In this document: positions 1-64,000 of the stretch, in pieces
How positions within the stretch are numbered: the stretch's first letter is position 1
Layout: each line of letters begins with the position of its first letter
Assembly (NCBI GenBank): GCA_015234045.1
Contig: JADFWU010000006.1
Coordinates: forward strand, 25,192-89,191
From: Magnetococcales bacterium
Lineage (GTDB): Bacteria; Pseudomonadota; Magnetococcia; Magnetococcales; JADFWU01
Length of the DNA stretch: 64,000 bases
Direction: 5' to 3'
Notes under the pieces: model-generated
Told to the model about the DNA's origin: nothing
Databases searched by the model: none
What the model saw: only the letters and a program-made list of their open reading frames with translations
Position numbers and translations under genes: made by a program

Positions 1-76
1 TCCATAGTAAGCAATAAACCTCATCTCAACCACTCCTATAAGTTATCTTTAGTTGTTTTGCTAGACGCGCTTGTCC

Positions 77-97
77 TTCAACTCCTTTCGGTGCGCC
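77..97 (+). repeat. possible degenerate att-like copy of the tRNA-Arg T-loop/acceptor segment
   Basis: ttcaactcctttcggtgcgcc resembles ttcgactccttccgggcgcgcc at 3490-3511 (about 18 of 22, one indel). Same orientation, 17 nt from the recombinase stop. Not foldable as a tRNA. Confidence 0.25.
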
Positions 98-113
98 GGT
101 TACAGCTTATTGA

Positions 114-701
114 TCAGTCATTCCAGAAGTCTTTGAACCGTTCTGGAGATAACTGGGTATATCTGACAGTGTGTTGGATGTTTCTGTGGCCAAGATAGTG
201 TTGGATCGCTCTGGTATCCTGACCATCATTAGCAAGTTTAAATCCGATCGAGTGTCTCAACATATGGGGATGGATCGGCATACCGATCTTGGCTTTCTCA
301 CCAGCACGGTATACGATCTTCCTAAATCGAGCCGGTGTGATCGGACCTTTACGTTCACTAATAAACACGAAATGTTGATCAGGATAATTCCGGCTGACTT
401 TACGAAGCGCTCGGATTTCTGACCCACGAAGTGGATGTGTGCTCGGTTGACCATTTTTCAAACGATGGACATGAAGGAGAGATTGCTTAAGATCGACCTG
501 ATTCCATTTCATGGTCGTCAATTCAGACACTCTCAATCCATGTGAGTAGGCCAGTAGAATCATGGTAGCGTCACGGTGACCATGGCGGCCTTGCCTTCTC
601 GCCGCCCTGATCAACGATTCCACCTCATTGGGAGTCAGATATTCACGACTCCTGAGGTCAATATTTCGTTGGCGACGCGGTGGTGATGGTTGCTCTTTCA
701 T
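114..701 (-). CDS. small tyrosine recombinase, FimB/FimE-like (integrase/invertase)
   Basis: 195 aa. Catalytic R (HGLRVSEL), HxxR (HMLRHS) and H..Y (LGHRNIQHTVRYT). Collinear with E. coli FimB as I remember it. No arm-binding N-domain. Confidence 0.85.
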   Translation of the reverse strand: MKEQPSPPRRQRNIDLRSREYLTPNEVESLIRAARRQGRHGHRDATMILLAYSHGLRVSELTTMKWNQVDLKQSLLHVHRLKNGQPSTHPLRGSEIRALRKVSRNYPDQHFVFISERKGPITPARFRKIVYRAGEKAKIGMPIHPHMLRHSIGFKLANDGQDTRAIQHYLGHRNIQHTVRYTQLSPERFKDFWND

Positions 702-1167
702 CAGTCAATTCTCCTCTCAATTGCAAACAAGCCCAAAAACGAACGTTGGTGAGCCTTTCTCGACAACGGTCAAGCCCCTGGTATCAGGCGGTTCAGTTTT
801 TTGAACAAGCCCGTCAAGAGGCTAAAACGGGCGTCTTTTACTCGGTTTTTTTCCTTGTTTGGTAACATGTTGGTCAGTTCTTTTCTCTTGGAAGTTTTCG
901 GGAATGGTGGCTGTTTTTTAAAGGCCACACCCTATTATCCCAAAAACAACCGAAGTTTACAAAAAAAAATTACATGTTTTATGTTTATTTTCAACCTATT
1001 ATGCTTGTTAAAGGCTTCAGTTGGAGAAAGAGTTTTCAGGAAGGATTGTTGTGATGGTCCATGAAGGGATTATTTGTTGGTGCAGGTATTACCCAGCTCG
1101 ACTGTTGTGAAAGGCCTGTGAACCAACATTGAACGGTGAATTAACGTTAAAAATCAAATAGTTAGAG

Positions 1168-1392
1168 ATGAATATGAATAAGTCAAAGAGATTACTGACA
1201 ATGAGTGGTGGGCCAGTCGATGAGGCGGTGAAAAAATCCCACTATGTTCAAACCGATAAGAAGGGATGGGTAATGACCTTGGTTGTACCAGCGAATGCCA
1301 AGGTGCCTACGGGCTTTTTAAAAACATTGGTCAACGTGCTGAAACAGATACCAGGATTGACATCTGTCCAACTGGTTAATACGAGTAAGTGA
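1168..1392 (+). CDS. hypothetical small protein (74 aa)
   Basis: ORF only. No recognisable motif. Confidence 0.3.
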   Translation: MNMNKSKRLLTMSGGPVDEAVKKSHYVQTDKKGWVMTLVVPANAKVPTGFLKTLVNVLKQIPGLTSVQLVNTSK

Positions 1393-1426
1393 TGAGCTGA
1401 TTCACAGGAAGCAGTGACTCAAAACA

Positions 1427-1465
1427 CCAGATTGGGCAGAGGCCCCAAGCCGGAGCCCAATCTGG
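1427..1465. repeat. perfect 11-bp inverted repeat (stem-loop)
   Basis: ccagattgggc N17 gcccaatctgg between two islet ORFs. No U-tract follows. Confidence 0.5.
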
Positions 1466-1716
1466 AGCAATTATTGGCACATATTGATGATGTCCCACTT
1501 TTTCTCTTGTGAGCCTGTATTTCGGGTTCATTTGGTTTCGGGGACACCGGCCCAAAAAATTTAATCCGCGCTGTCCAGAAGGCTTATACAGCCTTACCTC
1601 TGGGGACAAGCCTGTTTTCGTTTTGGTGAAGCCTCAAAACCACCCTTTTGGGGTGTAGCATACTGATAATCAAGCTGTTACTATGGATTTATATTCTAAC
1701 AACTATGGTGACGGCG

Positions 1717-2256
1717 ATGAATTATTCTCAACTCCTTCAAGAGCTCCAAAAAGCCAGTCTGTTCGATCTCTACCGGCTTCAGGCCGGTATTGAGTCGATG
1801 CTGGATCAACCTGATCGAATCAACGCAATCAAACGCCGTCTGCGACTCGGAATGAGGATCACCTATTTTAATGATCAAGAAAACCGCTTGATCCCTGCCA
1901 TTGTGGAGGAAATCCACCGTACCCAACTGCATGTCCAAAACACGGAAGATGGTGAGCGTTGGATCATCAAGTTCTACAAGGTCAACCTTGATGGTGTCGA
2001 TACCGATATCCATTCCCAACCGGGCAATGTAGATCGGAATCAGCTCAAAGTTGGTGAAATGGTGGGATTCCACGACCGTCAGCAGCGTGAGCGGTATGGT
2101 GAGATTGTCCGTTTGAACCAGAAGACAGTCACTTTGCACACCAATCACGGTGAAAAATGGCGCGTTGCCTACAGCTTACTGTTCAAGGTGATGGAAGGTG
2201 AGAGTAGGGGAGCGGGTGAGCTAGGATTGATAGAGGGCGATATTATTGAGAGATAA
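1717..2256 (+). CDS. hypothetical protein with two internal ~45-aa repeats (SH3/KOW-like by pattern)
   Basis: Start moved to MNYSQ (GGTGA upstream). Repeats [18 protein letters not shown] and [20 protein letters not shown]. Confidence 0.5.
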
Positions 2257-2299
2257 TGCAAATGCGTCAATTGACGTATTTTTCAACCAGGTGAACAAG

Positions 2300-3133
2300 A
2301 TGCCAAACAATTATCCAGATCCGGTTTCTCGCTTGTTGACATATGGTGCTCTGAAAGAAGATCCATATGGGAAACCATGGCCGGACTATCTCAGTGAACT
2401 CGGGCTGAATGCACTTCATATTCCTGACTTGATCAGGATAATCCAAGATACAGACCTGCAACAAGCGGATGAGTTTGATGATAAGGCATGGGCTCCTCTA
2501 CATGCATGGAGGTGCTTGGGTCAATTACGGGCAGAGGCAGCAATTGAACCGTTGCTGTCCCTTTATCAGTCATTGGATGACGACTATCTGATACCGCAGG
2601 AAATGCCCAGGGTATTTGAGCTCATCGGACCAGCGGCCATTCCAGCGATTCATCTGTTCATGGAAGAATGTCCAGCCAGTGCTGAATACCGTCTTCGTCT
2701 TCCAGAGTGTCTTGAAAAGATTGGGTTGGCTCATCCTGAATCCCGCTCAGAATGTGTTTCGATACTAACCCATCATCTTGCTCAATATACTGATGACATT
2801 GAGTTGAATGGATTCCTGGCATGGGCTCTGTCTGACTTGAAAGCGGTTGAGTCAATTGACATCATCAGGGAAGCATATCGGCGGGATATTGTTGCAATCG
2901 CATTAATTGGTGATCTGGAAGATGTTGAGATCTCATTGGGGCTGAGGTCAGAACGAGACACGCCACGACCGTATTACAGTGCTATTGAGCTTCCATCATT
3001 TCGAGATGATCGGCCTCGGGTGCCGTATATTCACCCTGATACTTTCGTTCGCGATGGACCAAAAATCGGTCGAAACGATCCATGCCCATGTGGTAGCGGT
3101 AAGAAGTACAAAAAATGCTGTGGTAGAGCCTGA
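2300..3133 (+). CDS. SEC-C metal-binding motif protein (helical-repeat N-part, DUF1186-like)
   Basis: C-terminal [17 protein letters not shown] at 2300 has AGGTGA six nt upstream. Confidence 0.75.
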
Positions 3134-3467
3134 AATTCTCGACACAATCATTGATGGCGGCATCATCCAGGATGAGATCACATGGTGATCGGTACTTTGG
3201 CGCTAATCAATATACCCCTTTATAAGAGCCCGTTGCGCCACAGACAGCATCGTCCGAAATATGAGAGCTGGTGATGAATACTGGATACGAAAGCCATAGC
3301 CCCATCGACCATTCTGGAAGTCGTATCCTGTGTGAGAATCTGTGTGAGAAAACGGTTCCAAAATAGGCAAAAGTCTCACATGATGGAGAAAATCAGCAAT
3401 AATAAAATATGTTCAAAATCATAATTTTCTGAGTAAACAAGGAGGTTGTGAAACTCAGGGGAAATGC

Positions 3468-3512
3468 CTACGAACCAGTAGGTCGGAGGTTCGACTCCTT
3501 CCGGGCGCGCCA
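3468..3512 (+). tRNA. tRNA-Arg(ACG) 3' half only (anticodon loop to CCA): gene fragment / att scar
   Basis: CTACGAA-CCAGT-AGGTC-GGAGG-TTCGACT-CCTTC-CGGGCGC-G-CCA. The 5' acceptor strand GCGCCCG, the D-arm and the 5' anticodon stem are absent upstream. Confidence 0.7.
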
Positions 3513-3525
3513 TTAAAATCAAAGG

Positions 3526-3560
3526 CTTAGACTGATTTCGGTCTGGGTCTTTTTTGTTTT
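3526..3560 (+). terminator. intrinsic terminator after the tRNA fragment
   Basis: cttagac N8 gtctggg (7 bp, 2 G-U) followed by tcttttttgtttt. Confidence 0.5.
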
Positions 3561-3764
3561 GGAATGGTGACTTGACCTCGTTCTGCGACTTTTGATTGCA
3601 TGGTTTGGCATCCTGTAAATAGCAACTGGACGCTTAAGTCATTAATAATAAGTTGGTTTCTAGGATTTGTAGCCTGACCACAGTCGTAAACACTGCTATT
3701 GGGAAGAGGTCCCAATAGATGAATTACAACCCACGAACTACATCAATCTGAAGCACTGGGTGCA

Positions 3765-4463
3765 TTAATGGTCGCGCCGATGCCGTATCTCACGCCATAC
3801 TCTCTCAGCTTCATCTTCATCACCACTGCGATGACAGGTAACGCAGTTCTGAAAATTGCGTATACCTTCCTCCAAATGTTCATGTCTAACCTTCGAAGGG
3901 GAGTGTTCATGACAACCATAGCAGCTGTACTGATCATATTTTTGATCAGGATGGCAGGAGGCGCAGTCAGCAGGGTGGTGACGGTCAAAACGGAATAGGC
4001 GTGTATGATCAAATGTTGCTGGTTTCCAATGTTGATTCGTATGGCATGAGTGACACGCCTGTTTGATATTTCTGTGCAGTCTATCTGTTGGTAAGGTGTG
4101 GCAACTGGTGCATTGGGATCGGTGTTTCTTACTCAATAGGGCATGATCAAAAGCCTGAGTTGCTTGCTTGTTTTCGGTGCCTCTATGATCCGTATGGCAG
4201 TTGACGCAAGAGCGCTCTTGTAACTGTTTATGGTGAAATTTTCTATTGGGCTTTAGGCGGTCGATTTCCAATGGTTTATGGCAGGTGACGCACTTTTTAT
4301 CACTCGGACCCAGTAGAGTGGTATGACACTCAAAACAGTTCGCTTCAATTTTTTTGTGACCGTTGATGATCTGGCCGGGATTGAGAAAAAATTCTGGAAA
4401 TTGTAATGCCAGAAAGAGTCCGATGGCAGATAAAATAATGAAAATAACGCCTTGCTTGCTCAT
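3765..4463 (-). CDS. membrane-anchored octaheme c-type cytochrome
   Basis: Eight CxxCH motifs (CFECH, CVTCH, CVNCH, CTSCH, CHSCH, CASCH, CYGCH, CVTCH). N-terminal TM/signal anchor. Confidence 0.85.
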   Translation of the reverse strand: MSKQGVIFIILSAIGLFLALQFPEFFLNPGQIINGHKKIEANCFECHTTLLGPSDKKCVTCHKPLEIDRLKPNRKFHHKQLQERSCVNCHTDHRGTENKQATQAFDHALLSKKHRSQCTSCHTLPTDRLHRNIKQACHSCHTNQHWKPATFDHTRLFRFDRHHPADCASCHPDQKYDQYSCYGCHEHSPSKVRHEHLEEGIRNFQNCVTCHRSGDEDEAERVWREIRHRRDH

Positions 4464-4464
4464 A

Positions 4465-5031
4465 TCACCATTTCCAGAAAATAAGGACTGTCACGATGTG
4501 TAATAAGACCAGCAAAGCAAAGGTGATGGTGATAGGGATGTGAACGATACGCCATTTTTTCATCATGCCGACCAACAACGCATCCCAATAGAGGTGCGCG
4601 TCTATGGTTTCAATATCCATCCCTTTTTCACGCAATGTTTTTCTTCTTTCAGAGACTATGGTTCTGGACTTTTTAAACAGATACTTCCCGGTCAAGCCGC
4701 TGGCTACAGCAATCATCATGGCCGCCATGGTTACCCAGGGTAGCAGAGCATTAAAGTGAATCCCGCCGTGAACCAGGATTAACATTGCACCAATCCAAGA
4801 TAAAGTTTCATGCAGTCGAAGCAAGAGCGGTGGTCGTCCCCGCTGAATCCATTTGCGTTTCCGAGCAGAATAGAGAAAAGAAACAACCAGCAGACCGGTA
4901 CCAACATAACCCGCTTCACGTCCCCAATCCAGATGGCCAGTGAAATGCAGACCCCAATCAACGGTCAGGGCTGTCACTATCATTAAAGCAAAGAAGGCAA
5001 GGTGTCTGAACGTTTCACGGACCGTTCGCAT
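4465..5031 (-). CDS. 4-TM membrane protein with conserved TM histidines (possible b-type haem / DUF4405-like partner)
   Basis: 188 aa, hydrophobic segments. HETLSW..ILVHGGIHF. 1-nt gap to the cytochrome gene. Confidence 0.6.
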   Translation of the reverse strand: MRTVRETFRHLAFFALMIVTALTVDWGLHFTGHLDWGREAGYVGTGLLVVSFLYSARKRKWIQRGRPPLLLRLHETLSWIGAMLILVHGGIHFNALLPWVTMAAMMIAVASGLTGKYLFKKSRTIVSERRKTLREKGMDIETIDAHLYWDALLVGMMKKWRIVHIPITITFALLVLLHIVTVLIFWKW

Positions 5032-5054
5032 AATGGGAACCTGTTCTCAATCTC

Positions 5055-5489
5055 TTATTTTCGGGTGGTTGGATTGCCTTCTCTAATCCATTGAGTAATA
5101 CCATGCTCAACGTTATAGAGTTTGGTAAAGCCGAGTTTTTCCACAAGATGTGTACCCAATACACCGGATCGATTCCCTGTACGACAGATAACAATTACCG
5201 GTTGATCACTCTTTTGTGCAGCCAAAAATTGATCAAAAAATTGTGGATTCAACTGGCCCTTTTTGTTCACAAAGGTCAATTTCTGACTGCCAGCTACGAT
5301 CCCCGTATCACGCCACTCTTCAGGGCGACGGATATCATACAGTGGAACACCTTCAGCCAGTAATAATTTCAGCTTATCATTATCAATATTGGTATAAGGC
5401 GGCTCTGAGCAGCCAGATATGAATAATACGGCACTCACAGCCAAAATCAACACGCGCAGTGATGAAATGTGTCGCACTAAATTTCTCAT
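5055..5489 (-). CDS. rhodanese-domain sulfurtransferase, lipoprotein
   Basis: Lipobox ISGCS. Active-site loop CRTGNRS. Confidence 0.85.
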   Translation of the reverse strand: MRNLVRHISSLRVLILAVSAVLFISGCSEPPYTNIDNDKLKLLLAEGVPLYDIRRPEEWRDTGIVAGSQKLTFVNKKGQLNPQFFDQFLAAQKSDQPVIVICRTGNRSGVLGTHLVEKLGFTKLYNVEHGITQWIREGNPTTRK

Positions 5490-5520
5490 GAGGTTGTACC
5501 TTGTTCAATATAAATAGGAG

Positions 5521-5705
5521 TAACGCAGTTGACTGCGTCAGCCCCGCGTGGCTCAAAGGGCCACACAATGAATAGACTGCGTAGCAGCCGTCCCAGCCCA
5601 AAGGGCTGGCATGCCGAAGGCACAGCCGCGAAGCGGCGCAATAACAACACCTGGGCTTCCACTCAGGTTGTGATTCATTGTCTAATTTAGGATCGAAATC
5701 ACTAT
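5521..5705 (-). repeat. structured intergenic repeat family B, copy 1
   Basis: The reverse complement begins atagtgatttcgatcctaaattagacaatgaatcacaacctgagtggaagccc, matching 12126 onward. Several internal hairpins (acgcagt-tg-actgcgt, gtggcc..gccac). Confidence 0.7.
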
Positions 5706-5756
5706 GCCATGGCAGTATGATAAAGCCATAATAGTCAACACGCCTAGGGTAGGCAC

Positions 5757-5790
5757 AAAAAAAAGCCACCCCCAAAAGGGACGGCTCTTT
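5757..5790 (-). terminator. intrinsic terminator of the cold-shock gene
   Basis: Minus strand agccgtccc-tttt-gggggtggct followed by T8. Confidence 0.6.
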
Positions 5791-5816
5791 TTATGCGTCT
5801 TGCGTAACGGGTTCGC

Positions 5817-6029
5817 TTAAAGAGCAACCACGTCCTGTGCTGCGGGACCTTTAGGGCCAGCAACGACAGAAAACTCAACCTGCTGACCTTCGGACAGGGA
5901 TTTGAAGCCTGAGCCGGAAATGGCCGAATGATGAACAAAAGCGTCACCTTGGCCGGAATCACGTTGCAAAAAGCCGAAGCCCTTGTCGTCATTAAACCAC
6001 TTCACTGTACCAGTTTCACGTTCTGACAT
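5817..6029 (-). CDS. cold-shock protein, CspA family
   Basis: [15 protein letters not shown] (RNP1) and DAFVHHS (RNP2). Start set at MSERETG. Confidence 0.9.
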
Positions 6030-6411
6030 GATGAAAACTCCATTCACGAAACAAAGATGGGTGTTGGTGTACGTTTGGGCAATACCACCGGGAATTTCAT
6101 GGGCTGTGAAGAGTCTTGGATCATCAAACGGCTGTCTGTGAACCTGAAGAGTACTTATGAACAGCTAACAAAGAAACGATGCCAAAAGGTTGGCGACCAC
6201 GTATGGAAATATGCTTTCAAATCGACTACCAATTAAACTAGCCTATAAAATATCATTCCAATTTTTGAGAGTCAATTGCTAAACTGAGCCTCTTTTTTGT
6301 TTTGGATAAATTCTTGTAGTATTAAATAGGGTTTTACCCATATAATGACAGTCAATATATTGTTTAATATATTGATATTCTTGTAATAATGGATATTGTT
6401 GAGGCAACAAA

Positions 6412-6819
6412 ATGCAGCTTTCCGATTTGTCCGAAGAGATTGAGATCCCACTGTTTCCACTGCATACGGAACTGCTTCCTGCGCATCAGTTAGCATTGCG
6501 TATCTTTGAGAACCGCTATTTGGATATGGTGAAACAGGTGGCTGGTAAAAAGGAGTCCTTCGGCATTGTCCGCATTCTGGCTGGTAACGATATCGGAGAA
6601 ACACCAACCACTGTTTCACAAGGTGTGTTGGCAACCATCATAGATTTTGAAACATTGTCCGATGGATTATTGGGCATCACCATTCTCGGCGGGCGTCGGT
6701 TCCAAGTGCGGCAAACATGGGTTTTGAATAATGGTCTCATGATGGGCCGTGTTGCACCGTTCGTTCAACATGTGTGCGTCAATTCAGTTGAAATAAACGC
6801 TAATGGTATGCATCACTAG
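6412..6819 (+). CDS. LON substrate-binding (N-terminal) domain protein, possibly truncated
   Basis: IPLFPLHTELLPAHQLALRIFENRYLDMV. Only 135 aa, and the end overlaps a convergent gene. Confidence 0.6.
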   Translation: MQLSDLSEEIEIPLFPLHTELLPAHQLALRIFENRYLDMVKQVAGKKESFGIVRILAGNDIGETPTTVSQGVLATIIDFETLSDGLLGITILGGRRFQVRQTWVLNNGLMMGRVAPFVQHVCVNSVEINANGMHH

Positions 6820-7235
6820 GTCAGGTTTGGTGAACTGGCAATGGAAATGCCAGTGAGTGGTGTGCCGCCTACCAGGTCTGGTTTTTTTACGCCATGACCG
6901 CCATGTACTGGAATCAATGATAATGTGCCATCCAGATAATCAGAGAGTGTTTTCTCCAAATCGGTTTCTGATGTTGCGATGGCTTTAACATTATAGTGAG
7001 CCATGCGTTGTTGGAGCCAGAGTGCCATCATGCCGGAAATGAGCACATCCACTTCATCCAATGGATGCGGCTGATCAGCGGGATGTTGATGAAACATCTG
7101 TTCCATCTCCAGGGTAAGTAGTTTTTTATCTACGATTTGTTGAGCGTCATCTATCTGGAAGATCCAAAAGTTGCGGCATTTGCCAGGGTGGCCGGTGACG
7201 CTTTTTTTGTTTTGACTGCTGATAGCGATTTTCAT
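6816..7235 (-). CDS. NifB/NifX-family (Fe-Mo cofactor binding-like) domain protein
   Basis: MKIAISS..VTGHPGKC..FWIF..VLISGMM pattern. Start set at MKIA. Confidence 0.55.
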   Translation of the reverse strand: MKIAISSQNKKSVTGHPGKCRNFWIFQIDDAQQIVDKKLLTLEMEQMFHQHPADQPHPLDEVDVLISGMMALWLQQRMAHYNVKAIATSETDLEKTLSDYLDGTLSLIPVHGGHGVKKPDLVGGTPLTGISIASSPNLT

Positions 7236-7237
7236 AA

Positions 7238-7438
7238 TTAGGCAATCTGTTGATAGTAAAGATTCTGTGAATGTCTTGACTGAGCCAGGAAAAGCCATCT
7301 TTCCAGGAAGAGCCCAACAAGCTGGATGCCGAATGCACCATGGAAGACCATTTTAATCCCAGTGATCCAGCCGACACCCAATAATGCCACAGGAACTGGA
7401 AAAGCCAGCAATAAAAATGACCACTTGACCGTATTCAT
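7238..7438 (-). CDS. 66-aa membrane ORF resembling the C-terminus of DmsC-family anchor subunits; possible gene remnant
   Basis: LFLERWLFLAQSRHSQNLYY resembles the ERWLFFAEA.H...YY ends of this family (from memory). No upstream remainder, and a MITE lies 100 bp upstream. Confidence 0.3.
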   Translation of the reverse strand: MNTVKWSFLLLAFPVPVALLGVGWITGIKMVFHGAFGIQLVGLFLERWLFLAQSRHSQNLYYQQIA

Positions 7439-7538
7439 GAAACGGTCGCTTCGATGTGAAGGCGGGAATCCTGTTAAGACCCTTTAGATTCCTGCTTTCG
7501 TAGGGAATGACGGGAACAGGATAGTCTGTTCAATATTA

Positions 7539-7697
7539 GGGCCACGGAAAAAATTAATCATCCCATTCACTGGTCTCTTGATCCGTCCACTGCGTTCCAG
7601 AAAGGGTTACGTGAATAAGCACGCGCCCCTTTCTGCGCCTTTCGGACGAATCAATATCCTGCGCGACTGGGATGATTAATTTTTTCCGTGGCCCTTA
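7539..7697. mobile_element. 159-bp MITE with 27-bp perfect terminal inverted repeats
   Basis: gggccacggaaaaaattaatcatccca ... tgggatgattaattttttccgtggccc. TTA on both flanks (putative TSD). Confidence 0.8.
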
Positions 7698-7849
7698 GAC
7701 TCAGAATACACCCGATTTGGACTATTAAGTAGCTTAACCTGCCTGTCAAGGCATGGAAACCATAAATGACTATTTTGAAATTACAGATATATTTCAAGAC
7801 ATTTCTCGACAATTAAGCAATGACGACAGCATATACTCAGCACCATTAA

Positions 7850-7879
7850 TTGAATAATCACTACGCAATGCCCTATAAT
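7850..7879 (+). promoter_or_regulatory. candidate sigma70 promoter for ppk2
   Basis: TTGAAT N18 TATAAT, about 95 nt upstream of the start codon. Confidence 0.35.
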
Positions 7880-7972
7880 CACCTTATTAATTAGATACTC
7901 AGAAATAACGGTGTCCGTCAGGGGTTGAGGGACCACAGATCTACAACTGTAGACCTTTATAGGAGAGAGAAC

Positions 7973-8827
7973 ATGGGGAAACGTTCCCGCAAGGAGAGAG
8001 AAGAACGCAAAGCACGCAAAGCGGCTAAACGTGGTGGGAAACGCGGCAACAAGCAGCCCAAGGCACCAAAGACCATTGAAGGCGGCATTCCGGTTCCGGG
8101 TCGTAAAGCGCGTGATCCTTTCTACACCACCATCATGCCCATTCAGAATGAGCTGTTGAAGCTGCACACCAAGCTTAAAGACGATAACGAGCGGGTAATG
8201 GTGATCGTTGAAGGCCGTGCCACGGCTGGCAAAGCCGCCTTGATCAAGCGTTTTACCGAGTTCATGCTCCCCAAAGGTGTTGGCACATTCCGCAAAGATC
8301 CACCTACCGAGACCGAAGCGCAAGAGTGGTATTTCCAACGCTTTATGCGTGAGATTCCTGCTGCTGGTCAGGTCATGTTCTACAATCGCAGCTACTATAC
8401 TCGCGCCTGGGTTGATGCAGTGACCGGTGCATGCAGCGAGACTGAAGTTGATCAAGCCATGGCGTTCATTCCAGCCCTTGAGAAAACACTCATGGATGCT
8501 GGTGTGAAAATTATCAAGCTTTGGCTCTCTGTCTCTGCTGGTGAGCAGAAAAGCCGCGTAGAAGCCCTCAAAGGCACCGTCAATGCTTGGCAAGTTGAAG
8601 AGAACATGAATTACGACACCCTGGACAATCGTGAAGCCTTCACCGCTGCGCGCGATAAGATGTTCGCCGCCACATCACAAGAGGGTGCGCCTTGGGTTGT
8701 CATTGACGCTAACGATGAAAAACAGATGCAGATCAATGCACTGCAATATTTCACCAGCCTGTTTGACTACGATGAGAAACGTACTGATCTGTTGAGCTAT
8801 GACGAACAGATTATCAAGGTAGTCTGA
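7973..8827 (+). CDS. ppk2: polyphosphate kinase 2 family protein
   Basis: PPK2 core (VEGRATAGKAALIKR, FYNRSYYTR). Highly basic N-terminal tail. RBS GGAGAGAG. Confidence 0.85.
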   Translation: MGKRSRKEREERKARKAAKRGGKRGNKQPKAPKTIEGGIPVPGRKARDPFYTTIMPIQNELLKLHTKLKDDNERVMVIVEGRATAGKAALIKRFTEFMLPKGVGTFRKDPPTETEAQEWYFQRFMREIPAAGQVMFYNRSYYTRAWVDAVTGACSETEVDQAMAFIPALEKTLMDAGVKIIKLWLSVSAGEQKSRVEALKGTVNAWQVEENMNYDTLDNREAFTAARDKMFAATSQEGAPWVVIDANDEKQMQINALQYFTSLFDYDEKRTDLLSYDEQIIKVV

Positions 8828-8878
8828 TCTATTGAAACAGGTTTCACGATGATTTTAATTTCGTGATCACGCAAAAAA

Positions 8879-8910
8879 ACCGGGCGCTCATTTGAAGCCC
8901 GGTTTTTTTT
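8879..8910 (+). terminator. intrinsic terminator
   Basis: accgggc N11 gcccggt followed by T8. Confidence 0.75.
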
Positions 8911-9012
8911 GCGAGATCTGATTTCACTGATTTTTCATTTGGACATTTGGATCTCTAAAAGTACACTGTTTGTAACAGCTGAGAAAGAAACGATATACAA
9001 AGGTCACTTTCC

Positions 9013-9279
9013 ATGAACATCAGCCTTTCTTCAACACTTGAAGACTACGTTAACAAACGATTACATGAAGGCCATTATGCCTCTGCAAGTGAAATAGTCA
9101 GTGAGGGATTGCAGCTTCTGATTGAGAAAGACCAAGAGAGAGCAGAAGAATTTCTTGCGTTGAAAAAAGAGATTCAGATTGGCCTCGATCAAATAGACCA
9201 AGGAAAAACGGTCCCAATGGAGGACGTGTTTTCCAAAGCCAATGCAATTATTGCAAAAGCAAAAAATGAGCAAGTTTGA
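9013..9279 (+). CDS. parD: ParD-type (RHH) antitoxin
   Basis: MNISLSSTLEDYV..GHYASASEIVSEGLQLL. Confidence 0.8.
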   Translation: MNISLSSTLEDYVNKRLHEGHYASASEIVSEGLQLLIEKDQERAEEFLALKKEIQIGLDQIDQGKTVPMEDVFSKANAIIAKAKNEQV

Positions 9280-9559
9280 GTTTTCAGAGCAAGCAGAAAT
9301 TGATCTATTGGAAACAGTCACCTATATTTCACAGCATAATGCTTTAGCTGCTGAAACATGGCTCAATAAAATAATATCAACATGTTATAATATTTCTCAG
9401 TCCCCACTAATGGGACGAGAAAGACCAGAACTTGGTAGGGACATCCGCTCCTTTCCTATTGGTCGGTTCATTATTTTTTACCGTCCTATTGAAACAGGAA
9501 TGTATGTTGTACGTGTCTTGCGTGGATCAATGAACTTAGACCAAATTTTTGAAAAGTAA
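9266..9559 (+). CDS. parE: ParE/RelE-family toxin
   Basis: Overlaps the parD stop. FSEQAEIDL..I..YI, FIIFYRP..VVRVLRG. Confidence 0.8.
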   Translation: MSKFEFSEQAEIDLLETVTYISQHNALAAETWLNKIISTCYNISQSPLMGRERPELGRDIRSFPIGRFIIFYRPIETGMYVVRVLRGSMNLDQIFEK

Positions 9560-9636
9560 GCTGTAAACCTCCCGTGATTAGGAGACGCTGGTAGAAAGTC
9601 ATTGAGCTATAAATAATATTACAGCTAACCAAAGGT

Positions 9637-9660
9637 AATCGGTAAGATGTCCCCTCATTT
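9637..9660 (+). repeat. REP unit (family aatcggtaagatgtcccctgattt)
   Basis: aatcggtaagatgtcccctcattt, one mismatch to the copies near 20 kb. Confidence 0.6.
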
Positions 9661-9683
9661 TCCCTTTACGGCCATAAACTGAA

Positions 9684-10274
9684 ATGACTAGACTTTCCAA
9701 AATAGAGATACAAAAACTTGAGTCGAAACTATCCACTTGGTTTCAACCTAAAGATATGTTGACATGTTTTCGTCAAATATCTAATGATATTGGGTCAGAG
9801 GTTTTCTTTAATCAGGCTGGGCTAGCCTTCTTGAGGGATGCATATATCGGAGCTAAATTTGGAAAAATCCGGAATGCTAACAAAGTTAGATTAATTACAG
9901 AAAATCAACCTGATTTTGAAATCATTATTAATAAAACTACAATGAAATTTGAAGCAACTGAAGTATTAAGAAAGGGCCGGAGACGAGGTTCAGAGTATCA
10001 ACCTAAATGCACTGGCGAAGTAGTTTTCTGCTCTCCTGATGAACTGGAAGTAGATGAAGAACAAATTCTTCAATCTATTAAAGATGCGATAAACAATAAA
10101 AATAAAAGATATTATCCTCCAGATACTCATTTAATCGCATATGTAAACATCCCGTTTATAATGTGGTATGACAGAGACTCCATACTCACGCGGCTTAAGA
10201 AATACACGCAGAGTCAATGCATTCAATTTCAATCTGTTTGGATTCTTTGGAATGATCGAGTTGATAAATTATGA
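9684..10274 (+). CDS. hypothetical protein (196 aa), AT-rich gene
   Basis: Long ORF in visibly AT-rich DNA. Only a weak PD..E..K-like pattern (PDFEI..FEATEVLRK). Confidence 0.55.
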   Translation: MTRLSKIEIQKLESKLSTWFQPKDMLTCFRQISNDIGSEVFFNQAGLAFLRDAYIGAKFGKIRNANKVRLITENQPDFEIIINKTTMKFEATEVLRKGRRRGSEYQPKCTGEVVFCSPDELEVDEEQILQSIKDAINNKNKRYYPPDTHLIAYVNIPFIMWYDRDSILTRLKKYTQSQCIQFQSVWILWNDRVDKL

Positions 10275-10472
10275 ACAACCTAACGACCTCTTTACGGGGC
10301 TGCCACCTAGCAGACTCCTTGCATTAATTAGGGGAACACCTTAATAATTTAATTTTTTATATGTAAGACAATTCATTCATCTAGTAATAAGAACACTACT
10401 CCAAAGGATAATTGTAAACTATTGGATCAGCACTTACGTATTATAGAGTTTCCCACATAGTACCTATTCAGG

Positions 10473-10745
10473 TCATGTCAAAATCTTCACAGCAGCTATC
10501 AGTAATGCAGTTTGCCCCATCAATAAGCCAATCATCCATTTGATTATTTCCACTTTTAAAGTGGTCATTTCATGGCGCAATTCAAGTTTGACACCTTCCA
10601 CATCAGCCTTGGTAGCCAGTTCCTGAAGCTGGCTGGCTTGAACCTCTTTTAGCGCTTCCGCTTGGGCTTTAGCTTGTTCCTCAGTGATTCCGGCAGCCTT
10701 CAGCGCTTCAACATATTTAAGCGTATCAAAAGTAATTGCTGTCAT
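10473..10745 (-). CDS. DUF1640 coiled-coil protein with C-terminal TM
   Basis: FDTLKYVEALKAAGITEEQAKAQAEAL... Confidence 0.75.
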   Translation of the reverse strand: MTAITFDTLKYVEALKAAGITEEQAKAQAEALKEVQASQLQELATKADVEGVKLELRHEMTTLKVEIIKWMIGLLMGQTALLIAAVKILT

Positions 10746-10796
10746 TTCTTCATCTCCTTGGTTTCCAATATACCATCTTTCAGGATTAATTGTGAA

Positions 10797-11261
10797 TCAA
10801 AACCGTTCGAGTGGTTGTAAATTTCCATGGTCCTTGATAGACCGATTTTTATAGGTAATTGCCAACCCTTTATCCAATAATAGCTTGCCTACATCGACAC
10901 CATCTGCCAATACCCGCGCAATAATTCTAAAGTATTTGCCGGGAGACACTTCTGTGAGGTGGATTGTTTGGGCGTTTTGGAGGATTTTTGTTACGGTGTC
11001 GCGGGCTTTGATGGCTTTTTCTCGGCCTTGTGGGGTGTTGCCTCGGAGTTCTGGGGTGTCGATGCCGCGTAGGCGGATTGAGATGCTTTGGCCGAATACC
11101 GGGTGTTGGTTGGGGATGTTGAAGCGGATTGTGTCGCCGTCGTAGTTGCTGAGATAGGTTACGTTGGAAATGTCTGGGTATACCTTTTGTGCTGATTCTG
11201 ATTGTTGGGCGTGGGATAGCGTGGCTATCAAAAGAATGCATAGCAAGACGAGCCTGTTCAT
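10797..11261 (-). CDS. secreted thermonuclease (staphylococcal nuclease fold)
   Basis: Signal peptide. YDGDTIRF and IRLRGIDTPE motifs. Confidence 0.85.
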   Translation of the reverse strand: MNRLVLLCILLIATLSHAQQSESAQKVYPDISNVTYLSNYDGDTIRFNIPNQHPVFGQSISIRLRGIDTPELRGNTPQGREKAIKARDTVTKILQNAQTIHLTEVSPGKYFRIIARVLADGVDVGKLLLDKGLAITYKNRSIKDHGNLQPLERF

Positions 11262-11264
11262 GTT

Positions 11265-11450
11265 TCACCAGGATAGGATAGCGTTTTTGAGGCCTGTTTT
11301 TCGGTGATTTTCTACCGATTTGCTATGCATATGGTGTTTCATAAACCCTGTCTTTCGGTCTCCAGCTTTTTGTACTAAATCGCCGGGAACCGAAATCCAG
11401 GGTCCATAAACAAACTCATCTGCATACCGGGCAAAACAAACCCCTTTCAT
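11265..11450 (-). CDS. hypothetical small ORF upstream of the nuclease
   Basis: ORF only. 3-nt gap to the nuclease start. Confidence 0.25.
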   Translation of the reverse strand: MKGVCFARYADEFVYGPWISVPGDLVQKAGDRKTGFMKHHMHSKSVENHRKTGLKNAILSW

Positions 11451-11931
11451 AGGGCATGTCGGACCAGTATGACGCAGTGGATCATTGGTTTATTGCTTTG
11501 GAATCAACAACACAAAGCGTGTAATTTTCCTCAAATCAGCTCAAAATTTGAAGGAGATCCAAGTATGCTGCCCACAGTCGCGTACAGAACACAGCCGTGA
11601 CACAGCCTTGGCACCATGTGCCGGTATTCCGTAGACAATCAAACCAATGATCGCCACATCCAGTATTAGCTTACCGGACGTTTGCGCCACCTTGGTCTGT
11701 GCGACAATCGCTTGTGATGGGGGGAGTGATTTTGTACAGTATAGCGCAGCATCAGCATGGCTTACCTCCTTGCTGGTGTTAGGCTCTCGGTGGTGGTGTA
11801 AACACTGCCGAGGGCTGTTAATGAGTTTTGCTGGCCTGGGAAGACTCAGCGTTATTAGATTAACCATCACCCTAGTGTTTGGTCAATAGGAAAATTTTCA
11901 GTCAGATCGTTGGGAAATATACCCTATCTAA

Positions 11932-11957
11932 GAGCCACGGAAAAAACTAATCATTCC
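11932..11957. mobile_element. solo MITE terminus
   Basis: gagccacggaaaaaactaatcattcc, 23/26 to the TIR at 7539. Confidence 0.6.
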
Positions 11958-11958
11958 T

Positions 11959-12123
11959 TCATTGGGATCTGGGCATATAAATATCCCCAGATTTGAGATA
12001 AATCATCTCCTTGATCGCTACCCAATCATCGGCGCTCAACACCACAAAGTCAGACCCATTAGGACGTGTGACTTTCAACGGTGTATGGTTCTCCGCCACA
12101 TCATCCACCATGGATTGCAGATT
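11959..12123 (-). pseudogene. Phd/YefM antitoxin remnant lacking its N-terminus
   Basis: LQSMVDDVAENHTPLKVTRPNGSDFVVLSADDWVAIKEMIYL aligns with E. coli YefM residues ~13-55 (from memory). An upstream in-frame stop lies where repeat B2 begins. Confidence 0.6.
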
Positions 12124-12125
12124 CT

Positions 12126-12281
12126 ATAGTGATCTCGATCCGAAATTAGACGATGAATCACAACCTGAGTGGAAGCCCTGGTAATGTTTTTGCGCCGCTT
12201 TTGATATGCGAGGCAGATCATCAGAGCAAAAATATCACCAGGACTGGAACGGCTGACTGTTCAAATTTAAAACGAAATCAC
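12126..12281 (+). repeat. structured intergenic repeat family B, copy 2
   Basis: Shares its 5' module with 5521-5705 (rc) and its 3' 117 bp with 48325-48441. 17-bp stem 12176-12193 / 12226-12242. Confidence 0.75.
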
Positions 12282-13633
12282 TGTACAAAGTATTTATCAA
12301 TCAACGCCTGCTTCATCAACAACTCACCGGCATCAAAACATTCAGCCAGCGTTTGCCAGCCCAGATCCAAGGCATTTTCCAAGGGCATGGAGACATTGAT
12401 ATCCATGAAACGTTCTCGGAACAGTCCGCCAAACTTCAACAATTTATGATCGAAATTGGAAAGCTCAAAGGCCATTGCTTGTTTTTGCTCTGCCTCTTTG
12501 GCACCGGAGTAAAAGCGAATCAAGGTGTTCATGAGCTGTCCGTGGTCTTCACGGGTGACTTTGCCGATGACCAACTGTTTCAGGCGCGACAAAGAACCAA
12601 AGGGATCAATCACGCCATTATGTAGATAAAACTGACCTTCGGTTATATATCCGGTATTGTCCGGCACCGGATGGGTGACATCATTTCCGGGCATGGTGGT
12701 AACACCAAGAATGGTGACTGATCCGCCTTGGGCGAAGTTACAGGCTTTTTCATAATGGGTTGCCAATTGGGTGTAGAGATCGCCCATATAGCCACGATTT
12801 GAGGGCACTTGATCCATTGATACACCCACTTCTTTCAAGCCATCGGCAAAGGCGGTCATATCGGTGAGAAGGACTAACACCCGCTTACCTTCATTGACGG
12901 CAAAATGTTCTGCCACGGTCAACGCCATATCCGGCACCAATAGCCGCTCAACTACGGGATCTGATGCTTGATTGATGAACATCACTGTTCGGGAAAAAAC
13001 GCCTGCCTCTTCGAGTGACGTACGGAAAAAGTGATAATCATCAAAGATCAACCCAAGCCCACCGAAAACAACGATATCTGAATCCGCCTGAATACCGATC
13101 CGTGAGATAAACGCATTATACGGCTCGCCTGCTACCGAGAAAATCGGGATTTTCTGACTCTCGACCAGACAGTTGAACAGATCAATCATCGGCACATCGG
13201 TGCGAATCATATTGGAAGGCAATTTTCGACGCATGGGATTGGCACTAGGACCGCCCAGAGGAACACGCGGTTCCTGTGACAGATCCGGGCCACCATCAAT
13301 AGGACTGCCATTGCCACGAAACACACGGCCTAGAATATTTTCAGAATAAGTAACGCCCATGGGATGGCCAAGAAACCGCACAGAGGCATCGGTTGAAAGC
13401 CCCTTGGTTCCCTGGAACAACTGCAAGGTCACACTCTCCATACGCAGATCAATCACCTGAGCCAATGACAAAAAGCTCGGCTGATCCTCCACCACAGCCA
13501 ACTCGCCAAAACGCGGACCATTGCCCTGTTCTACCAGTCGTTTTGGCACCTGGATTCGGATGATATCACCACGAATTTCCAATACTTTGGAGTAGCGAAT
13601 CAGTGCATTGACCATGACCGTGTACTCCTTCAT
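12278..13633 (-). CDS. atpB: V-type ATP synthase subunit B
   Basis: 451 aa, typical V/A-type B sequence throughout. Confidence 0.95.
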   Translation of the reverse strand: MKEYTVMVNALIRYSKVLEIRGDIIRIQVPKRLVEQGNGPRFGELAVVEDQPSFLSLAQVIDLRMESVTLQLFQGTKGLSTDASVRFLGHPMGVTYSENILGRVFRGNGSPIDGGPDLSQEPRVPLGGPSANPMRRKLPSNMIRTDVPMIDLFNCLVESQKIPIFSVAGEPYNAFISRIGIQADSDIVVFGGLGLIFDDYHFFRTSLEEAGVFSRTVMFINQASDPVVERLLVPDMALTVAEHFAVNEGKRVLVLLTDMTAFADGLKEVGVSMDQVPSNRGYMGDLYTQLATHYEKACNFAQGGSVTILGVTTMPGNDVTHPVPDNTGYITEGQFYLHNGVIDPFGSLSRLKQLVIGKVTREDHGQLMNTLIRFYSGAKEAEQKQAMAFELSNFDHKLLKFGGLFRERFMDINVSMPLENALDLGWQTLAECFDAGELLMKQALIDKYFVQ

Positions 13634-13639
13634 CCACGT

Positions 13640-15445
13640 TTAACTATCCGCTGCAATCTGTTCCAACTGACTCAACAGACTATCATAGTCCGGTGATTTT
13701 TCTCCGGCGTAGTTCAGATTCTTAAACAGGCCGGTTACCGTGATAAAATGGTGCCGTGCTGCATCTTTATCTGCGAAGGTATACGTCCGATTGACCAATT
13801 TATAGATCAGATTAAAAACCACCTCCTGCCGCGCCAAAGAACAGCTGGCATCCACAGGATCAAACGCATCCTGTTGCAGATAGGCATCATCCAACAACCG
13901 GGCTTTCAAGAAGGTGACAAAATCATCCAGATTAATACCCTCTTCACCGGTCACCTGCATCATCTGGTTAACACGGTCACCCTCTTGGAGCAGTGCCAAC
14001 AGCGCACCCACCTGTTTATCCCAATTACCAGAGAACTTTTTAGTAAACCAAGGTGCCAACTGCTCCAGATAGCGCGACCAGGAGAGCAATGGATCAATGG
14101 CCGGATAAAACCGTTTATAGGCACGGTCGGCACTGAGTCCCAGGAACGATTTTACCGTACCCAGAGTGGACTGCGTCACCGGTTCATCAAAGTTGCCGCC
14201 TGCTGGAGAGACCGTACCCACCAATGTCAGCGCACCTATATCACCATCCCGACTTTGAATAATCCCAGCCCGTTCATAGACCGACTTGATAGAGGAGTCC
14301 AAATAGGCGGGGAACGCCTCTTCACCGGGAATCTCCTCCAAACGCCCTGACATCTCACGCATAGCCTGTGCCCAACGGGATGTAGAGTCGGCCAGAATCA
14401 ATACGTTAAAACCCATTTGCCGATAGTATTCACCCAGCGTGATACCGGTAAAAATTGATGCCTCACGAGCAGCCACCGGCATGGATGAGGTATTACAGAT
14501 AATGATGGTTCGATCCATCAATGAGCCACCGCCGCGCGGGTCGGTTAGTTTAGGAAATTCGGTGATGATCTCCACCACTTCCCCGGCCCGTTCACCACAG
14601 GCAATGACAATGACGATATCCGCTGTTGAATACTTGGCCATCAAGTGTTGCAGAACAGTTTTCCCAGCACCAAAGGGACCGGGAATACAGGCTGTACCAC
14701 CTTGAGCAATGGGAAAAAAGGTATCAATAATCCGTTGTGTGGTGATGAGCGGTTCACTGGGATAGAGCCGTTTGCACAGGTTTTTTTCCAACATATGGGT
14801 CGGTAATGGACGACGCACAGGCCATTTTTGGGACAGTGTCATGGTCTGTTCCCTGCCCTTTTCATCCTTGAGATGCGCCACTGCCATATCAATGGTAAAG
14901 GCACCCTGTTGAATCCAAGTTACCACCACTTCACCGGGTTGATCGAACGGCACCATGATTTTATGCGCTAAACGCCCTTCTTGAACCGTGCCGATCACAT
15001 CGCCTGCTTTTAATCGTGTACCCACCTGTACTATAGGAACAAAAGACCAGGAGCGCTTCCTATCCAAGGCGGACTCTTCGGCACCCCTTGGCAAGAATGT
15101 ACCGTACTGCACGGCTAACTCTTCCAGAGGATTTTGCAAACCATCATAGACCTGACCCAACAAACCCGGCCCTAATGAGACAGAAAGCATTTGACCGGTT
15201 TGAACTACCGGATCACCGATCCCAACACCTCGGGTATTTTCAAACACCTGAGCATGGGCTTCTTTTCCGTTTACCCGCATAATTTCCGCTTTCAAACGCA
15301 CCGGATATTCTGCACTGCCCTGTTGCGGACAGATTTCCACCATTTCATTTTTCATCAAAGGGCGGGCGTTGGAGTCAGCCATTCGGATCGTGACAAAACT
15401 CTCTTGGACAGCTATGATTCGGGCCGGATTATGCTGTGCGTTCAT
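13640..15445 (-). CDS. atpA: V-type ATP synthase catalytic subunit A
   Basis: Walker A GPFGAGKT. Start at MNAQ, 9 nt after GGGAGG. Confidence 0.95.
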   Translation of the reverse strand: MNAQHNPARIIAVQESFVTIRMADSNARPLMKNEMVEICPQQGSAEYPVRLKAEIMRVNGKEAHAQVFENTRGVGIGDPVVQTGQMLSVSLGPGLLGQVYDGLQNPLEELAVQYGTFLPRGAEESALDRKRSWSFVPIVQVGTRLKAGDVIGTVQEGRLAHKIMVPFDQPGEVVVTWIQQGAFTIDMAVAHLKDEKGREQTMTLSQKWPVRRPLPTHMLEKNLCKRLYPSEPLITTQRIIDTFFPIAQGGTACIPGPFGAGKTVLQHLMAKYSTADIVIVIACGERAGEVVEIITEFPKLTDPRGGGSLMDRTIIICNTSSMPVAAREASIFTGITLGEYYRQMGFNVLILADSTSRWAQAMREMSGRLEEIPGEEAFPAYLDSSIKSVYERAGIIQSRDGDIGALTLVGTVSPAGGNFDEPVTQSTLGTVKSFLGLSADRAYKRFYPAIDPLLSWSRYLEQLAPWFTKKFSGNWDKQVGALLALLQEGDRVNQMMQVTGEEGINLDDFVTFLKARLLDDAYLQQDAFDPVDASCSLARQEVVFNLIYKLVNRTYTFADKDAARHHFITVTGLFKNLNYAGEKSPDYDSLLSQLEQIAADS

Positions 15446-16142
15446 GAGAATCATCCTCCCGAAAGAGCCCACTGGATTGACCTAGCGCATGATCAACCAG
15501 CGCGTTGAATTTCTCTCCAGCTTGTTTTTTTTCGTAGTGACTCCACCAGCGCACCAACTTCCAGCGCTGCACATAGATCACCACCGCTTCAAAATCAAAT
15601 TGATGCCATTCGGCATACTGTCCCAACTGCGTCCAAACCAGAGAGAGCACTAATCGCTCCATCTCCAATGTTTGTTTATTTTCCAATAGTTTTCTGGCTT
15701 TAGGTATCCAGGTAAACACCCGATCCACACCCAGTCCAGGCGCATTCCAGTTGCGTTGGATCTCACCCACCCAGCGACCGAAACCCCATGATGGATCGGT
15801 TGGTGGTAGACGTTCACCACGCATCTGACGGCGGAGCGCAACCAGTACTGTTCGCATCTCCAATCGTTGGTGAACCATTTTGCGTAACGTCTCGGTTGTC
15901 AGAGCCGGTTCGACCTTTTTATAGCGGTGTTGCACATCGAGATCGGTCTGTTTTTCCGGTTCGTTGGCCCATTCAAACAGAGATTCAATCCGGTGTAGCC
16001 GTTTGGCATCTTCGGCTTCTAAAATGGTGAGCCGCTTGTTGAGGCTGGTCCAGGAGAGCGGAAGCTCTCGGGTATCAAACAGCCTACCCAAATAGGGCAT
16101 GCTGGAAATCAACATCACATAGCGGTCAGGATTGGACATCAT
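15429..16142 (-). CDS. DUF2764 protein (subunit C-like component of bacterial V-ATPase operons)
   Basis: Position between E and A. ..LISSMPYL.. N-terminus. Confidence 0.7.
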   Translation of the reverse strand: MMSNPDRYVMLISSMPYLGRLFDTRELPLSWTSLNKRLTILEAEDAKRLHRIESLFEWANEPEKQTDLDVQHRYKKVEPALTTETLRKMVHQRLEMRTVLVALRRQMRGERLPPTDPSWGFGRWVGEIQRNWNAPGLGVDRVFTWIPKARKLLENKQTLEMERLVLSLVWTQLGQYAEWHQFDFEAVVIYVQRWKLVRWWSHYEKKQAGEKFNALVDHALGQSSGLFREDDSHERTA

Positions 16143-16825
16143 TTCACCATCCCTTCCAACAGTGCCCTAAAGCGCGGCAACATATATTGAAGCAACTCTT
16201 GGGTCAGCGCCTTGTCACTCATATCAAGAACAACATTGTCCTCTTTGATACGAAAACGCAGACCGCCTTTATCATCATCCGCCACACCAAATGAAACCCC
16301 TTCACGCAGTATATCCCGATTGATTAAACGGATAAAATGGGTGAGCGGTCCCTTTTCCAGCTCCTCTTTTGAACCCGTAGAACTCTCTTGACTCAGTTTA
16401 TCCTGTGGTAGAAGCACTTCCAGTTTTTGGGCTTCCTCGGCATGTTCACGAAGCCGTCCGGCAATCACCAGAATGATTTGTTGTAACAGCTCTTCCCGTT
16501 GCAGCTCAGCGCCTACCAATCGACCCACCTCTCCAGTGAATCGGTTGACCAACTGCTCTTTGAGAGAGAGCACGGTATCCCGCGCGGCAATCTTCAACGC
16601 CTCACGTCCGGCTGAGGCCATTTGCCGGGCATCTCTCTTGGCACTTGTGCGAAGTTGATCGGCCTCTTCCTCGGCTTGTTTAAGAATCCAATCCGCGCGA
16701 GACTCCGCTTCAGCAACCAGTTTAGCCGCCTCTATACGCCCTTTTTCCACGCCTGCTTCACGCAACTTGGCAACGAGCGTATCAATACCGGAAGAGAGCA
16801 CTTTTTCATCTGCGTGAGTGTTCAT
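16139..16825 (-). CDS. atpE: V-type ATP synthase subunit E
   Basis: Long N-terminal coiled coil plus a globular C-domain. Operon position. Confidence 0.75.
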   Translation of the reverse strand: MNTHADEKVLSSGIDTLVAKLREAGVEKGRIEAAKLVAEAESRADWILKQAEEEADQLRTSAKRDARQMASAGREALKIAARDTVLSLKEQLVNRFTGEVGRLVGAELQREELLQQIILVIAGRLREHAEEAQKLEVLLPQDKLSQESSTGSKEELEKGPLTHFIRLINRDILREGVSFGVADDDKGGLRFRIKEDNVVLDMSDKALTQELLQYMLPRFRALLEGMVK

Positions 16826-16837
16826 GACGCGCCCCTC

Positions 16838-17287
16838 TTAGGTGTTGAGCAGTCCCGCCAACAGCACCAATGCAAAGATAAATGCAAACACCGCAAACCC
16901 TTCAACCATCGCTGCGGGTGCCAAAGATAAACCAAAAATCTCCGGCTTGGCTTTAGCCGCATTAATAGCCGATGCACAACAGCGCCCTTGATAGATGGCA
17001 CTAAATAACAACACCACACCCACCAAAAAACCAATAACCGCCATGCCCGGCGCTTGAGTGGCATTGAATACGCCGTTCAAAGTGAACATTACCACAATGC
17101 CGTATACCACCTGTGAAGATGGCATGGCAGAAATACCGATAAAGCGTCCATAACCGCCTTCAGTCTCCAACATGGCACCGATGGCCGCTTGTCCGGCAAT
17201 GGCACAACCGATGATGGAACCAATAGCACCTAACGCCATGGGCGCATAAATGCCTAACCAACCCGATCCAATCTCAAAGCCGTTCAT
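16838..17287 (-). CDS. atpK: V-type ATP synthase proteolipid subunit K (4 TM)
   Basis: 149 aa double hairpin. Essential Glu in AAMVEGFAVF. Confidence 0.9.
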   Translation of the reverse strand: MNGFEIGSGWLGIYAPMALGAIGSIIGCAIAGQAAIGAMLETEGGYGRFIGISAMPSSQVVYGIVVMFTLNGVFNATQAPGMAVIGFLVGVVLLFSAIYQGRCCASAINAAKAKPEIFGLSLAPAAMVEGFAVFAFIFALVLLAGLLNT

Positions 17288-19086
17288 GGTTTTATCTCCT
17301 TTTTGGCAAAGGCCTGGAATGGGTAGCCTTCCTCGGTGATGGCCCAGTTGAAGAACTCAATAAAATTCAATCGCAAGCCATGAACAAACCCACTGATCAA
17401 TCCCAAGCCCAGATTGACGCTATGACCCAAAAATAGAACCAGCAAACTCAATAACAGTCCTACACCAGGCATGGTTTGCTGAATCTGTCCTGCAATATCA
17501 TTGAATGTCATGGCCAATGAGCCACTGGCCAAACCCAAAGCAAACAGACGTAAATAACTGAGAATATCGCCAAACAGTTTGGTCGCGCCGGTCAGCACAA
17601 TAAAACCATCAAAACCGCGCATTAAACCCGATTTAAGGTCATTCACAGGTCGTTGACTGCCGTACAACGTCACCGCCAACACGCCCATGATCATCAACAC
17701 ACCACCCACATTTGAAAGCGTGTCACTCACCTGTCCCTGACTTAACCACCAGATCAAACCACCTACCGTAATGGAAATCCATCCCAACGGCTGAATTTTA
17801 TTGAACAATCCATTCGACTGCCATGCAACCATCGTGTTCGCTAAACCAACATGCAAACAGCCAATCATCACAGATAGCTGGATCATGGCATCATAGTCAT
17901 TCAGATCAATTATTTTAAGATAAGCCAACGGATGCCCAGGCGATGGCATCAAACCAAAGTAACTGCCAACCATCACGCCATAGATCATGGACGCAATAAG
18001 AATGGCCTGAAACATCGACCGAAAGCGCAATCCTTTTTCACTTTTTCCGAGTTTATTCCAATACAGCACCATCACCCCAGTTAGCAGCATGGCATAACCC
18101 GCATCAGCCAGAATCATGGCGAAAAAAATCGCAAACGAAAAAAACACCAATACCGAAGGATCCCAACAGTGATAGCACGGTGTTTCATAAAAACCGACCA
18201 AATCCTGACCACCTTCAAACACCGCCGGATTACGCAACAGTGTCGGCGGATTATCCTTGATACTCGGCACTTCGGCTGTGATGGCCAGCCCCCATTTTTC
18301 ACCAAGTTTTTTTATCTTTTTCAGCTGATCACACGGCAACCAACCTTGCAGAATAAAAACACCCTGTCGCGCAATAACCTGCGCTTCTGCATATTTCAAG
18401 GCGGCTTGATCCTCAGCCTGAGCAAGGTTGGATGAGATCAGATAGATCCACCGACTCAGTGCCTGACGCTCCCAATCCAGGGCATCCAGCTCCTGTGCCA
18501 ATGATTCTGTCTCTGCCTCCATCTCCTTAATGGAAGACAATGGCATCGAAAGTGGACGAACCGGCAACATCTCCTGACTCGGTTTTTCAGGAGCCAAGAC
18601 AACAATATGCATGCTCTGCGAATCCTGCCCCACTGCTTGCCATGGCCAACTAAGCGTATCAAGCATCTCTTTATGCCTGTTTTCAATACGATACAACCAA
18701 AGCTGGTAGCCTTGAAGCGTATCAGCATCCGGCAATGAAAATGAGCCCCACGGTGCCAATTGTTTCAGTTGATGTTGTAGATATTCCAACTGATCACCCA
18801 CTTCACGGCGGCGCTTTTGATTGATCAACACTGCATCGGTCACCTGACTGATATCAAAGCCAGAATCATTCACAATCTGTCGCCGACGCGGTGAGACTTG
18901 CAGCAAATAATGCAACGCCTTATAGGTATCCTCAGCCCGAAGCGAAAGAGTATTCTTCGCTGAACGCCGTTTCTGAGAAATAGGAATCAGATGCAAACTT
19001 CCAAGTTCCAACATCCCGGCCAGCACAGCTTCCTGATCCTGTCCCATGCCACATAGTGTCACTTTATAGAGAGGTACGATGCTCAT
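17284..19086 (-). CDS. atpI: V-type ATP synthase subunit I (a-subunit)
   Basis: 600 aa, soluble N-half plus polytopic C-half. Confidence 0.9.
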   Translation of the reverse strand: MSIVPLYKVTLCGMGQDQEAVLAGMLELGSLHLIPISQKRRSAKNTLSLRAEDTYKALHYLLQVSPRRRQIVNDSGFDISQVTDAVLINQKRRREVGDQLEYLQHQLKQLAPWGSFSLPDADTLQGYQLWLYRIENRHKEMLDTLSWPWQAVGQDSQSMHIVVLAPEKPSQEMLPVRPLSMPLSSIKEMEAETESLAQELDALDWERQALSRWIYLISSNLAQAEDQAALKYAEAQVIARQGVFILQGWLPCDQLKKIKKLGEKWGLAITAEVPSIKDNPPTLLRNPAVFEGGQDLVGFYETPCYHCWDPSVLVFFSFAIFFAMILADAGYAMLLTGVMVLYWNKLGKSEKGLRFRSMFQAILIASMIYGVMVGSYFGLMPSPGHPLAYLKIIDLNDYDAMIQLSVMIGCLHVGLANTMVAWQSNGLFNKIQPLGWISITVGGLIWWLSQGQVSDTLSNVGGVLMIMGVLAVTLYGSQRPVNDLKSGLMRGFDGFIVLTGATKLFGDILSYLRLFALGLASGSLAMTFNDIAGQIQQTMPGVGLLLSLLVLFLGHSVNLGLGLISGFVHGLRLNFIEFFNWAITEEGYPFQAFAKKEIKP

Positions 19087-19682
19087 GCCACTACCTCCCT
19101 TTTTCGTTTGGCAATTTTGGCTTGCACCACCTCAACCCGTTGTGCATCGGCCAGATAGATCTGTATACGGCGGATATTGTCCCGCGTGCGCGGAATCAGA
19201 ACTTTTTCGAAAAGATTCACACGTTGAGTAATCACCCGAACCGCCTGCCTGATCAGTTTCTGACGTTGTTCGGCAACTCGAATACGCAAACGCAGCGTTA
19301 GCGCTTGTTTCAGATAATGAATCAACGGTTCAATCCAATGCGGCGTAGCCAACAACGGATAATCAGCAATGGTAAAGGAGACGTTATGCAAAACAGGCAG
19401 GCGCAATCCAAGCAGGTTTTCTTCCTGCATCTCAACATCAGAAATAGTAACCAACTCAGTCATCACCATGCGCGGTGTGGTGAGCATAGGCAGTTCATTA
19501 CAAACCGTTTGAAGCAAAACATGCTCTTCATTCTGGATGGCATTAAGCGCCTGACGCATTCGATTGCGCTCCATAATCAACTGCTTACGCTTCAAATCCA
19601 GAGCAGGAAGATACTCCTCAAACACTTTGAGCTGTTTATTCTGATCCGCCAGGGATGATTTATTCATCGCCAGCCGCGCCAT
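19083..19682 (-). CDS. atpD: V-type ATP synthase subunit D
   Basis: 199 aa coiled coil. GGGAGG RBS. Confidence 0.9.
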   Translation of the reverse strand: MARLAMNKSSLADQNKQLKVFEEYLPALDLKRKQLIMERNRMRQALNAIQNEEHVLLQTVCNELPMLTTPRMVMTELVTISDVEMQEENLLGLRLPVLHNVSFTIADYPLLATPHWIEPLIHYLKQALTLRLRIRVAEQRQKLIRQAVRVITQRVNLFEKVLIPRTRDNIRRIQIYLADAQRVEVVQAKIAKRKREVVA

Positions 19683-19794
19683 GATGGTAACCTCCCGATT
19701 ATTGTTACTTGGTTGGTCGGGTTACCGAATACAGTCAATCTGAAATCATTATAAATCAGCATGTTATAAAATCACAGTTCACAAAAGATGCAGA

Positions 19795-19990
19795 TTGACT
19801 CTCTCTTACACCTATTGGAGTGACTTAACAGGAGGTTTGTTCAAAAAAAACCATGTCAATTTGAGTGCAGTGCCAACAACGACAACCGCACTAGACAAAG
19901 CTATTGGAGAAGCACATAGAGGGTATTCACAGCGAATTAACTTTAGAAAAGGATGGCGCGGTCATCTCTGGCAAGGCCGTTTGAAATCGG
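19795..19990 (+). pseudogene. decayed REP-associated tyrosine transposase (RAYT / IS200-like Y1) fragment
   Basis: EAHRGYSQRINFRKGWRGHLWQGRLKS matches the conserved G.LWqgRfkS block. The HUH region is degenerate (HVN) and the C-terminal Tyr region is absent. Ends in a REP unit. Confidence 0.6.
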
Positions 19991-20008
19991 TAAGGTGCCC
20001 CCTGATTT
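19985..20008 (+). repeat. REP unit
   Basis: aatcggtaaggtgccccctgattt. Confidence 0.6.
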
Positions 20009-20108
20009 TGTACCGTTTTATTGACTATCAGGGCCGCATCAGGATACTATCCTGTTGTTGATAACTATTCAATTTTCAGTACACATCAGGAATAAACGAG
20101 ATTTTCGA

Positions 20109-20318
20109 ATGGGTAAAAAACTAACCGCCAAAGAAGCAAAAGAGCTTGCGGAGTTGGAAGCACAACACGGCGCTGATATGTACAATTCTGCTGTCGTTGC
20201 TGTGTCAGGTATGGTGTTCGGCAATACTGGTGACACTGCTGATGACGACGCTATTCTTAAACGTTACAAATCCAATTTATCCGAAAAAAGCGATGGATTT
20301 GGAATGTTAGATGGCTAA
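20109..20318 (+). CDS. hypothetical small acidic protein (69 aa)
   Basis: Start at MGKKLTAKEAKE. The stop overlaps the next start by 8 nt. Confidence 0.45.
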   Translation: MGKKLTAKEAKELAELEAQHGADMYNSAVVAVSGMVFGNTGDTADDDAILKRYKSNLSEKSDGFGMLDG

Positions 20319-20811
20319 AAAACCCCATGACTGGATTAATGAGTGGCGTCACGATCCAAGTAAAAGGCTAAAAATTCTTCGCCGTAAAAACACACTGACC
20401 CACAAGTACAACGCCTTTGCTGAAAAGCATAAATGGAAAAAAACGGAGCTTAATGGGCAGATATTGGCGAACTGTGTCTATAGTTATTACTTGGAGGTAC
20501 AGCGCCATAAGGAGTTTCATGGTATTGATAACGCTGATGGTATTAAGAAAGCGGCTTATTTAACCAAGTGGCTGCTGAAGACCAGGCCGATCCAGGTTCT
20601 TAATGACAATACGCGATCCGAGACGGCAAAGTATCCTTTACTTGCCAATGAAGGATTTGCTTTGAGCGTAGCGTTGACCTTTTTGGATATTAAATGGAAC
20701 GCAGTGCCCAACGAGGTAATCACCAGGCTTTTGTACGATTTTCACTATCGCCCAGTCGTGGCAGAAACTTTGATTACAAAGTTTCTATTACTGAAAGAAA
20801 CTTACAGTTGA
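20311..20811 (+). CDS. hypothetical protein (166 aa), helical
   Basis: ATGGCTAA overlap with the upstream ORF. Contains an Rx4H string (RHKEFH). Confidence 0.6.
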   Translation: MAKKPHDWINEWRHDPSKRLKILRRKNTLTHKYNAFAEKHKWKKTELNGQILANCVYSYYLEVQRHKEFHGIDNADGIKKAAYLTKWLLKTRPIQVLNDNTRSETAKYPLLANEGFALSVALTFLDIKWNAVPNEVITRLLYDFHYRPVVAETLITKFLLLKETYS

Positions 20812-20812
20812 A

Positions 20813-20889
20813 GGAAAATCAGGGGAAAATCAGGAACAGGAAATCAGGGAGCACCTTACCTATTTTATAAAAGATGTCCCCTGATTTGG
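20813..20889. repeat. composite REP palindrome (left of mrr)
   Basis: ggaaaatcagggg..gaaatcagggagcaccttacctattttataaaagatgtcccctgatttgg. Confidence 0.7.
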
Positions 20890-20977
20890 TTATTGGAACG
20901 TTTGGATATTCAATTAACAAGGCCTCTCAAACCAAGGAGAGCAGGTAGAAAACCATCATCCAATCAATAATATTATG

Positions 20978-21054
20978 AATGACCAAGGGAAATCGGTAAG
21001 GTGTCCCCTGATTTACAATGACCAAGGGAAATCGGTAAGATGTTCCCTGATTTT
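20978..21054 (+). repeat. two tandem 39-bp units each containing a REP
   Basis: aatgaccaagggaaatcggtaag[g/a]tgt[c/t]ccctgattt x2, ending 15 nt before the mrr start. Confidence 0.75.
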
Positions 21055-21068
21055 GGAGAGTTTGAAAA

Positions 21069-21905
21069 ATGTCTAAATTCCCACGAGTCGTAGATTTGGT
21101 CTGGCCAACCATGCAAGCCCTTCAGATCCTTGGGGGGTCTGGTTCCAATGAAGAGATTCTAACTACGGCTATTGAGGTCATGAACCCTCCTGAGGAAATC
21201 CAGAATGTTCCTCACTCTGACGGAAGGCAGACAAGGCTTGCATACAGATTAGCCTGGGCAAGAACAGTGCTAAAAAAAATGGGAGCGATTACCAACAGTT
21301 CCCGCGCAGTGTGGAGCATCACGCCTTCAGGTGAGAGCATGACAGAGGAACAGGTTCTCAGAGAGGCACCTATCATCACGAAAAACACCAGTAGTTTGGA
21401 TTCCAGAACAGACACAGAGCTTGAAGACATTGATATTAATGCCGCTGGTGATTGGAAACAAAAGCTTTTAGAAATTCTCCGCGACATTCCCCCAAATGCT
21501 TTTGAAAAACTGACACAACGCATTCTCAGGGAGAGCGGTTTCATCAAAGTTGAGGTTACCGGTCGTACAGGAGATGGGGGAATTGATGGTCAGGGCATCC
21601 TAAAAATGAACTTAATTTCATTTCAGATATTCTTTCAATGCAAAAGGTACAAAGGAACCGTTGGTGCTGGTGATGTCAGAGATTTTCGCGGGGCGATGCA
21701 AGGTCGAGGTGATAAGGGGCTGTTCGTAACTACCGGCGCTTTCAGTGGTTCAGCAAAGAATGAAGCCACACGCGATGGTGCGCCAGCTCTTGATCTCATT
21801 GATGGTGAAGCACTTTGCGATCTTCTCAAGGACCTCAATTTGGGTGTGCGTACTGAAATGGTAGAGCATGTCACAATAGATCCAGAAGTATTCGGGGTTG
21901 CGTGA
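21069..21905 (+). CDS. mrr: Mrr-family type IV restriction endonuclease
   Basis: Mrr_N-like winged helix plus catalytic core (GRTGDGGIDG ... FQCKRY). Confidence 0.9.
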   Translation: MSKFPRVVDLVWPTMQALQILGGSGSNEEILTTAIEVMNPPEEIQNVPHSDGRQTRLAYRLAWARTVLKKMGAITNSSRAVWSITPSGESMTEEQVLREAPIITKNTSSLDSRTDTELEDIDINAAGDWKQKLLEILRDIPPNAFEKLTQRILRESGFIKVEVTGRTGDGGIDGQGILKMNLISFQIFFQCKRYKGTVGAGDVRDFRGAMQGRGDKGLFVTTGAFSGSAKNEATRDGAPALDLIDGEALCDLLKDLNLGVRTEMVEHVTIDPEVFGVA

Positions 21906-21953
21906 CCAAAGAAAGAATACATGCCCTGATAAGATAGAGATGTTAGCTATTGA

Positions 21954-22018
21954 GGAAAATCGGGTCAAAATCAGGGGAAAACTTACCTATTTTATTAGTA
22001 AGATGTCCCCTGATTTGG
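21954..22018. repeat. composite REP palindrome (right of mrr)
   Basis: ggaaaatcgggtcaaaatcaggggaaaacttacctattttattagtaagatgtcccctgatttgg. Direct repeat of 20813-20889. Confidence 0.7.
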
Positions 22019-22212
22019 AGTAGCAAAGGAAAAGGAAATCAGTGACCGTGTCAATCTGCTATATGAACATTTCTACATGATTAGATTTTTGATGCGTTTG
22101 CCCTTGTCCCACCCTGCTGAATCCAATAACGATTATTAATGCTTATACGAGACTTGATTTGACCAAACGATCTATAAATAGCTCTAATAGCTACTTTGTA
22201 GGAGCGATTAAC

Positions 22213-22446
22213 ATGATTACCATTACCGCAAGAGAAGCAAAAAACCGCTTTGGGAATCTGATGGACCAAGCTCAACGGGAACCTGTGATCATTGAAAAAA
22301 ACGGTCGTCCTGTGGCTGTTGTGCTCTCTATTGATGAGCATCAACGTACTGAACAACTTAAGCTTGAAAAGCTCCAACGGGATTTGGATAAAGGCATTGC
22401 CCAAGCAAACAGAGGTGAACTGTTGGATGGTGATTTCAGCGCATGA
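22213..22446 (+). CDS. Phd/YefM-family antitoxin, no adjacent toxin
   Basis: MITITAREAKNRFGNLMDQAQREPVIIEKNGRPVAVVLSIDE. Confidence 0.75.
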   Translation: MITITAREAKNRFGNLMDQAQREPVIIEKNGRPVAVVLSIDEHQRTEQLKLEKLQRDLDKGIAQANRGELLDGDFSA

Positions 22447-22511
22447 TGGAAGAAAAGAAGCCATAATTTACGATTTTCAAACATTTTTTTAATCCGTAGG
22501 CATTTCATTTC

Positions 22512-23537
22512 ATGATGATTTTTCGGTTACTCCTTCTTTGTTTACTGAGCACCCTCAGCGCCAATGCCACTGCTGCTGTGCTGCATGTCGGGCCGGGTTC
22601 GGTTTATAGTGTGCCGAGTCAGGCGGCTAACGTGGCGAAGGATGGTGATATTATTACCATTCAGGCGGGTAGCTATAAAGATTGCGCGGTTTGGAAAGCG
22701 AATAAATTGATTATTCGTGGGATCGGTGGGATGCCGATTGTTAAGGATAAAATGTGCCACGGTAAAGCGATCTGGGTTGTTACTGGGGATCATATTATTG
22801 TTGATACCATCGCCTTTTCTGGTATGAAGGTGCGGGACCGCAATGGGGCTGGTGTTCGGATTGAAGGACGGGATTTGACCATTCGCAATGCGCTGTTTCA
22901 GGATGGTGAGTCCGGGGTTTTAGGCGGTGGTCAGCGTCCTGATGATCATATTGTTATCGAAAATAGTCGGTTTGTGCGGCTTGGTCGCAATGGTCAGGCA
23001 CATCCGATCTATATTAATCACGCCAGCATGTTTACTCTGAGTAACAGCATTGTTCAGGATTGTCTGAACGAAGCAAACTGCGTAAAAAGCCGTGCCCATC
23101 AAAACATCATTGTCAATAACGTTATTGATAGCCGACTTGGCGATAGTTCTTGGGAAATTGACATACCAAACGGCGGAAAAACAGAGATTGAAGGAAATTT
23201 AATCATCCAAAGCGAAAAAAGTGTCAACCGTGGTTTACTTGGTTATGCCATGGAATACACGCCAGCTGATCGAAACCATACACTGATCATCCGCAATAAC
23301 CTATTCATCAATGACCAGAGCAAAGGACGCTTTATTGATATTAATCGACACCTGAAACCAACGATCACAGCGCACAATAACGGGTTTGTCGGCCCAGGCA
23401 GGATAAGTGAAAAAGTACCTGCCCAGACCGATAACGATTTCTTTAATAGTCGTGCAGAAACCGTTAAGTTTCTCAATATTAATCGCACCGATCCACGTGC
23501 AAAATGGCGCGAATATCTATTAGGAATCAGCAAGTAA
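22512..23537 (+). CDS. secreted right-handed parallel beta-helix repeat protein
   Basis: Signal peptide. Periodic G/N-rich beta-helix-like repeats. Confidence 0.7.
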   Translation: MMIFRLLLLCLLSTLSANATAAVLHVGPGSVYSVPSQAANVAKDGDIITIQAGSYKDCAVWKANKLIIRGIGGMPIVKDKMCHGKAIWVVTGDHIIVDTIAFSGMKVRDRNGAGVRIEGRDLTIRNALFQDGESGVLGGGQRPDDHIVIENSRFVRLGRNGQAHPIYINHASMFTLSNSIVQDCLNEANCVKSRAHQNIIVNNVIDSRLGDSSWEIDIPNGGKTEIEGNLIIQSEKSVNRGLLGYAMEYTPADRNHTLIIRNNLFINDQSKGRFIDINRHLKPTITAHNNGFVGPGRISEKVPAQTDNDFFNSRAETVKFLNINRTDPRAKWREYLLGISK

Positions 23538-23749
23538 CCCGTTCAACTGTTCATCCCATGCCGACAGATCGGCAACCGCTGGCAAACAGCGACCCGCCAC
23601 ACAAAGCGCTGCGCCATTCGCATCAAATGGCGCGAATATCTATTAGGAATCAGCAAGTAACCCGTTCAACTGTTCATCCCATGCCGACAGATCGGCAACC
23701 GCTGGCAAACAGCGACCCGCCACACAAAGCGCTGCGCCATTCGCATCAA
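23502..23749. repeat. perfect tandem duplication, period 123 bp
   Basis: 23502-23626 is identical to 23625-23749 base for base. Confidence 0.95.
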
Positions 23750-25670
23750 TCCGCCCGTCCATTTCACTGGGTAGCTGTTCACCGTTCTCAACAGACCAGC
23801 AAACAGGATCAGGCAGATAATGTTTGCCCATTTTTTTGAGAAATGACTCACGCTCCGGCCCAACACAAACCACTTCAGCACCACCCGATTCCAACAGATC
23901 ATCAGCCAGTAGAAGTTGACCAAATCCGCCCACACCACGCTGATACCACGGCCCAAAAAAGGCCACTGTTTTACGAGCCAGATCGGCATAATGCGACTCT
24001 CCTGTCACTGCCGCCATTCGTGCCAACACATTGGCCGCTGTACCATTTCCAGAGGGCGTTGCATCATCGAATCCACTTTTGGGACGAACAATGACATCCT
24101 GCTGGCCTTCCGGTGTCATGAAGAACCCTCCTGCCGGATCGGAAAAGCGTTGGATCATTTCATCCACGGTTTGTTTGGCGCGTTGTTGCCACTGTGCCGA
24201 ATCATCAAACACCAATGCCGCTTCCAAAAACGCATCCGCCAATTGAGCATAATCGTTGAGAAAAGCTGGCGTGTGCCGTTGTCCATTACGCCATACCGCA
24301 TACCAAATCCCTTGTTGATCATCACGCATGGTTGTGGTGACGAACTCCAGGCAGTTTCGCGCCATATCAAGAGCGTGTTGATCGTCTGACAAAGCACTAT
24401 GACGCAACAAACCACGCACCATCAAGGCGTTCCAACCCAATAACACTTTATCATCTCGACCCGGCTGTTCCCGCTTATGCCGAACCTGTAACAGTTGGTC
24501 AGCGATAGTTGACAGTCGTTTCTCAGCATCAGCACCAAACCGTTTTTCCAATGCCTGCATCGATTCCGCACGCACCGGAATGGATCGCCCTTCGAAGTTG
24601 CCACCCTTTTTAATGCCCCAAGCCGCCAAAGCCAGTTGTGCATCTTCAGCGGAAAGAACGGTATTGATCTCTTCCGGTGTCCAGACTGCATAATCCCCTT
24701 CACCGCCGCTGGTATCGGCATCCAAAGAGGCAGCAATACCGCCCTCTTTCAACACCATTCTACGTTGAAGCCAATTGACAATCTGCTCACGTGCCCGCTT
24801 TCGTTCAGCGTCCACCCCCAACAGCGCGTCACACTCCGATAACACCAAAAGCAGTTGCGCGTTGTCATAGAGCATTTTTTCAAAGTGCGGCACAATCCAA
24901 GCATCATCCACACTATAGCGCGCAAATCCACCGCCAAGCTGATCATGAATTCCACCGGCAATCATACAATCCAAGGTAAAGGAAACACCCTCCGCCGCCC
25001 GACCATCACCGGTACGAAAGGTATGACGCAACATCAAACGCAGATCCGGTATATGTGGAAATTTCGGCGCTGGACCAAACCCACCCTGCATCCAATCCAT
25101 CGCCTCTATCAACTGTGGTGCAATTTGTCTGGACCACCCGCTACTCTGTTCACCGCTTTCGGTTATCTGGCTATTTTGCCGTAATGCTTGAACCAGTGTA
25201 TTGCCCTGTGTTTCCACATCCGTGCGTTTTTGAGTCCAAGCACGCATCACACCTGCCAGAATCTGCCCAAAGGCAGGCATGCCCTGGCGCGGTTGCTTGG
25301 GAAAATAGGTGCCTGCGAAAATCGGTTTCAAATCCGGTGTTAAAAACATCGATAGAGGCCAGCCACCAGCCCGTTGTGCAATCAAATGGTGCGCGTTTTG
25401 ATAAATCTGATCCAGATCAGGGCGCTCTTCTCTATCCAGTTTGATATTGATAAAGTCCCGGTTCAAAATCTCCGCTGTCTCCTTATCCTCAAAGGATTCA
25501 TGAGCCATCACATGACACCAGTGACACGCACTGTAGCCGATGGACAGGAAAATAGGCTTATCCTGAGCCTTGGCCGCCGCTAACGCCTCTGAACACCAGG
25601 GATACCAATTCACTGGATTACTGGCATGCTGTTGGAGATAGGGACTGGTTGCCTGTTTCAGTCGATTCAT
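23643..25670 (-). CDS. thioredoxin-domain protein, YyaL/DUF255 family
   Basis: [30 protein letters not shown]. Start set at MNRLKQ. Confidence 0.85.
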
Positions 25671-25863
25671 CAAAACTCCTCGGAATTGCTTTACATCGGC
25701 ACGCGGACAACGTAGAAAACTAGTGAGTGATCCTCTGTTAATGGACACCAAGCTATTGGAACAGTTCATCCCATGCTTGCAAACAAAGATCCACTAACCA
25801 CTGTTATTTTCCTTATGAAACCATTCTTACTCTATATGGATCTCGATCTGTGCTCCATGAACT

Positions 25864-27687
25864 TTGACCGACAATACGAAAAAGCTGATGCCTGAATCAC
25901 AGGCACTATCCATACTCTCCTCGATTTTTGGCTTCAACAGCTTCCGAGGTGCTCAGGAAGAGATTATCAATCACCTGATCCAAGGCCAAAGCGCTTTGGT
26001 ATTGATGCCCACTGGTGGCGGTAAATCCCTCTGTTTCCAGATTCCCGCCTTGATCCGGCCTGGATTGGCGGTGGTAATTTCTCCGCTCATCGCCCTGATG
26101 CATGATCAAGTCACTTCCCTGCAACAACTGGGTGTTCGCGCCGCTACGCTTAACTCTTCCCAAAGCGCAGAACAGAACCGTAACACCTGGAGAGCCATAG
26201 CCTCAGGTGAAATAGACCTGCTCTACATGGCACCAGAGCGTCTCCTGAATGAACAAACTCTGGAGTTTCTGAAACAACGACAAATAGCCCTACTCGCCAT
26301 TGATGAAGCCCACTGTGTTTCCCAATGGGGTCATGATTTCAGACCAGATTATCTTGGACTTTCAATACTTTCAGAACATTTTCCCGATGTACCGATGTTG
26401 GCTCTCACCGCCACCGCTGATGCGCCTACCCAGTCCGAAATCATAAAACGACTGAATCTTGGCGATTCCCGCGTTTTTATCGCTGGATTTGATCGACCCA
26501 ATATCCGCTACCGTATTACGGCAAAAAATCGGGCTAAAAATCAGTTGTTGGATCTATTACGCACCGAACATGCCGATGATGCCGGTATTGTCTACTGTAT
26601 GTCGCGTCGAAAAACCGAGGATATCGCTGAATTTCTCAGAAACGAGGGATTCAACGCGCTGGCCTATCATGCCGGTCTACCCGATGCCACACGCAAACGA
26701 CATCAGGATAGATTTCTACTGGAAGAAGGCGTGATCGTGGTAGCAACCATTGCCTTTGGTATGGGCATCGACAAACCCAACGTCCGCTTCGTTGCCCACC
26801 TGGACCCACCAAAAAGCATCGAAGCCTACTACCAGGAAACCGGACGCGCCGGACGTGATGGCCTACCCGCTACCGCTTGGATGAGCTATGGCCTGGAAGA
26901 TGTGGTCAAACTGCGCCAGATGATGGCCAACTCCGATGCAGAAGAGCGTTTTAAACGCATTGAAAATCAAAAACTCGATGCCCTGCTCGGACTGTGCGAA
27001 ACCACCGAATGCCGCCGACAAGCCCTACTCCGCTACTTTGGCGAAGAACTGAAAGACCCCTGCGGCAACTGCGACACCTGCCTGACACCGGTAGAGACTT
27101 GGGACGGCCTGGAAGCGGCTCAAAAAGCCCTCTCCTGCGTATTCAGAACCGGACAGCGCTTTGGCGTGAGCTACCTGTCCCAAGTGTTGCGCGGCAAATC
27201 CAGTGATCGTATGGAAAGTTTCGGCCATACCCGAGTGTCTACCTTTGGCATCGGTGAAGATCTGGATGATAAAACCTGGCGCTCGGTCTACCGTCAACTG
27301 GTGGCGATGGGTTTCCTATCCGTAGATATGGAAGGCTACGGCGGACTCAAACTCACCGAACGCAGTCGCCCGGTACTGCGTGGCGCAATGGCGGTAAAAT
27401 TCCGTAAAGAACCAAAACGCCTGCCCCGCACCAAAACCAGATCCGCGAAAAAATCCCTGCCCGATAATGTCGATCCTATTTTATGGGAAAAACTCCGCCA
27501 ACTCCGCCTATCCATAGCCAAAGAACAGAGCATTCCGCCTTATATCGTGTTCCACGACACAACGCTCCAAGCCCTTATCCAAATCCGCCCGCGCACCATG
27601 CTGGACATGCGTTCAGTGCCCGGAGTAGGTGATAAGAAATTAGAGAACTATGGCGAGATATTCTTAAAGGCGTTGTGGGAGGAGTGA
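25864..27687 (+). CDS. recQ: ATP-dependent DNA helicase RecQ
   Basis: [20 protein letters not shown] box, Zn-finger cysteines, HRDC end. Start is TTG 25864 or ATG 25888. Confidence 0.95.
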
Positions 27688-27704
27688 CCACCCACAGCAC
27701 CACA

Positions 27705-28541
27705 TCAGAAAAGCAGATAAACGCCAACACCCGCCACCGCTAACCACAAGTTTGTGATATTGCTCACCACGATGTTGAGTACCGCTGCCACGGTCATATC
27801 CCTGCGTAGCAAGGTCAGGGCTGACTTGAATTCAGGCCAGCTTGTCAACGTTGCCAGCACCAGAAAACCAATCAGCCCTTTAGGTGCATGAGACGCGGCA
27901 GAAGCAACGTTAACAACCGGATCAAGAAAATACCCCGCCGCCGTGAGAATCAAAAGCGAAGGCACAAACCAGAGCTTATGTACTGCCAACGCTTCTTCTT
28001 CATCGGGCTCCTGCTCAGTTGGGCGTTTAAAAAACAGCGCCATGGAAACAACCAGAGCGACACCAGCCCAAAGCGCATAGTGCCCAGGATCAAGCAGGTA
28101 AAACACACCAGCCAAACTGGCAGTAATAATCACTGTGGAAAAAAAGTAGACCGGACTGACAGAAAGCACCGACTTCACATGACGCATCAATACCGCTGCC
28201 AACAGTAAAAGCAGTGGATTCATATAATTGGAACCAAGTGGTGTCGAAGAAGCAAATAGAATATCGCCGTTAATCAATCCAACAATCACAACCAGCGCTT
28301 CTGGACCATTGGTCAAAAAACCGGTCAGCGTGCCAATACCGCGCACATTTTTCATGGTTTCGATGATCACCTCAATAGAAGTGCCCACCATGAACATAAT
28401 CACAATAATGCCCGCAGCACCAAGAAAAGCCCCTTGCACATCACCATCAAACAGAAGCGCTGAACCGCAGAAAAACAACACGGTGAGCACCCAGGCACCG
28501 ATGTCAACAAGACCAATTGATTCAAGAATAAATTTTTTCAT
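27705..28541 (-). CDS. CaCA-superfamily (Na+/Ca2+ exchanger-like) membrane protein
   Basis: Two alpha-repeat-like motifs (LTNGPEAL..GSNYMNP and LTSWPEF..VSNITNL). Confidence 0.6.
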   Translation of the reverse strand: MKKFILESIGLVDIGAWVLTVLFFCGSALLFDGDVQGAFLGAAGIIVIMFMVGTSIEVIIETMKNVRGIGTLTGFLTNGPEALVVIVGLINGDILFASSTPLGSNYMNPLLLLLAAVLMRHVKSVLSVSPVYFFSTVIITASLAGVFYLLDPGHYALWAGVALVVSMALFFKRPTEQEPDEEEALAVHKLWFVPSLLILTAAGYFLDPVVNVASAASHAPKGLIGFLVLATLTSWPEFKSALTLLRRDMTVAAVLNIVVSNITNLWLAVAGVGVYLLF

Positions 28542-28964
28542 CGCTGATTAACCATATTGTTACACTTGTGAGGTTGAAATGATTTATGAATACAAGATCA
28601 ATTTGTTATCATGATGTTCCATAAAGCAGCATTATAGAACACTATGAGTATAGCAAATTATACGTCTCAGACGGGATATGGTATAGAGAGAATAACTGGT
28701 CAATCTTTTTTGTTTTGTGACAGAGCAATTGCCCACACCCCTGCTATTCCCCCTTGACAACCAAAGCCTTTCCTTACTAATTCTCATTGATTTTACATAT
28801 AAATTCACAAATAATTCATAGTAGGTTGCTCTATTGCACATGCTTAGTGTATTTTTTTGCTGTTGTTAGTTTCTTGTATGCGTTTTGCGCCTCCGGGAAT
28901 CAGCAACCGGTTTGAGAGTCTCAACCGCTCTTGAACTTTCTCAAACTTTTGGTTTGGGACCCAT

Positions 28965-29008
28965 AAAAAAGCCACTTCAATCCTTTGGATTGAAGTGGCT
29001 TTTTTTTC
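28965..29008. terminator. bidirectional intrinsic terminator
   Basis: A6-gccacttcaatc N6 gattgaagtggc-T8. Confidence 0.75.
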
Positions 29009-29027
29009 TTATTTTATTCTTTCCAGG

Positions 29028-29330
29028 TTAGGCGCTTTGCGTCTGAGTTCGGATGGTATAACCGCCACCGGCTTCCAACTCAACAATAGGCACGTTCAAC
29101 TCCAGGAACTCACAGCCGTCTTGATGTTCCACCTGAACTTTGACTTGATCCCGCTCCACTGGGAAATATTTGGCCAACACCTGGAAGATATCTTCCTGAA
29201 GTTCGGTCAGATAATCCGGCATGCCTGCACGGCTGGAACGCTCCAAAGCAACCAACACCTGTAAACGCTCTTTCGCTACGGAAGCAGATTTTTTTCGATA
29301 TGATTTGAAAATCGATCCGAGAAGAGACAT
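29028..29330 (-). CDS. minE: cell division topological specificity factor MinE
   Basis: SASVAKERLQVLVA.. typical MinE N-terminus. Confidence 0.9.
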   Translation of the reverse strand: MSLLGSIFKSYRKKSASVAKERLQVLVALERSSRAGMPDYLTELQEDIFQVLAKYFPVERDQVKVQVEHQDGCEFLELNVPIVELEAGGGYTIRTQTQSA

Positions 29331-29336
29331 AGCTGC

Positions 29337-30149
29337 TTAACCTCCGCCAAAAATGCGTTGTAATAAGCTTGGCTTACGCTCCTGCAAAAAGCGCATTGGA
29401 CGATTCTCACCAGCGATCCGACATACCGCATCTTCATAGGCCTGAGCAGCACTGGTTCCCGCTTCCAGAATCACCGGCAAACCGGCGTTTGAAGACTGAA
29501 GCACCTGGGTAGACTCAGGAATAACACCCAACAACGGTACATTGAGAATGTCGTTGATATCGTTCACGCCCAACATCTCACCCTTCTCCACCCGTGAAGG
29601 TACATAGCGGGTGACCAATAGATGTTGGCGCACTGGCTCGTCACCATTCTTGGCGCGAAAGGTCTTGGCATCCAACAGACCCAAAATCCGATCCGCATCA
29701 CGCACTGAAGAGACCTCTGGATTGGTGACAATCAACGCTTCATCGGCAAAGTACATTGCCATAAACGCGCCTTTCTCAATCCCGGCCGGAGAGTCGCAAA
29801 TAATGTAGTCGAAACTCTTTTTCAACTCCATGATGATGGATTCCACACCTTCCATGGTGAGGGCATCCTTATCCCGTGTTTGGGATGCGGCCAGGATGTA
29901 CAGGTTTTCGACCCGTTTATCCTTGATCAAGGCCTGGGACAGGTTTGCATCATCGTGAATCACGTTGATGAAGTCATAAACGACTCGGCGTTCACACCCC
30001 ATGATCAAATCAAGGTTGCGTAAACCAACATCAAAATCGATGACAACGGTCCTGAATCCCTTCTGGGCCAGACCTACCGCAAAACTGGCACTGGTGGTGG
30101 TTTTACCCACGCCCCCTTTACCCGATGTGACGACAATGACTTTTGCCAA
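29337..30149 (-). CDS. minD: septum site-determining ATPase MinD
   Basis: (M)AKVIVVTSGKGGVGKTT. TTG start 7 nt after AGAGGA. The ORF track start at 30170 is GTG. Confidence 0.95.
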   Translation of the reverse strand: MAKVIVVTSGKGGVGKTTTSASFAVGLAQKGFRTVVIDFDVGLRNLDLIMGCERRVVYDFINVIHDDANLSQALIKDKRVENLYILAASQTRDKDALTMEGVESIIMELKKSFDYIICDSPAGIEKGAFMAMYFADEALIVTNPEVSSVRDADRILGLLDAKTFRAKNGDEPVRQHLLVTRYVPSRVEKGEMLGVNDINDILNVPLLGVIPESTQVLQSSNAGLPVILEAGTSAAQAYEDAVCRIAGENRPMRFLQERKPSLLQRIFGGG

Positions 30150-30353
30150 TTGGGATTCCTCTCTTTTCACTCTTGAAATATTTCATGGATGAGGAACACT
30201 GTCCGCCATCCTCCGACCATGCATTTCCAATTTGGAATGGTCATGGTTAATTATATTCGCTAACGTTCATCACAAGGGGACAAACCTCCCCCTTTCCAGA
30301 CTCTGAAAGATCACCAGGTGACCTTCATCTCAGGTGTTGCCTATTCAATCTAT

Positions 30354-31184
30354 TCAAACCAGCGGAGCAAATTCCAACAGATCATCCGCCAGCCATATCT
30401 GCGCTGGACTGCAATTGAATTCTCGAGGAATAAACTCACTCACTTGATAGATTCCAGCAATCGCCACCAACTGAGCATCCAGTTCATGACAAAAGATCCG
30501 TGCTTCAGTATCACCACCAGCACCCGCCAACGCCCGACCACGTAGCGGCCCGTAGACATGAATATTGCCGTCCGCCAACACCTCACCGCCACCATTGACT
30601 GGACCCAACACAATCAAGTCGCCATTACGTGCATAAACCCGCTGACCACTACGCACTGGATGATCAATAATCCGCGTTGCCGTTTTTTCAACAGGGGCTT
30701 CACTGTCTTCAGGGATTTTAGGAAGAGGCGCTGTGGGAACAGGCTCGGGTTCGGGTTCGGGTTCCGGTTCAACTACCGGCTCTTTCGGAAGAACCATTGT
30801 CTCATCCGCAAAAACCCCCAGCCCCAATGAACGGGCTGAACGCTTGAGAGAGTCCGTGCCATAACGCACACCAACCGGCACCAACCGACGGGCACGTAAG
30901 ATGGTCACCACTCCACGGAGATCAAGAACCGGACTGAATTCCGATTTTGCCGCCTCGGAAAACATGCTCAGATCGAGCATCACAGGCGCATCACGAAAAA
31001 AGTCGCCAGATTTTTCCAAACTCAAGTCCAAATGGGCCTTAATCGCGTTGAGATCTGGACGCAATAGCCGCAAGCTGGTCAAATTGATGGACGTACCACG
31101 AAAATCAATGGCATCCTTTTCAATAGGCGCTGGTTTTTCAGCGGGTTGCTCTGGATCAACCGGTTTTTCTTGCAACTGACTCAT
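30354..31184 (-). CDS. minC: septum site-determining protein MinC
   Basis: C-terminal beta-helix domain. (EP)n linker. Confidence 0.85.
   Translation of the reverse strand: MSQLQEKPVDPEQPAEKPAPIEKDAIDFRGTSINLTSLRLLRPDLNAIKAHLDLSLEKSGDFFRDAPVMLDLSMFSEAAKSEFSPVLDLRGVVTILRARRLVPVGVRYGTDSLKRSARSLGLGVFADETMVLPKEPVVEPEPEPEPEPVPTAPLPKIPEDSEAPVEKTATRIIDHPVRSGQRVYARNGDLIVLGPVNGGGEVLADGNIHVYGPLRGRALAGAGGDTEARIFCHELDAQLVAIAGIYQVSEFIPREFNCSPAQIWLADDLLEFAPLV
30746..30770. repeat. in-frame hexanucleotide microsatellite inside minC
   Basis: (cgggtt)3 ccggtt c encoding EPEPEPEPEP. Confidence 0.8.
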
Positions 31185-31700
31185 AATGCCCAACGGTCCT
31201 AAGTTCTTTCAAAATACGCAATCAAAACCATCAGCCATATTCATTACAGAAACATGACAAAAAGGCTGCTCCCTAAACACCGGAAACAGTCATGATGGCG
31301 ATTTAATCAATCACTGCCTACTCATTGAGGTGAGAAAAACAGGTACGCCCGCTCGGCAACGGCTGGTCAAACCAACCCTGTCGAATTTGTGTTTTTATGG
31401 ATCTTCCCTCTGAAGGTAACCGAGTAGAAAAGATCCGTCAAGCATGCGTGTGATTCGCTCTGTCACCCGCATTCACTTTAACTCAAACATATCTACATTC
31501 CACACCCGGCATTATTTGCCCCTTTCATCATTATCGGCAAATAATACCATGAACGCCCCTCCTCTATCCTGACTCAGGATTTCAAATATTATATCACAAA
31601 ATCAATTAATTAAACATATAAACTGAACTTGGCAAGCTTCTTGATTTCCCATTTAAGACAACGCATTAGTTCCAGTTTGCTCAACACTTGGAGAACTGTC

Positions 31701-32201
31701 ATGTCATCACCGAATATCCGTCACACTCTGGCGGTTGCACAGGATCAGCTGGATGACACTCTGACCCATATCAAGACTCTATCTGAAAACCTACCCTTGC
31801 CCAGATCGTTTCGACTATCTGGCTTGGCCTTGATCGTGCCTGCCCTACTGCTTTCCAGCTTTGTGGATCGGCCCGGCACATCGCCCACGACCCTTGTCAG
31901 TCAAATCAAACCTGCGTTACACAGCCAAACCCAGATCACCCCGACTCAATGGGATGCATTTAACATTCATGTCATGCTTGATCGTGGAGAGTCATTTGAT
32001 GTGGTTGACCTGCGTGGTCGTACTGTACTGATGTGGGCGGCTGAAAGTGGACAGTTTGAGATCGTCTCTCGACTGCTTGAACATGGTGTTAACGTCAATG
32101 ACACTGATCAGTGGGGTCGATCTGCCCTACATATGGCAATCGCAAATAATCATCGTGAAATCGTGAAATTATTGATGGACCATCAAGCAAACCTGACATG
32201 A
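31701..32201 (+). CDS. ankyrin-repeat protein with N-terminal TM segment
   Basis: GRTVLMWAAESGQFEIVSRLLEHGVNVN and GRSALHMAIANNHREIVKLLMDH. Confidence 0.75.
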   Translation: MSSPNIRHTLAVAQDQLDDTLTHIKTLSENLPLPRSFRLSGLALIVPALLLSSFVDRPGTSPTTLVSQIKPALHSQTQITPTQWDAFNIHVMLDRGESFDVVDLRGRTVLMWAAESGQFEIVSRLLEHGVNVNDTDQWGRSALHMAIANNHREIVKLLMDHQANLT

Positions 32202-32212
32202 CAATCCTACAA

Positions 32213-32300
32213 ACCGAATGACACAGAAGTGTGTCATATAAAAAGTGTGTCGCCTCGTGAAACAGTTGTGACACACCGAATGACACAGAAGTGTTTCACA
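32213..32300. promoter_or_regulatory. cluster of TGACACA/TGTGTCA half-sites: candidate enhancer (UAS)
   Basis: 20-bp direct repeat accgaatgacacagaagtgt at 32213 and 32275. Perfect palindrome ATGACACA-GAAG-TGTGTCAT at 32218-32237. Confidence 0.35.
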
Positions 32301-32315
32301 CAGTGCACAAAAAAC

Positions 32316-32345
32316 AGCCGCTCATATGCGGCTTTTTTTATTTTA
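32316..32345 (+). terminator. intrinsic terminator after the ankyrin gene
   Basis: agccgc-tcatat-gcggct followed by T7. Confidence 0.7.
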
Positions 32346-32383
32346 TACTCTTAAATCATAGTGTTATGGCATGCCTGCAAAAC

Positions 32384-32399
32384 TGGCACGCCTCCTGCT
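32384..32399 (+). promoter_or_regulatory. sigma54 (-24/-12) promoter
   Basis: TGGCAC-gcctc-CTGCT, with correct GG/GC spacing. Confidence 0.55.
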
Positions 32400-32713
32400 A
32401 ATATCAAGATACCATGAGCAAACTGTGACGTAACAAACTCAACCAACAGCAAGCCCTCAGCTGTGTTCATGGTAATTAAATTTTGGTTGACTACGTCACG
32501 AACGCCATGGGCGACTATACGCGATGTGTTTTCGGACCCCCCTCCCCACCCATCTCGTTAGTCGCCCTGGTTCTTTTTATTACTCTCCTTTGCTCCTTTT
32601 TGGGAGCAATACAAGACCCGTCAAGTCTGTCCGTTTTTTTCACTCTCATTTCTTTGAGATCCGTGGCAACCCTCCAGAAAAAAGAGTATTCTGACAGACT
32701 TGACGGAGTGTTA

Positions 32714-32761
32714 GAGTCACGGAAAAAATTAATCATTCCAGTCGCGCAGGATATTGGTTCG
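32714..32761. mobile_element. one-ended MITE fragment
   Basis: gagtcacggaaaaaattaatcattccagtcgcgcaggatattggttcg matches the reverse complement of 7650-7697. Preceded by TTA. Confidence 0.6.
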
Positions 32762-32803
32762 CCTTCCGTGTTGATTCCAGCTTTCTCAAGGGGGAGAGAA
32801 GCG

Positions 32804-34588
32804 TTGGAAAACGCCATTCTACTTGTTGATGATGATAATAGCGTTCGTTCGGTATATGGTGCTTTTATCCAAAAGGCAGGCTTTCACGTGCATATGGCCG
32901 AAAGCTATACCGAAGCACTAAACATTATCAGTAGCGTCAATTTTGATTTAATTATCACAGATATCCATCTTGGTGATAACAACGGGCTCAATCTCGTCAA
33001 AGAAGTCCATGCCCGTGAGCTTGACACCTATATTCTGGTTATTACCGGATATCCCGACTTTCAAACCGTTCAAGAGGCACTGCGCTTTGGCGCGTTTGAT
33101 TATCTATCCAAGCCCATTCGACGTGAAGACCTGATCCTGGCCATCCATCGTGCCATGGATCATAAGGCCATGCGCGATGAACGCACGCGTTTGCGTCGTG
33201 ATCTTCAGGCCATCTTTCGTTCGGTAAAAGATGCCATCATCACTGTTGACACCCAGCTGAACATTTTAGCAGTCAACCAGGCTGCTGACCGACTTTGCCA
33301 GCTGAACCATCAACAAGTCAGCCAACCCATGACTACTGAAAACAACAACAACTGCATCCATCACTGCCGTGAAGCCGTTTTAAAAGTACTCAAAACGAGT
33401 AACACTGTTGAACTGACCCGTATCAGCTGTGAACATGCAGACGGCTCACCGTTGATGATCAATGTAACCGTCTCACCGCTTGTGGATGAATCAGATCACA
33501 CCATGGGTGCTGTTCTTGTCATACGAGATGAAACCCGAATTGCAGCGCTGGAAAGAGATCTTAACGCACGTCGCCAATTTCACCGAATTGTCGGTCAAAG
33601 CGCTACAATGCAGAGGATCTACGGTCTGATTGAGGATCTTAGCCGGGTTGAAAGCACGGTGTTAATCCATGGTGAGAGCGGCACAGGCAAAGAGTTGGTC
33701 GCCGAAGCACTCCACTATGAAAGCGCACGCAGAGACAATCCATTGGTTAAGATCAACTGCGCCGCATTGACCGATACACTGCTCGAAAGCGAACTTTTTG
33801 GCCATGTGCGCGGTGCATTTACCGGTGCCCATCAGGATAAATTGGGTCGCTTTGAGTTGGCAGACAAAGGCACAATTTTTTTAGATGAAATCGGTGATAT
33901 CTCGCCACAAATGCAAACACGACTGCTCAGAGTCCTTCAAGAGCGTGAGTTCGAACGGGTTGGCGACACCCGCACACGACAGGTCGATGTACGCGTGGTT
34001 GCCGCGACCAATGTTAATCTCAAAGAACGAGTAGAACAGAAGAAATTTCGGGAAGATCTCTACTATCGACTGAAAGTCGTGGTCATTCCGTTGCCACCTC
34101 TCAGACAACGCCGGGATGATATTCCACTACTGATCAATCATTTCATCAATCGATTCAACACCCTGTTCAACAAAGAGATCAATGGTGTCACTGAACAGGT
34201 ACTCAAGACGTTCATGAATAATAACTGGCCGGGCAATATTCGTGAGATTCAACATGTAATTGAACATGCCTTTGTGGTCTGCCATCAACCCGTTATTGAT
34301 ATGGATCACCTACCGCCAGAGTTTCGTGATAGCCCGATATTCCAACCCGTTCAGACAGCGCATAACCCGCTATCTACAACATATGATCAAGACGCAAAGT
34401 TACCAAACTCAACCGATCAACAAAGCGGTCCAGCACATCAACTGAGCGAAAAAGAGCAAATTGTCATTGCACTGAATCAAACCGGATGGGTGAAAGCACG
34501 GGCAGCGCGTTTATTGGGATTTAGCCGCAGCACCATGTATCGTAAAATGCGGTCCTATAATCTGGAAGATGCTCCAGAATCGTGGTAA
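32804..34588 (+). CDS. sigma54-dependent response regulator (REC-PAS-AAA+-Fis HTH, NtrC family)
   Basis: ILLVDDD receiver, GESGTGKE, GAFTGA, C-terminal HTH. TTG start 7 nt after GGGGGAGAG. The ORF stays open upstream to 32483. Confidence 0.85.
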   Translation: MENAILLVDDDNSVRSVYGAFIQKAGFHVHMAESYTEALNIISSVNFDLIITDIHLGDNNGLNLVKEVHARELDTYILVITGYPDFQTVQEALRFGAFDYLSKPIRREDLILAIHRAMDHKAMRDERTRLRRDLQAIFRSVKDAIITVDTQLNILAVNQAADRLCQLNHQQVSQPMTTENNNNCIHHCREAVLKVLKTSNTVELTRISCEHADGSPLMINVTVSPLVDESDHTMGAVLVIRDETRIAALERDLNARRQFHRIVGQSATMQRIYGLIEDLSRVESTVLIHGESGTGKELVAEALHYESARRDNPLVKINCAALTDTLLESELFGHVRGAFTGAHQDKLGRFELADKGTIFLDEIGDISPQMQTRLLRVLQEREFERVGDTRTRQVDVRVVAATNVNLKERVEQKKFREDLYYRLKVVVIPLPPLRQRRDDIPLLINHFINRFNTLFNKEINGVTEQVLKTFMNNNWPGNIREIQHVIEHAFVVCHQPVIDMDHLPPEFRDSPIFQPVQTAHNPLSTTYDQDAKLPNSTDQQSGPAHQLSEKEQIVIALNQTGWVKARAARLLGFSRSTMYRKMRSYNLEDAPESW

Positions 34589-34606
34589 CACCTCACATCT
34601 ATCCCG

Positions 34607-36505
34607 TTATTTAGCGAATAAAATTTCATGAACACGTTGCGCCAATATTTCACGGGAAACCGGTTTTTGCAGATAGCCAACAAATCCCAACGCCTTCGCT
34701 TGATCAGCAGTTAACGCCTCGGAATAACCAGTACATACCAGCACCGGAAATACCGATACCAATCCCTTAACATGCGCTAGAAGATCTACACCACTCAGAC
34801 CAGGCATGGTCTGGTCAGTAATCATCAAATCCACCTCATCTGAATGACTGGTCAGATAGGTCAGAGCCTCCGTAGGATCAGTAAACCCTTTTACCGAATA
34901 TCCCAACCGCACCAATGTGGCAACAGTCATCCGCACCAATGCATCTTCATCATCAACAAACACAATTCGACCATGGCCCAGTGGCGCATGCGTTTGATCT
35001 GGTGTTGAATCCACCTCAACATCATGGGGTATTGCTGGAAAATATACCCGAAAGACGGTTCCGAAATCGGGCTTACTTTCAACAGTAATAACACCCTTGT
35101 GCGCCGCCACAATGCCATGCACCACCGACAAGCCCAATCCTGTTCCCTGACCTAACACCTTGGTAGTAAAAAAAGGATCAAAGATTCGTTCCTGAATTTC
35201 AGGCCCCATACCAACACCGTTATCCCGCACTGTTAGCATGACAAATTCTGAATCGTTCAACTCATACTGATCCAAGAAGTGCTTATCAGGGTGAACCATC
35301 TGTACAGACATCTCCAACACCCCGTTGCGCCCTTCAACCGAATGGGCAGCGTTGGTCATGAGATTGATCAATACCTGATGGATCTGGCTGGGATCAGCAT
35401 TAATCGGTCGCAGTTGATTCGCCACACGGGATTCAATGGCAACCGAAGAGGGCAATGTTGCCCGCATGAACTTCACCACCTCTTTTGCAATTGGTCCCAT
35501 ATTCATGGGCTGATACCGCTTTTCATCCTGACGACTAAAAGTCAGCAGCTGTGCGACCAGATCCCGCGCCCGCACACCAGAACGAAATATCTCTTCCAGA
35601 TAGCCCAATACCGGCTCTTCATCAACATAGTCTTGAGCCAGTTCGGAGTAACCCATAACCGCACCAAGGATGTTATTAAAATCATGGGCAATGCCACCAG
35701 CCAAAGTCCCAATAGCCTCCAACTTTTGCGACTGACGCAACATACGCTCCAGCTGGTTTTCTCGTGTCATATCCCGATATACCGCGACAAAATTGCTGAT
35801 CTCGCCCGTTGCATCACGAAGTGGCGAGATAATCGCATCCACTTCAAAAGTGGTGCCCATCTTGTGTCGATTTACAATACGTCCATGCCAACTTTCACCT
35901 CGCAACAGCGTTTGCCAAAGATCTTGATAGAAGAGCGCATTATGGTGATTACTCTTCAGAAACCGCGTTGTTTTCCCTTCTATCTCTTTAGCCGAAAAGC
36001 CACTCACATGTTCAAAGGCCGGGTTGGTGTATTGGATATGACCATTGGCATCCGTAATCAACACCATTTCATTGGCTTGCTCCACCACAGCTGCCAAACG
36101 ATCCCTTTCCCAAGCTACATCCTGTTGCTGTGTCTGTTTTCCTACCGCCTCTATCAGTGCAATTTCCAAACGATCCAGATTTGAGAATGGAATCACATCG
36201 ACAACACCGGCACGCATCAATGCAACCGCTTGCTGCGTCTCAATGTTATCTGAAATAACAAATACCGGTAGAACCAACTGTCTATTGGAGAACAATTCAA
36301 GCATCTGAAAAGGCTCAACATGAGCAATATCATATCCAAACACAACCGCATCGAACTGATGGGTAGCCAAACTGGCAACCAGGGTGTTTGTATCAATCAC
36401 TATTTTCCAGACAGGTTGGATGGTCCCGAATTCGTGCAGGTATAATGATTGACTCAGTGCCTTTTCAGGACCATCAACAACAAGAATCTGAATGGGTTTG
36501 ACCAT
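34607..36505 (-). CDS. hybrid sensor histidine kinase (N-terminal receiver-like domain, PAS, HisKA-HATPase, C-terminal REC)
   Basis: H-box GIAHDFNNIL, G-boxes, and a C-terminal IVFVDDED receiver. Confidence 0.85.
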   Translation of the reverse strand: MVKPIQILVVDGPEKALSQSLYLHEFGTIQPVWKIVIDTNTLVASLATHQFDAVVFGYDIAHVEPFQMLELFSNRQLVLPVFVISDNIETQQAVALMRAGVVDVIPFSNLDRLEIALIEAVGKQTQQQDVAWERDRLAAVVEQANEMVLITDANGHIQYTNPAFEHVSGFSAKEIEGKTTRFLKSNHHNALFYQDLWQTLLRGESWHGRIVNRHKMGTTFEVDAIISPLRDATGEISNFVAVYRDMTRENQLERMLRQSQKLEAIGTLAGGIAHDFNNILGAVMGYSELAQDYVDEEPVLGYLEEIFRSGVRARDLVAQLLTFSRQDEKRYQPMNMGPIAKEVVKFMRATLPSSVAIESRVANQLRPINADPSQIHQVLINLMTNAAHSVEGRNGVLEMSVQMVHPDKHFLDQYELNDSEFVMLTVRDNGVGMGPEIQERIFDPFFTTKVLGQGTGLGLSVVHGIVAAHKGVITVESKPDFGTVFRVYFPAIPHDVEVDSTPDQTHAPLGHGRIVFVDDEDALVRMTVATLVRLGYSVKGFTDPTEALTYLTSHSDEVDLMITDQTMPGLSGVDLLAHVKGLVSVFPVLVCTGYSEALTADQAKALGFVGYLQKPVSREILAQRVHEILFAK

Positions 36506-36548
36506 CGGTATTATTCCAGAATAATTGGCATTATTGCGTCACAAGGCA

Positions 36549-38540
36549 TCACTCCTCCAAAGCCTGTCGTGCCTCTTGTGCTTCCTGCTCATGGGTTTCA
36601 ATGGCAAGCGTTATCTCTTCCCACTGTTCCATTTTGACATTAAGACTTTGTTCAATAATTCTATTTTTATCTAACAATTCAGACAGTTGAATCTTATTTT
36701 CTGACTCATACAAGGTTGTGTCTGCCAGCTGTTCATCCAGACTGTTTTTCTGCTCTTCCAGGCTGTTGATATCCGATTCCAATTTGGATAGCTTCTTACG
36801 CAATGAACGGGTTTGTTGATGCAGCTGATTACGAATTTTAGCTTCCTGGCGCTTGCGGTCTCGGCGATCAGTAGTATCACGCATTTTAGCTGGCGCATTG
36901 GTTTCCGATGCAGTGTTTGATCGAACCGGATCCCGCTTACCTGCCACCTGTTCCAGGTAGTCATCCAACGTACCATCCATTTCAACAATCTTTTTATCAC
37001 CGATCAGCCAGTGTCCGGTACAAACATTTTCCTGTAATGCCCGATCATGGGAGACCAGTATCAACGTACCAGCATAGTCGGCCAGCCCCTCTTCCAATGC
37101 GGCCCGAGATGCCATATCCAGATGGTTTGTCGGCTCGTCCAACAGCAAGACATTGGCACCAGATAAAAACAAACGCGCCAAGGCCAAACGGGCTTTCTCA
37201 CCACCTGAAAGCACTGAAACCTGTTTGAATACCGTTTCCCCTGAAAAAAGAAACCCGCCCAATACCGACCGCAATGCGGTTTCATTGATACGACGATCCG
37301 CCAACTCTCCAGCGGACTCCAGAACAGTCTGCTCCGGCTTCAACGCTTCCAAAGCATGTTGGGCAAAGTAGGCCACCTTGACCCGGTCGCCACGGATAAT
37401 CTGTCCTTCAGAGGGTTCCAACTGACCGGACAACAGTTTCAGAAGTGTCGTTTTACCGGCACCATTGGGACCGAGCAAACCGATTTTCTGACCTCTTTCC
37501 ATGCTCAAATGCACACCGCTGAATACGGTATGATCATCAAAAGCATGTCCCACTTGGCGCAACGCCATGGTTTCCCGTGCACAGGCTGGCGGTTCAGGCA
37601 GGCGAATTCGAGCAATCTCCTGACTGCTTTGCGGCATTTTGATTTGGTCGATCTTGGCCAATTGCTTGACCCGGCTTTGAACCTGACGCGCTTTAGTCGC
37701 TTTGGCTCGGAAGCGTCGAATAAATTGATCCAACGCTTCAATCCGTTTGGACTGCTTGACCGCCTCTTTTTCCAATCGGCTCAACATATCGGCTTTTTGC
37801 ACTACATAATCATCAAATGTTCCGACATAACGGGTCAACGCCCCCTGCTCCATCTCAACGGTAACCTGGGATACCCGATTTAAAAAATCCCGATCATGAG
37901 AAATGATAATCAGTGTGCCGGGCAGTCGGCCAATATAGTTTTCAAACCACTGAATGGATTCGATATCGAGATGGTTTGTCGGTTCATCCAACAACATCAG
38001 ATCAGCACGGGAAAACAGCAATTGCGCTAAAGCAACCCGCATACGCCAACCACCAGAAAAATCACCCAATGGCCGATCAAGATCACCATTTTCAAAGCCA
38101 AGTCCCAACAGCAACGCACCGGCACGCGACTCCGCTTCATAACCGCCAATCTCTTCCAAGCGGTGGTCCACAACACCCCACGCCTCTGCTAACTGGCTGG
38201 TCTCTGTACCTGCCACTGCATGGTTCATATTTGTTTGCAGTTGGTCACGCTGTTGGCGCAATGCGATGAGTTCTTCATCGCCATGCAAAACGGTTTGTAT
38301 CAACGAAAGATCAGAGGATGCCAACTCCTGACGCAGCACGCCAATTCTAGCCCGCTCCCTGACAATCAAATCCCCTTCGTCAAATGGCTCACGCGCCTCA
38401 ATCATACGAAAAAGGGTCGTTTTCCCGGTCCCATTTGGCCCGATCAGACTCACCTTCTCACCGGGATGGATCACCAGATTACTGTCCTCTAGAATGGTCT
38501 GAGGGCCAAAAGTTTTGGTCAGCCCCTTTATTCTCAGCAT
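36549..38540 (-). CDS. ABC-F family ATPase with C-terminal coiled coil
   Basis: Two ABC cassettes (GPNGTGKTT, GPNGAGKTT), a linker, no TM segments. Confidence 0.9.
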   Translation of the reverse strand: MLRIKGLTKTFGPQTILEDSNLVIHPGEKVSLIGPNGTGKTTLFRMIEAREPFDEGDLIVRERARIGVLRQELASSDLSLIQTVLHGDEELIALRQQRDQLQTNMNHAVAGTETSQLAEAWGVVDHRLEEIGGYEAESRAGALLLGLGFENGDLDRPLGDFSGGWRMRVALAQLLFSRADLMLLDEPTNHLDIESIQWFENYIGRLPGTLIIISHDRDFLNRVSQVTVEMEQGALTRYVGTFDDYVVQKADMLSRLEKEAVKQSKRIEALDQFIRRFRAKATKARQVQSRVKQLAKIDQIKMPQSSQEIARIRLPEPPACARETMALRQVGHAFDDHTVFSGVHLSMERGQKIGLLGPNGAGKTTLLKLLSGQLEPSEGQIIRGDRVKVAYFAQHALEALKPEQTVLESAGELADRRINETALRSVLGGFLFSGETVFKQVSVLSGGEKARLALARLFLSGANVLLLDEPTNHLDMASRAALEEGLADYAGTLILVSHDRALQENVCTGHWLIGDKKIVEMDGTLDDYLEQVAGKRDPVRSNTASETNAPAKMRDTTDRRDRKRQEAKIRNQLHQQTRSLRKKLSKLESDINSLEEQKNSLDEQLADTTLYESENKIQLSELLDKNRIIEQSLNVKMEQWEEITLAIETHEQEAQEARQALEE

Positions 38541-38634
38541 TGTCTATGCTCCGCAGTATTCATTGCTTTGTGTGGAAACCCCTTCTTTGCGTGGCCCATC
38601 AGATACTCTGTTCAGGTAATAATTGAATTTTCTA

Positions 38635-38670
38635 TTCAGATCTGGTCCAATTCAGATCTGGTCCAATTCA
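38635..38670 (+). repeat. 16-bp tandem repeat x2.25
   Basis: ttcagatctggtccaa ttcagatctggtccaa ttca. Confidence 0.8.
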
Positions 38671-38731
38671 ACAGGACCATGCAGATTCGTTTGAATCCGT
38701 CCCCTTCTGCTCAGATAGGCATTGCAAAATC

Positions 38732-39151
38732 ATGAAAAGTCGTTCATTTGGACCATTAAAACCGAAACGCTCAACCAACAGCGAATCCTCCCTGGATAAA
38801 ATCGTCCAGTCTGCTCGCAATTTATCCGAAGAACGACAGGAAGGATACCGCCAACGCGCACTTAAACTTTATCCATGGGTATGCGGACGATGCGCACGTG
38901 TCTTTGATCGTGACAATCTTTACGAGTTGACGGTACACCATAGAGACCATAATCACGACAACAACCCCAATGATGGTAGCAACTGGGAATTGCTCTGTCT
39001 TTACTGCCATGATGACGAACATGCCCGCTATACCGACTTCCGTGCTGATGGCAGCAGCGACAGCACTGAGGACACAGACCCCCCTGCCACACATAATCCA
39101 TTTGCCAACCTTCAAGCCCTCTTGAATGGATCTTCGAATAAATCAGATTAA
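38732..39151 (+). CDS. yajD: HNH nuclease YajD
   Basis: RALKLYPWVCGRCARVF..LTVHHRDHNHDNNPNDGSNWELLCLYCHDDEH, close to E. coli YajD. Confidence 0.85.
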   Translation: MKSRSFGPLKPKRSTNSESSLDKIVQSARNLSEERQEGYRQRALKLYPWVCGRCARVFDRDNLYELTVHHRDHNHDNNPNDGSNWELLCLYCHDDEHARYTDFRADGSSDSTEDTDPPATHNPFANLQALLNGSSNKSD

Positions 39152-39187
39152 TCCTCTCAAGCTCGAACCATAAAGAGTGTTCATTAC

Positions 39188-39203
39188 TGGCACCCGATTT
39201 GCA
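39188..39203 (+). promoter_or_regulatory. sigma54 (-24/-12) promoter, near-consensus
   Basis: TGGCAC-ccgat-TTGCA. Confidence 0.6.
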
Positions 39204-39288
39204 ATTTCTCGGCTATCGCTGAACAGTCTGACGACTTGTTGACAGCGAACATGATGGTTTCGTGAATGTATATGGGAGTACCTTAAAT

Positions 39289-39432
39289 ATGAGTATGGAC
39301 GCTTGGATAATCCTCGGATCAGTACTGTTTGCTGTAGTGGTTGGTGGCGTATTGCGCAGTATCCTTTGGGAGATTGATGGCCAACGCAGCAATCAAGCAT
39401 TGGCTAACCATCTATTGGAAAAGAAGGTATAA
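39289..39432 (+). CDS. 47-aa single-TM peptide (below the ORF-track cutoff)
   Basis: MSMDAWIILGSVLFAVVVGGVLRSILWEIDGQRSNQALANHLLEKKV. GGGAG upstream. About 75 nt downstream of the predicted sigma54 TSS. Confidence 0.3.
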   Translation: MSMDAWIILGSVLFAVVVGGVLRSILWEIDGQRSNQALANHLLEKKV

Positions 39433-39746
39433 AATTGATTTCTCCGTAGCCCACTCAAATAAATTACAACAATAAATTGACAAATATGGAACCTATTTAC
39501 GAAAATGATTGTCAAATCTGGCTGAGAAGCTTATAAAACTGTATTGATGATTTACCAAGGGTCAGAGACATTATGGGGGCTTAGACCAAAAATCAGGCGA
39601 TTCGGTCTTGAGCGTTTCTCACCTTTAATCAATCACAGTTGTGTAGCGAATCTGATGATATCCATGAAAGACGCTCTTTTCTGGAGATCATTATTTCGTT
39701 TCATTCATCAGCCACTGAGCAATAACACACCACCCGGGGGAACGTC

Positions 39747-40076
39747 ATGGAGTGTAATCCTGAGCTATTATCAGCTTTTCTGGATGACGAATTGGACCCG
39801 GAAACCAATGCCAAACTGATTGAACACCTGCTTGAATGTGAAGAGTGCCAACAACTTCTGGCTAAATTAAGCCAAGCCCGTGTTGCTCTGTCAGATTCCC
39901 CGACTCTCTTTGAGTGCGAACCGATGGTCAACCAAATCATGGGCCCCATTACCAACCAGATTGTTTCCGACATTCCGCTGGACCCTTCTCTTGATGATCT
40001 TGATGACGATGAACTCGAAGCGCTGTCCATAAATCGTTCCTCTATCCTTTTGGAAAAGTCCACAGCTTGTATGTAG
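39747..40076 (+). CDS. zf-HC2 (anti-sigma-type zinc finger) protein, soluble and acidic
   Basis: LSAFLDDELD..IEHLLECEECQ (H-x3-C-x2-C). No TM segment and no adjacent sigma factor. Confidence 0.6.
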   Translation: MECNPELLSAFLDDELDPETNAKLIEHLLECEECQQLLAKLSQARVALSDSPTLFECEPMVNQIMGPITNQIVSDIPLDPSLDDLDDDELEALSINRSSILLEKSTACM

Positions 40077-40147
40077 TTCCATATAGTTCCGCTGTTTCTG
40101 ACCCTTCCTTATATTTCTGAGTCACTGTTGAACCATTAGGTGTTCCG

Positions 40148-41320
40148 ATGACAGATAAGCATCCAATCCTGGTTCTGACGGAGATGTTTCCGCCAATTCG
40201 AGGCGGCACTTCAACGTGGTTTGACCAAGTTTATCCACTTCTTGGTGAACGAGAAATCCATATTATAGCCCGCGCTGTTGAACAGAGTGGTAGTGTGGAC
40301 GCGCATCATGCCAACACCATTCACCGTATCAACATGGCGCGTATTCCCTGGTTGCGACCTGAATCACTGGCTCTCTATATCCGCATGATAGTCAAGGGCA
40401 TCGGAATATTATTCAAAAATGATTTCAAGGTGATACATGCTGGACGTGTACTGCCGGAAGGGTTGGTTGGTGTGGTATTGGCGCGACTGTTTAACAAGCC
40501 GCTGGTGATCTATGCCCATGGTGAAGAGATTACTGTATGGCGGCAGCATGCCAACAAATTCAAAGCGCTGGTCAAAACTTTTCAAAAGGCTGATTGCATC
40601 ATTGCCAACAGTAATTTCACCCGCGACCTTTTACTCAATGTAGTGGGTGTGGATGCCTCTCGTATTGAATTAATCTCACCGGGTGTCAATCCCGAAGAGT
40701 TTCGCCCTGGCCTACCCTGTGATGATCTGCGAGACAGCTTGGGCCTCACCAAACAGAAAAAACTAATCCTCAGCATCGGTCGCCTAACCCGCCGTAAGGG
40801 ATTCGATCGGGTTATTGAGTCTTTACCCTTTCTGATTGAAAAAGGGGTCGATCCACACTATGCCGTTATCGGACCCGGCGAAGATCGGGACTATCTGTTA
40901 GCACTGGCCAAAGAGAAAGGCGTTGCCGACCGTTTTCATCTTTTGGGTAACGTGCCACAGGCGGACATGCCGCGCTGGATGAACGCGACAGATCTATTCG
41001 TGATGGCGAATCGAAAAACATCCGATCTGGATGCAGAGGGGTTTGGCATCGTCTTCATCGAAGCCGCTGCATGTGGAAAACCGGCCATTGCCGGTGATCA
41101 TGGCGGCACAGGTGATGCGGTTATTCACAATGAAACCGGTTTGAGAATCAACGGAAATGATCTCAATACCGTTCAACAAAGCCTGCTCTCTCTTCTCACC
41201 GATGATGCACTAATCCAACGCCTGAGCAATAACGGCCTCCAACGCGCCCGCGCTGAATTGACATGGTCTGAGATTGCTAAAAAAACAGCACTACTAAACC
41301 AAAAACTCGATCTGAGTTAA
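40148..41320 (+). CDS. GT4-family glycosyltransferase
   Basis: GT-B fold pattern with the E-x7-E region (EGFGIVFIEAAACGKP). Confidence 0.85.
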   Translation: MTDKHPILVLTEMFPPIRGGTSTWFDQVYPLLGEREIHIIARAVEQSGSVDAHHANTIHRINMARIPWLRPESLALYIRMIVKGIGILFKNDFKVIHAGRVLPEGLVGVVLARLFNKPLVIYAHGEEITVWRQHANKFKALVKTFQKADCIIANSNFTRDLLLNVVGVDASRIELISPGVNPEEFRPGLPCDDLRDSLGLTKQKKLILSIGRLTRRKGFDRVIESLPFLIEKGVDPHYAVIGPGEDRDYLLALAKEKGVADRFHLLGNVPQADMPRWMNATDLFVMANRKTSDLDAEGFGIVFIEAAACGKPAIAGDHGGTGDAVIHNETGLRINGNDLNTVQQSLLSLLTDDALIQRLSNNGLQRARAELTWSEIAKKTALLNQKLDLS

Positions 41321-41541
41321 TCCCGTCCAACATGTTTGAACATCTGGAAAATACTCTCACTGAACAACCACCGCCAAAGCGGGTGGGTTCGTATTGCGGA
41401 CTGAAAGTCCAGATAGCGGCTAAAGCCGGTAATTTGAACCTTGCAGCATGGATAATCACTCTCGCATGTTGCCCAAGTGCTTCAGGATGGATAAGCTATA
41501 CGCTATTTCCATGATATTCTTTTTAATGCCACGGACGACCG

Positions 41542-42999
41542 ATGACCTCAACCATCCTGGACTCAACGGAATCTGACCGTTCGGATACACCACTTTGTGT
41601 GGATCTGGATGGTACGTTGATCCGTACTGATCTTTTGGTGGAAGGCGCTTTTCGACTTCTGCGAAAGAATCTGCTCTATCTTTTTCTATTGCCCTTTTGG
41701 CTGCTCAAAGGCAAAGCCAATCTGAAAGAGCAGATTGCCAACCGCGTCATACCGGAACCAACACGACTGCCCTTTCACCCCGACTTTCTGGCCTTTCTCA
41801 AACAAGAGCATCAGCGTGGGCGTAAATTGATTCTGGCAACCGCTTCGGATCGCCGCTATGGGAATGCGATTGCCAATCATCTAGGTATATTCAATGAAGT
41901 CTTTGGTACGGAAAAAGGTATCAATCTGGCTGGCAACGGTAAGAAACGACTGCTTGTAGAACGGTTCGGTGATGGTGGATTTGCCTATGCCGGTGATGCG
42001 CGTGTTGATCATGCCATCTGGCAACATGCCAGTGAGATCATTGTGGTCAACCCAAGACCCGGCGTTCTCAAGATGCTTAAACAGGCCGGACACTCAATCC
42101 ACCAACTATTCGATGAAAAACCCGGCAGTTTAAAACAGTGGATCAAAGCATTACGGCTACACCAATGGATGAAAAACATCCTTCTATTTGCACCGCTTGT
42201 TGCTGGACATCGTTTTCTGAATCCAGACGATCTACTCAATACCACCATCGGTTTTATCGCGTTCAGTTTTTGCGCCTCCAGCTGTTATCTGCTCAACGAC
42301 CTCACCGACCTGGATGCAGACCGCTGCCATCCGCGCAAGAAGCACCGCCCGTTAGCAGCCGGTATGATTCCCATGGCAAAAGGAGTTGCACTGATTCCTA
42401 TTCTGGTGATCATGGGATTTACGCTCTCATTGTTACTGCCTCGTGAATTTACTGAGGTTCTGTTTACCTATTATATTTTGACACTGCTGTACTCCTTTCA
42501 CCTCAAACGTATTGTGCTACTTGATGTCTTGATCCTGGCGATGTTGTTTACTCTACGTATCAATGCCGGTGGCGCGATTCTTGGTGTAGAACTAACTTTC
42601 TGGCTTCAGGCTTTCTCGATGTTTCTGTTTCTCAGTCTGGCATTGGTGAAACGCTACACCGAGCTACTGACCATGCAGAAACTGGAACAAAACAACACTC
42701 AACGGCGTGGCTATCAGCTACCGGACATCTCTATTTTATTGAGTTTAGGCAGTGCAAGCGGCTTGATGGCCGTTCTGGTTATGGCACTCTATATCAACAG
42801 CGCCCGGATTCTGGATCTCTATCAATACCCTAAAATGATCTGGCTACTCTGCCCATTAGCCGTCTACTGGATATCTCATGTCTGGTTGGTGGCTGGTCGG
42901 GATGAAATGCATGATGATCCAGTGCTGTTTGCCATTAAAGACCCGATCAGTCTTGGCATCGGCGCAACAGGCCTGCTTATTCTCTTTATGGCGACCTAA
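41542..42999 (+). CDS. HAD-phosphatase-like domain fused to a UbiA-family polyprenyl-phosphate phosphoribosyltransferase
   Basis: DLDGT (HAD motif I) at the N-terminus. NDLTDLDADRCHPRKKHRPLAAG as in decaprenyl-phosphate PRPP transferases. Confidence 0.85.
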   Translation: MTSTILDSTESDRSDTPLCVDLDGTLIRTDLLVEGAFRLLRKNLLYLFLLPFWLLKGKANLKEQIANRVIPEPTRLPFHPDFLAFLKQEHQRGRKLILATASDRRYGNAIANHLGIFNEVFGTEKGINLAGNGKKRLLVERFGDGGFAYAGDARVDHAIWQHASEIIVVNPRPGVLKMLKQAGHSIHQLFDEKPGSLKQWIKALRLHQWMKNILLFAPLVAGHRFLNPDDLLNTTIGFIAFSFCASSCYLLNDLTDLDADRCHPRKKHRPLAAGMIPMAKGVALIPILVIMGFTLSLLLPREFTEVLFTYYILTLLYSFHLKRIVLLDVLILAMLFTLRINAGGAILGVELTFWLQAFSMFLFLSLALVKRYTELLTMQKLEQNNTQRRGYQLPDISILLSLGSASGLMAVLVMALYINSARILDLYQYPKMIWLLCPLAVYWISHVWLVAGRDEMHDDPVLFAIKDPISLGIGATGLLILFMAT

Positions 43000-43002
43000 T
43001 CC

Positions 43003-44328
43003 ATGACACAGCGCTATCAATCCTGGGGACGCTACCCAAAAGCCTCACACCAGATTCAGACCATTCAATGGCCTGAGGATCTACCCAATGACCTCACTAA
43101 ACAGATCCATGGTGCCCTACCGTTTGGCAATGGACGCAGCTATGGTGATTGCTGTTTGAATGATGGCGGTCTGTTGCTGGATGGCCGTTTTAGAAATCGT
43201 TTACTGGCGTTTGATGCACATAGTGGCATTCTGCGCTGTGAAGCAGGTGTTCTGCTGGCCGATATTTTGGAATTAATGACCCCGCGAGGCTGGTTTCCAG
43301 CGGTGACACCAGGCACAAAGCTTCTGACTGTTGGTGGTGCCATTGCCAACGATGTCCACGGTAAGAATCATCACCGAACCGGCAGCTTCGGCGATCATGT
43401 TCACCGTATTGGCCTATTGCGAAGCGATGGCCAACAGCTGATCTGCTCACCCGATGAAAATACCGACCTGTTTCGCGCCACTATCGGTGGCATTGGACTG
43501 ACCGGCTATATTCTCTGGGCAGAGTTCAGCCTACGCCCTATCTCCAATCCCTATTTCGATATGGAGACAATCCGCTATGGCAATGTTGAGGACTTTTTTC
43601 AACTCTCTTCAGAGTCGGACCAGGATTATGAATACACTCTGGCCTGGTTGGATTGCCAAGGGCGCGGCAAAAACCTGGGGCGCGGTCTATTCATGCGCGG
43701 CAACCATGCGCCATTCATTCCACAAGCGCAGTGGCCGAAACACGCCTCTCGCCAGCTCAACATGCCGATTGATCCACCCTTTACGCTTATCAATGGCCTG
43801 ACGCTCAAAGCATTCAACACCCTCTACTATTATAAGCAAATCCGGCGGTCTCAGTGTGCATGCGTTCATTACGACAGCTTCTTCTATCCGCTGGATGCCA
43901 TTGACAACTGGAACCGGATCTATGGTCCGAAAGGTTTTTTCCAATACCAGTGCGTACTGCCTCAGGAATCGGGACAGGATGGCATTAAAGAGATTCTCAA
44001 GGGAATTGCCCGCTCTGGTCAGGGATCATTCCTGGGAGTTCTCAAAGTGTTTGGTGACCGTCAATCACCGGGATTACTCAGTTTTCCTCGGCCTGGTTCT
44101 ACGCTGGCATTGGATTTTCCCAACCGTGGCAAAAAGACCCTGACACTGTTGGAACGTTTTGACACCATTGTCCGTGAAGCAGGCGGTGCGGTTTACATTG
44201 CCAAAGATGCCCGAATGAGTCCCAGCTCATTTCGTCATTTTTATCCTCAATGGCAAACCTTCAAATCATTTGTCGATCCGGGTTTCTCCTCCAGCTTCTG
44301 GAGACGGGTTACAGAGGAGTCATCATGA
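43003..44328 (+). CDS. DprE1-like FAD-dependent polyprenyl-phosphoribose 2'-oxidase
   Basis: GNGRSYGD, TVGGAIANDVHGKNHH, NWNRIYGPKGFFQYQ. Collinear with M. tuberculosis DprE1 (from memory). Confidence 0.9.
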   Translation: MTQRYQSWGRYPKASHQIQTIQWPEDLPNDLTKQIHGALPFGNGRSYGDCCLNDGGLLLDGRFRNRLLAFDAHSGILRCEAGVLLADILELMTPRGWFPAVTPGTKLLTVGGAIANDVHGKNHHRTGSFGDHVHRIGLLRSDGQQLICSPDENTDLFRATIGGIGLTGYILWAEFSLRPISNPYFDMETIRYGNVEDFFQLSSESDQDYEYTLAWLDCQGRGKNLGRGLFMRGNHAPFIPQAQWPKHASRQLNMPIDPPFTLINGLTLKAFNTLYYYKQIRRSQCACVHYDSFFYPLDAIDNWNRIYGPKGFFQYQCVLPQESGQDGIKEILKGIARSGQGSFLGVLKVFGDRQSPGLLSFPRPGSTLALDFPNRGKKTLTLLERFDTIVREAGGAVYIAKDARMSPSSFRHFYPQWQTFKSFVDPGFSSSFWRRVTEESS

Positions 44329-45065
44329 GAAAGATTCTGATTATCGGTGCCACATCCGCCATTGCTCAGGCGGTGGCCCATCGGTATGCACAACAAGGTC
44401 ACGCCCTTTTTCTGACTGGCCGTGATCCTGAACGTGTTGCCACCATTGCAGCTGATTTGCGGGTGCGCGGTGCGGTTCAGGTGGAGAGTGCAACGCTGGA
44501 CGCAAATCAGATTGAGACCCACCAAACGGTATTGGATCACGCCATCACTGCTATGGGTTCCATTGATACTGTTTTGATTGCCCATGGTGTACTTAACGAC
44601 CAACAAACCTGTCAAGCATCGGTTGAAGACACTTTGGACGCTTTTCAAACCAATGCGTTAAGTGCCATTGCCCTACTCACCTTGTTGGCCAATTACATGG
44701 AACACAACGCCATTAAGGGCACTTTAGCTGTGATCTCGTCCGTGGCTGGTGATCGCGGTCGGCAAAGCAATTATGTCTATGGTGCGGCTAAGGCGGCTAA
44801 GAGCACTTTTCTTGCTGGACTGCGCAATCGTCTTCATTCAGCGGGTATCCATGTACTCACCATTAAACCAGGCTTTGTTGATACGCCCATGACGGCCCAT
44901 CTTAAAAAGGGCCTGTTGTGGGCTCAGCCGGATGATGTGGCTGCGGGTATTGTCAAATCCATTGAGAAACGTCGCGATTGTGTCTATCTGCCTGGCTTCT
45001 GGTGGTTGATCATGACAATCATCCGCGCCATACCTGAATCCCTTTTCAAACGCCTTACACTCTGA
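44325..45065 (+). CDS. DprE2-like short-chain dehydrogenase (2'-keto reductase)
   Basis: ATGA overlap with the previous gene. IIGATSAIA, YVYGAAKA, C-terminal IPESLFKRL. Confidence 0.85.
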   Translation: MRKILIIGATSAIAQAVAHRYAQQGHALFLTGRDPERVATIAADLRVRGAVQVESATLDANQIETHQTVLDHAITAMGSIDTVLIAHGVLNDQQTCQASVEDTLDAFQTNALSAIALLTLLANYMEHNAIKGTLAVISSVAGDRGRQSNYVYGAAKAAKSTFLAGLRNRLHSAGIHVLTIKPGFVDTPMTAHLKKGLLWAQPDDVAAGIVKSIEKRRDCVYLPGFWWLIMTIIRAIPESLFKRLTL

Positions 45066-45497
45066 TGCCTGTTTCATACTTTTAGATAATTATTACCGAA
45101 AACTTTCAACAAAACGGGAAATCATATAAAGTATTTACTGTATATATACACACAGAAAATATTATTTTTTTGTGTGTTATCATAGTAATGCAAACACATT
45201 ATTGATCATACTGCACCCATCAAGAGCCTCTACTTTCCTGTAGAAACAGGTTCATTCTGCCTACCGAACCTCTGAATTCAACCCTATTTCCATTTCTATC
45301 TGTTTTCTAGAATATCCAATTAGCATATTGATTTTAAAATAAAATATAAAATTCAAACACCTCCCTTTAAATTTATCATCCCATAGGATATCTTTAGTAG
45401 TGTACATTTAGCTTGAAGTAATTGTTGCATACCTCGAGTTATATGTGCTACATATCATGAAAGTAATAAAGACCATTCCTCAGAGGAAAGCATTAAG

Positions 45498-46136
45498 ATG
45501 AAATCAAATGAGCATCTGGCAAAACGTGTTAAAGAGGCCCGCAGTAGAGCAGGACTGAAACAGGTTGAACTGGCCCAAGAAGCGGGCATCTCTTCTGCCA
45601 CTGTCCAGAAACTGGAAAGCGGAGAGTCCGGCGGTTCTATCAGGACACTAAACGGTATTGCCAATGCCTGCGGCGTAGATGCGGCTTGGCTATCATCGGG
45701 CAGCGAATCCAATGCACCTTACACATCACCAGAGAACGCCTCTGTGCTGCGTATTGCTGTAACAAATGTCGAAAACATCGTAAATTGGCAGGATTGGGCT
45801 GACTGGACAATGCCGCCCACAACCACAGAGTGGATTCGCATCTCTGTTCCGAAAGATGCTGGCAGCGTGGTGGCACTAACCATCAATAACGATATCATGT
45901 CACCAGAGTTGATTGAAGGCGATAAAGCAATTGTTGCGTTAGGGAAAAAACCTAAGCATGGTCAAATCGTTGTGGCCTACAAGACTGGCAGTAAACGGGC
46001 TTTCTTACGTCAAATCATGTTGGACTCAGCGACCACATTCCTCAAACCCACAAACAATCGTTATCCAATAAAACCTATTAATTCAGAATATAAAGTTATT
46101 GGTGTTGTCGTGTCGAAATATCAAGAATACAACTAA
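45498..46136 (+). CDS. CI/LexA-like repressor (XRE HTH + S24 peptidase-like domain)
   Basis: LKQVELAQEAGISSATVQKLESG, and a C-terminal S24-like beta domain (IMSPELIEGD). Confidence 0.8.
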   Translation: MKSNEHLAKRVKEARSRAGLKQVELAQEAGISSATVQKLESGESGGSIRTLNGIANACGVDAAWLSSGSESNAPYTSPENASVLRIAVTNVENIVNWQDWADWTMPPTTTEWIRISVPKDAGSVVALTINNDIMSPELIEGDKAIVALGKKPKHGQIVVAYKTGSKRAFLRQIMLDSATTFLKPTNNRYPIKPINSEYKVIGVVVSKYQEYN

Positions 46137-46453
46137 GAGCTGTAAAATACGGAAAACGATTCGCCTGCGACCTGACATAATAAAATCCAACTACAGTCAG
46201 AGCAGGAGTCTTGGTATACTCAACTGAATCAATATACAACTGGTGAATAAGGTTTCATCGCGAAACCTCTCACTGACAAAACCACCATTATGCACAATTG
46301 ACGCACAATCCTAAGATTTACCGTGCGATTTTCGCAATAAGACAGCAACTGATTGTGAACTATCCCCATCTGATTTATCCTGAATGCTATTTATACGTCC
46401 CGAATCACCAATGAGCAGACCATCTCGGTCTGTTTTCCTGAAGGGGTCTTGTC

Positions 46454-48328
46454 GTGCAAACAGCCTTCCAACGCATCATGAATATTCTGGTCATATCGGC
46501 ACTTATCCTCTTCTCACTGACTTATCTGGTCAAAGCGGCGTATGTGGGTGATGGTTTTTTTGTGGATGACACCTACTATTATATGGTTGCCGCCATGAAC
46601 TTTGTGGAACATGGCTTTCTAAGTCTGGACTCAGTCACACACACCAACGGCTATCACCCGGTCTGGACCGGTGTCTGCATTGCCGTAGCCTGGGTGGTCA
46701 AACTGTTTGGCGGCACTCATAACCACATGGCCATGAGCATTGCCATGGTTGAGGCCATTTTCTATGTCTTGACGTTGGCTTCATTGGGGTTCTTTTACAG
46801 TAAACTGAGCGATGAAAAACCCAACCGAGCGCTGACCTTCTTTACACTCGCCGCCATATTATCCTACCCGTTGGTCAACTGGATGTTTCGATTGGGCATG
46901 GAGTCCACCCTGACGGCGCTGATCATGGTCTGGCTGGTCTATTTTCTGATCCGTGAGCGATGGTTTGCACTGTCGCTGATTATGGCCCTGCTGGTTATGA
47001 CACGGCTGGACACACTGGTATTTCTGATCTTTCCAACCTTGATGCTGCTCTTGATCCGGCCTGACTTCTCTCTGTTACGACCTATTGTTACCGGTTTTCC
47101 AACGGCTTTAGTCACCGCTGGGTATCTCTATTACAATCATCTCACCTTTGGTCACATCAAACCCATAAATGGTGTGCTACGCTCCTCGTTTCCCATACCC
47201 ACACCGCACTGGACCTTTCCACTTGATCCGGTAGCCAATGTTCATGATATCTACGGTGCCATCAAACTATTTTTAATGCCCAACACGCTATTATTGGTGG
47301 TGTTAGCCGTTGTTGGCATTGGTCTGATGTTACTTGGACCAGTACGTGAACGTCTACGCAGCATTGATCGTCTGTTCCTGATTACCGGCACCTTGTTGGT
47401 ACTCAATTTAATCCTGTTTCAAAAGTGGTCCAAAGGCATTGAACAGTGGTATTTTGCAGCGCCTCTAATACTGCTCATTCTTGGCTATGGTGGCATGTTC
47501 CGCGCCCTGCTTAATATGGTTAATCCAACTTGGTTGCGGGCTCTACTGGTCACTGTACCACTCTCTGGACTGGCCTATGTCGCCTTTGGTATGAGCCTGA
47601 ATACCACAGGCAATGCAGAAATCTCGTCAATAGTCTCACTTACTCTGGCAGGACTGATTCCACTTGTTGCCATTGTGTCCCTTCTGATTAAAGTAGAACC
47701 GATCAAACCGATCATTATGGCCATGGGATTTTCCGCCCTGCTGGTCTCTGCCACTGTGCACGCATTGACCCTTTCTCAGGATCACCGAACTGACGCTGCA
47801 CTATTGGATAAGTTCACACAATGCGTCACCGACAATGTTGCACCAGATGCCTTTGTTGCTGGAACTGACATCGGCGGAACAGCGTTCAAATCTCAGCGCC
47901 ATTTCGTTAATCTTGACGGTGTGGTGAACAATTTTGTCTATCAGGAGTATTTGAGAGACAAACGTCTTGCTGATTATCTGACCATGAAGAACGTCCAATA
48001 CATCGCTGTCACACTGTCGGAAAATCCGACCTTCAGCCCATATCGTGACATTGAAAACATGTATAAATCACGCATCGCGCCCGAAGCTGTACGCAATGAA
48101 CCCTATGAGTCTGTACCATTTTATGTCTACTCATACATGTACAATAACTTCAGCGATGAAATTCCACTGTTCCAACGCAATGAGGTGTGTCGTTCGGAGG
48201 TTTATATGGGTGGGAACAATCCATCAGTCGATATGCTGTTCCGCATTGAGGCATCGGTCTCTGACACACCTAAACCGGCCACCGACAGTACCCATGAACC
48301 CGCTAACAACACTGAGCCAACAGGCTGA
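46454..48328 (+). CDS. large polytopic membrane protein, GT-C-like glycosyltransferase candidate
   Basis: 624 aa, more than 12 TM segments plus a soluble C-domain. Acidic motif FFVDDTYYY in the first loop. GTG start. Confidence 0.6.
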   Translation: MQTAFQRIMNILVISALILFSLTYLVKAAYVGDGFFVDDTYYYMVAAMNFVEHGFLSLDSVTHTNGYHPVWTGVCIAVAWVVKLFGGTHNHMAMSIAMVEAIFYVLTLASLGFFYSKLSDEKPNRALTFFTLAAILSYPLVNWMFRLGMESTLTALIMVWLVYFLIRERWFALSLIMALLVMTRLDTLVFLIFPTLMLLLIRPDFSLLRPIVTGFPTALVTAGYLYYNHLTFGHIKPINGVLRSSFPIPTPHWTFPLDPVANVHDIYGAIKLFLMPNTLLLVVLAVVGIGLMLLGPVRERLRSIDRLFLITGTLLVLNLILFQKWSKGIEQWYFAAPLILLILGYGGMFRALLNMVNPTWLRALLVTVPLSGLAYVAFGMSLNTTGNAEISSIVSLTLAGLIPLVAIVSLLIKVEPIKPIIMAMGFSALLVSATVHALTLSQDHRTDAALLDKFTQCVTDNVAPDAFVAGTDIGGTAFKSQRHFVNLDGVVNNFVYQEYLRDKRLADYLTMKNVQYIAVTLSENPTFSPYRDIENMYKSRIAPEAVRNEPYESVPFYVYSYMYNNFSDEIPLFQRNEVCRSEVYMGGNNPSVDMLFRIEASVSDTPKPATDSTHEPANNTEPTG

Positions 48329-48441
48329 GTGGAAGCCCTGGTGATGTTTTTGCGCCGCTTTTGATATGTGAAGCAGATCATCGGGGCAAAAACATCGCCA
48401 GGGCTGGAACGGCTGCCTGTTCAAACTTTAGACGAATTCAC
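48325..48441 (+). repeat. structured intergenic repeat family B, copy 3
   Basis: Collinear with 12165-12281. Starts on the stop codon of the GT-C-like gene. Confidence 0.75.
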
Positions 48442-48444
48442 GAT

Positions 48445-48486
48445 AAAAAAAGGCCCTGAATGGTCATAATTCAGGGCCTTTTTTTA
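48445..48486. terminator. bidirectional intrinsic terminator
   Basis: A7-ggccctgaat N7 attcagggcc-T8. Confidence 0.75.
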
Positions 48487-48506
48487 TGGATTGAATTCAA
48501 TACCGA

Positions 48507-48941
48507 TTACACAATTCCTTCCTCACGGAGATACTCACCATACGCCATATCATCCCGCTTGACATGTTGAGAAAACCAGTCATGCATGAACGTCAATAGC
48601 GTTTTGACAAGCGCACGACGCTGTTCATCATCCTTGGCTTGTTCCAAACGTTTACTGAAATCGGTAAAATCTTCTTCAAGCTTGCGATGCGATTTCCGAT
48701 GTTTATCCAGACCTGGGAAATTGTGTTGAGCCATCAACATCTCTTCAAAGCTAAAATGTGTTTTCACATAGCCGGAAACCTGCATCATAAATAGCCCGAG
48801 CAACACATGCAGATGACCACCACTCACTTCAGGCTTGACTAATTTCTCAAGACCTTTCATGGCATCAACAAGCCCCTGATGCTGTTCATCCACTTCCGGG
48901 ATACCAATACTTAATGAATCCGACCATTCAAAAACAGACAT
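48507..48941 (-). CDS. bacteriohemerythrin
   Basis: FEWSDSLSIGIPEVDEQHQGLV plus downstream H/E ligand spacing. ATG at 48941 follows AAGGA. Confidence 0.85.
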   Translation of the reverse strand: MSVFEWSDSLSIGIPEVDEQHQGLVDAMKGLEKLVKPEVSGGHLHVLLGLFMMQVSGYVKTHFSFEEMLMAQHNFPGLDKHRKSHRKLEEDFTDFSKRLEQAKDDEQRRALVKTLLTFMHDWFSQHVKRDDMAYGEYLREEGIV

Positions 48942-48945
48942 TACT

Positions 48946-50337
<1,392 letters not shown>

Positions 50338-50383
50338 TTAAGAACCCATTTAGAAATCCATGATGCAGCGCCTCAAGGCATCT

Positions 50384-50599
50384 CTAAACAGGATCAGACG
50401 ATACGGGCGTAATTTGGATCACAGTCCCTGTGGATGACGGTATTTTAGCAGAAACAGCACATTTCGCCGCACCACAACCACATCCCGCTGGCGTTGATCC
50501 AAACAAACCCAGTGTCCGTTTTATATACCGTCCGACCAGGAAAAGACAAATCATTAGAATAACGGAGAGGATCACAGCCTCCATTGGATCACTGCTCAT
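50384..50599 (-). CDS. FeoB-associated Cys-rich membrane peptide
   Basis: ATGA overlap with the feoB stop. One TM segment followed by GCGCGAAKC. Confidence 0.6.
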   Translation of the reverse strand: MSSDPMEAVILSVILMICLFLVGRYIKRTLGLFGSTPAGCGCGAAKCAVSAKIPSSTGTVIQITPVSSDPV

Positions 50600-52782
50600 G
50601 ACACGATTACCTCACCAATAAAGTAGACAGCACTGGCCAATCCGTAAGCAATGACCAACGAAAAAGCCATCGAAAAAATAGTCCAACGCCATGAGCGTGT
50701 TTCACGTTTAATCACAGCGATCGTGGACAGACAGGGCATGTAGAGCAGACTGAACACCATAAAGGCCAACGCTGATGTGGGAGTCATGCCAGATCTCATG
50801 GCTTTACGCAATCCTTCAGACGCTTCATCCACCTCCTCGCCCATCTGATACATCACACCCATGGTAGAAACGATCACCTCTTTGGCCACCATGCCCGTCA
50901 ACAGTGCCACCGAAGATTTCCAGTCCAGTCCAAGCGGTTCAAACAATACGCTGATCGACTGGCCAATTTGTCCTAGATAACGGGCTTTCTGTTCTTCTGC
51001 GGTACGCTCAAATTTCAATTCAGCCAGCGCATCATTACGTTGCTTGCTGGGCTGCATCAACTCGATTTTACTCTGCTCTGCCTCATAATTCCGGCTCAAC
51101 GGTACATCCATGGGATAGGATTGCAGAAACCAGATCACAATGGAGCCAACCAGAATCACACCACTGACTTTTTTGATGAACTCAATAACCGGCTCGCCCA
51201 TATGGGTGAGAATTGATTGAATGGTTGGACGGCGATACGGTGGCAACTCCATGATAAAGGTCTCTGCTTCACCGCGCAGGATGGTTTTTTTCAGCAAAAA
51301 AGCCGAAGAGAGCGCCACAACAATGCCCGCGATATACATGGAGAACACCACTGTACCAGCACGTTCAGCAAAGAAAGCACCAGCAAACAGCACAAATACC
51401 GGCAATCGGGCCGCACAGGAGATGAACGGATTGATCAAAATCGCCACCATTCGATCCCGATGATTGTTGATAGTCCGTGTAGCCATAATGGCCGGCACAT
51501 TACAGCCAAACCCCATCAACAACGGAATGAAGGTCTTGCCTTGCAGCCCCAATGACCGCATGATCCGATCTACCAGAAACGCCACCCGTGCGATGTAACC
51601 GGTATCTTCAAACAGCGCGATAAAAAAGAACAGAAAAACAATATTGGGCAGAAAAACCAATACACTACCCATCCCATTGATCACACCATCAACCAATAAG
51701 CTCTTCAGCTGACCTTCTGACATCAAACCATCAACAAACCCTGAAAACCCCTCAACCAAGGACTCAATCCAACCCGCCGGAATAGCGCCCAACTCAAAGG
51801 TGCTTTGAAACATGGTCCACATTAACAAAAGAAAGATCGGCAGTCCGATGAGGCGATTCAGCAGAACATTATCCAGACGATCGGTAAGACTGGGTTTGTG
51901 GACCACTTTGCCCAGTTCAGCATCCGTTGCATAATCTGGAAAATCACCTTTACGAAACAGACGCATCAACCCCTGAATCAAACCATAACGCGCATTTGCA
52001 AATAGAATCCCCGCATCACACCCATGTTGACGTGACAAATGCGCCCGCTCTTTTCGCGCCAATGCCAACATATCGTCAACATCCAACGCACCTTGAGCAA
52101 CCTCTTCATCCCCTTCCAACAGTTTGATGGCTAACCAACGCGCCTGACTGTGGCTTGGACCATCATCCAACCCATCATCATGAGGCAAATGTTCATGGAG
52201 GCGTTCAATAGCTTCTTCAAGATGGGTGTCGTAGGGAATCAAAACCCGACGATCCCGCGCCCCTTGCTCCATTTCATCAACAATGGCATCCAAAATACGG
52301 TTGGTCCCTTTACCGGTATGGGCAACCGTCTCTACCACAGGACCATCCAGAAACGCTGAAAAGGCTTCCAGATCAATCTCTATGCCTTTTTTACGCGCTT
52401 CATCCACCATATTAAGACAGTAGATTCGCCGCCGATCCATCTCGATCAACTGGGTGGTTAAAAAGAGATTGCGCTCCAGATTACCTGCATCAATCACATT
52501 GAGAATGATATCCGGCTGCTCTTCAAGAATATGACGGCGGCTGGCAACCTCATATTTGGATGATGAAGAGAGCGAATAGATACCCGGCAGATCCACCAGA
52601 CTAATCTCATAGCCCCGGTGGACAACCTTGCCTTCTGCCCGTGAGACAGTGACACCTGGAAAGTTGCCAACATGATGTTGGGATCGTGTGAGTTTATTGA
52701 ACAGTGTGGTTTTGCCACTGTTGGGATTGCCTGCCAGGGCAACGGTAATGGTTTTTCTGACAGCTGAAGCGGATTTAGACAT
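50596..52782 (-). CDS. feoB: ferrous iron transporter FeoB
   Basis: GNPNSGKTTLFN G-domain plus a polytopic permease. Confidence 0.95.
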   Translation of the reverse strand: MSKSASAVRKTITVALAGNPNSGKTTLFNKLTRSQHHVGNFPGVTVSRAEGKVVHRGYEISLVDLPGIYSLSSSSKYEVASRRHILEEQPDIILNVIDAGNLERNLFLTTQLIEMDRRRIYCLNMVDEARKKGIEIDLEAFSAFLDGPVVETVAHTGKGTNRILDAIVDEMEQGARDRRVLIPYDTHLEEAIERLHEHLPHDDGLDDGPSHSQARWLAIKLLEGDEEVAQGALDVDDMLALARKERAHLSRQHGCDAGILFANARYGLIQGLMRLFRKGDFPDYATDAELGKVVHKPSLTDRLDNVLLNRLIGLPIFLLLMWTMFQSTFELGAIPAGWIESLVEGFSGFVDGLMSEGQLKSLLVDGVINGMGSVLVFLPNIVFLFFFIALFEDTGYIARVAFLVDRIMRSLGLQGKTFIPLLMGFGCNVPAIMATRTINNHRDRMVAILINPFISCAARLPVFVLFAGAFFAERAGTVVFSMYIAGIVVALSSAFLLKKTILRGEAETFIMELPPYRRPTIQSILTHMGEPVIEFIKKVSGVILVGSIVIWFLQSYPMDVPLSRNYEAEQSKIELMQPSKQRNDALAELKFERTAEEQKARYLGQIGQSISVLFEPLGLDWKSSVALLTGMVAKEVIVSTMGVMYQMGEEVDEASEGLRKAMRSGMTPTSALAFMVFSLLYMPCLSTIAVIKRETRSWRWTIFSMAFSLVIAYGLASAVYFIGEVIVS

Positions 52783-52796
52783 TTAGTAGAAAGCCC

Positions 52797-53051
52797 TCAG
52801 GCCAATTTCTTACGCTTAACATCAAGCTCAATATTGCGTGCTTCGGTATTACGCAAACTGATCTGGAACCCATAGACAGTATAGGTACGCGGATCACCCA
52901 ACGGTGCCACACGAGACACCTGAATATTGGCACCGTGGACCAACCCCATTTCGGACAAACGGCGTTGAAGCTGTTTATCTCCATGAATATGATTGATTTT
53001 TGCACTCTGTCCGGGTTTCAGATCATAGAGTGTTGCTTTGTTTTTTCCCAT
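52797..53051 (-). CDS. feoA: FeoA
   Basis: SH3-like FeoA pattern (LYDLKPGQSAKI..RLSEMGL). Confidence 0.9.
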   Translation of the reverse strand: MGKNKATLYDLKPGQSAKINHIHGDKQLQRRLSEMGLVHGANIQVSRVAPLGDPRTYTVYGFQISLRNTEARNIELDVKRKKLA

Positions 53052-53067
53052 GGCGTGAGGCGCTCCT

Positions 53068-53086
53068 GCAAATGAGAATGATTATT
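53068..53086. promoter_or_regulatory. Fur box candidate upstream of feoA
   Basis: gcaAATGAgAATgATTATt, 14/19 to GATAATGATAATCATTATC. A weaker second site (12/19) lies at 53128-53146. Confidence 0.5.
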
Positions 53087-53375
53087 GTTTGAGCGAAATT
53101 TACTCTCAATCAGAGAGATTGTCAAGCACTAATGATACAGATTCTCATTTAAAAGTTCGTTCAACTGCGTAACGCCTGTTTATATGTTTCCTTGGACCTG
53201 GAACCATTTATAATCTCGTAGTATTTTGTAAATTAGCTGATGAAAGTATAGAATAGGTTGGTTTTTTCTTTGATTGTCCATAGAGCAGAATTCCATAATA
53301 TTTTCAATTGGTAATCATTAATTAACCTATTAAAATTGCACTGACTTCAAGTCATACTCCAAGGACTATCATCCC

Positions 53376-56300
53376 ATGCTGAGTTTCATTGACAGCGCAA
53401 TTGATATCAACAGCCAACTGTCAGGCAACTATCATCCGATACTGTTACTACTTTCGGTTCTTGCGGCGTTCTTAGGCGCATTTACCGCGATATCTGTTGT
53501 AGATCATCTCAGAAATACTGATCACAGTTCACATAGACTGAGTTGGTTGATATTTGGCGCTCTTTCTTTGGGTATCGGTACATTTGGCATGCACTTTCTC
53601 GGCATGCTGGCCTATCAATTACCACTGCCCGTTTACTACGATATAATCATTACCACCGGATCTGTCATTCCCGCCATACTATCCTCTGCTGTGGCGCTAT
53701 ATCTATTGAGCAAGAGGAGCACCTTGGGCACTGTTCAGGTTCTTCTTGGCGGCATAATCATTGGTGCCGGTATTGGTACGATGCACTATATCGGCATGAT
53801 GGCCATGCGCCTTGATGCCCTCATGTTGTATGACCCCTGGTTATTTGCACTCTCAATTATTGTTGCCTGTCTTGTCTCTATCATTGCCATAAGCGCCCGC
53901 ACGCTTACCCGACATTTTGGACTTGATCCATCAAAAAAAACCGGGCGTATTATCAGTGCGTTTATTCTCTCTCTAGCGATTTCTGCCATGCATTACACAG
54001 CAATGATGGCAACATTTTTTATCCAGAAAAGCAGCAATCCTATTAAATATGAATGGGTATTTAATCGGCTGGAATTAGGGGTTGGATTGACCGTATTGGC
54101 GCTTTTATTAATCATGTCTGTACTGTTCACCCTGTGGATAGAGTCGGGTTTTCATGACAGCCGAATTCTACAGTCAAAACAGACTCGAAAAATGCTCATC
54201 AAGACTGTTTTAATTGTGATGGCTATCACCTTAACCGCTCTTTCGATCATGTTTATGATTACCGTATATATCCATGACAGCACAACCCGTCAGGAAGAGA
54301 TATTTATCGGTGAGGTGGAAGTGGAACGGGCAATGAAAAGTGCCTCTCAAGACTTTGATGCCATTGCTTCGGATTTGAACGTATTACTGGGTGATAATGA
54401 GCTACTGGACTACCTGAGCGATCACTCTGAACGCAACAAAAAACGATTGGCCCATCAGTTCGCAACCATTGCCAAACAACGGCGTGCCTATGACCAGATT
54501 CGTCTGTTAGACGTTTCAGGTATGGAAGTGGTTCGCGTCAATTCTGATCGACAGGGATCTGTCTCCTTTGTCCCTCAAGAGGCACTTCAGAATAAGTCCA
54601 GCAAACCCTATTTTCAGCACGCCATTAAGCTTGATCCTCAGCAATTCCACATCTCCCGTTTTGACCTCAACATGGAACACGGAGAGATCGAGGTACCTTT
54701 TAAGCCAGTGATCCGTTTTTCTGCACCAGTCTTTGATCAGTCAGGGCAACGACAAGGCATTATGGTTCTCAACTACCTGGGTTCAGTGCTTATTGATCAT
54801 ATTGCAACGGTGTTTTCTCCGGGGAATAGTCATATTTATCTGATTGATAGTGAGGGATATTTCATTAAATCCCCACGACCTGAGGATGAATGGGGGTTCA
54901 TGCATGGCAACGATATCACTTTTAAATCAATGCACCCCCAAGCATGGCAATTGATTAATAACAATGAAAAGGGTGCCTTCACTGTCGGAGAAAGTGCTTT
55001 TATCTACGGCACCATATCCACCACCATGAGTAAAACACGCCCCTTACAGTTTGGTACACAAAAGAAAAGCTGGAAAGTAATCGTCCATTCCAAACCAGAA
55101 TTCTGGACGTTTGAGGATATCCAAGATCACCTGGTCGCGGCGGTGGTTTTTATCTGTGGGCTGATTCTCACCCTCTTTATCTCCTGGTTGATTGCCACAT
55201 CCATCATTTCGCGCAAACTGTCTGAAGAGTCCCAAAAGGAGATGCTTCAGGAGTTAAACTTTCAGAAATTTGCCTTGGATGAGCATGCCATCGTCAGTGC
55301 AACTGATGTCAAAGGCAATATCACTTACATGAATGAACGTTTTGTGGATATCAGCGGCTATTCAACAAAAGAGCTATTGGGAAAAAATCACCGACTGATC
55401 AAATCGGATGCCCATACACCCGAATTTTACAAAGAGATGTGGCAAACCATTGCACACGGCAAAACATGGCATGGTGAGGTCAAAAACCTAGCCAAAGATG
55501 GTACACCCTATTGGGTGCGGGCCACGATCGTGCCCTTTATGAATAAGGCGGGCAAACCGTACCGCTATGTTTCTATCCGTACCGACATCACAACCATGAA
55601 AAAGCTGGAAGATGACCTCACTCAGGCAAAAGAAACCGCTGAAGAAGCGGGACGCGCCAAAAGTGAATTTTTGGCCAATATGAGCCATGAAATCCGAACA
55701 CCCATGAACGCTGTTATCGGCCTCAGCCATCTCTGTCTTCAGACTGAGTTAACCTCAAAACAGCGGGATTATCTGCAAAAGGTTCACAGCTCTGCTACCT
55801 CTCTATTACGCATTATCAACGATATCCTTGATTTCTCCAAGATTGAGGCTGGTCGCCTGGATATGGAGTTTATTCCTTTTACCTTGGAAGAGGTTTTAGG
55901 CAACCTTGCTTCACTGATCACATTAAAATCACAGGAGAAACAGCTTGAATTTTTGATGAACACAGCGATAGATGTGCCAGCCAGTCTGGTAGGCGACCCT
56001 TTACGGCTCGGTCAGATTCTGATCAACCTGACCAACAATGCATTGAAGTTTACCGAGTCCGGCGAGATCGTGGTCACCACCGAGATAATTGAACGCGGTA
56101 AGTCCGATATCCGACTCCGCTTTACTGTCCGTGATACCGGCATCGGCATGACTGAGACACAATGCGCCAGACTTTTTCAAGCGTTCAGCCAGGCTGACAG
56201 CTCAACAACCCGGAAATATGGCGGCACTGGCTTGGGATTGATCATTTCAAAGAAACTGGTTGAGATGATGGATGGCTCAATCAGAGTAGAAAGCACGCCA

Positions 56301-57914
56301 GGCATAGGCTCCAGCTTTATTTTTGATGCGCATTTCGGTATTTCAGATCAAACGCCAAGTGTGAATCTAACACCTGCAAAAGATCTTCGTAATCTCAATG
56401 TCTTGGCAGTGGATGACAATGATACTGCACTGAAAGTAATTACCGATTATCTCGCCTCGTTCACCTTCAAAGTAACCCAAGCCCATGATGGCAAGCAGGC
56501 TCTGATAAAGGTTCAAGAAGCGGAGATGGCTGGCAAGCCGTATGATCTGGTTGTCATCGACTACATGATGCCGGAAATGGATGGTATCGAAGCCTCTGAA
56601 CGCATAAAACAAAAACTTAATCTCCAACATGTGCCAAGAATTGTCATGGCCACAGCATATGGCGATGAAAGAGTGGTAAAAAGGGCCATTCAAGGCGCTG
56701 AAGTGGATGGTTTTCTGGTCAAACCCATCAGTCAGAACTTACTGTTTGAGACAATCATGGAGGTGTTTGGCCATATCGAAACACCGGAACGGGAGATCAA
56801 TTGCCAGGCAAGCGATGAAGCACACTTGTCCGCCCTATCCGGTGCTCAGCTATTATTGGTTGAAGATAATGAGATAAATCAACAGGTTGCCAGAGAACTT
56901 CTGGAACAAGCCGGTATCACCGTATCCCTTGCTGAAAATGGACAAAAAGCCATCTCAATGATCGCAGAGCACCATTTTGATGGCGTGCTGATGGACCTGC
57001 AAATGCCGGTGATGGATGGCATAACCGCTTGTAAAAAAATCCGCCAAAAATCAGAACATGCCATGCTGCCCATCCTCGCCATGACAGCCAATGCCATGGC
57101 TGGAGATCGTGAACGCTGCCTTGAGGCTGGTATGCAAGATCATATCGCCAAGCCCATCAATCCAGAAAACATGTTTGCAACCCTGGCTCAATGGATCAGG
57201 CCGATCAATAAAAAACCAGTGGAAAAACAGACATCTGAATCCACTAAACCCACTCAATCAACTCAGCCCGACACTTCCACAAATTCGGTCTTGGAGATTG
57301 AAGGAATCGACACCACAACCGGTGTCGCCCGTGTTGGTGGGAACAATGAGTTCTACCTTAGCCTTCTGAAGAAATTTCAAAATAACCAGCACAATGCCAT
57401 TGAAATTATTCTATCCGCTCTTTCCGATGGTGATGTCGAACTGGCTGAACGCACTGCACACTCCTTAAAAGGAGTCTCGGCAACCATTGGCGCAACGACG
57501 CTTGCTGAACATGCGCAAGTCGTGGAAAACAATATTAATTCAGGGCAAAGCCTTGATGATCTCCGTCCCGATATAGAACAGTGTTCTGAAACCCTGCAAA
57601 GCGTGATGAAAGCACTTTCAGCATGCCTTTCATCGGAGAAAACAGCACCAATTAACACATCCAGTGATCAAAACTTTGATGAGTCCCTGTTTGACAAACA
57701 GCTTCAACATGCCGCCAAACAGTTGGAACTCTTTGATGCCGAAGTAGAGAATACACTCAAAACAATCAGTGCCATGTCACCTCCAGAAGAGGTGAATAGC
57801 TGGCTGGTGACGATGAATGAGTATGTTCAGCAATATGATTTCGAATCAGCACTCGAAACATTAACGCAGTTCGCACACAATCGCGGCATTAATATGGAAA
57901 ACGCCGATGTCTGA
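53376..57914 (+). CDS. MHYT-domain hybrid sensor histidine kinase (MHYT x3, extracytoplasmic domain, PAS, HisKA-HATPase, REC, REC, HPt)
   Basis: [30 protein letters not shown]. Two DD..D..MP.MDG receivers. [12 protein letters not shown]. Confidence 0.9.
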
Positions 57915-60900
57915 GCAAAGTCAAAAATATTCCATTGTGATTGTCGATGATGCGCCAGAAAATCTGGATATTCTCAAAAACGTTCTGCGCGACGCCTATA
58001 TGGTCAAGCCGGTCACCAATGGGCGTTTAGCGCTTCGACTGGCCAACATGGAACCACAACCGGATTTGATTCTGCTGGATGTCATGATGCCGGATATGGA
58101 TGGCTATGAAGTGTGTCGGCTTCTGAAATCGAACCCAAAAACCGCCGCTATTCCAATCATCTTTGTCACTGCCAAAAACAACCCGGATGATGAATTAAAA
58201 GGCCTGCAAATCGGTGCGGCTGACTATATTACAAAACCCATCAGCCCGGCTATCGTCAAAGCACGCGTGGGTACTCAACTTGCTTTAGCCCAAGCCAATC
58301 AGGAAATGCAGAACAAAAACCGGCGCGTCACAGAGATTAATGAACGATTGAGCGAAAGCATGGAGCAATTGGCTGCCTCTGAAGAGAGATTCCGCAGTTT
58401 GGTGCAAACTATTCCTGATATCGTTTACAAAATTGACGAGGAAGGACGATTCAATTTCCTCAATAAATCCATTGAACGGTTGGGCTATCATCAATCAGAA
58501 TTAATCGGTCATCATTTTACTGAATTAATCCACAGTGCTGATATTCACGAAGCAAGCCTCTCAGAGGTGATCAACCGGATCGGCAAAGGCACAGCCAATC
58601 CCGAGCAAAAAGTGTTTGATGAACGGCGCAGCGGTGACCGAATGACCTCTGGCCTGGAGATTCGTTTACGTGCCAAATCAGGCAGTGCTTCTGAAGTATC
58701 GGAGATTCGAAATATCAGTCACAACATGGTCAGTGTTGAGGTCAACAGCACCGGTCTCTACGGCGAAGACAGCACAAATTCAACAATAAAACAGTATATC
58801 GGCACTGTCGGTGTCATACGCGATGTCAGTGATCGCCTCACGGCTCAAAAAGCTCTGGATGATGAACGCAAGCTGTTGCGTGAATTGATCAATACTGTTC
58901 CCATGCCCATCTTTTTTGCCACACAAAAAAACCGTTTGGTATTCACCAACCAAGCGTTACAAAATTTTGTGCCGCATGAGTTGAAGTCTGTTGAAGGTAC
59001 TCCTCTGGAGGATCTGTTTGATCCCAAAGAGGCCTCACGCATTACCGGATTGATTTCCCTGCTGTTTGACGACCCAAACTGCCAACAGATCAACCGTGAA
59101 ATCACCCTGACCGCTCATACCGGTAAAACACATACTGTTCAAACCATTGTATCAAAATTCTACCGAATCGATGAAGACACCCCTTCCGTCATCGGTATCC
59201 TGGTTGATGTGACCGATCAAAAAGCATTTGAAAACGCATTGATTGCCGCACAAGCCAAAGCGGAACAGATGTCAGTGTTGGCACAGGATGCCAATCGGGC
59301 AAAAGGTGACTTCCTTGCCAATATGAGCCATGAGATACGAACGCCGATGAATGCCATCATCGGACTCAGCCACCTCTGTCTCCAGACTGAACTGGACACC
59401 AAACAGCACGACTATCTCAATAAGGTGCATACCAGTGCCAATGCGCTATTGCGCTTGTTGAATGACATTCTGGACTTTTCAAAAATTGAAGCCGGAAATC
59501 TTACTCTGGAGCAGGCACCATTCTCCTTAAATGATCTCTTCACCAATCTGGGTTCAGTTATCGGCATCAAAAGTCAGGAGAAAGGGATCGAATTCCTGAT
59601 TGATACGCCACCAGATCTGCCAACACTCCTGATCGGTGATGGATTCAGGTTAGGCCAGATACTGACCAATCTGGCTGGCAATGCGGTTAAATTTACCGAT
59701 GCTGGCGCGGTCTCAATTCACACTGAGAAGGTCGAACAACAGAATACGAACTTGGTTCTGAAATTTACTGTCAGTGATAGCGGAATCGGCATGTCCAGTG
59801 ATCAAATGGACCACCTCTTTGATAAATTCACCCAAGCCGATGCATCAATCTCGCGAAAATATGGCGGTACTGGCCTGGGTCTGGCCATCAGCAAACAACT
59901 TGTGGAACTGATGGGCGGCACCATTTGGGCGGAAAGCACGCCCGATGTGGGCAGTAAATTTATATTTACAACCCGATTAACTGTGGAAAACCAACAGAAA
60001 AAAGAGCTTCCCTACCCCTCTTTTAAAGGTAAAACAGCCCTTGTGGTCGATGACAATAACTTGGCCAGAGAGGTAAACGTCAACCTGCTGAAACAATTGG
60101 ATTTCACAATTGAAGCCGCAGAAAATGGTCCTACCGCCATTCAGAAAATCATCATCGCTGTTATGGAAGGCCGCACATATGATTTGATACTGCTTGATTG
60201 GAATATGCCAGAAATGGATGGCTTGGAACTGGCACACCGTATTCGCAATGATTTGACGTTGGAACGGACTCCAGCAATCATTATGGTGACCAGTCATCCT
60301 ATTGAAAAAATATCCGCCTTGGATGAACCTGTTTCACTTTTCGATACTCTGCTGGAGAAACCTCTCAATACGGCTACATTATGTCGCAGCATTTGCCATT
60401 TATTTGGGATGGAAACATCCGCTTGTGATGATCAAATAACAGATTCAGCCCCAAAAGAGGTACCGGATAACCAAAGCGCTCTGTCAAAAAGCCATATTCT
60501 GGTTGCTGATGACAATGATATCAATCAAATCATTGTCAAAGAGTTACTGGAAAAAGTCGGCGTTCGGGTATCCTGTGTCAATAATGGTGAAGAAGCGCTC
60601 AATCTCGCCTCTAAAGAATCATTTGACGCTGTTTTGATGGATCTGAAAATGCCCATCATGGATGGATTGACCGCAACCCGAGAGATTCGGCGACAACTGG
60701 GCAATAATCCACTGCCCATCATTGCCATGACCGCTAAAGTCATGTCCGATGACCGGAACGACTGCCTTCAGGCTGGCATGAATGACTATGTCGATAAGCC
60801 CATTGAACCAGAGACTCTCTATCGTGTATTGGCTGAATGGTTGAATGCGCCACTGGATCGCATTATTTCTGATTCAACACAGGCAGATCAAACAGAAGAG

Positions 60901-61533
60901 CACTCTGTTATTGCGCTTCCAGAACTTCCTGGCATTGATGTTAAAGCCGGTCTACGCAATGTTGGCGGTGATGTCGAATTCTATAAAAAAATCATAATGC
61001 GATTTGTTCAGAATCAAGCCGCAACCGGTCAACAGCTATACGCATATCTGAAAGACAAAGAGTTCGATTCACTGAGAAAACTGGCCCACACTCTTAAAGG
61101 TGTTTCCGGTTCAGTGGGGGCGCATTCCCTCCGTGAAAAAGCACTGGAGATTGAACAACTATCTAAATCAGACATGCCCTCGAACACATTGGATCTGTTG
61201 ATTGAATCCACTATCCAAGTATTGGACAGCACTCTGAAAACCATAAGTGCAGCATTTCCTGATGCATTGAACCAACAAACAGAATCAACACAACAAGAGA
61301 ATGCTCAAACGGATGACCTGGTTCAACTGGCCGAACTATTAAACAAAGCAGACGAACTGTTACAGCTATTTGATGTCTCAGTAGAACAAACCATTGAAAA
61401 ACTCGATATGATTGTTCACTCTTCCGCTCGGAAAGAACGCATCATCAGCTTAAGAAAAAAGGTTCGAGAATATGATTTTGAAGCCTGCTCAACTGAGATC
61501 GAAGATTGGCAAAAAGCAGAAGGATTTGTGTAA
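57907..61533 (+). CDS. hybrid sensor kinase (REC, coiled coil, PAS x2, HisKA-HATPase, REC, REC, HPt)
   Basis: 8-nt overlap with the upstream gene. [21 protein letters not shown]. Confidence 0.9.
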
Positions 61534-61587
61534 CTCCCATGCTGATTGAAAGCAACATGTTTATCAACAAATTCTCAGGGGTGGGAT

Positions 61588-62643
61588 ATGATGGATAATC
61601 AGGTCAGCAAAAAAACCGTATTAATCGTTGATGACACACCGGAAAATGTCGATGTGCTCCGAGGTATTCTTTCTCAGCATTACCGGATTCAGGTAGCAAC
61701 CAACGGTCGCTTGGCATTGAAAATCGCCTTTTCTCCTGCACCTCCAGATCTGATTCTTCTGGATGTGATGATGCCGGAGTTGGATGGTTATGAAACCTGT
61801 CGTTTACTTAAAAAAGATGACCGAACCAGCGATATTCCCGTTCTGTTTGTCACAGCCAAATCCGATGTTAAAGACGAAACGCACGGACTCTCAATCGGTG
61901 CAGCCGATTATCTCGTCAAGCCAGTCAGTCCACCTATTGTGCTGGCACGTGTCAAGACCCACCTGGCCATCAATGACAAACGCAAACTGCTTCAAGATCA
62001 GGTAGAAGCCAGAACAGCCCAACTTCAGGAACGCTCCAAAGAGCTGTTCGAAACCCGTGTTGAAGTGATTCGCCAGCTGGGCCGTGCCGCTGAATATCGG
62101 GACAACGAAACCGGCATGCATGTCATCCGCATGAGCCGCTTTGTTCGCTTGCTGGCCCTTAAGTCCGGTTTAAGTCAACCAGAGGCCGACCAAATCATGT
62201 ATGCCTCCATGATGCATGATATCGGTAAAATCGGCATTCCCGATACAATACTGTTAAAACCCGGAAAATTGACCAACGAAGAGTTCGACATCATCAAATC
62301 ACACCCGGAAATCGGCCATAACATTATTGGAAAACAGCAGGCTAACCTGTTAAGCATGGGCGGTTTGATTGCCTTGAGCCATCACGAAAAATGGAATGGT
62401 CGCGGCTATCCAAACGGCTTGGCAGGAGAAGAGATCCCGCTGGTGGGTCGGTTTTGCGCCATCGGTGATGTGTTTGATGCCCTGACTTCTATCCGACCCT
62501 ATAAAAAAGCCTGGAGTGTGGATGACGCACTGAAACTGATCATTGATGAAGCGGGTGAACATTTTGATCCAAAATTGGCACAGATGTTTGTTGGTATGAA
62601 ATCCCAAATCGTAGAAATCATGGAGAAGTATAAAGAGAATTAA
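61588..62643 (+). CDS. response regulator with HD-GYP c-di-GMP phosphodiesterase domain (RpfG-like)
   Basis: VLIVDDTPEN..LLDVMMPELDG, HDIGKIGIPD, HHEKWNGRGYP. Confidence 0.9.
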   Translation: MMDNQVSKKTVLIVDDTPENVDVLRGILSQHYRIQVATNGRLALKIAFSPAPPDLILLDVMMPELDGYETCRLLKKDDRTSDIPVLFVTAKSDVKDETHGLSIGAADYLVKPVSPPIVLARVKTHLAINDKRKLLQDQVEARTAQLQERSKELFETRVEVIRQLGRAAEYRDNETGMHVIRMSRFVRLLALKSGLSQPEADQIMYASMMHDIGKIGIPDTILLKPGKLTNEEFDIIKSHPEIGHNIIGKQQANLLSMGGLIALSHHEKWNGRGYPNGLAGEEIPLVGRFCAIGDVFDALTSIRPYKKAWSVDDALKLIIDEAGEHFDPKLAQMFVGMKSQIVEIMEKYKEN

Positions 62644-62798
62644 GGCGCGTTGAATAATTTTTAGGTTGAGAACATTCTGCGCCTTAATTTTTGGCAAAAG
62701 GGGTGTGCTTTAGATGCGTATTAGGATAAACTAATCAGCTTCCGTGAATTGGCACAATGCCAGATCACAAGGGGTCAAAAAGCCGGTTGCCTTATCTT

Positions 62799-64000
62799 AT
62801 GAGCGAAACCACAGAATCTAAACGTCACCAGATCAATATCGAAGACGAAATGCAGTCGTCCTACCTCGATTATGCCATGAGCGTAATCGTTGGGCGTGCT
62901 TTGCCGGATGTTCGTGACGGTCTAAAACCCGTTCACCGGCGCGTGCTCTATGCCATGCACGAATTGGGCAACGACTGGAACAAGGCGTATAAGAAATCCG
63001 CCCGCGTCGTCGGTGATGTGATCGGTAAATATCATCCCCATGGCGATGTTGCTGTCTATGACACCATCGTGCGTATGGCACAGGATTTTTCCATGCGTCA
63101 TCTACTGGTGGATGGCCAAGGCAACTTCGGCTCCGTAGACGGCGACTCCGCCGCTGCCATGCGTTATACCGAAGTACGCATGACACGCCTCGCTCATGAA
63201 CTGCTGGCGGATCTGGAAAAAGATACCGTAGCTTTTGGACCGAACTATGACGGCTCACTCAAAGAGCCGCTGGTGATGCCCTGTAAGTTCCCGCATCTGC
63301 TGGTGAACGGCTCTTCTGGTATTGCCGTTGGTATGGCAACCAATATTCCGCCCCACAATCTCGGTGAAATTATCACCGCAACATGTGAGCTGATTGACAA
63401 TCCAGAGTTAACCATTCCCGAACTGATGGAGATCGTGCCCGGTCCAGATTTTCCCACCGGTGGCACAATCCATGGTCGCGCAGGCATCCACGCCGCCCAG
63501 CACACAGGACGCGGTTCAGTGGTCGTGCGCGCTAAAACACGCATTGAAACCCGTAAACGCGATGGCCGTGAAACGATCGTTGTCTATGAACTGCCCTATC
63601 AGGTCAACAAGGCAAAACTGGTGGAACGGATCGCACAATTGGTGCGTGAAAAACGTCTGACCGGTATTGCTGACCTACGTGATGAGTCCGACCGCGAGGG
63701 CATGCGCGTTGTTATTGATCTAAAACGGGATGCCCACTCGGATGTGGTGCTGAACCATCTGTTCAAACATACCCCCATGCAATCCACCTTTGGTGTGAAT
63801 GCGTTGGCATTGGTGAATGGTCGTCCACAGGTGCTCAACCTGAAGGACTTCCTGGTTCATTTCATCAATCATCGCCGTGAAGTGGTCACCCGGCGTACCC
63901 AGTTTGAGTTACGCAAAGCACAGGCGCGTTCCCATATTTTGGAAGGGCTTGCTGTTGCACTGGCCAATATTGATCGGGTTATTCAACTGGTCAGAAGTGC
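62799..64000 (+). CDS. gyrA: DNA gyrase subunit A, 5' part (continues beyond the window)
   Basis: [36 protein letters not shown]. No stop before 64000, so it is absent from the ORF track. Confidence 0.95.

What the first reader, a model, noticed from the sequence alone, without database searches (positions are those of the whole stretch)
39188..48328. Complete polyprenyl-phospho-D-arabinofuranose donor pathway plus a GT-C-like transferase behind a sigma54 promoter, acceptor unknown
Three adjacent, partly overlapping genes reproduce the actinobacterial DPA route. The first (41542-42999) is a UbiA-type polyprenyl-P:PRPP phosphoribosyltransferase with motif NDLTDLDADR..HPRKKHRPLAAG. It is fused to an N-terminal HAD phosphatase-like domain (DLDGT) that could perform the 5'-dephosphorylation step. 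The second (43003-44328) is a DprE1-like FAD oxidase, collinear with M. tuberculosis DprE1 as I recall it. The position matching the benzothiazinone-binding Cys (..NICVDFP) reads ..TLALDFP, i.e. Ala. The third (44325-45065) is a DprE2-like SDR. A 624-aa polytopic protein with an acidic first-loop motif (46454-48328) is a plausible GT-C arabinosyltransferase that would use this lipid donor, and a GT4 gene sits upstream. In Gram-negative bacteria I know this pathway only from sporadic cases (P. aeruginosa pilin arabinosylation, Azorhizobium Nod-factor arabinosylation). No pilin or nod gene lies nearby, so the glycosylated target is open. The cluster is preceded by a near-consensus sigma54 promoter, a 47-aa TM peptide ORF and an orphan zf-HC2 protein. 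It is also interrupted by a CI/LexA-like repressor gene.
Basis: partly seen in the sequence, partly recalled or inferred. Interest (0 to 1): 0.7.

Follow-up and report, generated by a model that had tools for sequence, protein, structure and literature searches.

The report
Lipid-linked arabinofuranose pathway plus GT-C transferase
This stretch of a Magnetococcales genome encodes the enzymes that make a lipid-carried D-arabinofuranose sugar, plus a membrane enzyme that probably attaches it to an unknown cell-envelope target; it is a credible but fairly ordinary new example of a system type described in 2024.

Summary

- **Donor pathway.** The HAD-UbiA fusion, the FAD oxidase and the SDR each have as their best solved-structure relative the mycobacterial DPPR synthase, DprE1 and DprE2 (E 7e-27, 5e-74, 3e-33).
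- **Transferase.** The 624-aa protein matches no Pfam, NCBIfam or PDB sequence. Its AlphaFold model (pLDDT 85) matches only GT-C glycosyltransferases, with ArnT first.
- **Family.** It belongs to a very large unnamed GT-C family (17,873 representatives at E<=1e-3).
- **Linkage.** In six betaproteobacterial loci its closest relatives sit directly beside the same three genes. One distant family member does too.

The reading is therefore a polyprenyl-P-D-Araf pathway feeding a periplasmic GT-C arabinofuranosyltransferase.

The novelty premise is outdated. HAD-UbiA fusions are abundant (7,622 clusters at E<=1e-30). Kelly et al. (PNAS 2024, PMC11127046) already described such "three-component" pentofuranose systems, including DprE1/E2-assisted Araf variants.

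What differs here:
- the GT-C family is uncharacterised;
- no flippase gene lies in the window;
- the module stands among housekeeping genes, not in a polysaccharide cluster.

The acceptor stays unknown, and control by the sigma-54 promoter is unproven.

The parts
39188..39203 (+). sigma-54 type -24/-12 promoter-like element TGGCACCCGATTTGCA
   Evidence: It is the only exact match to TGGCAC-N5-TTGCW in the 64-kb window. It is intergenic and lies 86 bp upstream of the 47-aa ORF. Its function is not shown.
39289..39432 (+). 47-aa ORF with one hydrophobic helix, preceded by GGGAG
   Evidence: Translation, sequence. No family match. Whether it is a real gene is unproven.
39747..40076 (+). 109-aa zf-HC2 (anti-sigma-like) protein with no transmembrane segment and no adjacent ECF sigma gene
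   Evidence: PF13490, E 8.7e-10. It is not found beside the module in related loci.
40148..41320 (+). GT4-family Leloir glycosyltransferase (cytoplasmic, GT-B)
   Evidence: PF00534, E 8.7e-35, and PF13439, E 1.6e-18. Only generic NCBIfam hits, all far below cut-off. Not conserved next to the module in relatives.
41542..42999 (+). Fusion of an N-terminal HAD phosphatase (about residues 9-190, DLDGT) with a C-terminal UbiA-type polyprenyl-phosphate phosphoribosyltransferase (about residues 197-485)
   Evidence: NF006088 scores 632 bits against a cut-off of 351. Mtb DPPRS 8J8J matches at E 6.7e-27 with conserved NDxxDxxxD and HPxKxxRPxAAG. Same architecture as the experimentally characterised C. 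youngae ORF15 (PMC11127046).
43003..44328 (+). DprE1-like FAD-dependent polyprenyl-P-ribose 2'-oxidase
   Evidence: M. smegmatis and M. tuberculosis DprE1 structures match at E 4.6e-74 to 8e-73 over residues 2-435. The next family (cytokinin oxidases) is at 4e-11. NF053785 scores 363 bits. Cys to Ala at the benzothiazinone site. The YxAKDxR lysine is kept.
44325..45065 (+). DprE2-like SDR, the 2'-keto reductase. Its ATG overlaps the DprE1 stop codon.
   Evidence: Mtb DprE2 (21gq_C) matches at E 3e-33 over the full length. The next SDR is at 4.5e-17. NF005489 scores 334 bits against a cut-off of 267. The overlap is seen.
45498..46136 (+). XRE-HTH plus Peptidase_S24-fold regulator, flanked by AT-rich spacers. 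The catalytic Ser and Lys are apparently replaced.
   Evidence: PF00717, E 4e-12, and PF01381, E 2e-10. The 434 repressor HTH matches at E 1.7e-7. Alignment. The upstream spacer is 30% GC. Absent from related loci.
46454..48328 (+). 624-aa GT-C-fold glycosyltransferase and candidate arabinofuranosyltransferase. It has the periplasmic loop-1 motif DDTYYY (38-43), TNGYHPVW (64-71), and a C-terminal alpha/beta domain with NLDGVVN (486-492).
   Evidence: AF2 model with pLDDT 85.1 and pTM 0.85. The top 17 Foldseek PDB hits are all GT-C or GT-C-fold proteins, with ArnT at E 5e-7. Family of 17,873 representatives. Conserved residues. Adjacent to the HAD-UbiA/DprE1/DprE2 genes in six related loci and in L087.
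48443..48487 (.). Perfect 19-nt inverted repeat flanked by A and T runs. It is a bidirectional terminator-like hairpin that closes the cluster against the convergent hemerythrin gene.
   Evidence: inverted repeat I7. A second 24-nt inverted repeat lies at 48334-48405 (I3).

Best explanation
The locus is a self-contained module for periplasmic D-arabinofuranosylation of an envelope acceptor.

1. **Ribose transfer.** On the cytoplasmic face, the UbiA-type domain of the 485-aa fusion transfers ribose-5-phosphate from PRPP to a polyprenyl phosphate. The carrier is presumably undecaprenyl phosphate.
2. **Dephosphorylation.** The N-terminal HAD domain of the same protein removes the 5-phosphate.
3. 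**Oxidation.** The DprE1-like flavoenzyme oxidises the ribose 2'-OH to a ketone.
4. **Reduction.** The translationally coupled DprE2-like SDR reduces the ketone with inverted configuration. The product is polyprenyl-P-beta-D-arabinofuranose.
5. **Flipping.** A flippase not encoded in this window moves the lipid-linked sugar to the outer face of the inner membrane.
6. **Transfer.** The 624-aa GT-C enzyme transfers Araf to the acceptor. The invariant Asp39 in its first periplasmic loop is the likely catalytic residue.

**Shown by homology:** the identity of the four donor-pathway activities, and the GT-C fold.

**Shown by comparative genomics:** the functional link between the GT-C clade and the pathway.

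**Inferred only:** the lipid carrier, the flipping step, Araf (rather than another pentose) as the sugar finally transferred, and the acceptor.

The module stands alone among housekeeping genes both here and in relatives, and its best structural match is ArnT. The acceptor is therefore more likely a constitutive envelope molecule (LPS lipid A/core, another glycolipid or a protein) than a product of an adjacent polysaccharide cluster.
For: - **Best solved relatives.** DPPRS at E 6.7e-27, DprE1 at E 4.6e-74, DprE2 at E 3e-33. Each is 13 or more orders of magnitude ahead of the next family.
- **Curated models.** The fused-family model NF006088 and the SDR model NF005489 score above their cut-offs.
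- **Catalytic motifs kept.** NDxxDxxxD, DxDGT, and the Lys of YxAKD.
- **Operon-like spacing.** A 3-nt gap and an ATGA overlap.
- **Experimental precedent.** C. youngae ORF15 is a HAD-PPPRS fusion that makes polyprenyl-P-Ribf, and DprE1/E2 homologues accompany Araf-containing glycans (PMC11127046).
- **GT-C fold.** pLDDT 85. The top 17 PDB hits are all GT-C-fold proteins, led by ArnT with TM 0.53-0.57. In addition, 8 of 40 family members hit Pfam PMT_2 and 13 of 40 hit NF047440 'putative glycosyltransferase'.
- **Neighbourhood.** Of 80 genomic loci of the family, the 9 closest (30-34% identity) form a clade with the window protein at bootstrap 0.995.
  - Six of the nine have HAD-UbiA plus DprE1 plus DprE2 directly adjacent. 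Two of these have a rearranged gene order.
  - One of the nine has a standalone UbiA plus a PAP2 phosphatase.
  - The other 71 loci have no DprE1.
- **Independent case.** A remote family member (hhalign probability 98.5%) lies directly upstream of a PF03706 + HAD-UbiA + DprE1 + DprE2 operon in a gammaproteobacterial MAG.
Against: - No biochemical data exist for any member of this GT-C family.
- The GT-C gene is separated from the DprE2 gene by a regulator gene and two AT-rich spacers (433 and 317 bp). Co-transcription is therefore not evident.
- Two of its nine nearest relatives (L003, L004) sit beside GT2 genes rather than a PPPRS. Donor choice varies within the clade.
- The six trio-linked relatives are all betaproteobacterial and may represent few independent events.
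- No flippase candidate (GtrA, SMR/ArnEF-like, MATE, PF03706) is in the 64-kb window.
- The DprE1, DprE2 and DPPRS matches fall below NCBI's actinobacterial equivalog cut-offs.
- The organism is an uncultured MAG, so no glycan chemistry is available.
Confidence: 0.72

Rival explanations
1. The donor pathway is real, but the 624-aa GT-C is an unrelated neighbour. It would use a different lipid-linked sugar (for example a GT2-made polyprenyl-P-hexose). The Araf donor would be consumed by a transferase encoded elsewhere in the genome.
For: - The GT-C gene is set apart by the HTH-S24 gene and by AT-rich spacers that probably hold their own promoters.
- Close relatives L003 and L004 are adjacent to GT2 genes and have no PPPRS.
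- Most of the wider family has no PPPRS nearby.
- In other MAGs the same trio pairs with a different GT-C, a PMT_2-type protein.
Against: - Six of the nine nearest relatives have the trio immediately adjacent, and this persists after gene-order rearrangement (L008, L010).
- The window protein groups with these six, although at only 0.65 bootstrap.
- A distant family member shows the same linkage independently.
- No other GT-C candidate exists in the window.
Confidence: 0.15
2. The module delivers ribofuranose or another pentofuranose rather than arabinofuranose. The oxidase/reductase pair would have a different stereochemical outcome, or would act on another substrate.
For: - The DprE1- and DprE2-like proteins score below the NCBIfam equivalog cut-offs (363 against 500, and 202 against 250).
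- The GT136 enzyme of C. youngae accepts both Ribf and Xylf donors, so GT-C donor promiscuity is known (PMC11127046).
- Relatives L009 and L090 carry a PPPRS without epimerase genes.
Against: - Both proteins align over their full length with DprE1 and DprE2, including the DprE2 C-terminal tail.
- Xylf systems use a GalE-like epimerase instead.
- In every sequenced producer of Araf side chains surveyed by Kelly et al., DprE1/E2 homologues accompany the system.
Confidence: 0.08
3. The cluster is a pilin- or Nod-factor-type arabinosylation system like the two Gram-negative cases the first reader recalled.
For: Only the shared donor pathway.
Against: - No prepilin leader motif occurs in any frame of the window.
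- No pilus or nod genes are among the annotated ORFs.
- The GT-C lacks the TPR C-terminal domain that defines TfpW.
- The related cassettes also lie among housekeeping genes.
Confidence: 0.03

Closest known systems
Three-component pentofuranose side-chain systems (Kelly, Duong, Nothof, Lowary & Whitfield, PNAS 2024, PMC11127046). The prototype is Citrobacter youngae O1 ORF15/ORF14/ORF12. Araf variants with DprE1/E2 occur in Stenotrophomonas and Rathayibacter.
   Same: - An N-terminal HAD (PRP) domain fused to a UbiA-type polyprenyl-P phosphoribosyltransferase.
- DprE1/DprE2 homologues as auxiliary epimerase for Araf.
- A GT-C enzyme annotated as hypothetical and recognisable only by its fold.
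- ArnT as the nearest solved structure.
   Different: - No MATE/ArnEF-like flippase gene in the locus or the window.
- The GT-C has an alpha/beta C-terminal domain rather than a beta-rich CBM. It belongs to a separate, unnamed family. Its relation to GT136 could not be tested here.
- The module is not embedded in an O-antigen or EPS cluster but stands among housekeeping genes.
- It carries extra GT4, zf-HC2 and HTH-S24 genes.
Mycobacterial decaprenyl-phospho-arabinose (DPA) pathway: Rv3806c, Rv3807c, DprE1, DprE2, with Emb/Aft GT-C arabinosyltransferases
   Same: - The same chemistry is inferred for donor synthesis.
- The best solved-structure relatives of all three donor enzymes are the mycobacterial ones.
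- The transferase is GT-C. AftB is among the structural hits at E 4e-4.
   Different: - The phosphatase is a fused HAD domain rather than the PAP2-type Rv3807c.
- The carrier is probably C55, not C50 (inferred).
- DprE1 has Ala in place of the benzothiazinone-reactive Cys.
- There is no Pfam match to the Emb or AftA families.
- There is a single transferase rather than a polymerising set.
Pseudomonas aeruginosa Pa5196/PA7 pilin arabinosylation (PsPA7_6245-6251 plus TfpW)
   Same: - A Gram-negative Araf donor pathway with DPPRS, DprE1 and DprE2 homologues.
- A GT-C-type transferase with a DDx motif in periplasmic loop 1.
- No flippase firmly identified (bioRxiv 10.1101/2020.04.19.049825).
   Different: - TfpW has a C-terminal TPR domain and lies next to pilA. 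Neither is the case here.
- The P. aeruginosa phosphatase is a separate protein.
ArnT (GT83), the undecaprenyl-P-L-Ara4N:lipid A transferase
   Same: It is the best structural match (E 5e-7 to 1e-6, TM 0.47-0.57). It likewise belongs to a stand-alone modification module that uses a polyprenyl-monophosphate-pentose donor.
   Different: - About 14% sequence identity.
- No PMT_2 or ArnT Pfam hit for this protein.
- A different donor pathway (PRPP-derived, not UDP-derived).
- No evidence for lipid A as the acceptor.

Membership tests
PRP(HAD)-PPPRS fusion / UbiA-type polyprenyl-phosphate phosphoribosyltransferase | UbiA-superfamily membrane domain with the NDxxDxxxD motif and a second conserved cytoplasmic-loop motif | tested here: met
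   PF01040, E 1.3e-22. NDLTDLDADRCHPRKKHRPLAAG aligns with NDVRDVEADREHPTKRFRPIAAG of 8J8J at E 6.7e-27.
PRP(HAD)-PPPRS fusion / UbiA-type polyprenyl-phosphate phosphoribosyltransferase | N-terminal HAD domain with the nucleophile motif DxDxT | tested here: met
   PF12710, E 2.8e-8, over residues 21-124. VDLDGT lies at residues 20-25. The full-length fused model NF006088 scores 632 bits against a cut-off of 351.
PRP(HAD)-PPPRS fusion / UbiA-type polyprenyl-phosphate phosphoribosyltransferase | Scores above NCBI's curated cut-off for decaprenyl-phosphate phosphoribosyltransferase | tested here: not met
   NF008977 scores 158 bits against a cut-off of 234. NF008978 scores 157 against 207. These models are built for the unfused actinobacterial enzyme.
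PRP(HAD)-PPPRS fusion / UbiA-type polyprenyl-phosphate phosphoribosyltransferase | PRPP-dependent formation of polyprenyl-P-ribose | not testable with these tools
   This needs a membrane assay as in PMC11127046.
DprE1 (polyprenyl-P-ribose 2'-oxidase) | Full-length collinear similarity to solved DprE1, including the FAD-binding domain | tested here: met
   4AUT matches at E 4.6e-74 over query residues 2-435. Mtb DprE1 matches at E 8e-73. The next family is at 4e-11. PF01565, E 2.5e-16.
DprE1 (polyprenyl-P-ribose 2'-oxidase) | Catalytic lysine in the C-terminal YxAKD motif. The role of this lysine (Lys418 in M. tuberculosis DprE1) is from my own knowledge. | tested here: met
   YIAKDAR aligns with YTAKDSR.
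DprE1 (polyprenyl-P-ribose 2'-oxidase) | NCBIfam equivalog cut-off (500 bits) | tested here: not met
   NF053785 scores 363.5 bits, E 2e-108.
DprE1 (polyprenyl-P-ribose 2'-oxidase) | Benzothiazinone-reactive cysteine. This marks drug sensitivity and is not required for activity. | tested here: not met
   Ala in TLALDFP aligns with Cys in NVCVDFP.
DprE2 (2'-keto reductase, SDR) | SDR fold, with DprE2 as the closest solved relative over the full length | tested here: met
   21gq_C matches at E 3e-33 over residues 3-245. The next SDR is at 4.5e-17. YxxxK (YGAAK) is present.
DprE2 (2'-keto reductase, SDR) | NCBIfam equivalog cut-off (250 bits) | tested here: not met
   NF053786 scores 202 bits. 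The related model NF005489 scores 334 bits, above its cut-off of 267.
GT-C fold glycosyltransferases | Polytopic membrane domain with an acidic motif in the first extracytoplasmic loop after TM1 | tested here: met
   TM1 spans about residues 2-30, followed by DDTYYY at 38-43. D39 is invariant in 40 sequences. The loop at 27-69 has 5 acidic residues against 1 basic.
GT-C fold glycosyltransferases | Structural similarity to solved GT-C enzymes | tested here: met
   The top 17 Foldseek hits are all GT-C-fold proteins: ArnT, STT3, ALG12, DPY19, ALG9, PglB, AftB, PIG-U and PIG-M. Foldseek probability is 0.99-1.00 and the best TM-score is 0.57.
GT-C fold glycosyltransferases | Match to a curated GT-C sequence family (Pfam PMT_2, Arabinose_trans, AftA_N and others) | tested here: not met
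   The protein itself has no Pfam or NCBIfam hit at E<=0.01. Of 40 relatives, 8 hit PMT_2 and 13 hit NF047440.
GT136 (C. youngae ORF12 family) | Sequence similarity to ORF12 | not testable with these tools
The paper's alignment is an image.
GT136 (C. youngae ORF12 family) | C-terminal beta-rich carbohydrate-binding module | tested here: not met
   The C-terminal domain modelled alone (pLDDT 90.5) is alpha/beta. Its only high-probability hits are weak ones to the C-terminal domains of AglB, DPY19 and STT3, with no E<=1e-3.
TfpW (pilin arabinosyltransferase) | C-terminal TPR domain and a gene adjacent to pilA | tested here: not met
   The model has no TPR. No prepilin motif occurs in the window.
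Three-component pentofuranose glycosylation system | Co-located lipid-linked-sugar flippase (MATE, SMR or GtrA type) | tested here: not met
   No such domain occurs among the window ORFs. Related gammaproteobacterial loci carry a PF03706 gene instead.
Three-component pentofuranose glycosylation system | PPPRS and GT-C genes co-located, with DprE1/E2 for Araf | tested here: met
   The arrangement is conserved in L001, L002, L005, L006, L008, L010, L081-L083 and L087.

The most novel reading that the evidence does not exclude
The 624-aa protein would give the first functional handle on a very large, unnamed GT-C family (about 18,000 clusters at 50% identity, spread across many phyla). One of its clades would be a dedicated D-arabinofuranosyltransferase. 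It would work in a minimal, flippase-less, stand-alone four-gene cassette. Like the arn system, this cassette would decorate a constitutive envelope molecule (lipid A/core, another glycolipid or proteins) rather than a polysaccharide side chain. That would extend Araf envelope modification to Magnetococcales and to soil Betaproteobacteria.
Probability: 0.25. Interest if true: 0.55.

Novelty: new member of a known kind. Interest (0 to 1): 0.36.

Why it matters
D-arabinofuranose is best known from the mycobacterial cell wall, where its lipid-linked donor pathway is a drug target. Since 2024 the same logic is known to operate widely in other bacteria as a way to decorate surface glycans.

This locus adds three things:
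- a lineage (Magnetococcales) in which it has not been described;
- a transferase from a huge uncharacterised GT-C family, whose clade-level linkage to the donor genes gives a concrete, testable donor assignment;
- a possible acceptor that is a core envelope component, because the cassette stands alone without a polysaccharide cluster or a flippase gene.

It does not change the concept. Its value lies in annotation and in guiding enzyme discovery.

Tried and rejected
- **Direct sequence identification of the 624-aa protein.** Pfam, NCBIfam and PDB phmmer found nothing. A PDB profile search gave only marginal DPY19 and PIG-M hits.
- **Word-indexed protein search.** It gave only 3-9 relatives. 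The exhaustive profile search was needed to reveal the family.
- **Flippase search.** No GtrA, SMR, MATE, PF03706 or Wzx domain was found in any window ORF. A scan for small multi-TM ORFs found only a V-ATPase c subunit, a Na/Ca exchanger and an unidentified 3-TM protein beside a cytochrome gene.
- **Pilin or Nod target.** Rejected. There is no prepilin motif and there are no nod or pil genes.
- **Anti-phage defence island.** Rejected. PADLOC gave only generic HTH and HNH domain hits.
- **Regulatory RNA in the long spacers.** Rfam found nothing at gathering thresholds.
- **Sigma-70 promoter and terminator scans.** Not above shuffled expectation, so uninformative.
- **Foreign insertion of the HTH-S24 gene.** Not supported by composition. 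The gene body is 47-48% GC like its neighbours, and only the spacers are AT-rich.
- **C-terminal domain as a clue to the acceptor.** Modelled with high confidence, but fold matches were weak and pointed only to generic GT-C C-terminal domains.
- **Second membrane protein of the Usitatibacter cassette.** It occurs only in the Usitatibacter loci (L006, L081-L083) and not in the window.
- **The window's own contig record.** An exact-sequence look-up found no record.

Full report
**Source and layout.** The window comes from an uncultured Magnetococcales bacterium. The 624-aa product is 100% identical to the NCBI protein HQL54_03590. All ORFs named in the finding exist at the stated coordinates.

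On the + strand the order is:
- a sigma-54-type element at 39188-39203;
- a 47-aa single-helix ORF at 39289-39432;
- a zf-HC2 protein at 39747-40076;
- a GT4 glycosyltransferase at 40148-41320;
- a HAD-UbiA fusion at 41542-42999;
- a DprE1-like flavoprotein at 43003-44328;
- a DprE2-like SDR at 44325-45065;
- an HTH-S24 regulator at 45498-46136;
- the 624-aa membrane protein at 46454-48328.

The UbiA, DprE1 and DprE2 genes are packed as an operon, with a 3-nt gap and an ATGA overlap. A perfect 19-nt hairpin flanked by A and T runs at 48443-48487 closes the cluster against a convergent hemerythrin gene.

**The donor pathway.** Three independent lines agree for each enzyme.

*HAD-UbiA fusion.*
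- It matches the full-length curated model NF006088 at 632 bits, against a cut-off of 351.
- Its membrane half has M. tuberculosis DPPR synthase 8J8J as best solved relative, at E 6.7e-27. The NDxxDxxxD and HPxKxxRPxAAG motifs are conserved.
- Its N-terminal half carries the HAD nucleophile motif DLDGT.

*Oxidase.*
- It aligns over residues 2-435 with M. smegmatis and M. tuberculosis DprE1 at E 4.6e-74 to 8e-73. The next family, cytokinin oxidases, is at 4e-11.
- The YxAKD lysine is kept.

*SDR.*
- It aligns over its full length with M. tuberculosis DprE2 at E 3e-33. The next SDR is at 4.5e-17.

The matches to NCBI's DPPRS, DprE1 and DprE2 equivalog models are the top hits but fall below the curated cut-offs, which are tuned to actinobacteria. 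I therefore treat these proteins as homologues that very probably do the same chemistry, not as certified equivalogs.

The HAD domain's proposed job, removing the 5-phosphate, now has a direct precedent. In C. youngae ORF15, which has the same HAD-PPPRS architecture, mutating the HAD nucleophile causes the 5-phosphorylated lipid intermediate to accumulate (PMC11127046).

**The 624-aa protein.** It has no hit in Pfam, NCBIfam or PDB sequences. The word-indexed search found only a 30%-identical Usitatibacter protein and two weak hits.

An exhaustive profile search changed the picture:
- 17,873 representative proteins match at E<=1e-3;
- 8,429 match at E<=1e-10;
- 2,522 match at E<=1e-30;
- the 150 best are mostly about 500-600 aa long.

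So this is a very large, unnamed family. A 40-sequence alignment shows the following invariant or near-invariant positions:
- D39, Y42 and Y43, in the motif DDxYYY just after TM1;
- D59;
- T64-N65-G66-x-H68-P69-x-W71;
- G148-x-E150;
- R184-x-D186;
- a C-terminal N486-L-D-G-x-x-N492 motif.

Of the 40 members, 8 hit Pfam PMT_2 (best 8e-13) and 13 hit NCBIfam NF047440, 'LA_3751/LA_3752 family putative glycosyltransferase'.

The AlphaFold2 model built on this alignment is confident, with mean pLDDT 85.1 and pTM 0.85. Only an insertion at residues 372-414 is poorly modelled.

Its top 17 Foldseek matches in the PDB are all GT-C-fold proteins:
- ArnT first, at E 5e-7 and 1e-6 with TM 0.47-0.57;
- then STT3, ALG12, DPY19, ALG9, PglB, AftB, PIG-U and PIG-M.

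After rank 17 the Foldseek match probability collapses.

The C-terminal 170 residues were modelled alone (pLDDT 90.5). They form an alpha/beta domain with only weak matches. The most probable are the C-terminal globular domains of AglB, DPY19 and STT3. There is no carbohydrate-binding module and no TPR.

The GT-C reading is therefore well supported. The acceptor is not revealed.

**Does this GT-C use the Araf donor?** I fetched 80 genomic loci encoding family members. I then searched them with the window's proteins.
- Nine loci encode proteins 30-34% identical to the window protein. All others are 25% or less.
- In an NJ tree these nine plus the window form a clade with bootstrap 0.995.
- The window protein is sister to six betaproteobacterial genes at bootstrap 0.65.
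- All six (L001, L002, L005, L006, L008, L010; Burkholderiales, Casimicrobiaceae, Usitatibacter and others) have the trio directly next to the GT-C gene.
  - In two of them DprE1 and DprE2 are inverted relative to the others, so the linkage survived rearrangement.
  - In L005 the contig ends within the DprE1 gene, so only HAD-UbiA and a partial DprE1 are seen there.
- Called genes on three Usitatibacter contigs confirm the order HAD-UbiA, FAD_binding_4, adh_short, GT-C. Housekeeping genes lie on both sides.
- Of the other three clade members, L009 (Nitrospirae) has a standalone UbiA right after the GT-C and a DAGK-PAP2 phosphatase upstream. That amounts to a ribose version without an epimerase.
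- L003 and L004 sit beside GT2 genes.
- None of the 71 more distant loci has a DprE1 neighbour.

There is one independent case. I started from the closest HAD-UbiA relatives. In one gammaproteobacterial MAG (L087), a 479-aa protein lies directly upstream of a PF03706 + HAD-UbiA + DprE1 + DprE2 operon. It is a remote member of the same GT-C family, at hhalign probability 98.5% and E 2.8e-15.

Taken together this is good, though not overwhelming, evidence that the clade containing the window protein uses the polyprenyl-P-Araf made next door. The six betaproteobacterial cases are related to one another and should not be counted as six independent events.

**What is missing or uncertain.**
- **Flippase.** No flippase candidate is in the 64-kb window.
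  - In related gammaproteobacterial loci a PF03706 (MprF-flippase-like) gene precedes the trio.
  - In C. youngae the candidate is an ArnEF-like protein.
  - In mycobacteria and P. aeruginosa it is a GtrA-like protein, which is dispensable in P. aeruginosa.
  - The absence here is therefore a difference, not a refutation.
- **Co-transcription.** The GT-C gene is separated from the DprE2 gene by the regulator gene and by AT-rich spacers of 433 and 317 bp. The first spacer is 30% GC. Co-transcription is not evident.
- **Accessory genes.** The GT4, zf-HC2 and HTH-S24 genes are not found with the module in relatives. They are probably lineage-specific accessories.
- **Sigma-54 element.** It is a perfect consensus and unique in the window. 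A sigma-54 enhancer-binding protein (REC-PAS-AAA-HTH_8) is encoded 4.6 kb upstream, next to a hybrid kinase. But the element sits about 950 bp and two small ORFs upstream of the GT4 gene, and nothing shows read-through. Generic promoter and terminator scans were at background level.

**Comparison with what is known.** That premise is outdated.
- The HAD-UbiA fusion had 7,622 hits (protein clusters at 90% identity) with E<=1e-30 among the 8,000 candidates scored. The named sources are mostly gammaproteobacterial MAGs such as Competibacteraceae, Thiodiazotropha and Acidiferrobacterales.
- Kelly et al. (PNAS 2024, PMC11127046) characterised 'three-component' systems: a PRP-PPPRS, a flippase and a GT-C that founds family GT136.
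  - They showed that auxiliary epimerases diversify the sugar, and that DprE1/E2 homologues accompany Araf-containing glycans.

The present locus fits that description. It differs in four respects:
- its GT-C belongs to another, uncharacterised family with a different C-terminal domain;
- it has no flippase gene;
- it stands alone among housekeeping genes (ABC-F, an HNH protein, purB, hemerythrin, feoB, minCD) rather than in a polysaccharide cluster;
- it carries extra regulatory genes.

It is not a TfpW system. There is no TPR domain, no pilA and no prepilin motif. It matches no Emb or AftA sequence family.

**Verdict.**
- I put the best explanation at about 0.72. It reads as a polyprenyl-P-D-Araf pathway feeding a periplasmic GT-C arabinofuranosyltransferase with an unknown, probably constitutive, envelope acceptor.
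- The donor-pathway part alone would rate higher.
- The main rival, at about 0.15, is that the GT-C is an unrelated neighbour using another donor.
- Novelty is modest: a new member of a known kind.
- The useful by-product is a testable donor assignment for one clade of a very large unnamed GT-C family.

Noticed in passing
It has Ile where the catalytic Ser sits (NNDIMS against G-x-S-M). It has Leu where the catalytic Lys sits (AFLRQI against TVKRL/TFKKL). It is probably a non-cleaving pseudo-peptidase repressor rather than an SOS-responsive one.
   Followed up: partly
window 45135-45154: An SOS-box-like sequence, TACTGTATATATACACACAG (CTGT-N8-ACAC), lies in the 30% GC spacer about 345 bp upstream of the HTH-S24 gene. 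It could be an operator for that regulator or a chance match in AT-rich DNA.
   Followed up: no
L086 7027-8004, L087 6987-7979, L089 6027-7004: In three gammaproteobacterial MAG loci, a PF03706 gene (LPG_synthase_TM, like the MprF flippase domain) lies immediately upstream of the HAD-UbiA/DprE1/DprE2 operon. The three proteins are 58-62% identical to one another. This is a plausible, so far unassigned, flippase for the lipid-linked pentose. No such gene is in this window.
   Followed up: partly
L009 5495-6193, 7412-9037 and 9038-9919: In a Nitrospirae MAG, a close relative of the GT-C is followed by a standalone 293-aa UbiA. A DAGK-PAP2 fusion lies upstream, with a DUF362 gene between it and the GT-C. 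No DprE1 or DprE2 is present. This looks like a ribofuranose version of the module, with a PAP2 phosphatase (as in mycobacterial Rv3807c) in place of the HAD domain.
   Followed up: partly
L081 8792-10435; L006 11601-13208 and 13283-14878: Usitatibacter cassettes carry one or two extra membrane proteins of about 547 aa after the GT-C. These have no Pfam hit and a weak GT-C-like 'LDD' N-terminal motif (hhalign probability 39%). They may be additional transferases. They are absent from the window.
   Followed up: partly
window 32384-34588 (+) and 34607-36505 (-): A sigma-54 enhancer-binding protein (REC-PAS-AAA+-HTH_8) is preceded by a one-mismatch sigma-54 motif at 32384-32399. Next to it lies a convergent PAS hybrid histidine kinase. 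They are a candidate regulator pair for the exact sigma-54 element at 39188, but no link has been shown.
   Followed up: no
window 38634-38665: An exact tandem duplication of 16 nt (ATTCAGATCTGGTCCA, two copies) lies in the spacer between the ABC-F gene and the HNH-domain gene.
   Followed up: no
window 48334-48405 and 48443-48487: Two hairpins lie between the convergent GT-C and hemerythrin genes. One has 24-nt arms that are 92% complementary. The other has perfect 19-nt arms with flanking A and T runs, typical of a bidirectional intrinsic terminator.
   Followed up: partly
window 12278-19682 (-): A V/A-type ATPase operon is present: A and B subunits, D, I and the c-ring subunit at 16838-17287. 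This is unusual enough in Proteobacteria to be worth a look.
   Followed up: no
window 114-701 (-), 21069-21905 (+), 25864-27687 (+): There is a 195-aa ORF with a phage-integrase domain near the window start, an Mrr-type restriction endonuclease, and a RecQ helicase. Local GC swings between 43% and 52% across 12-28 kb. This may be mobile or island DNA, unrelated to the finding.
   Followed up: no
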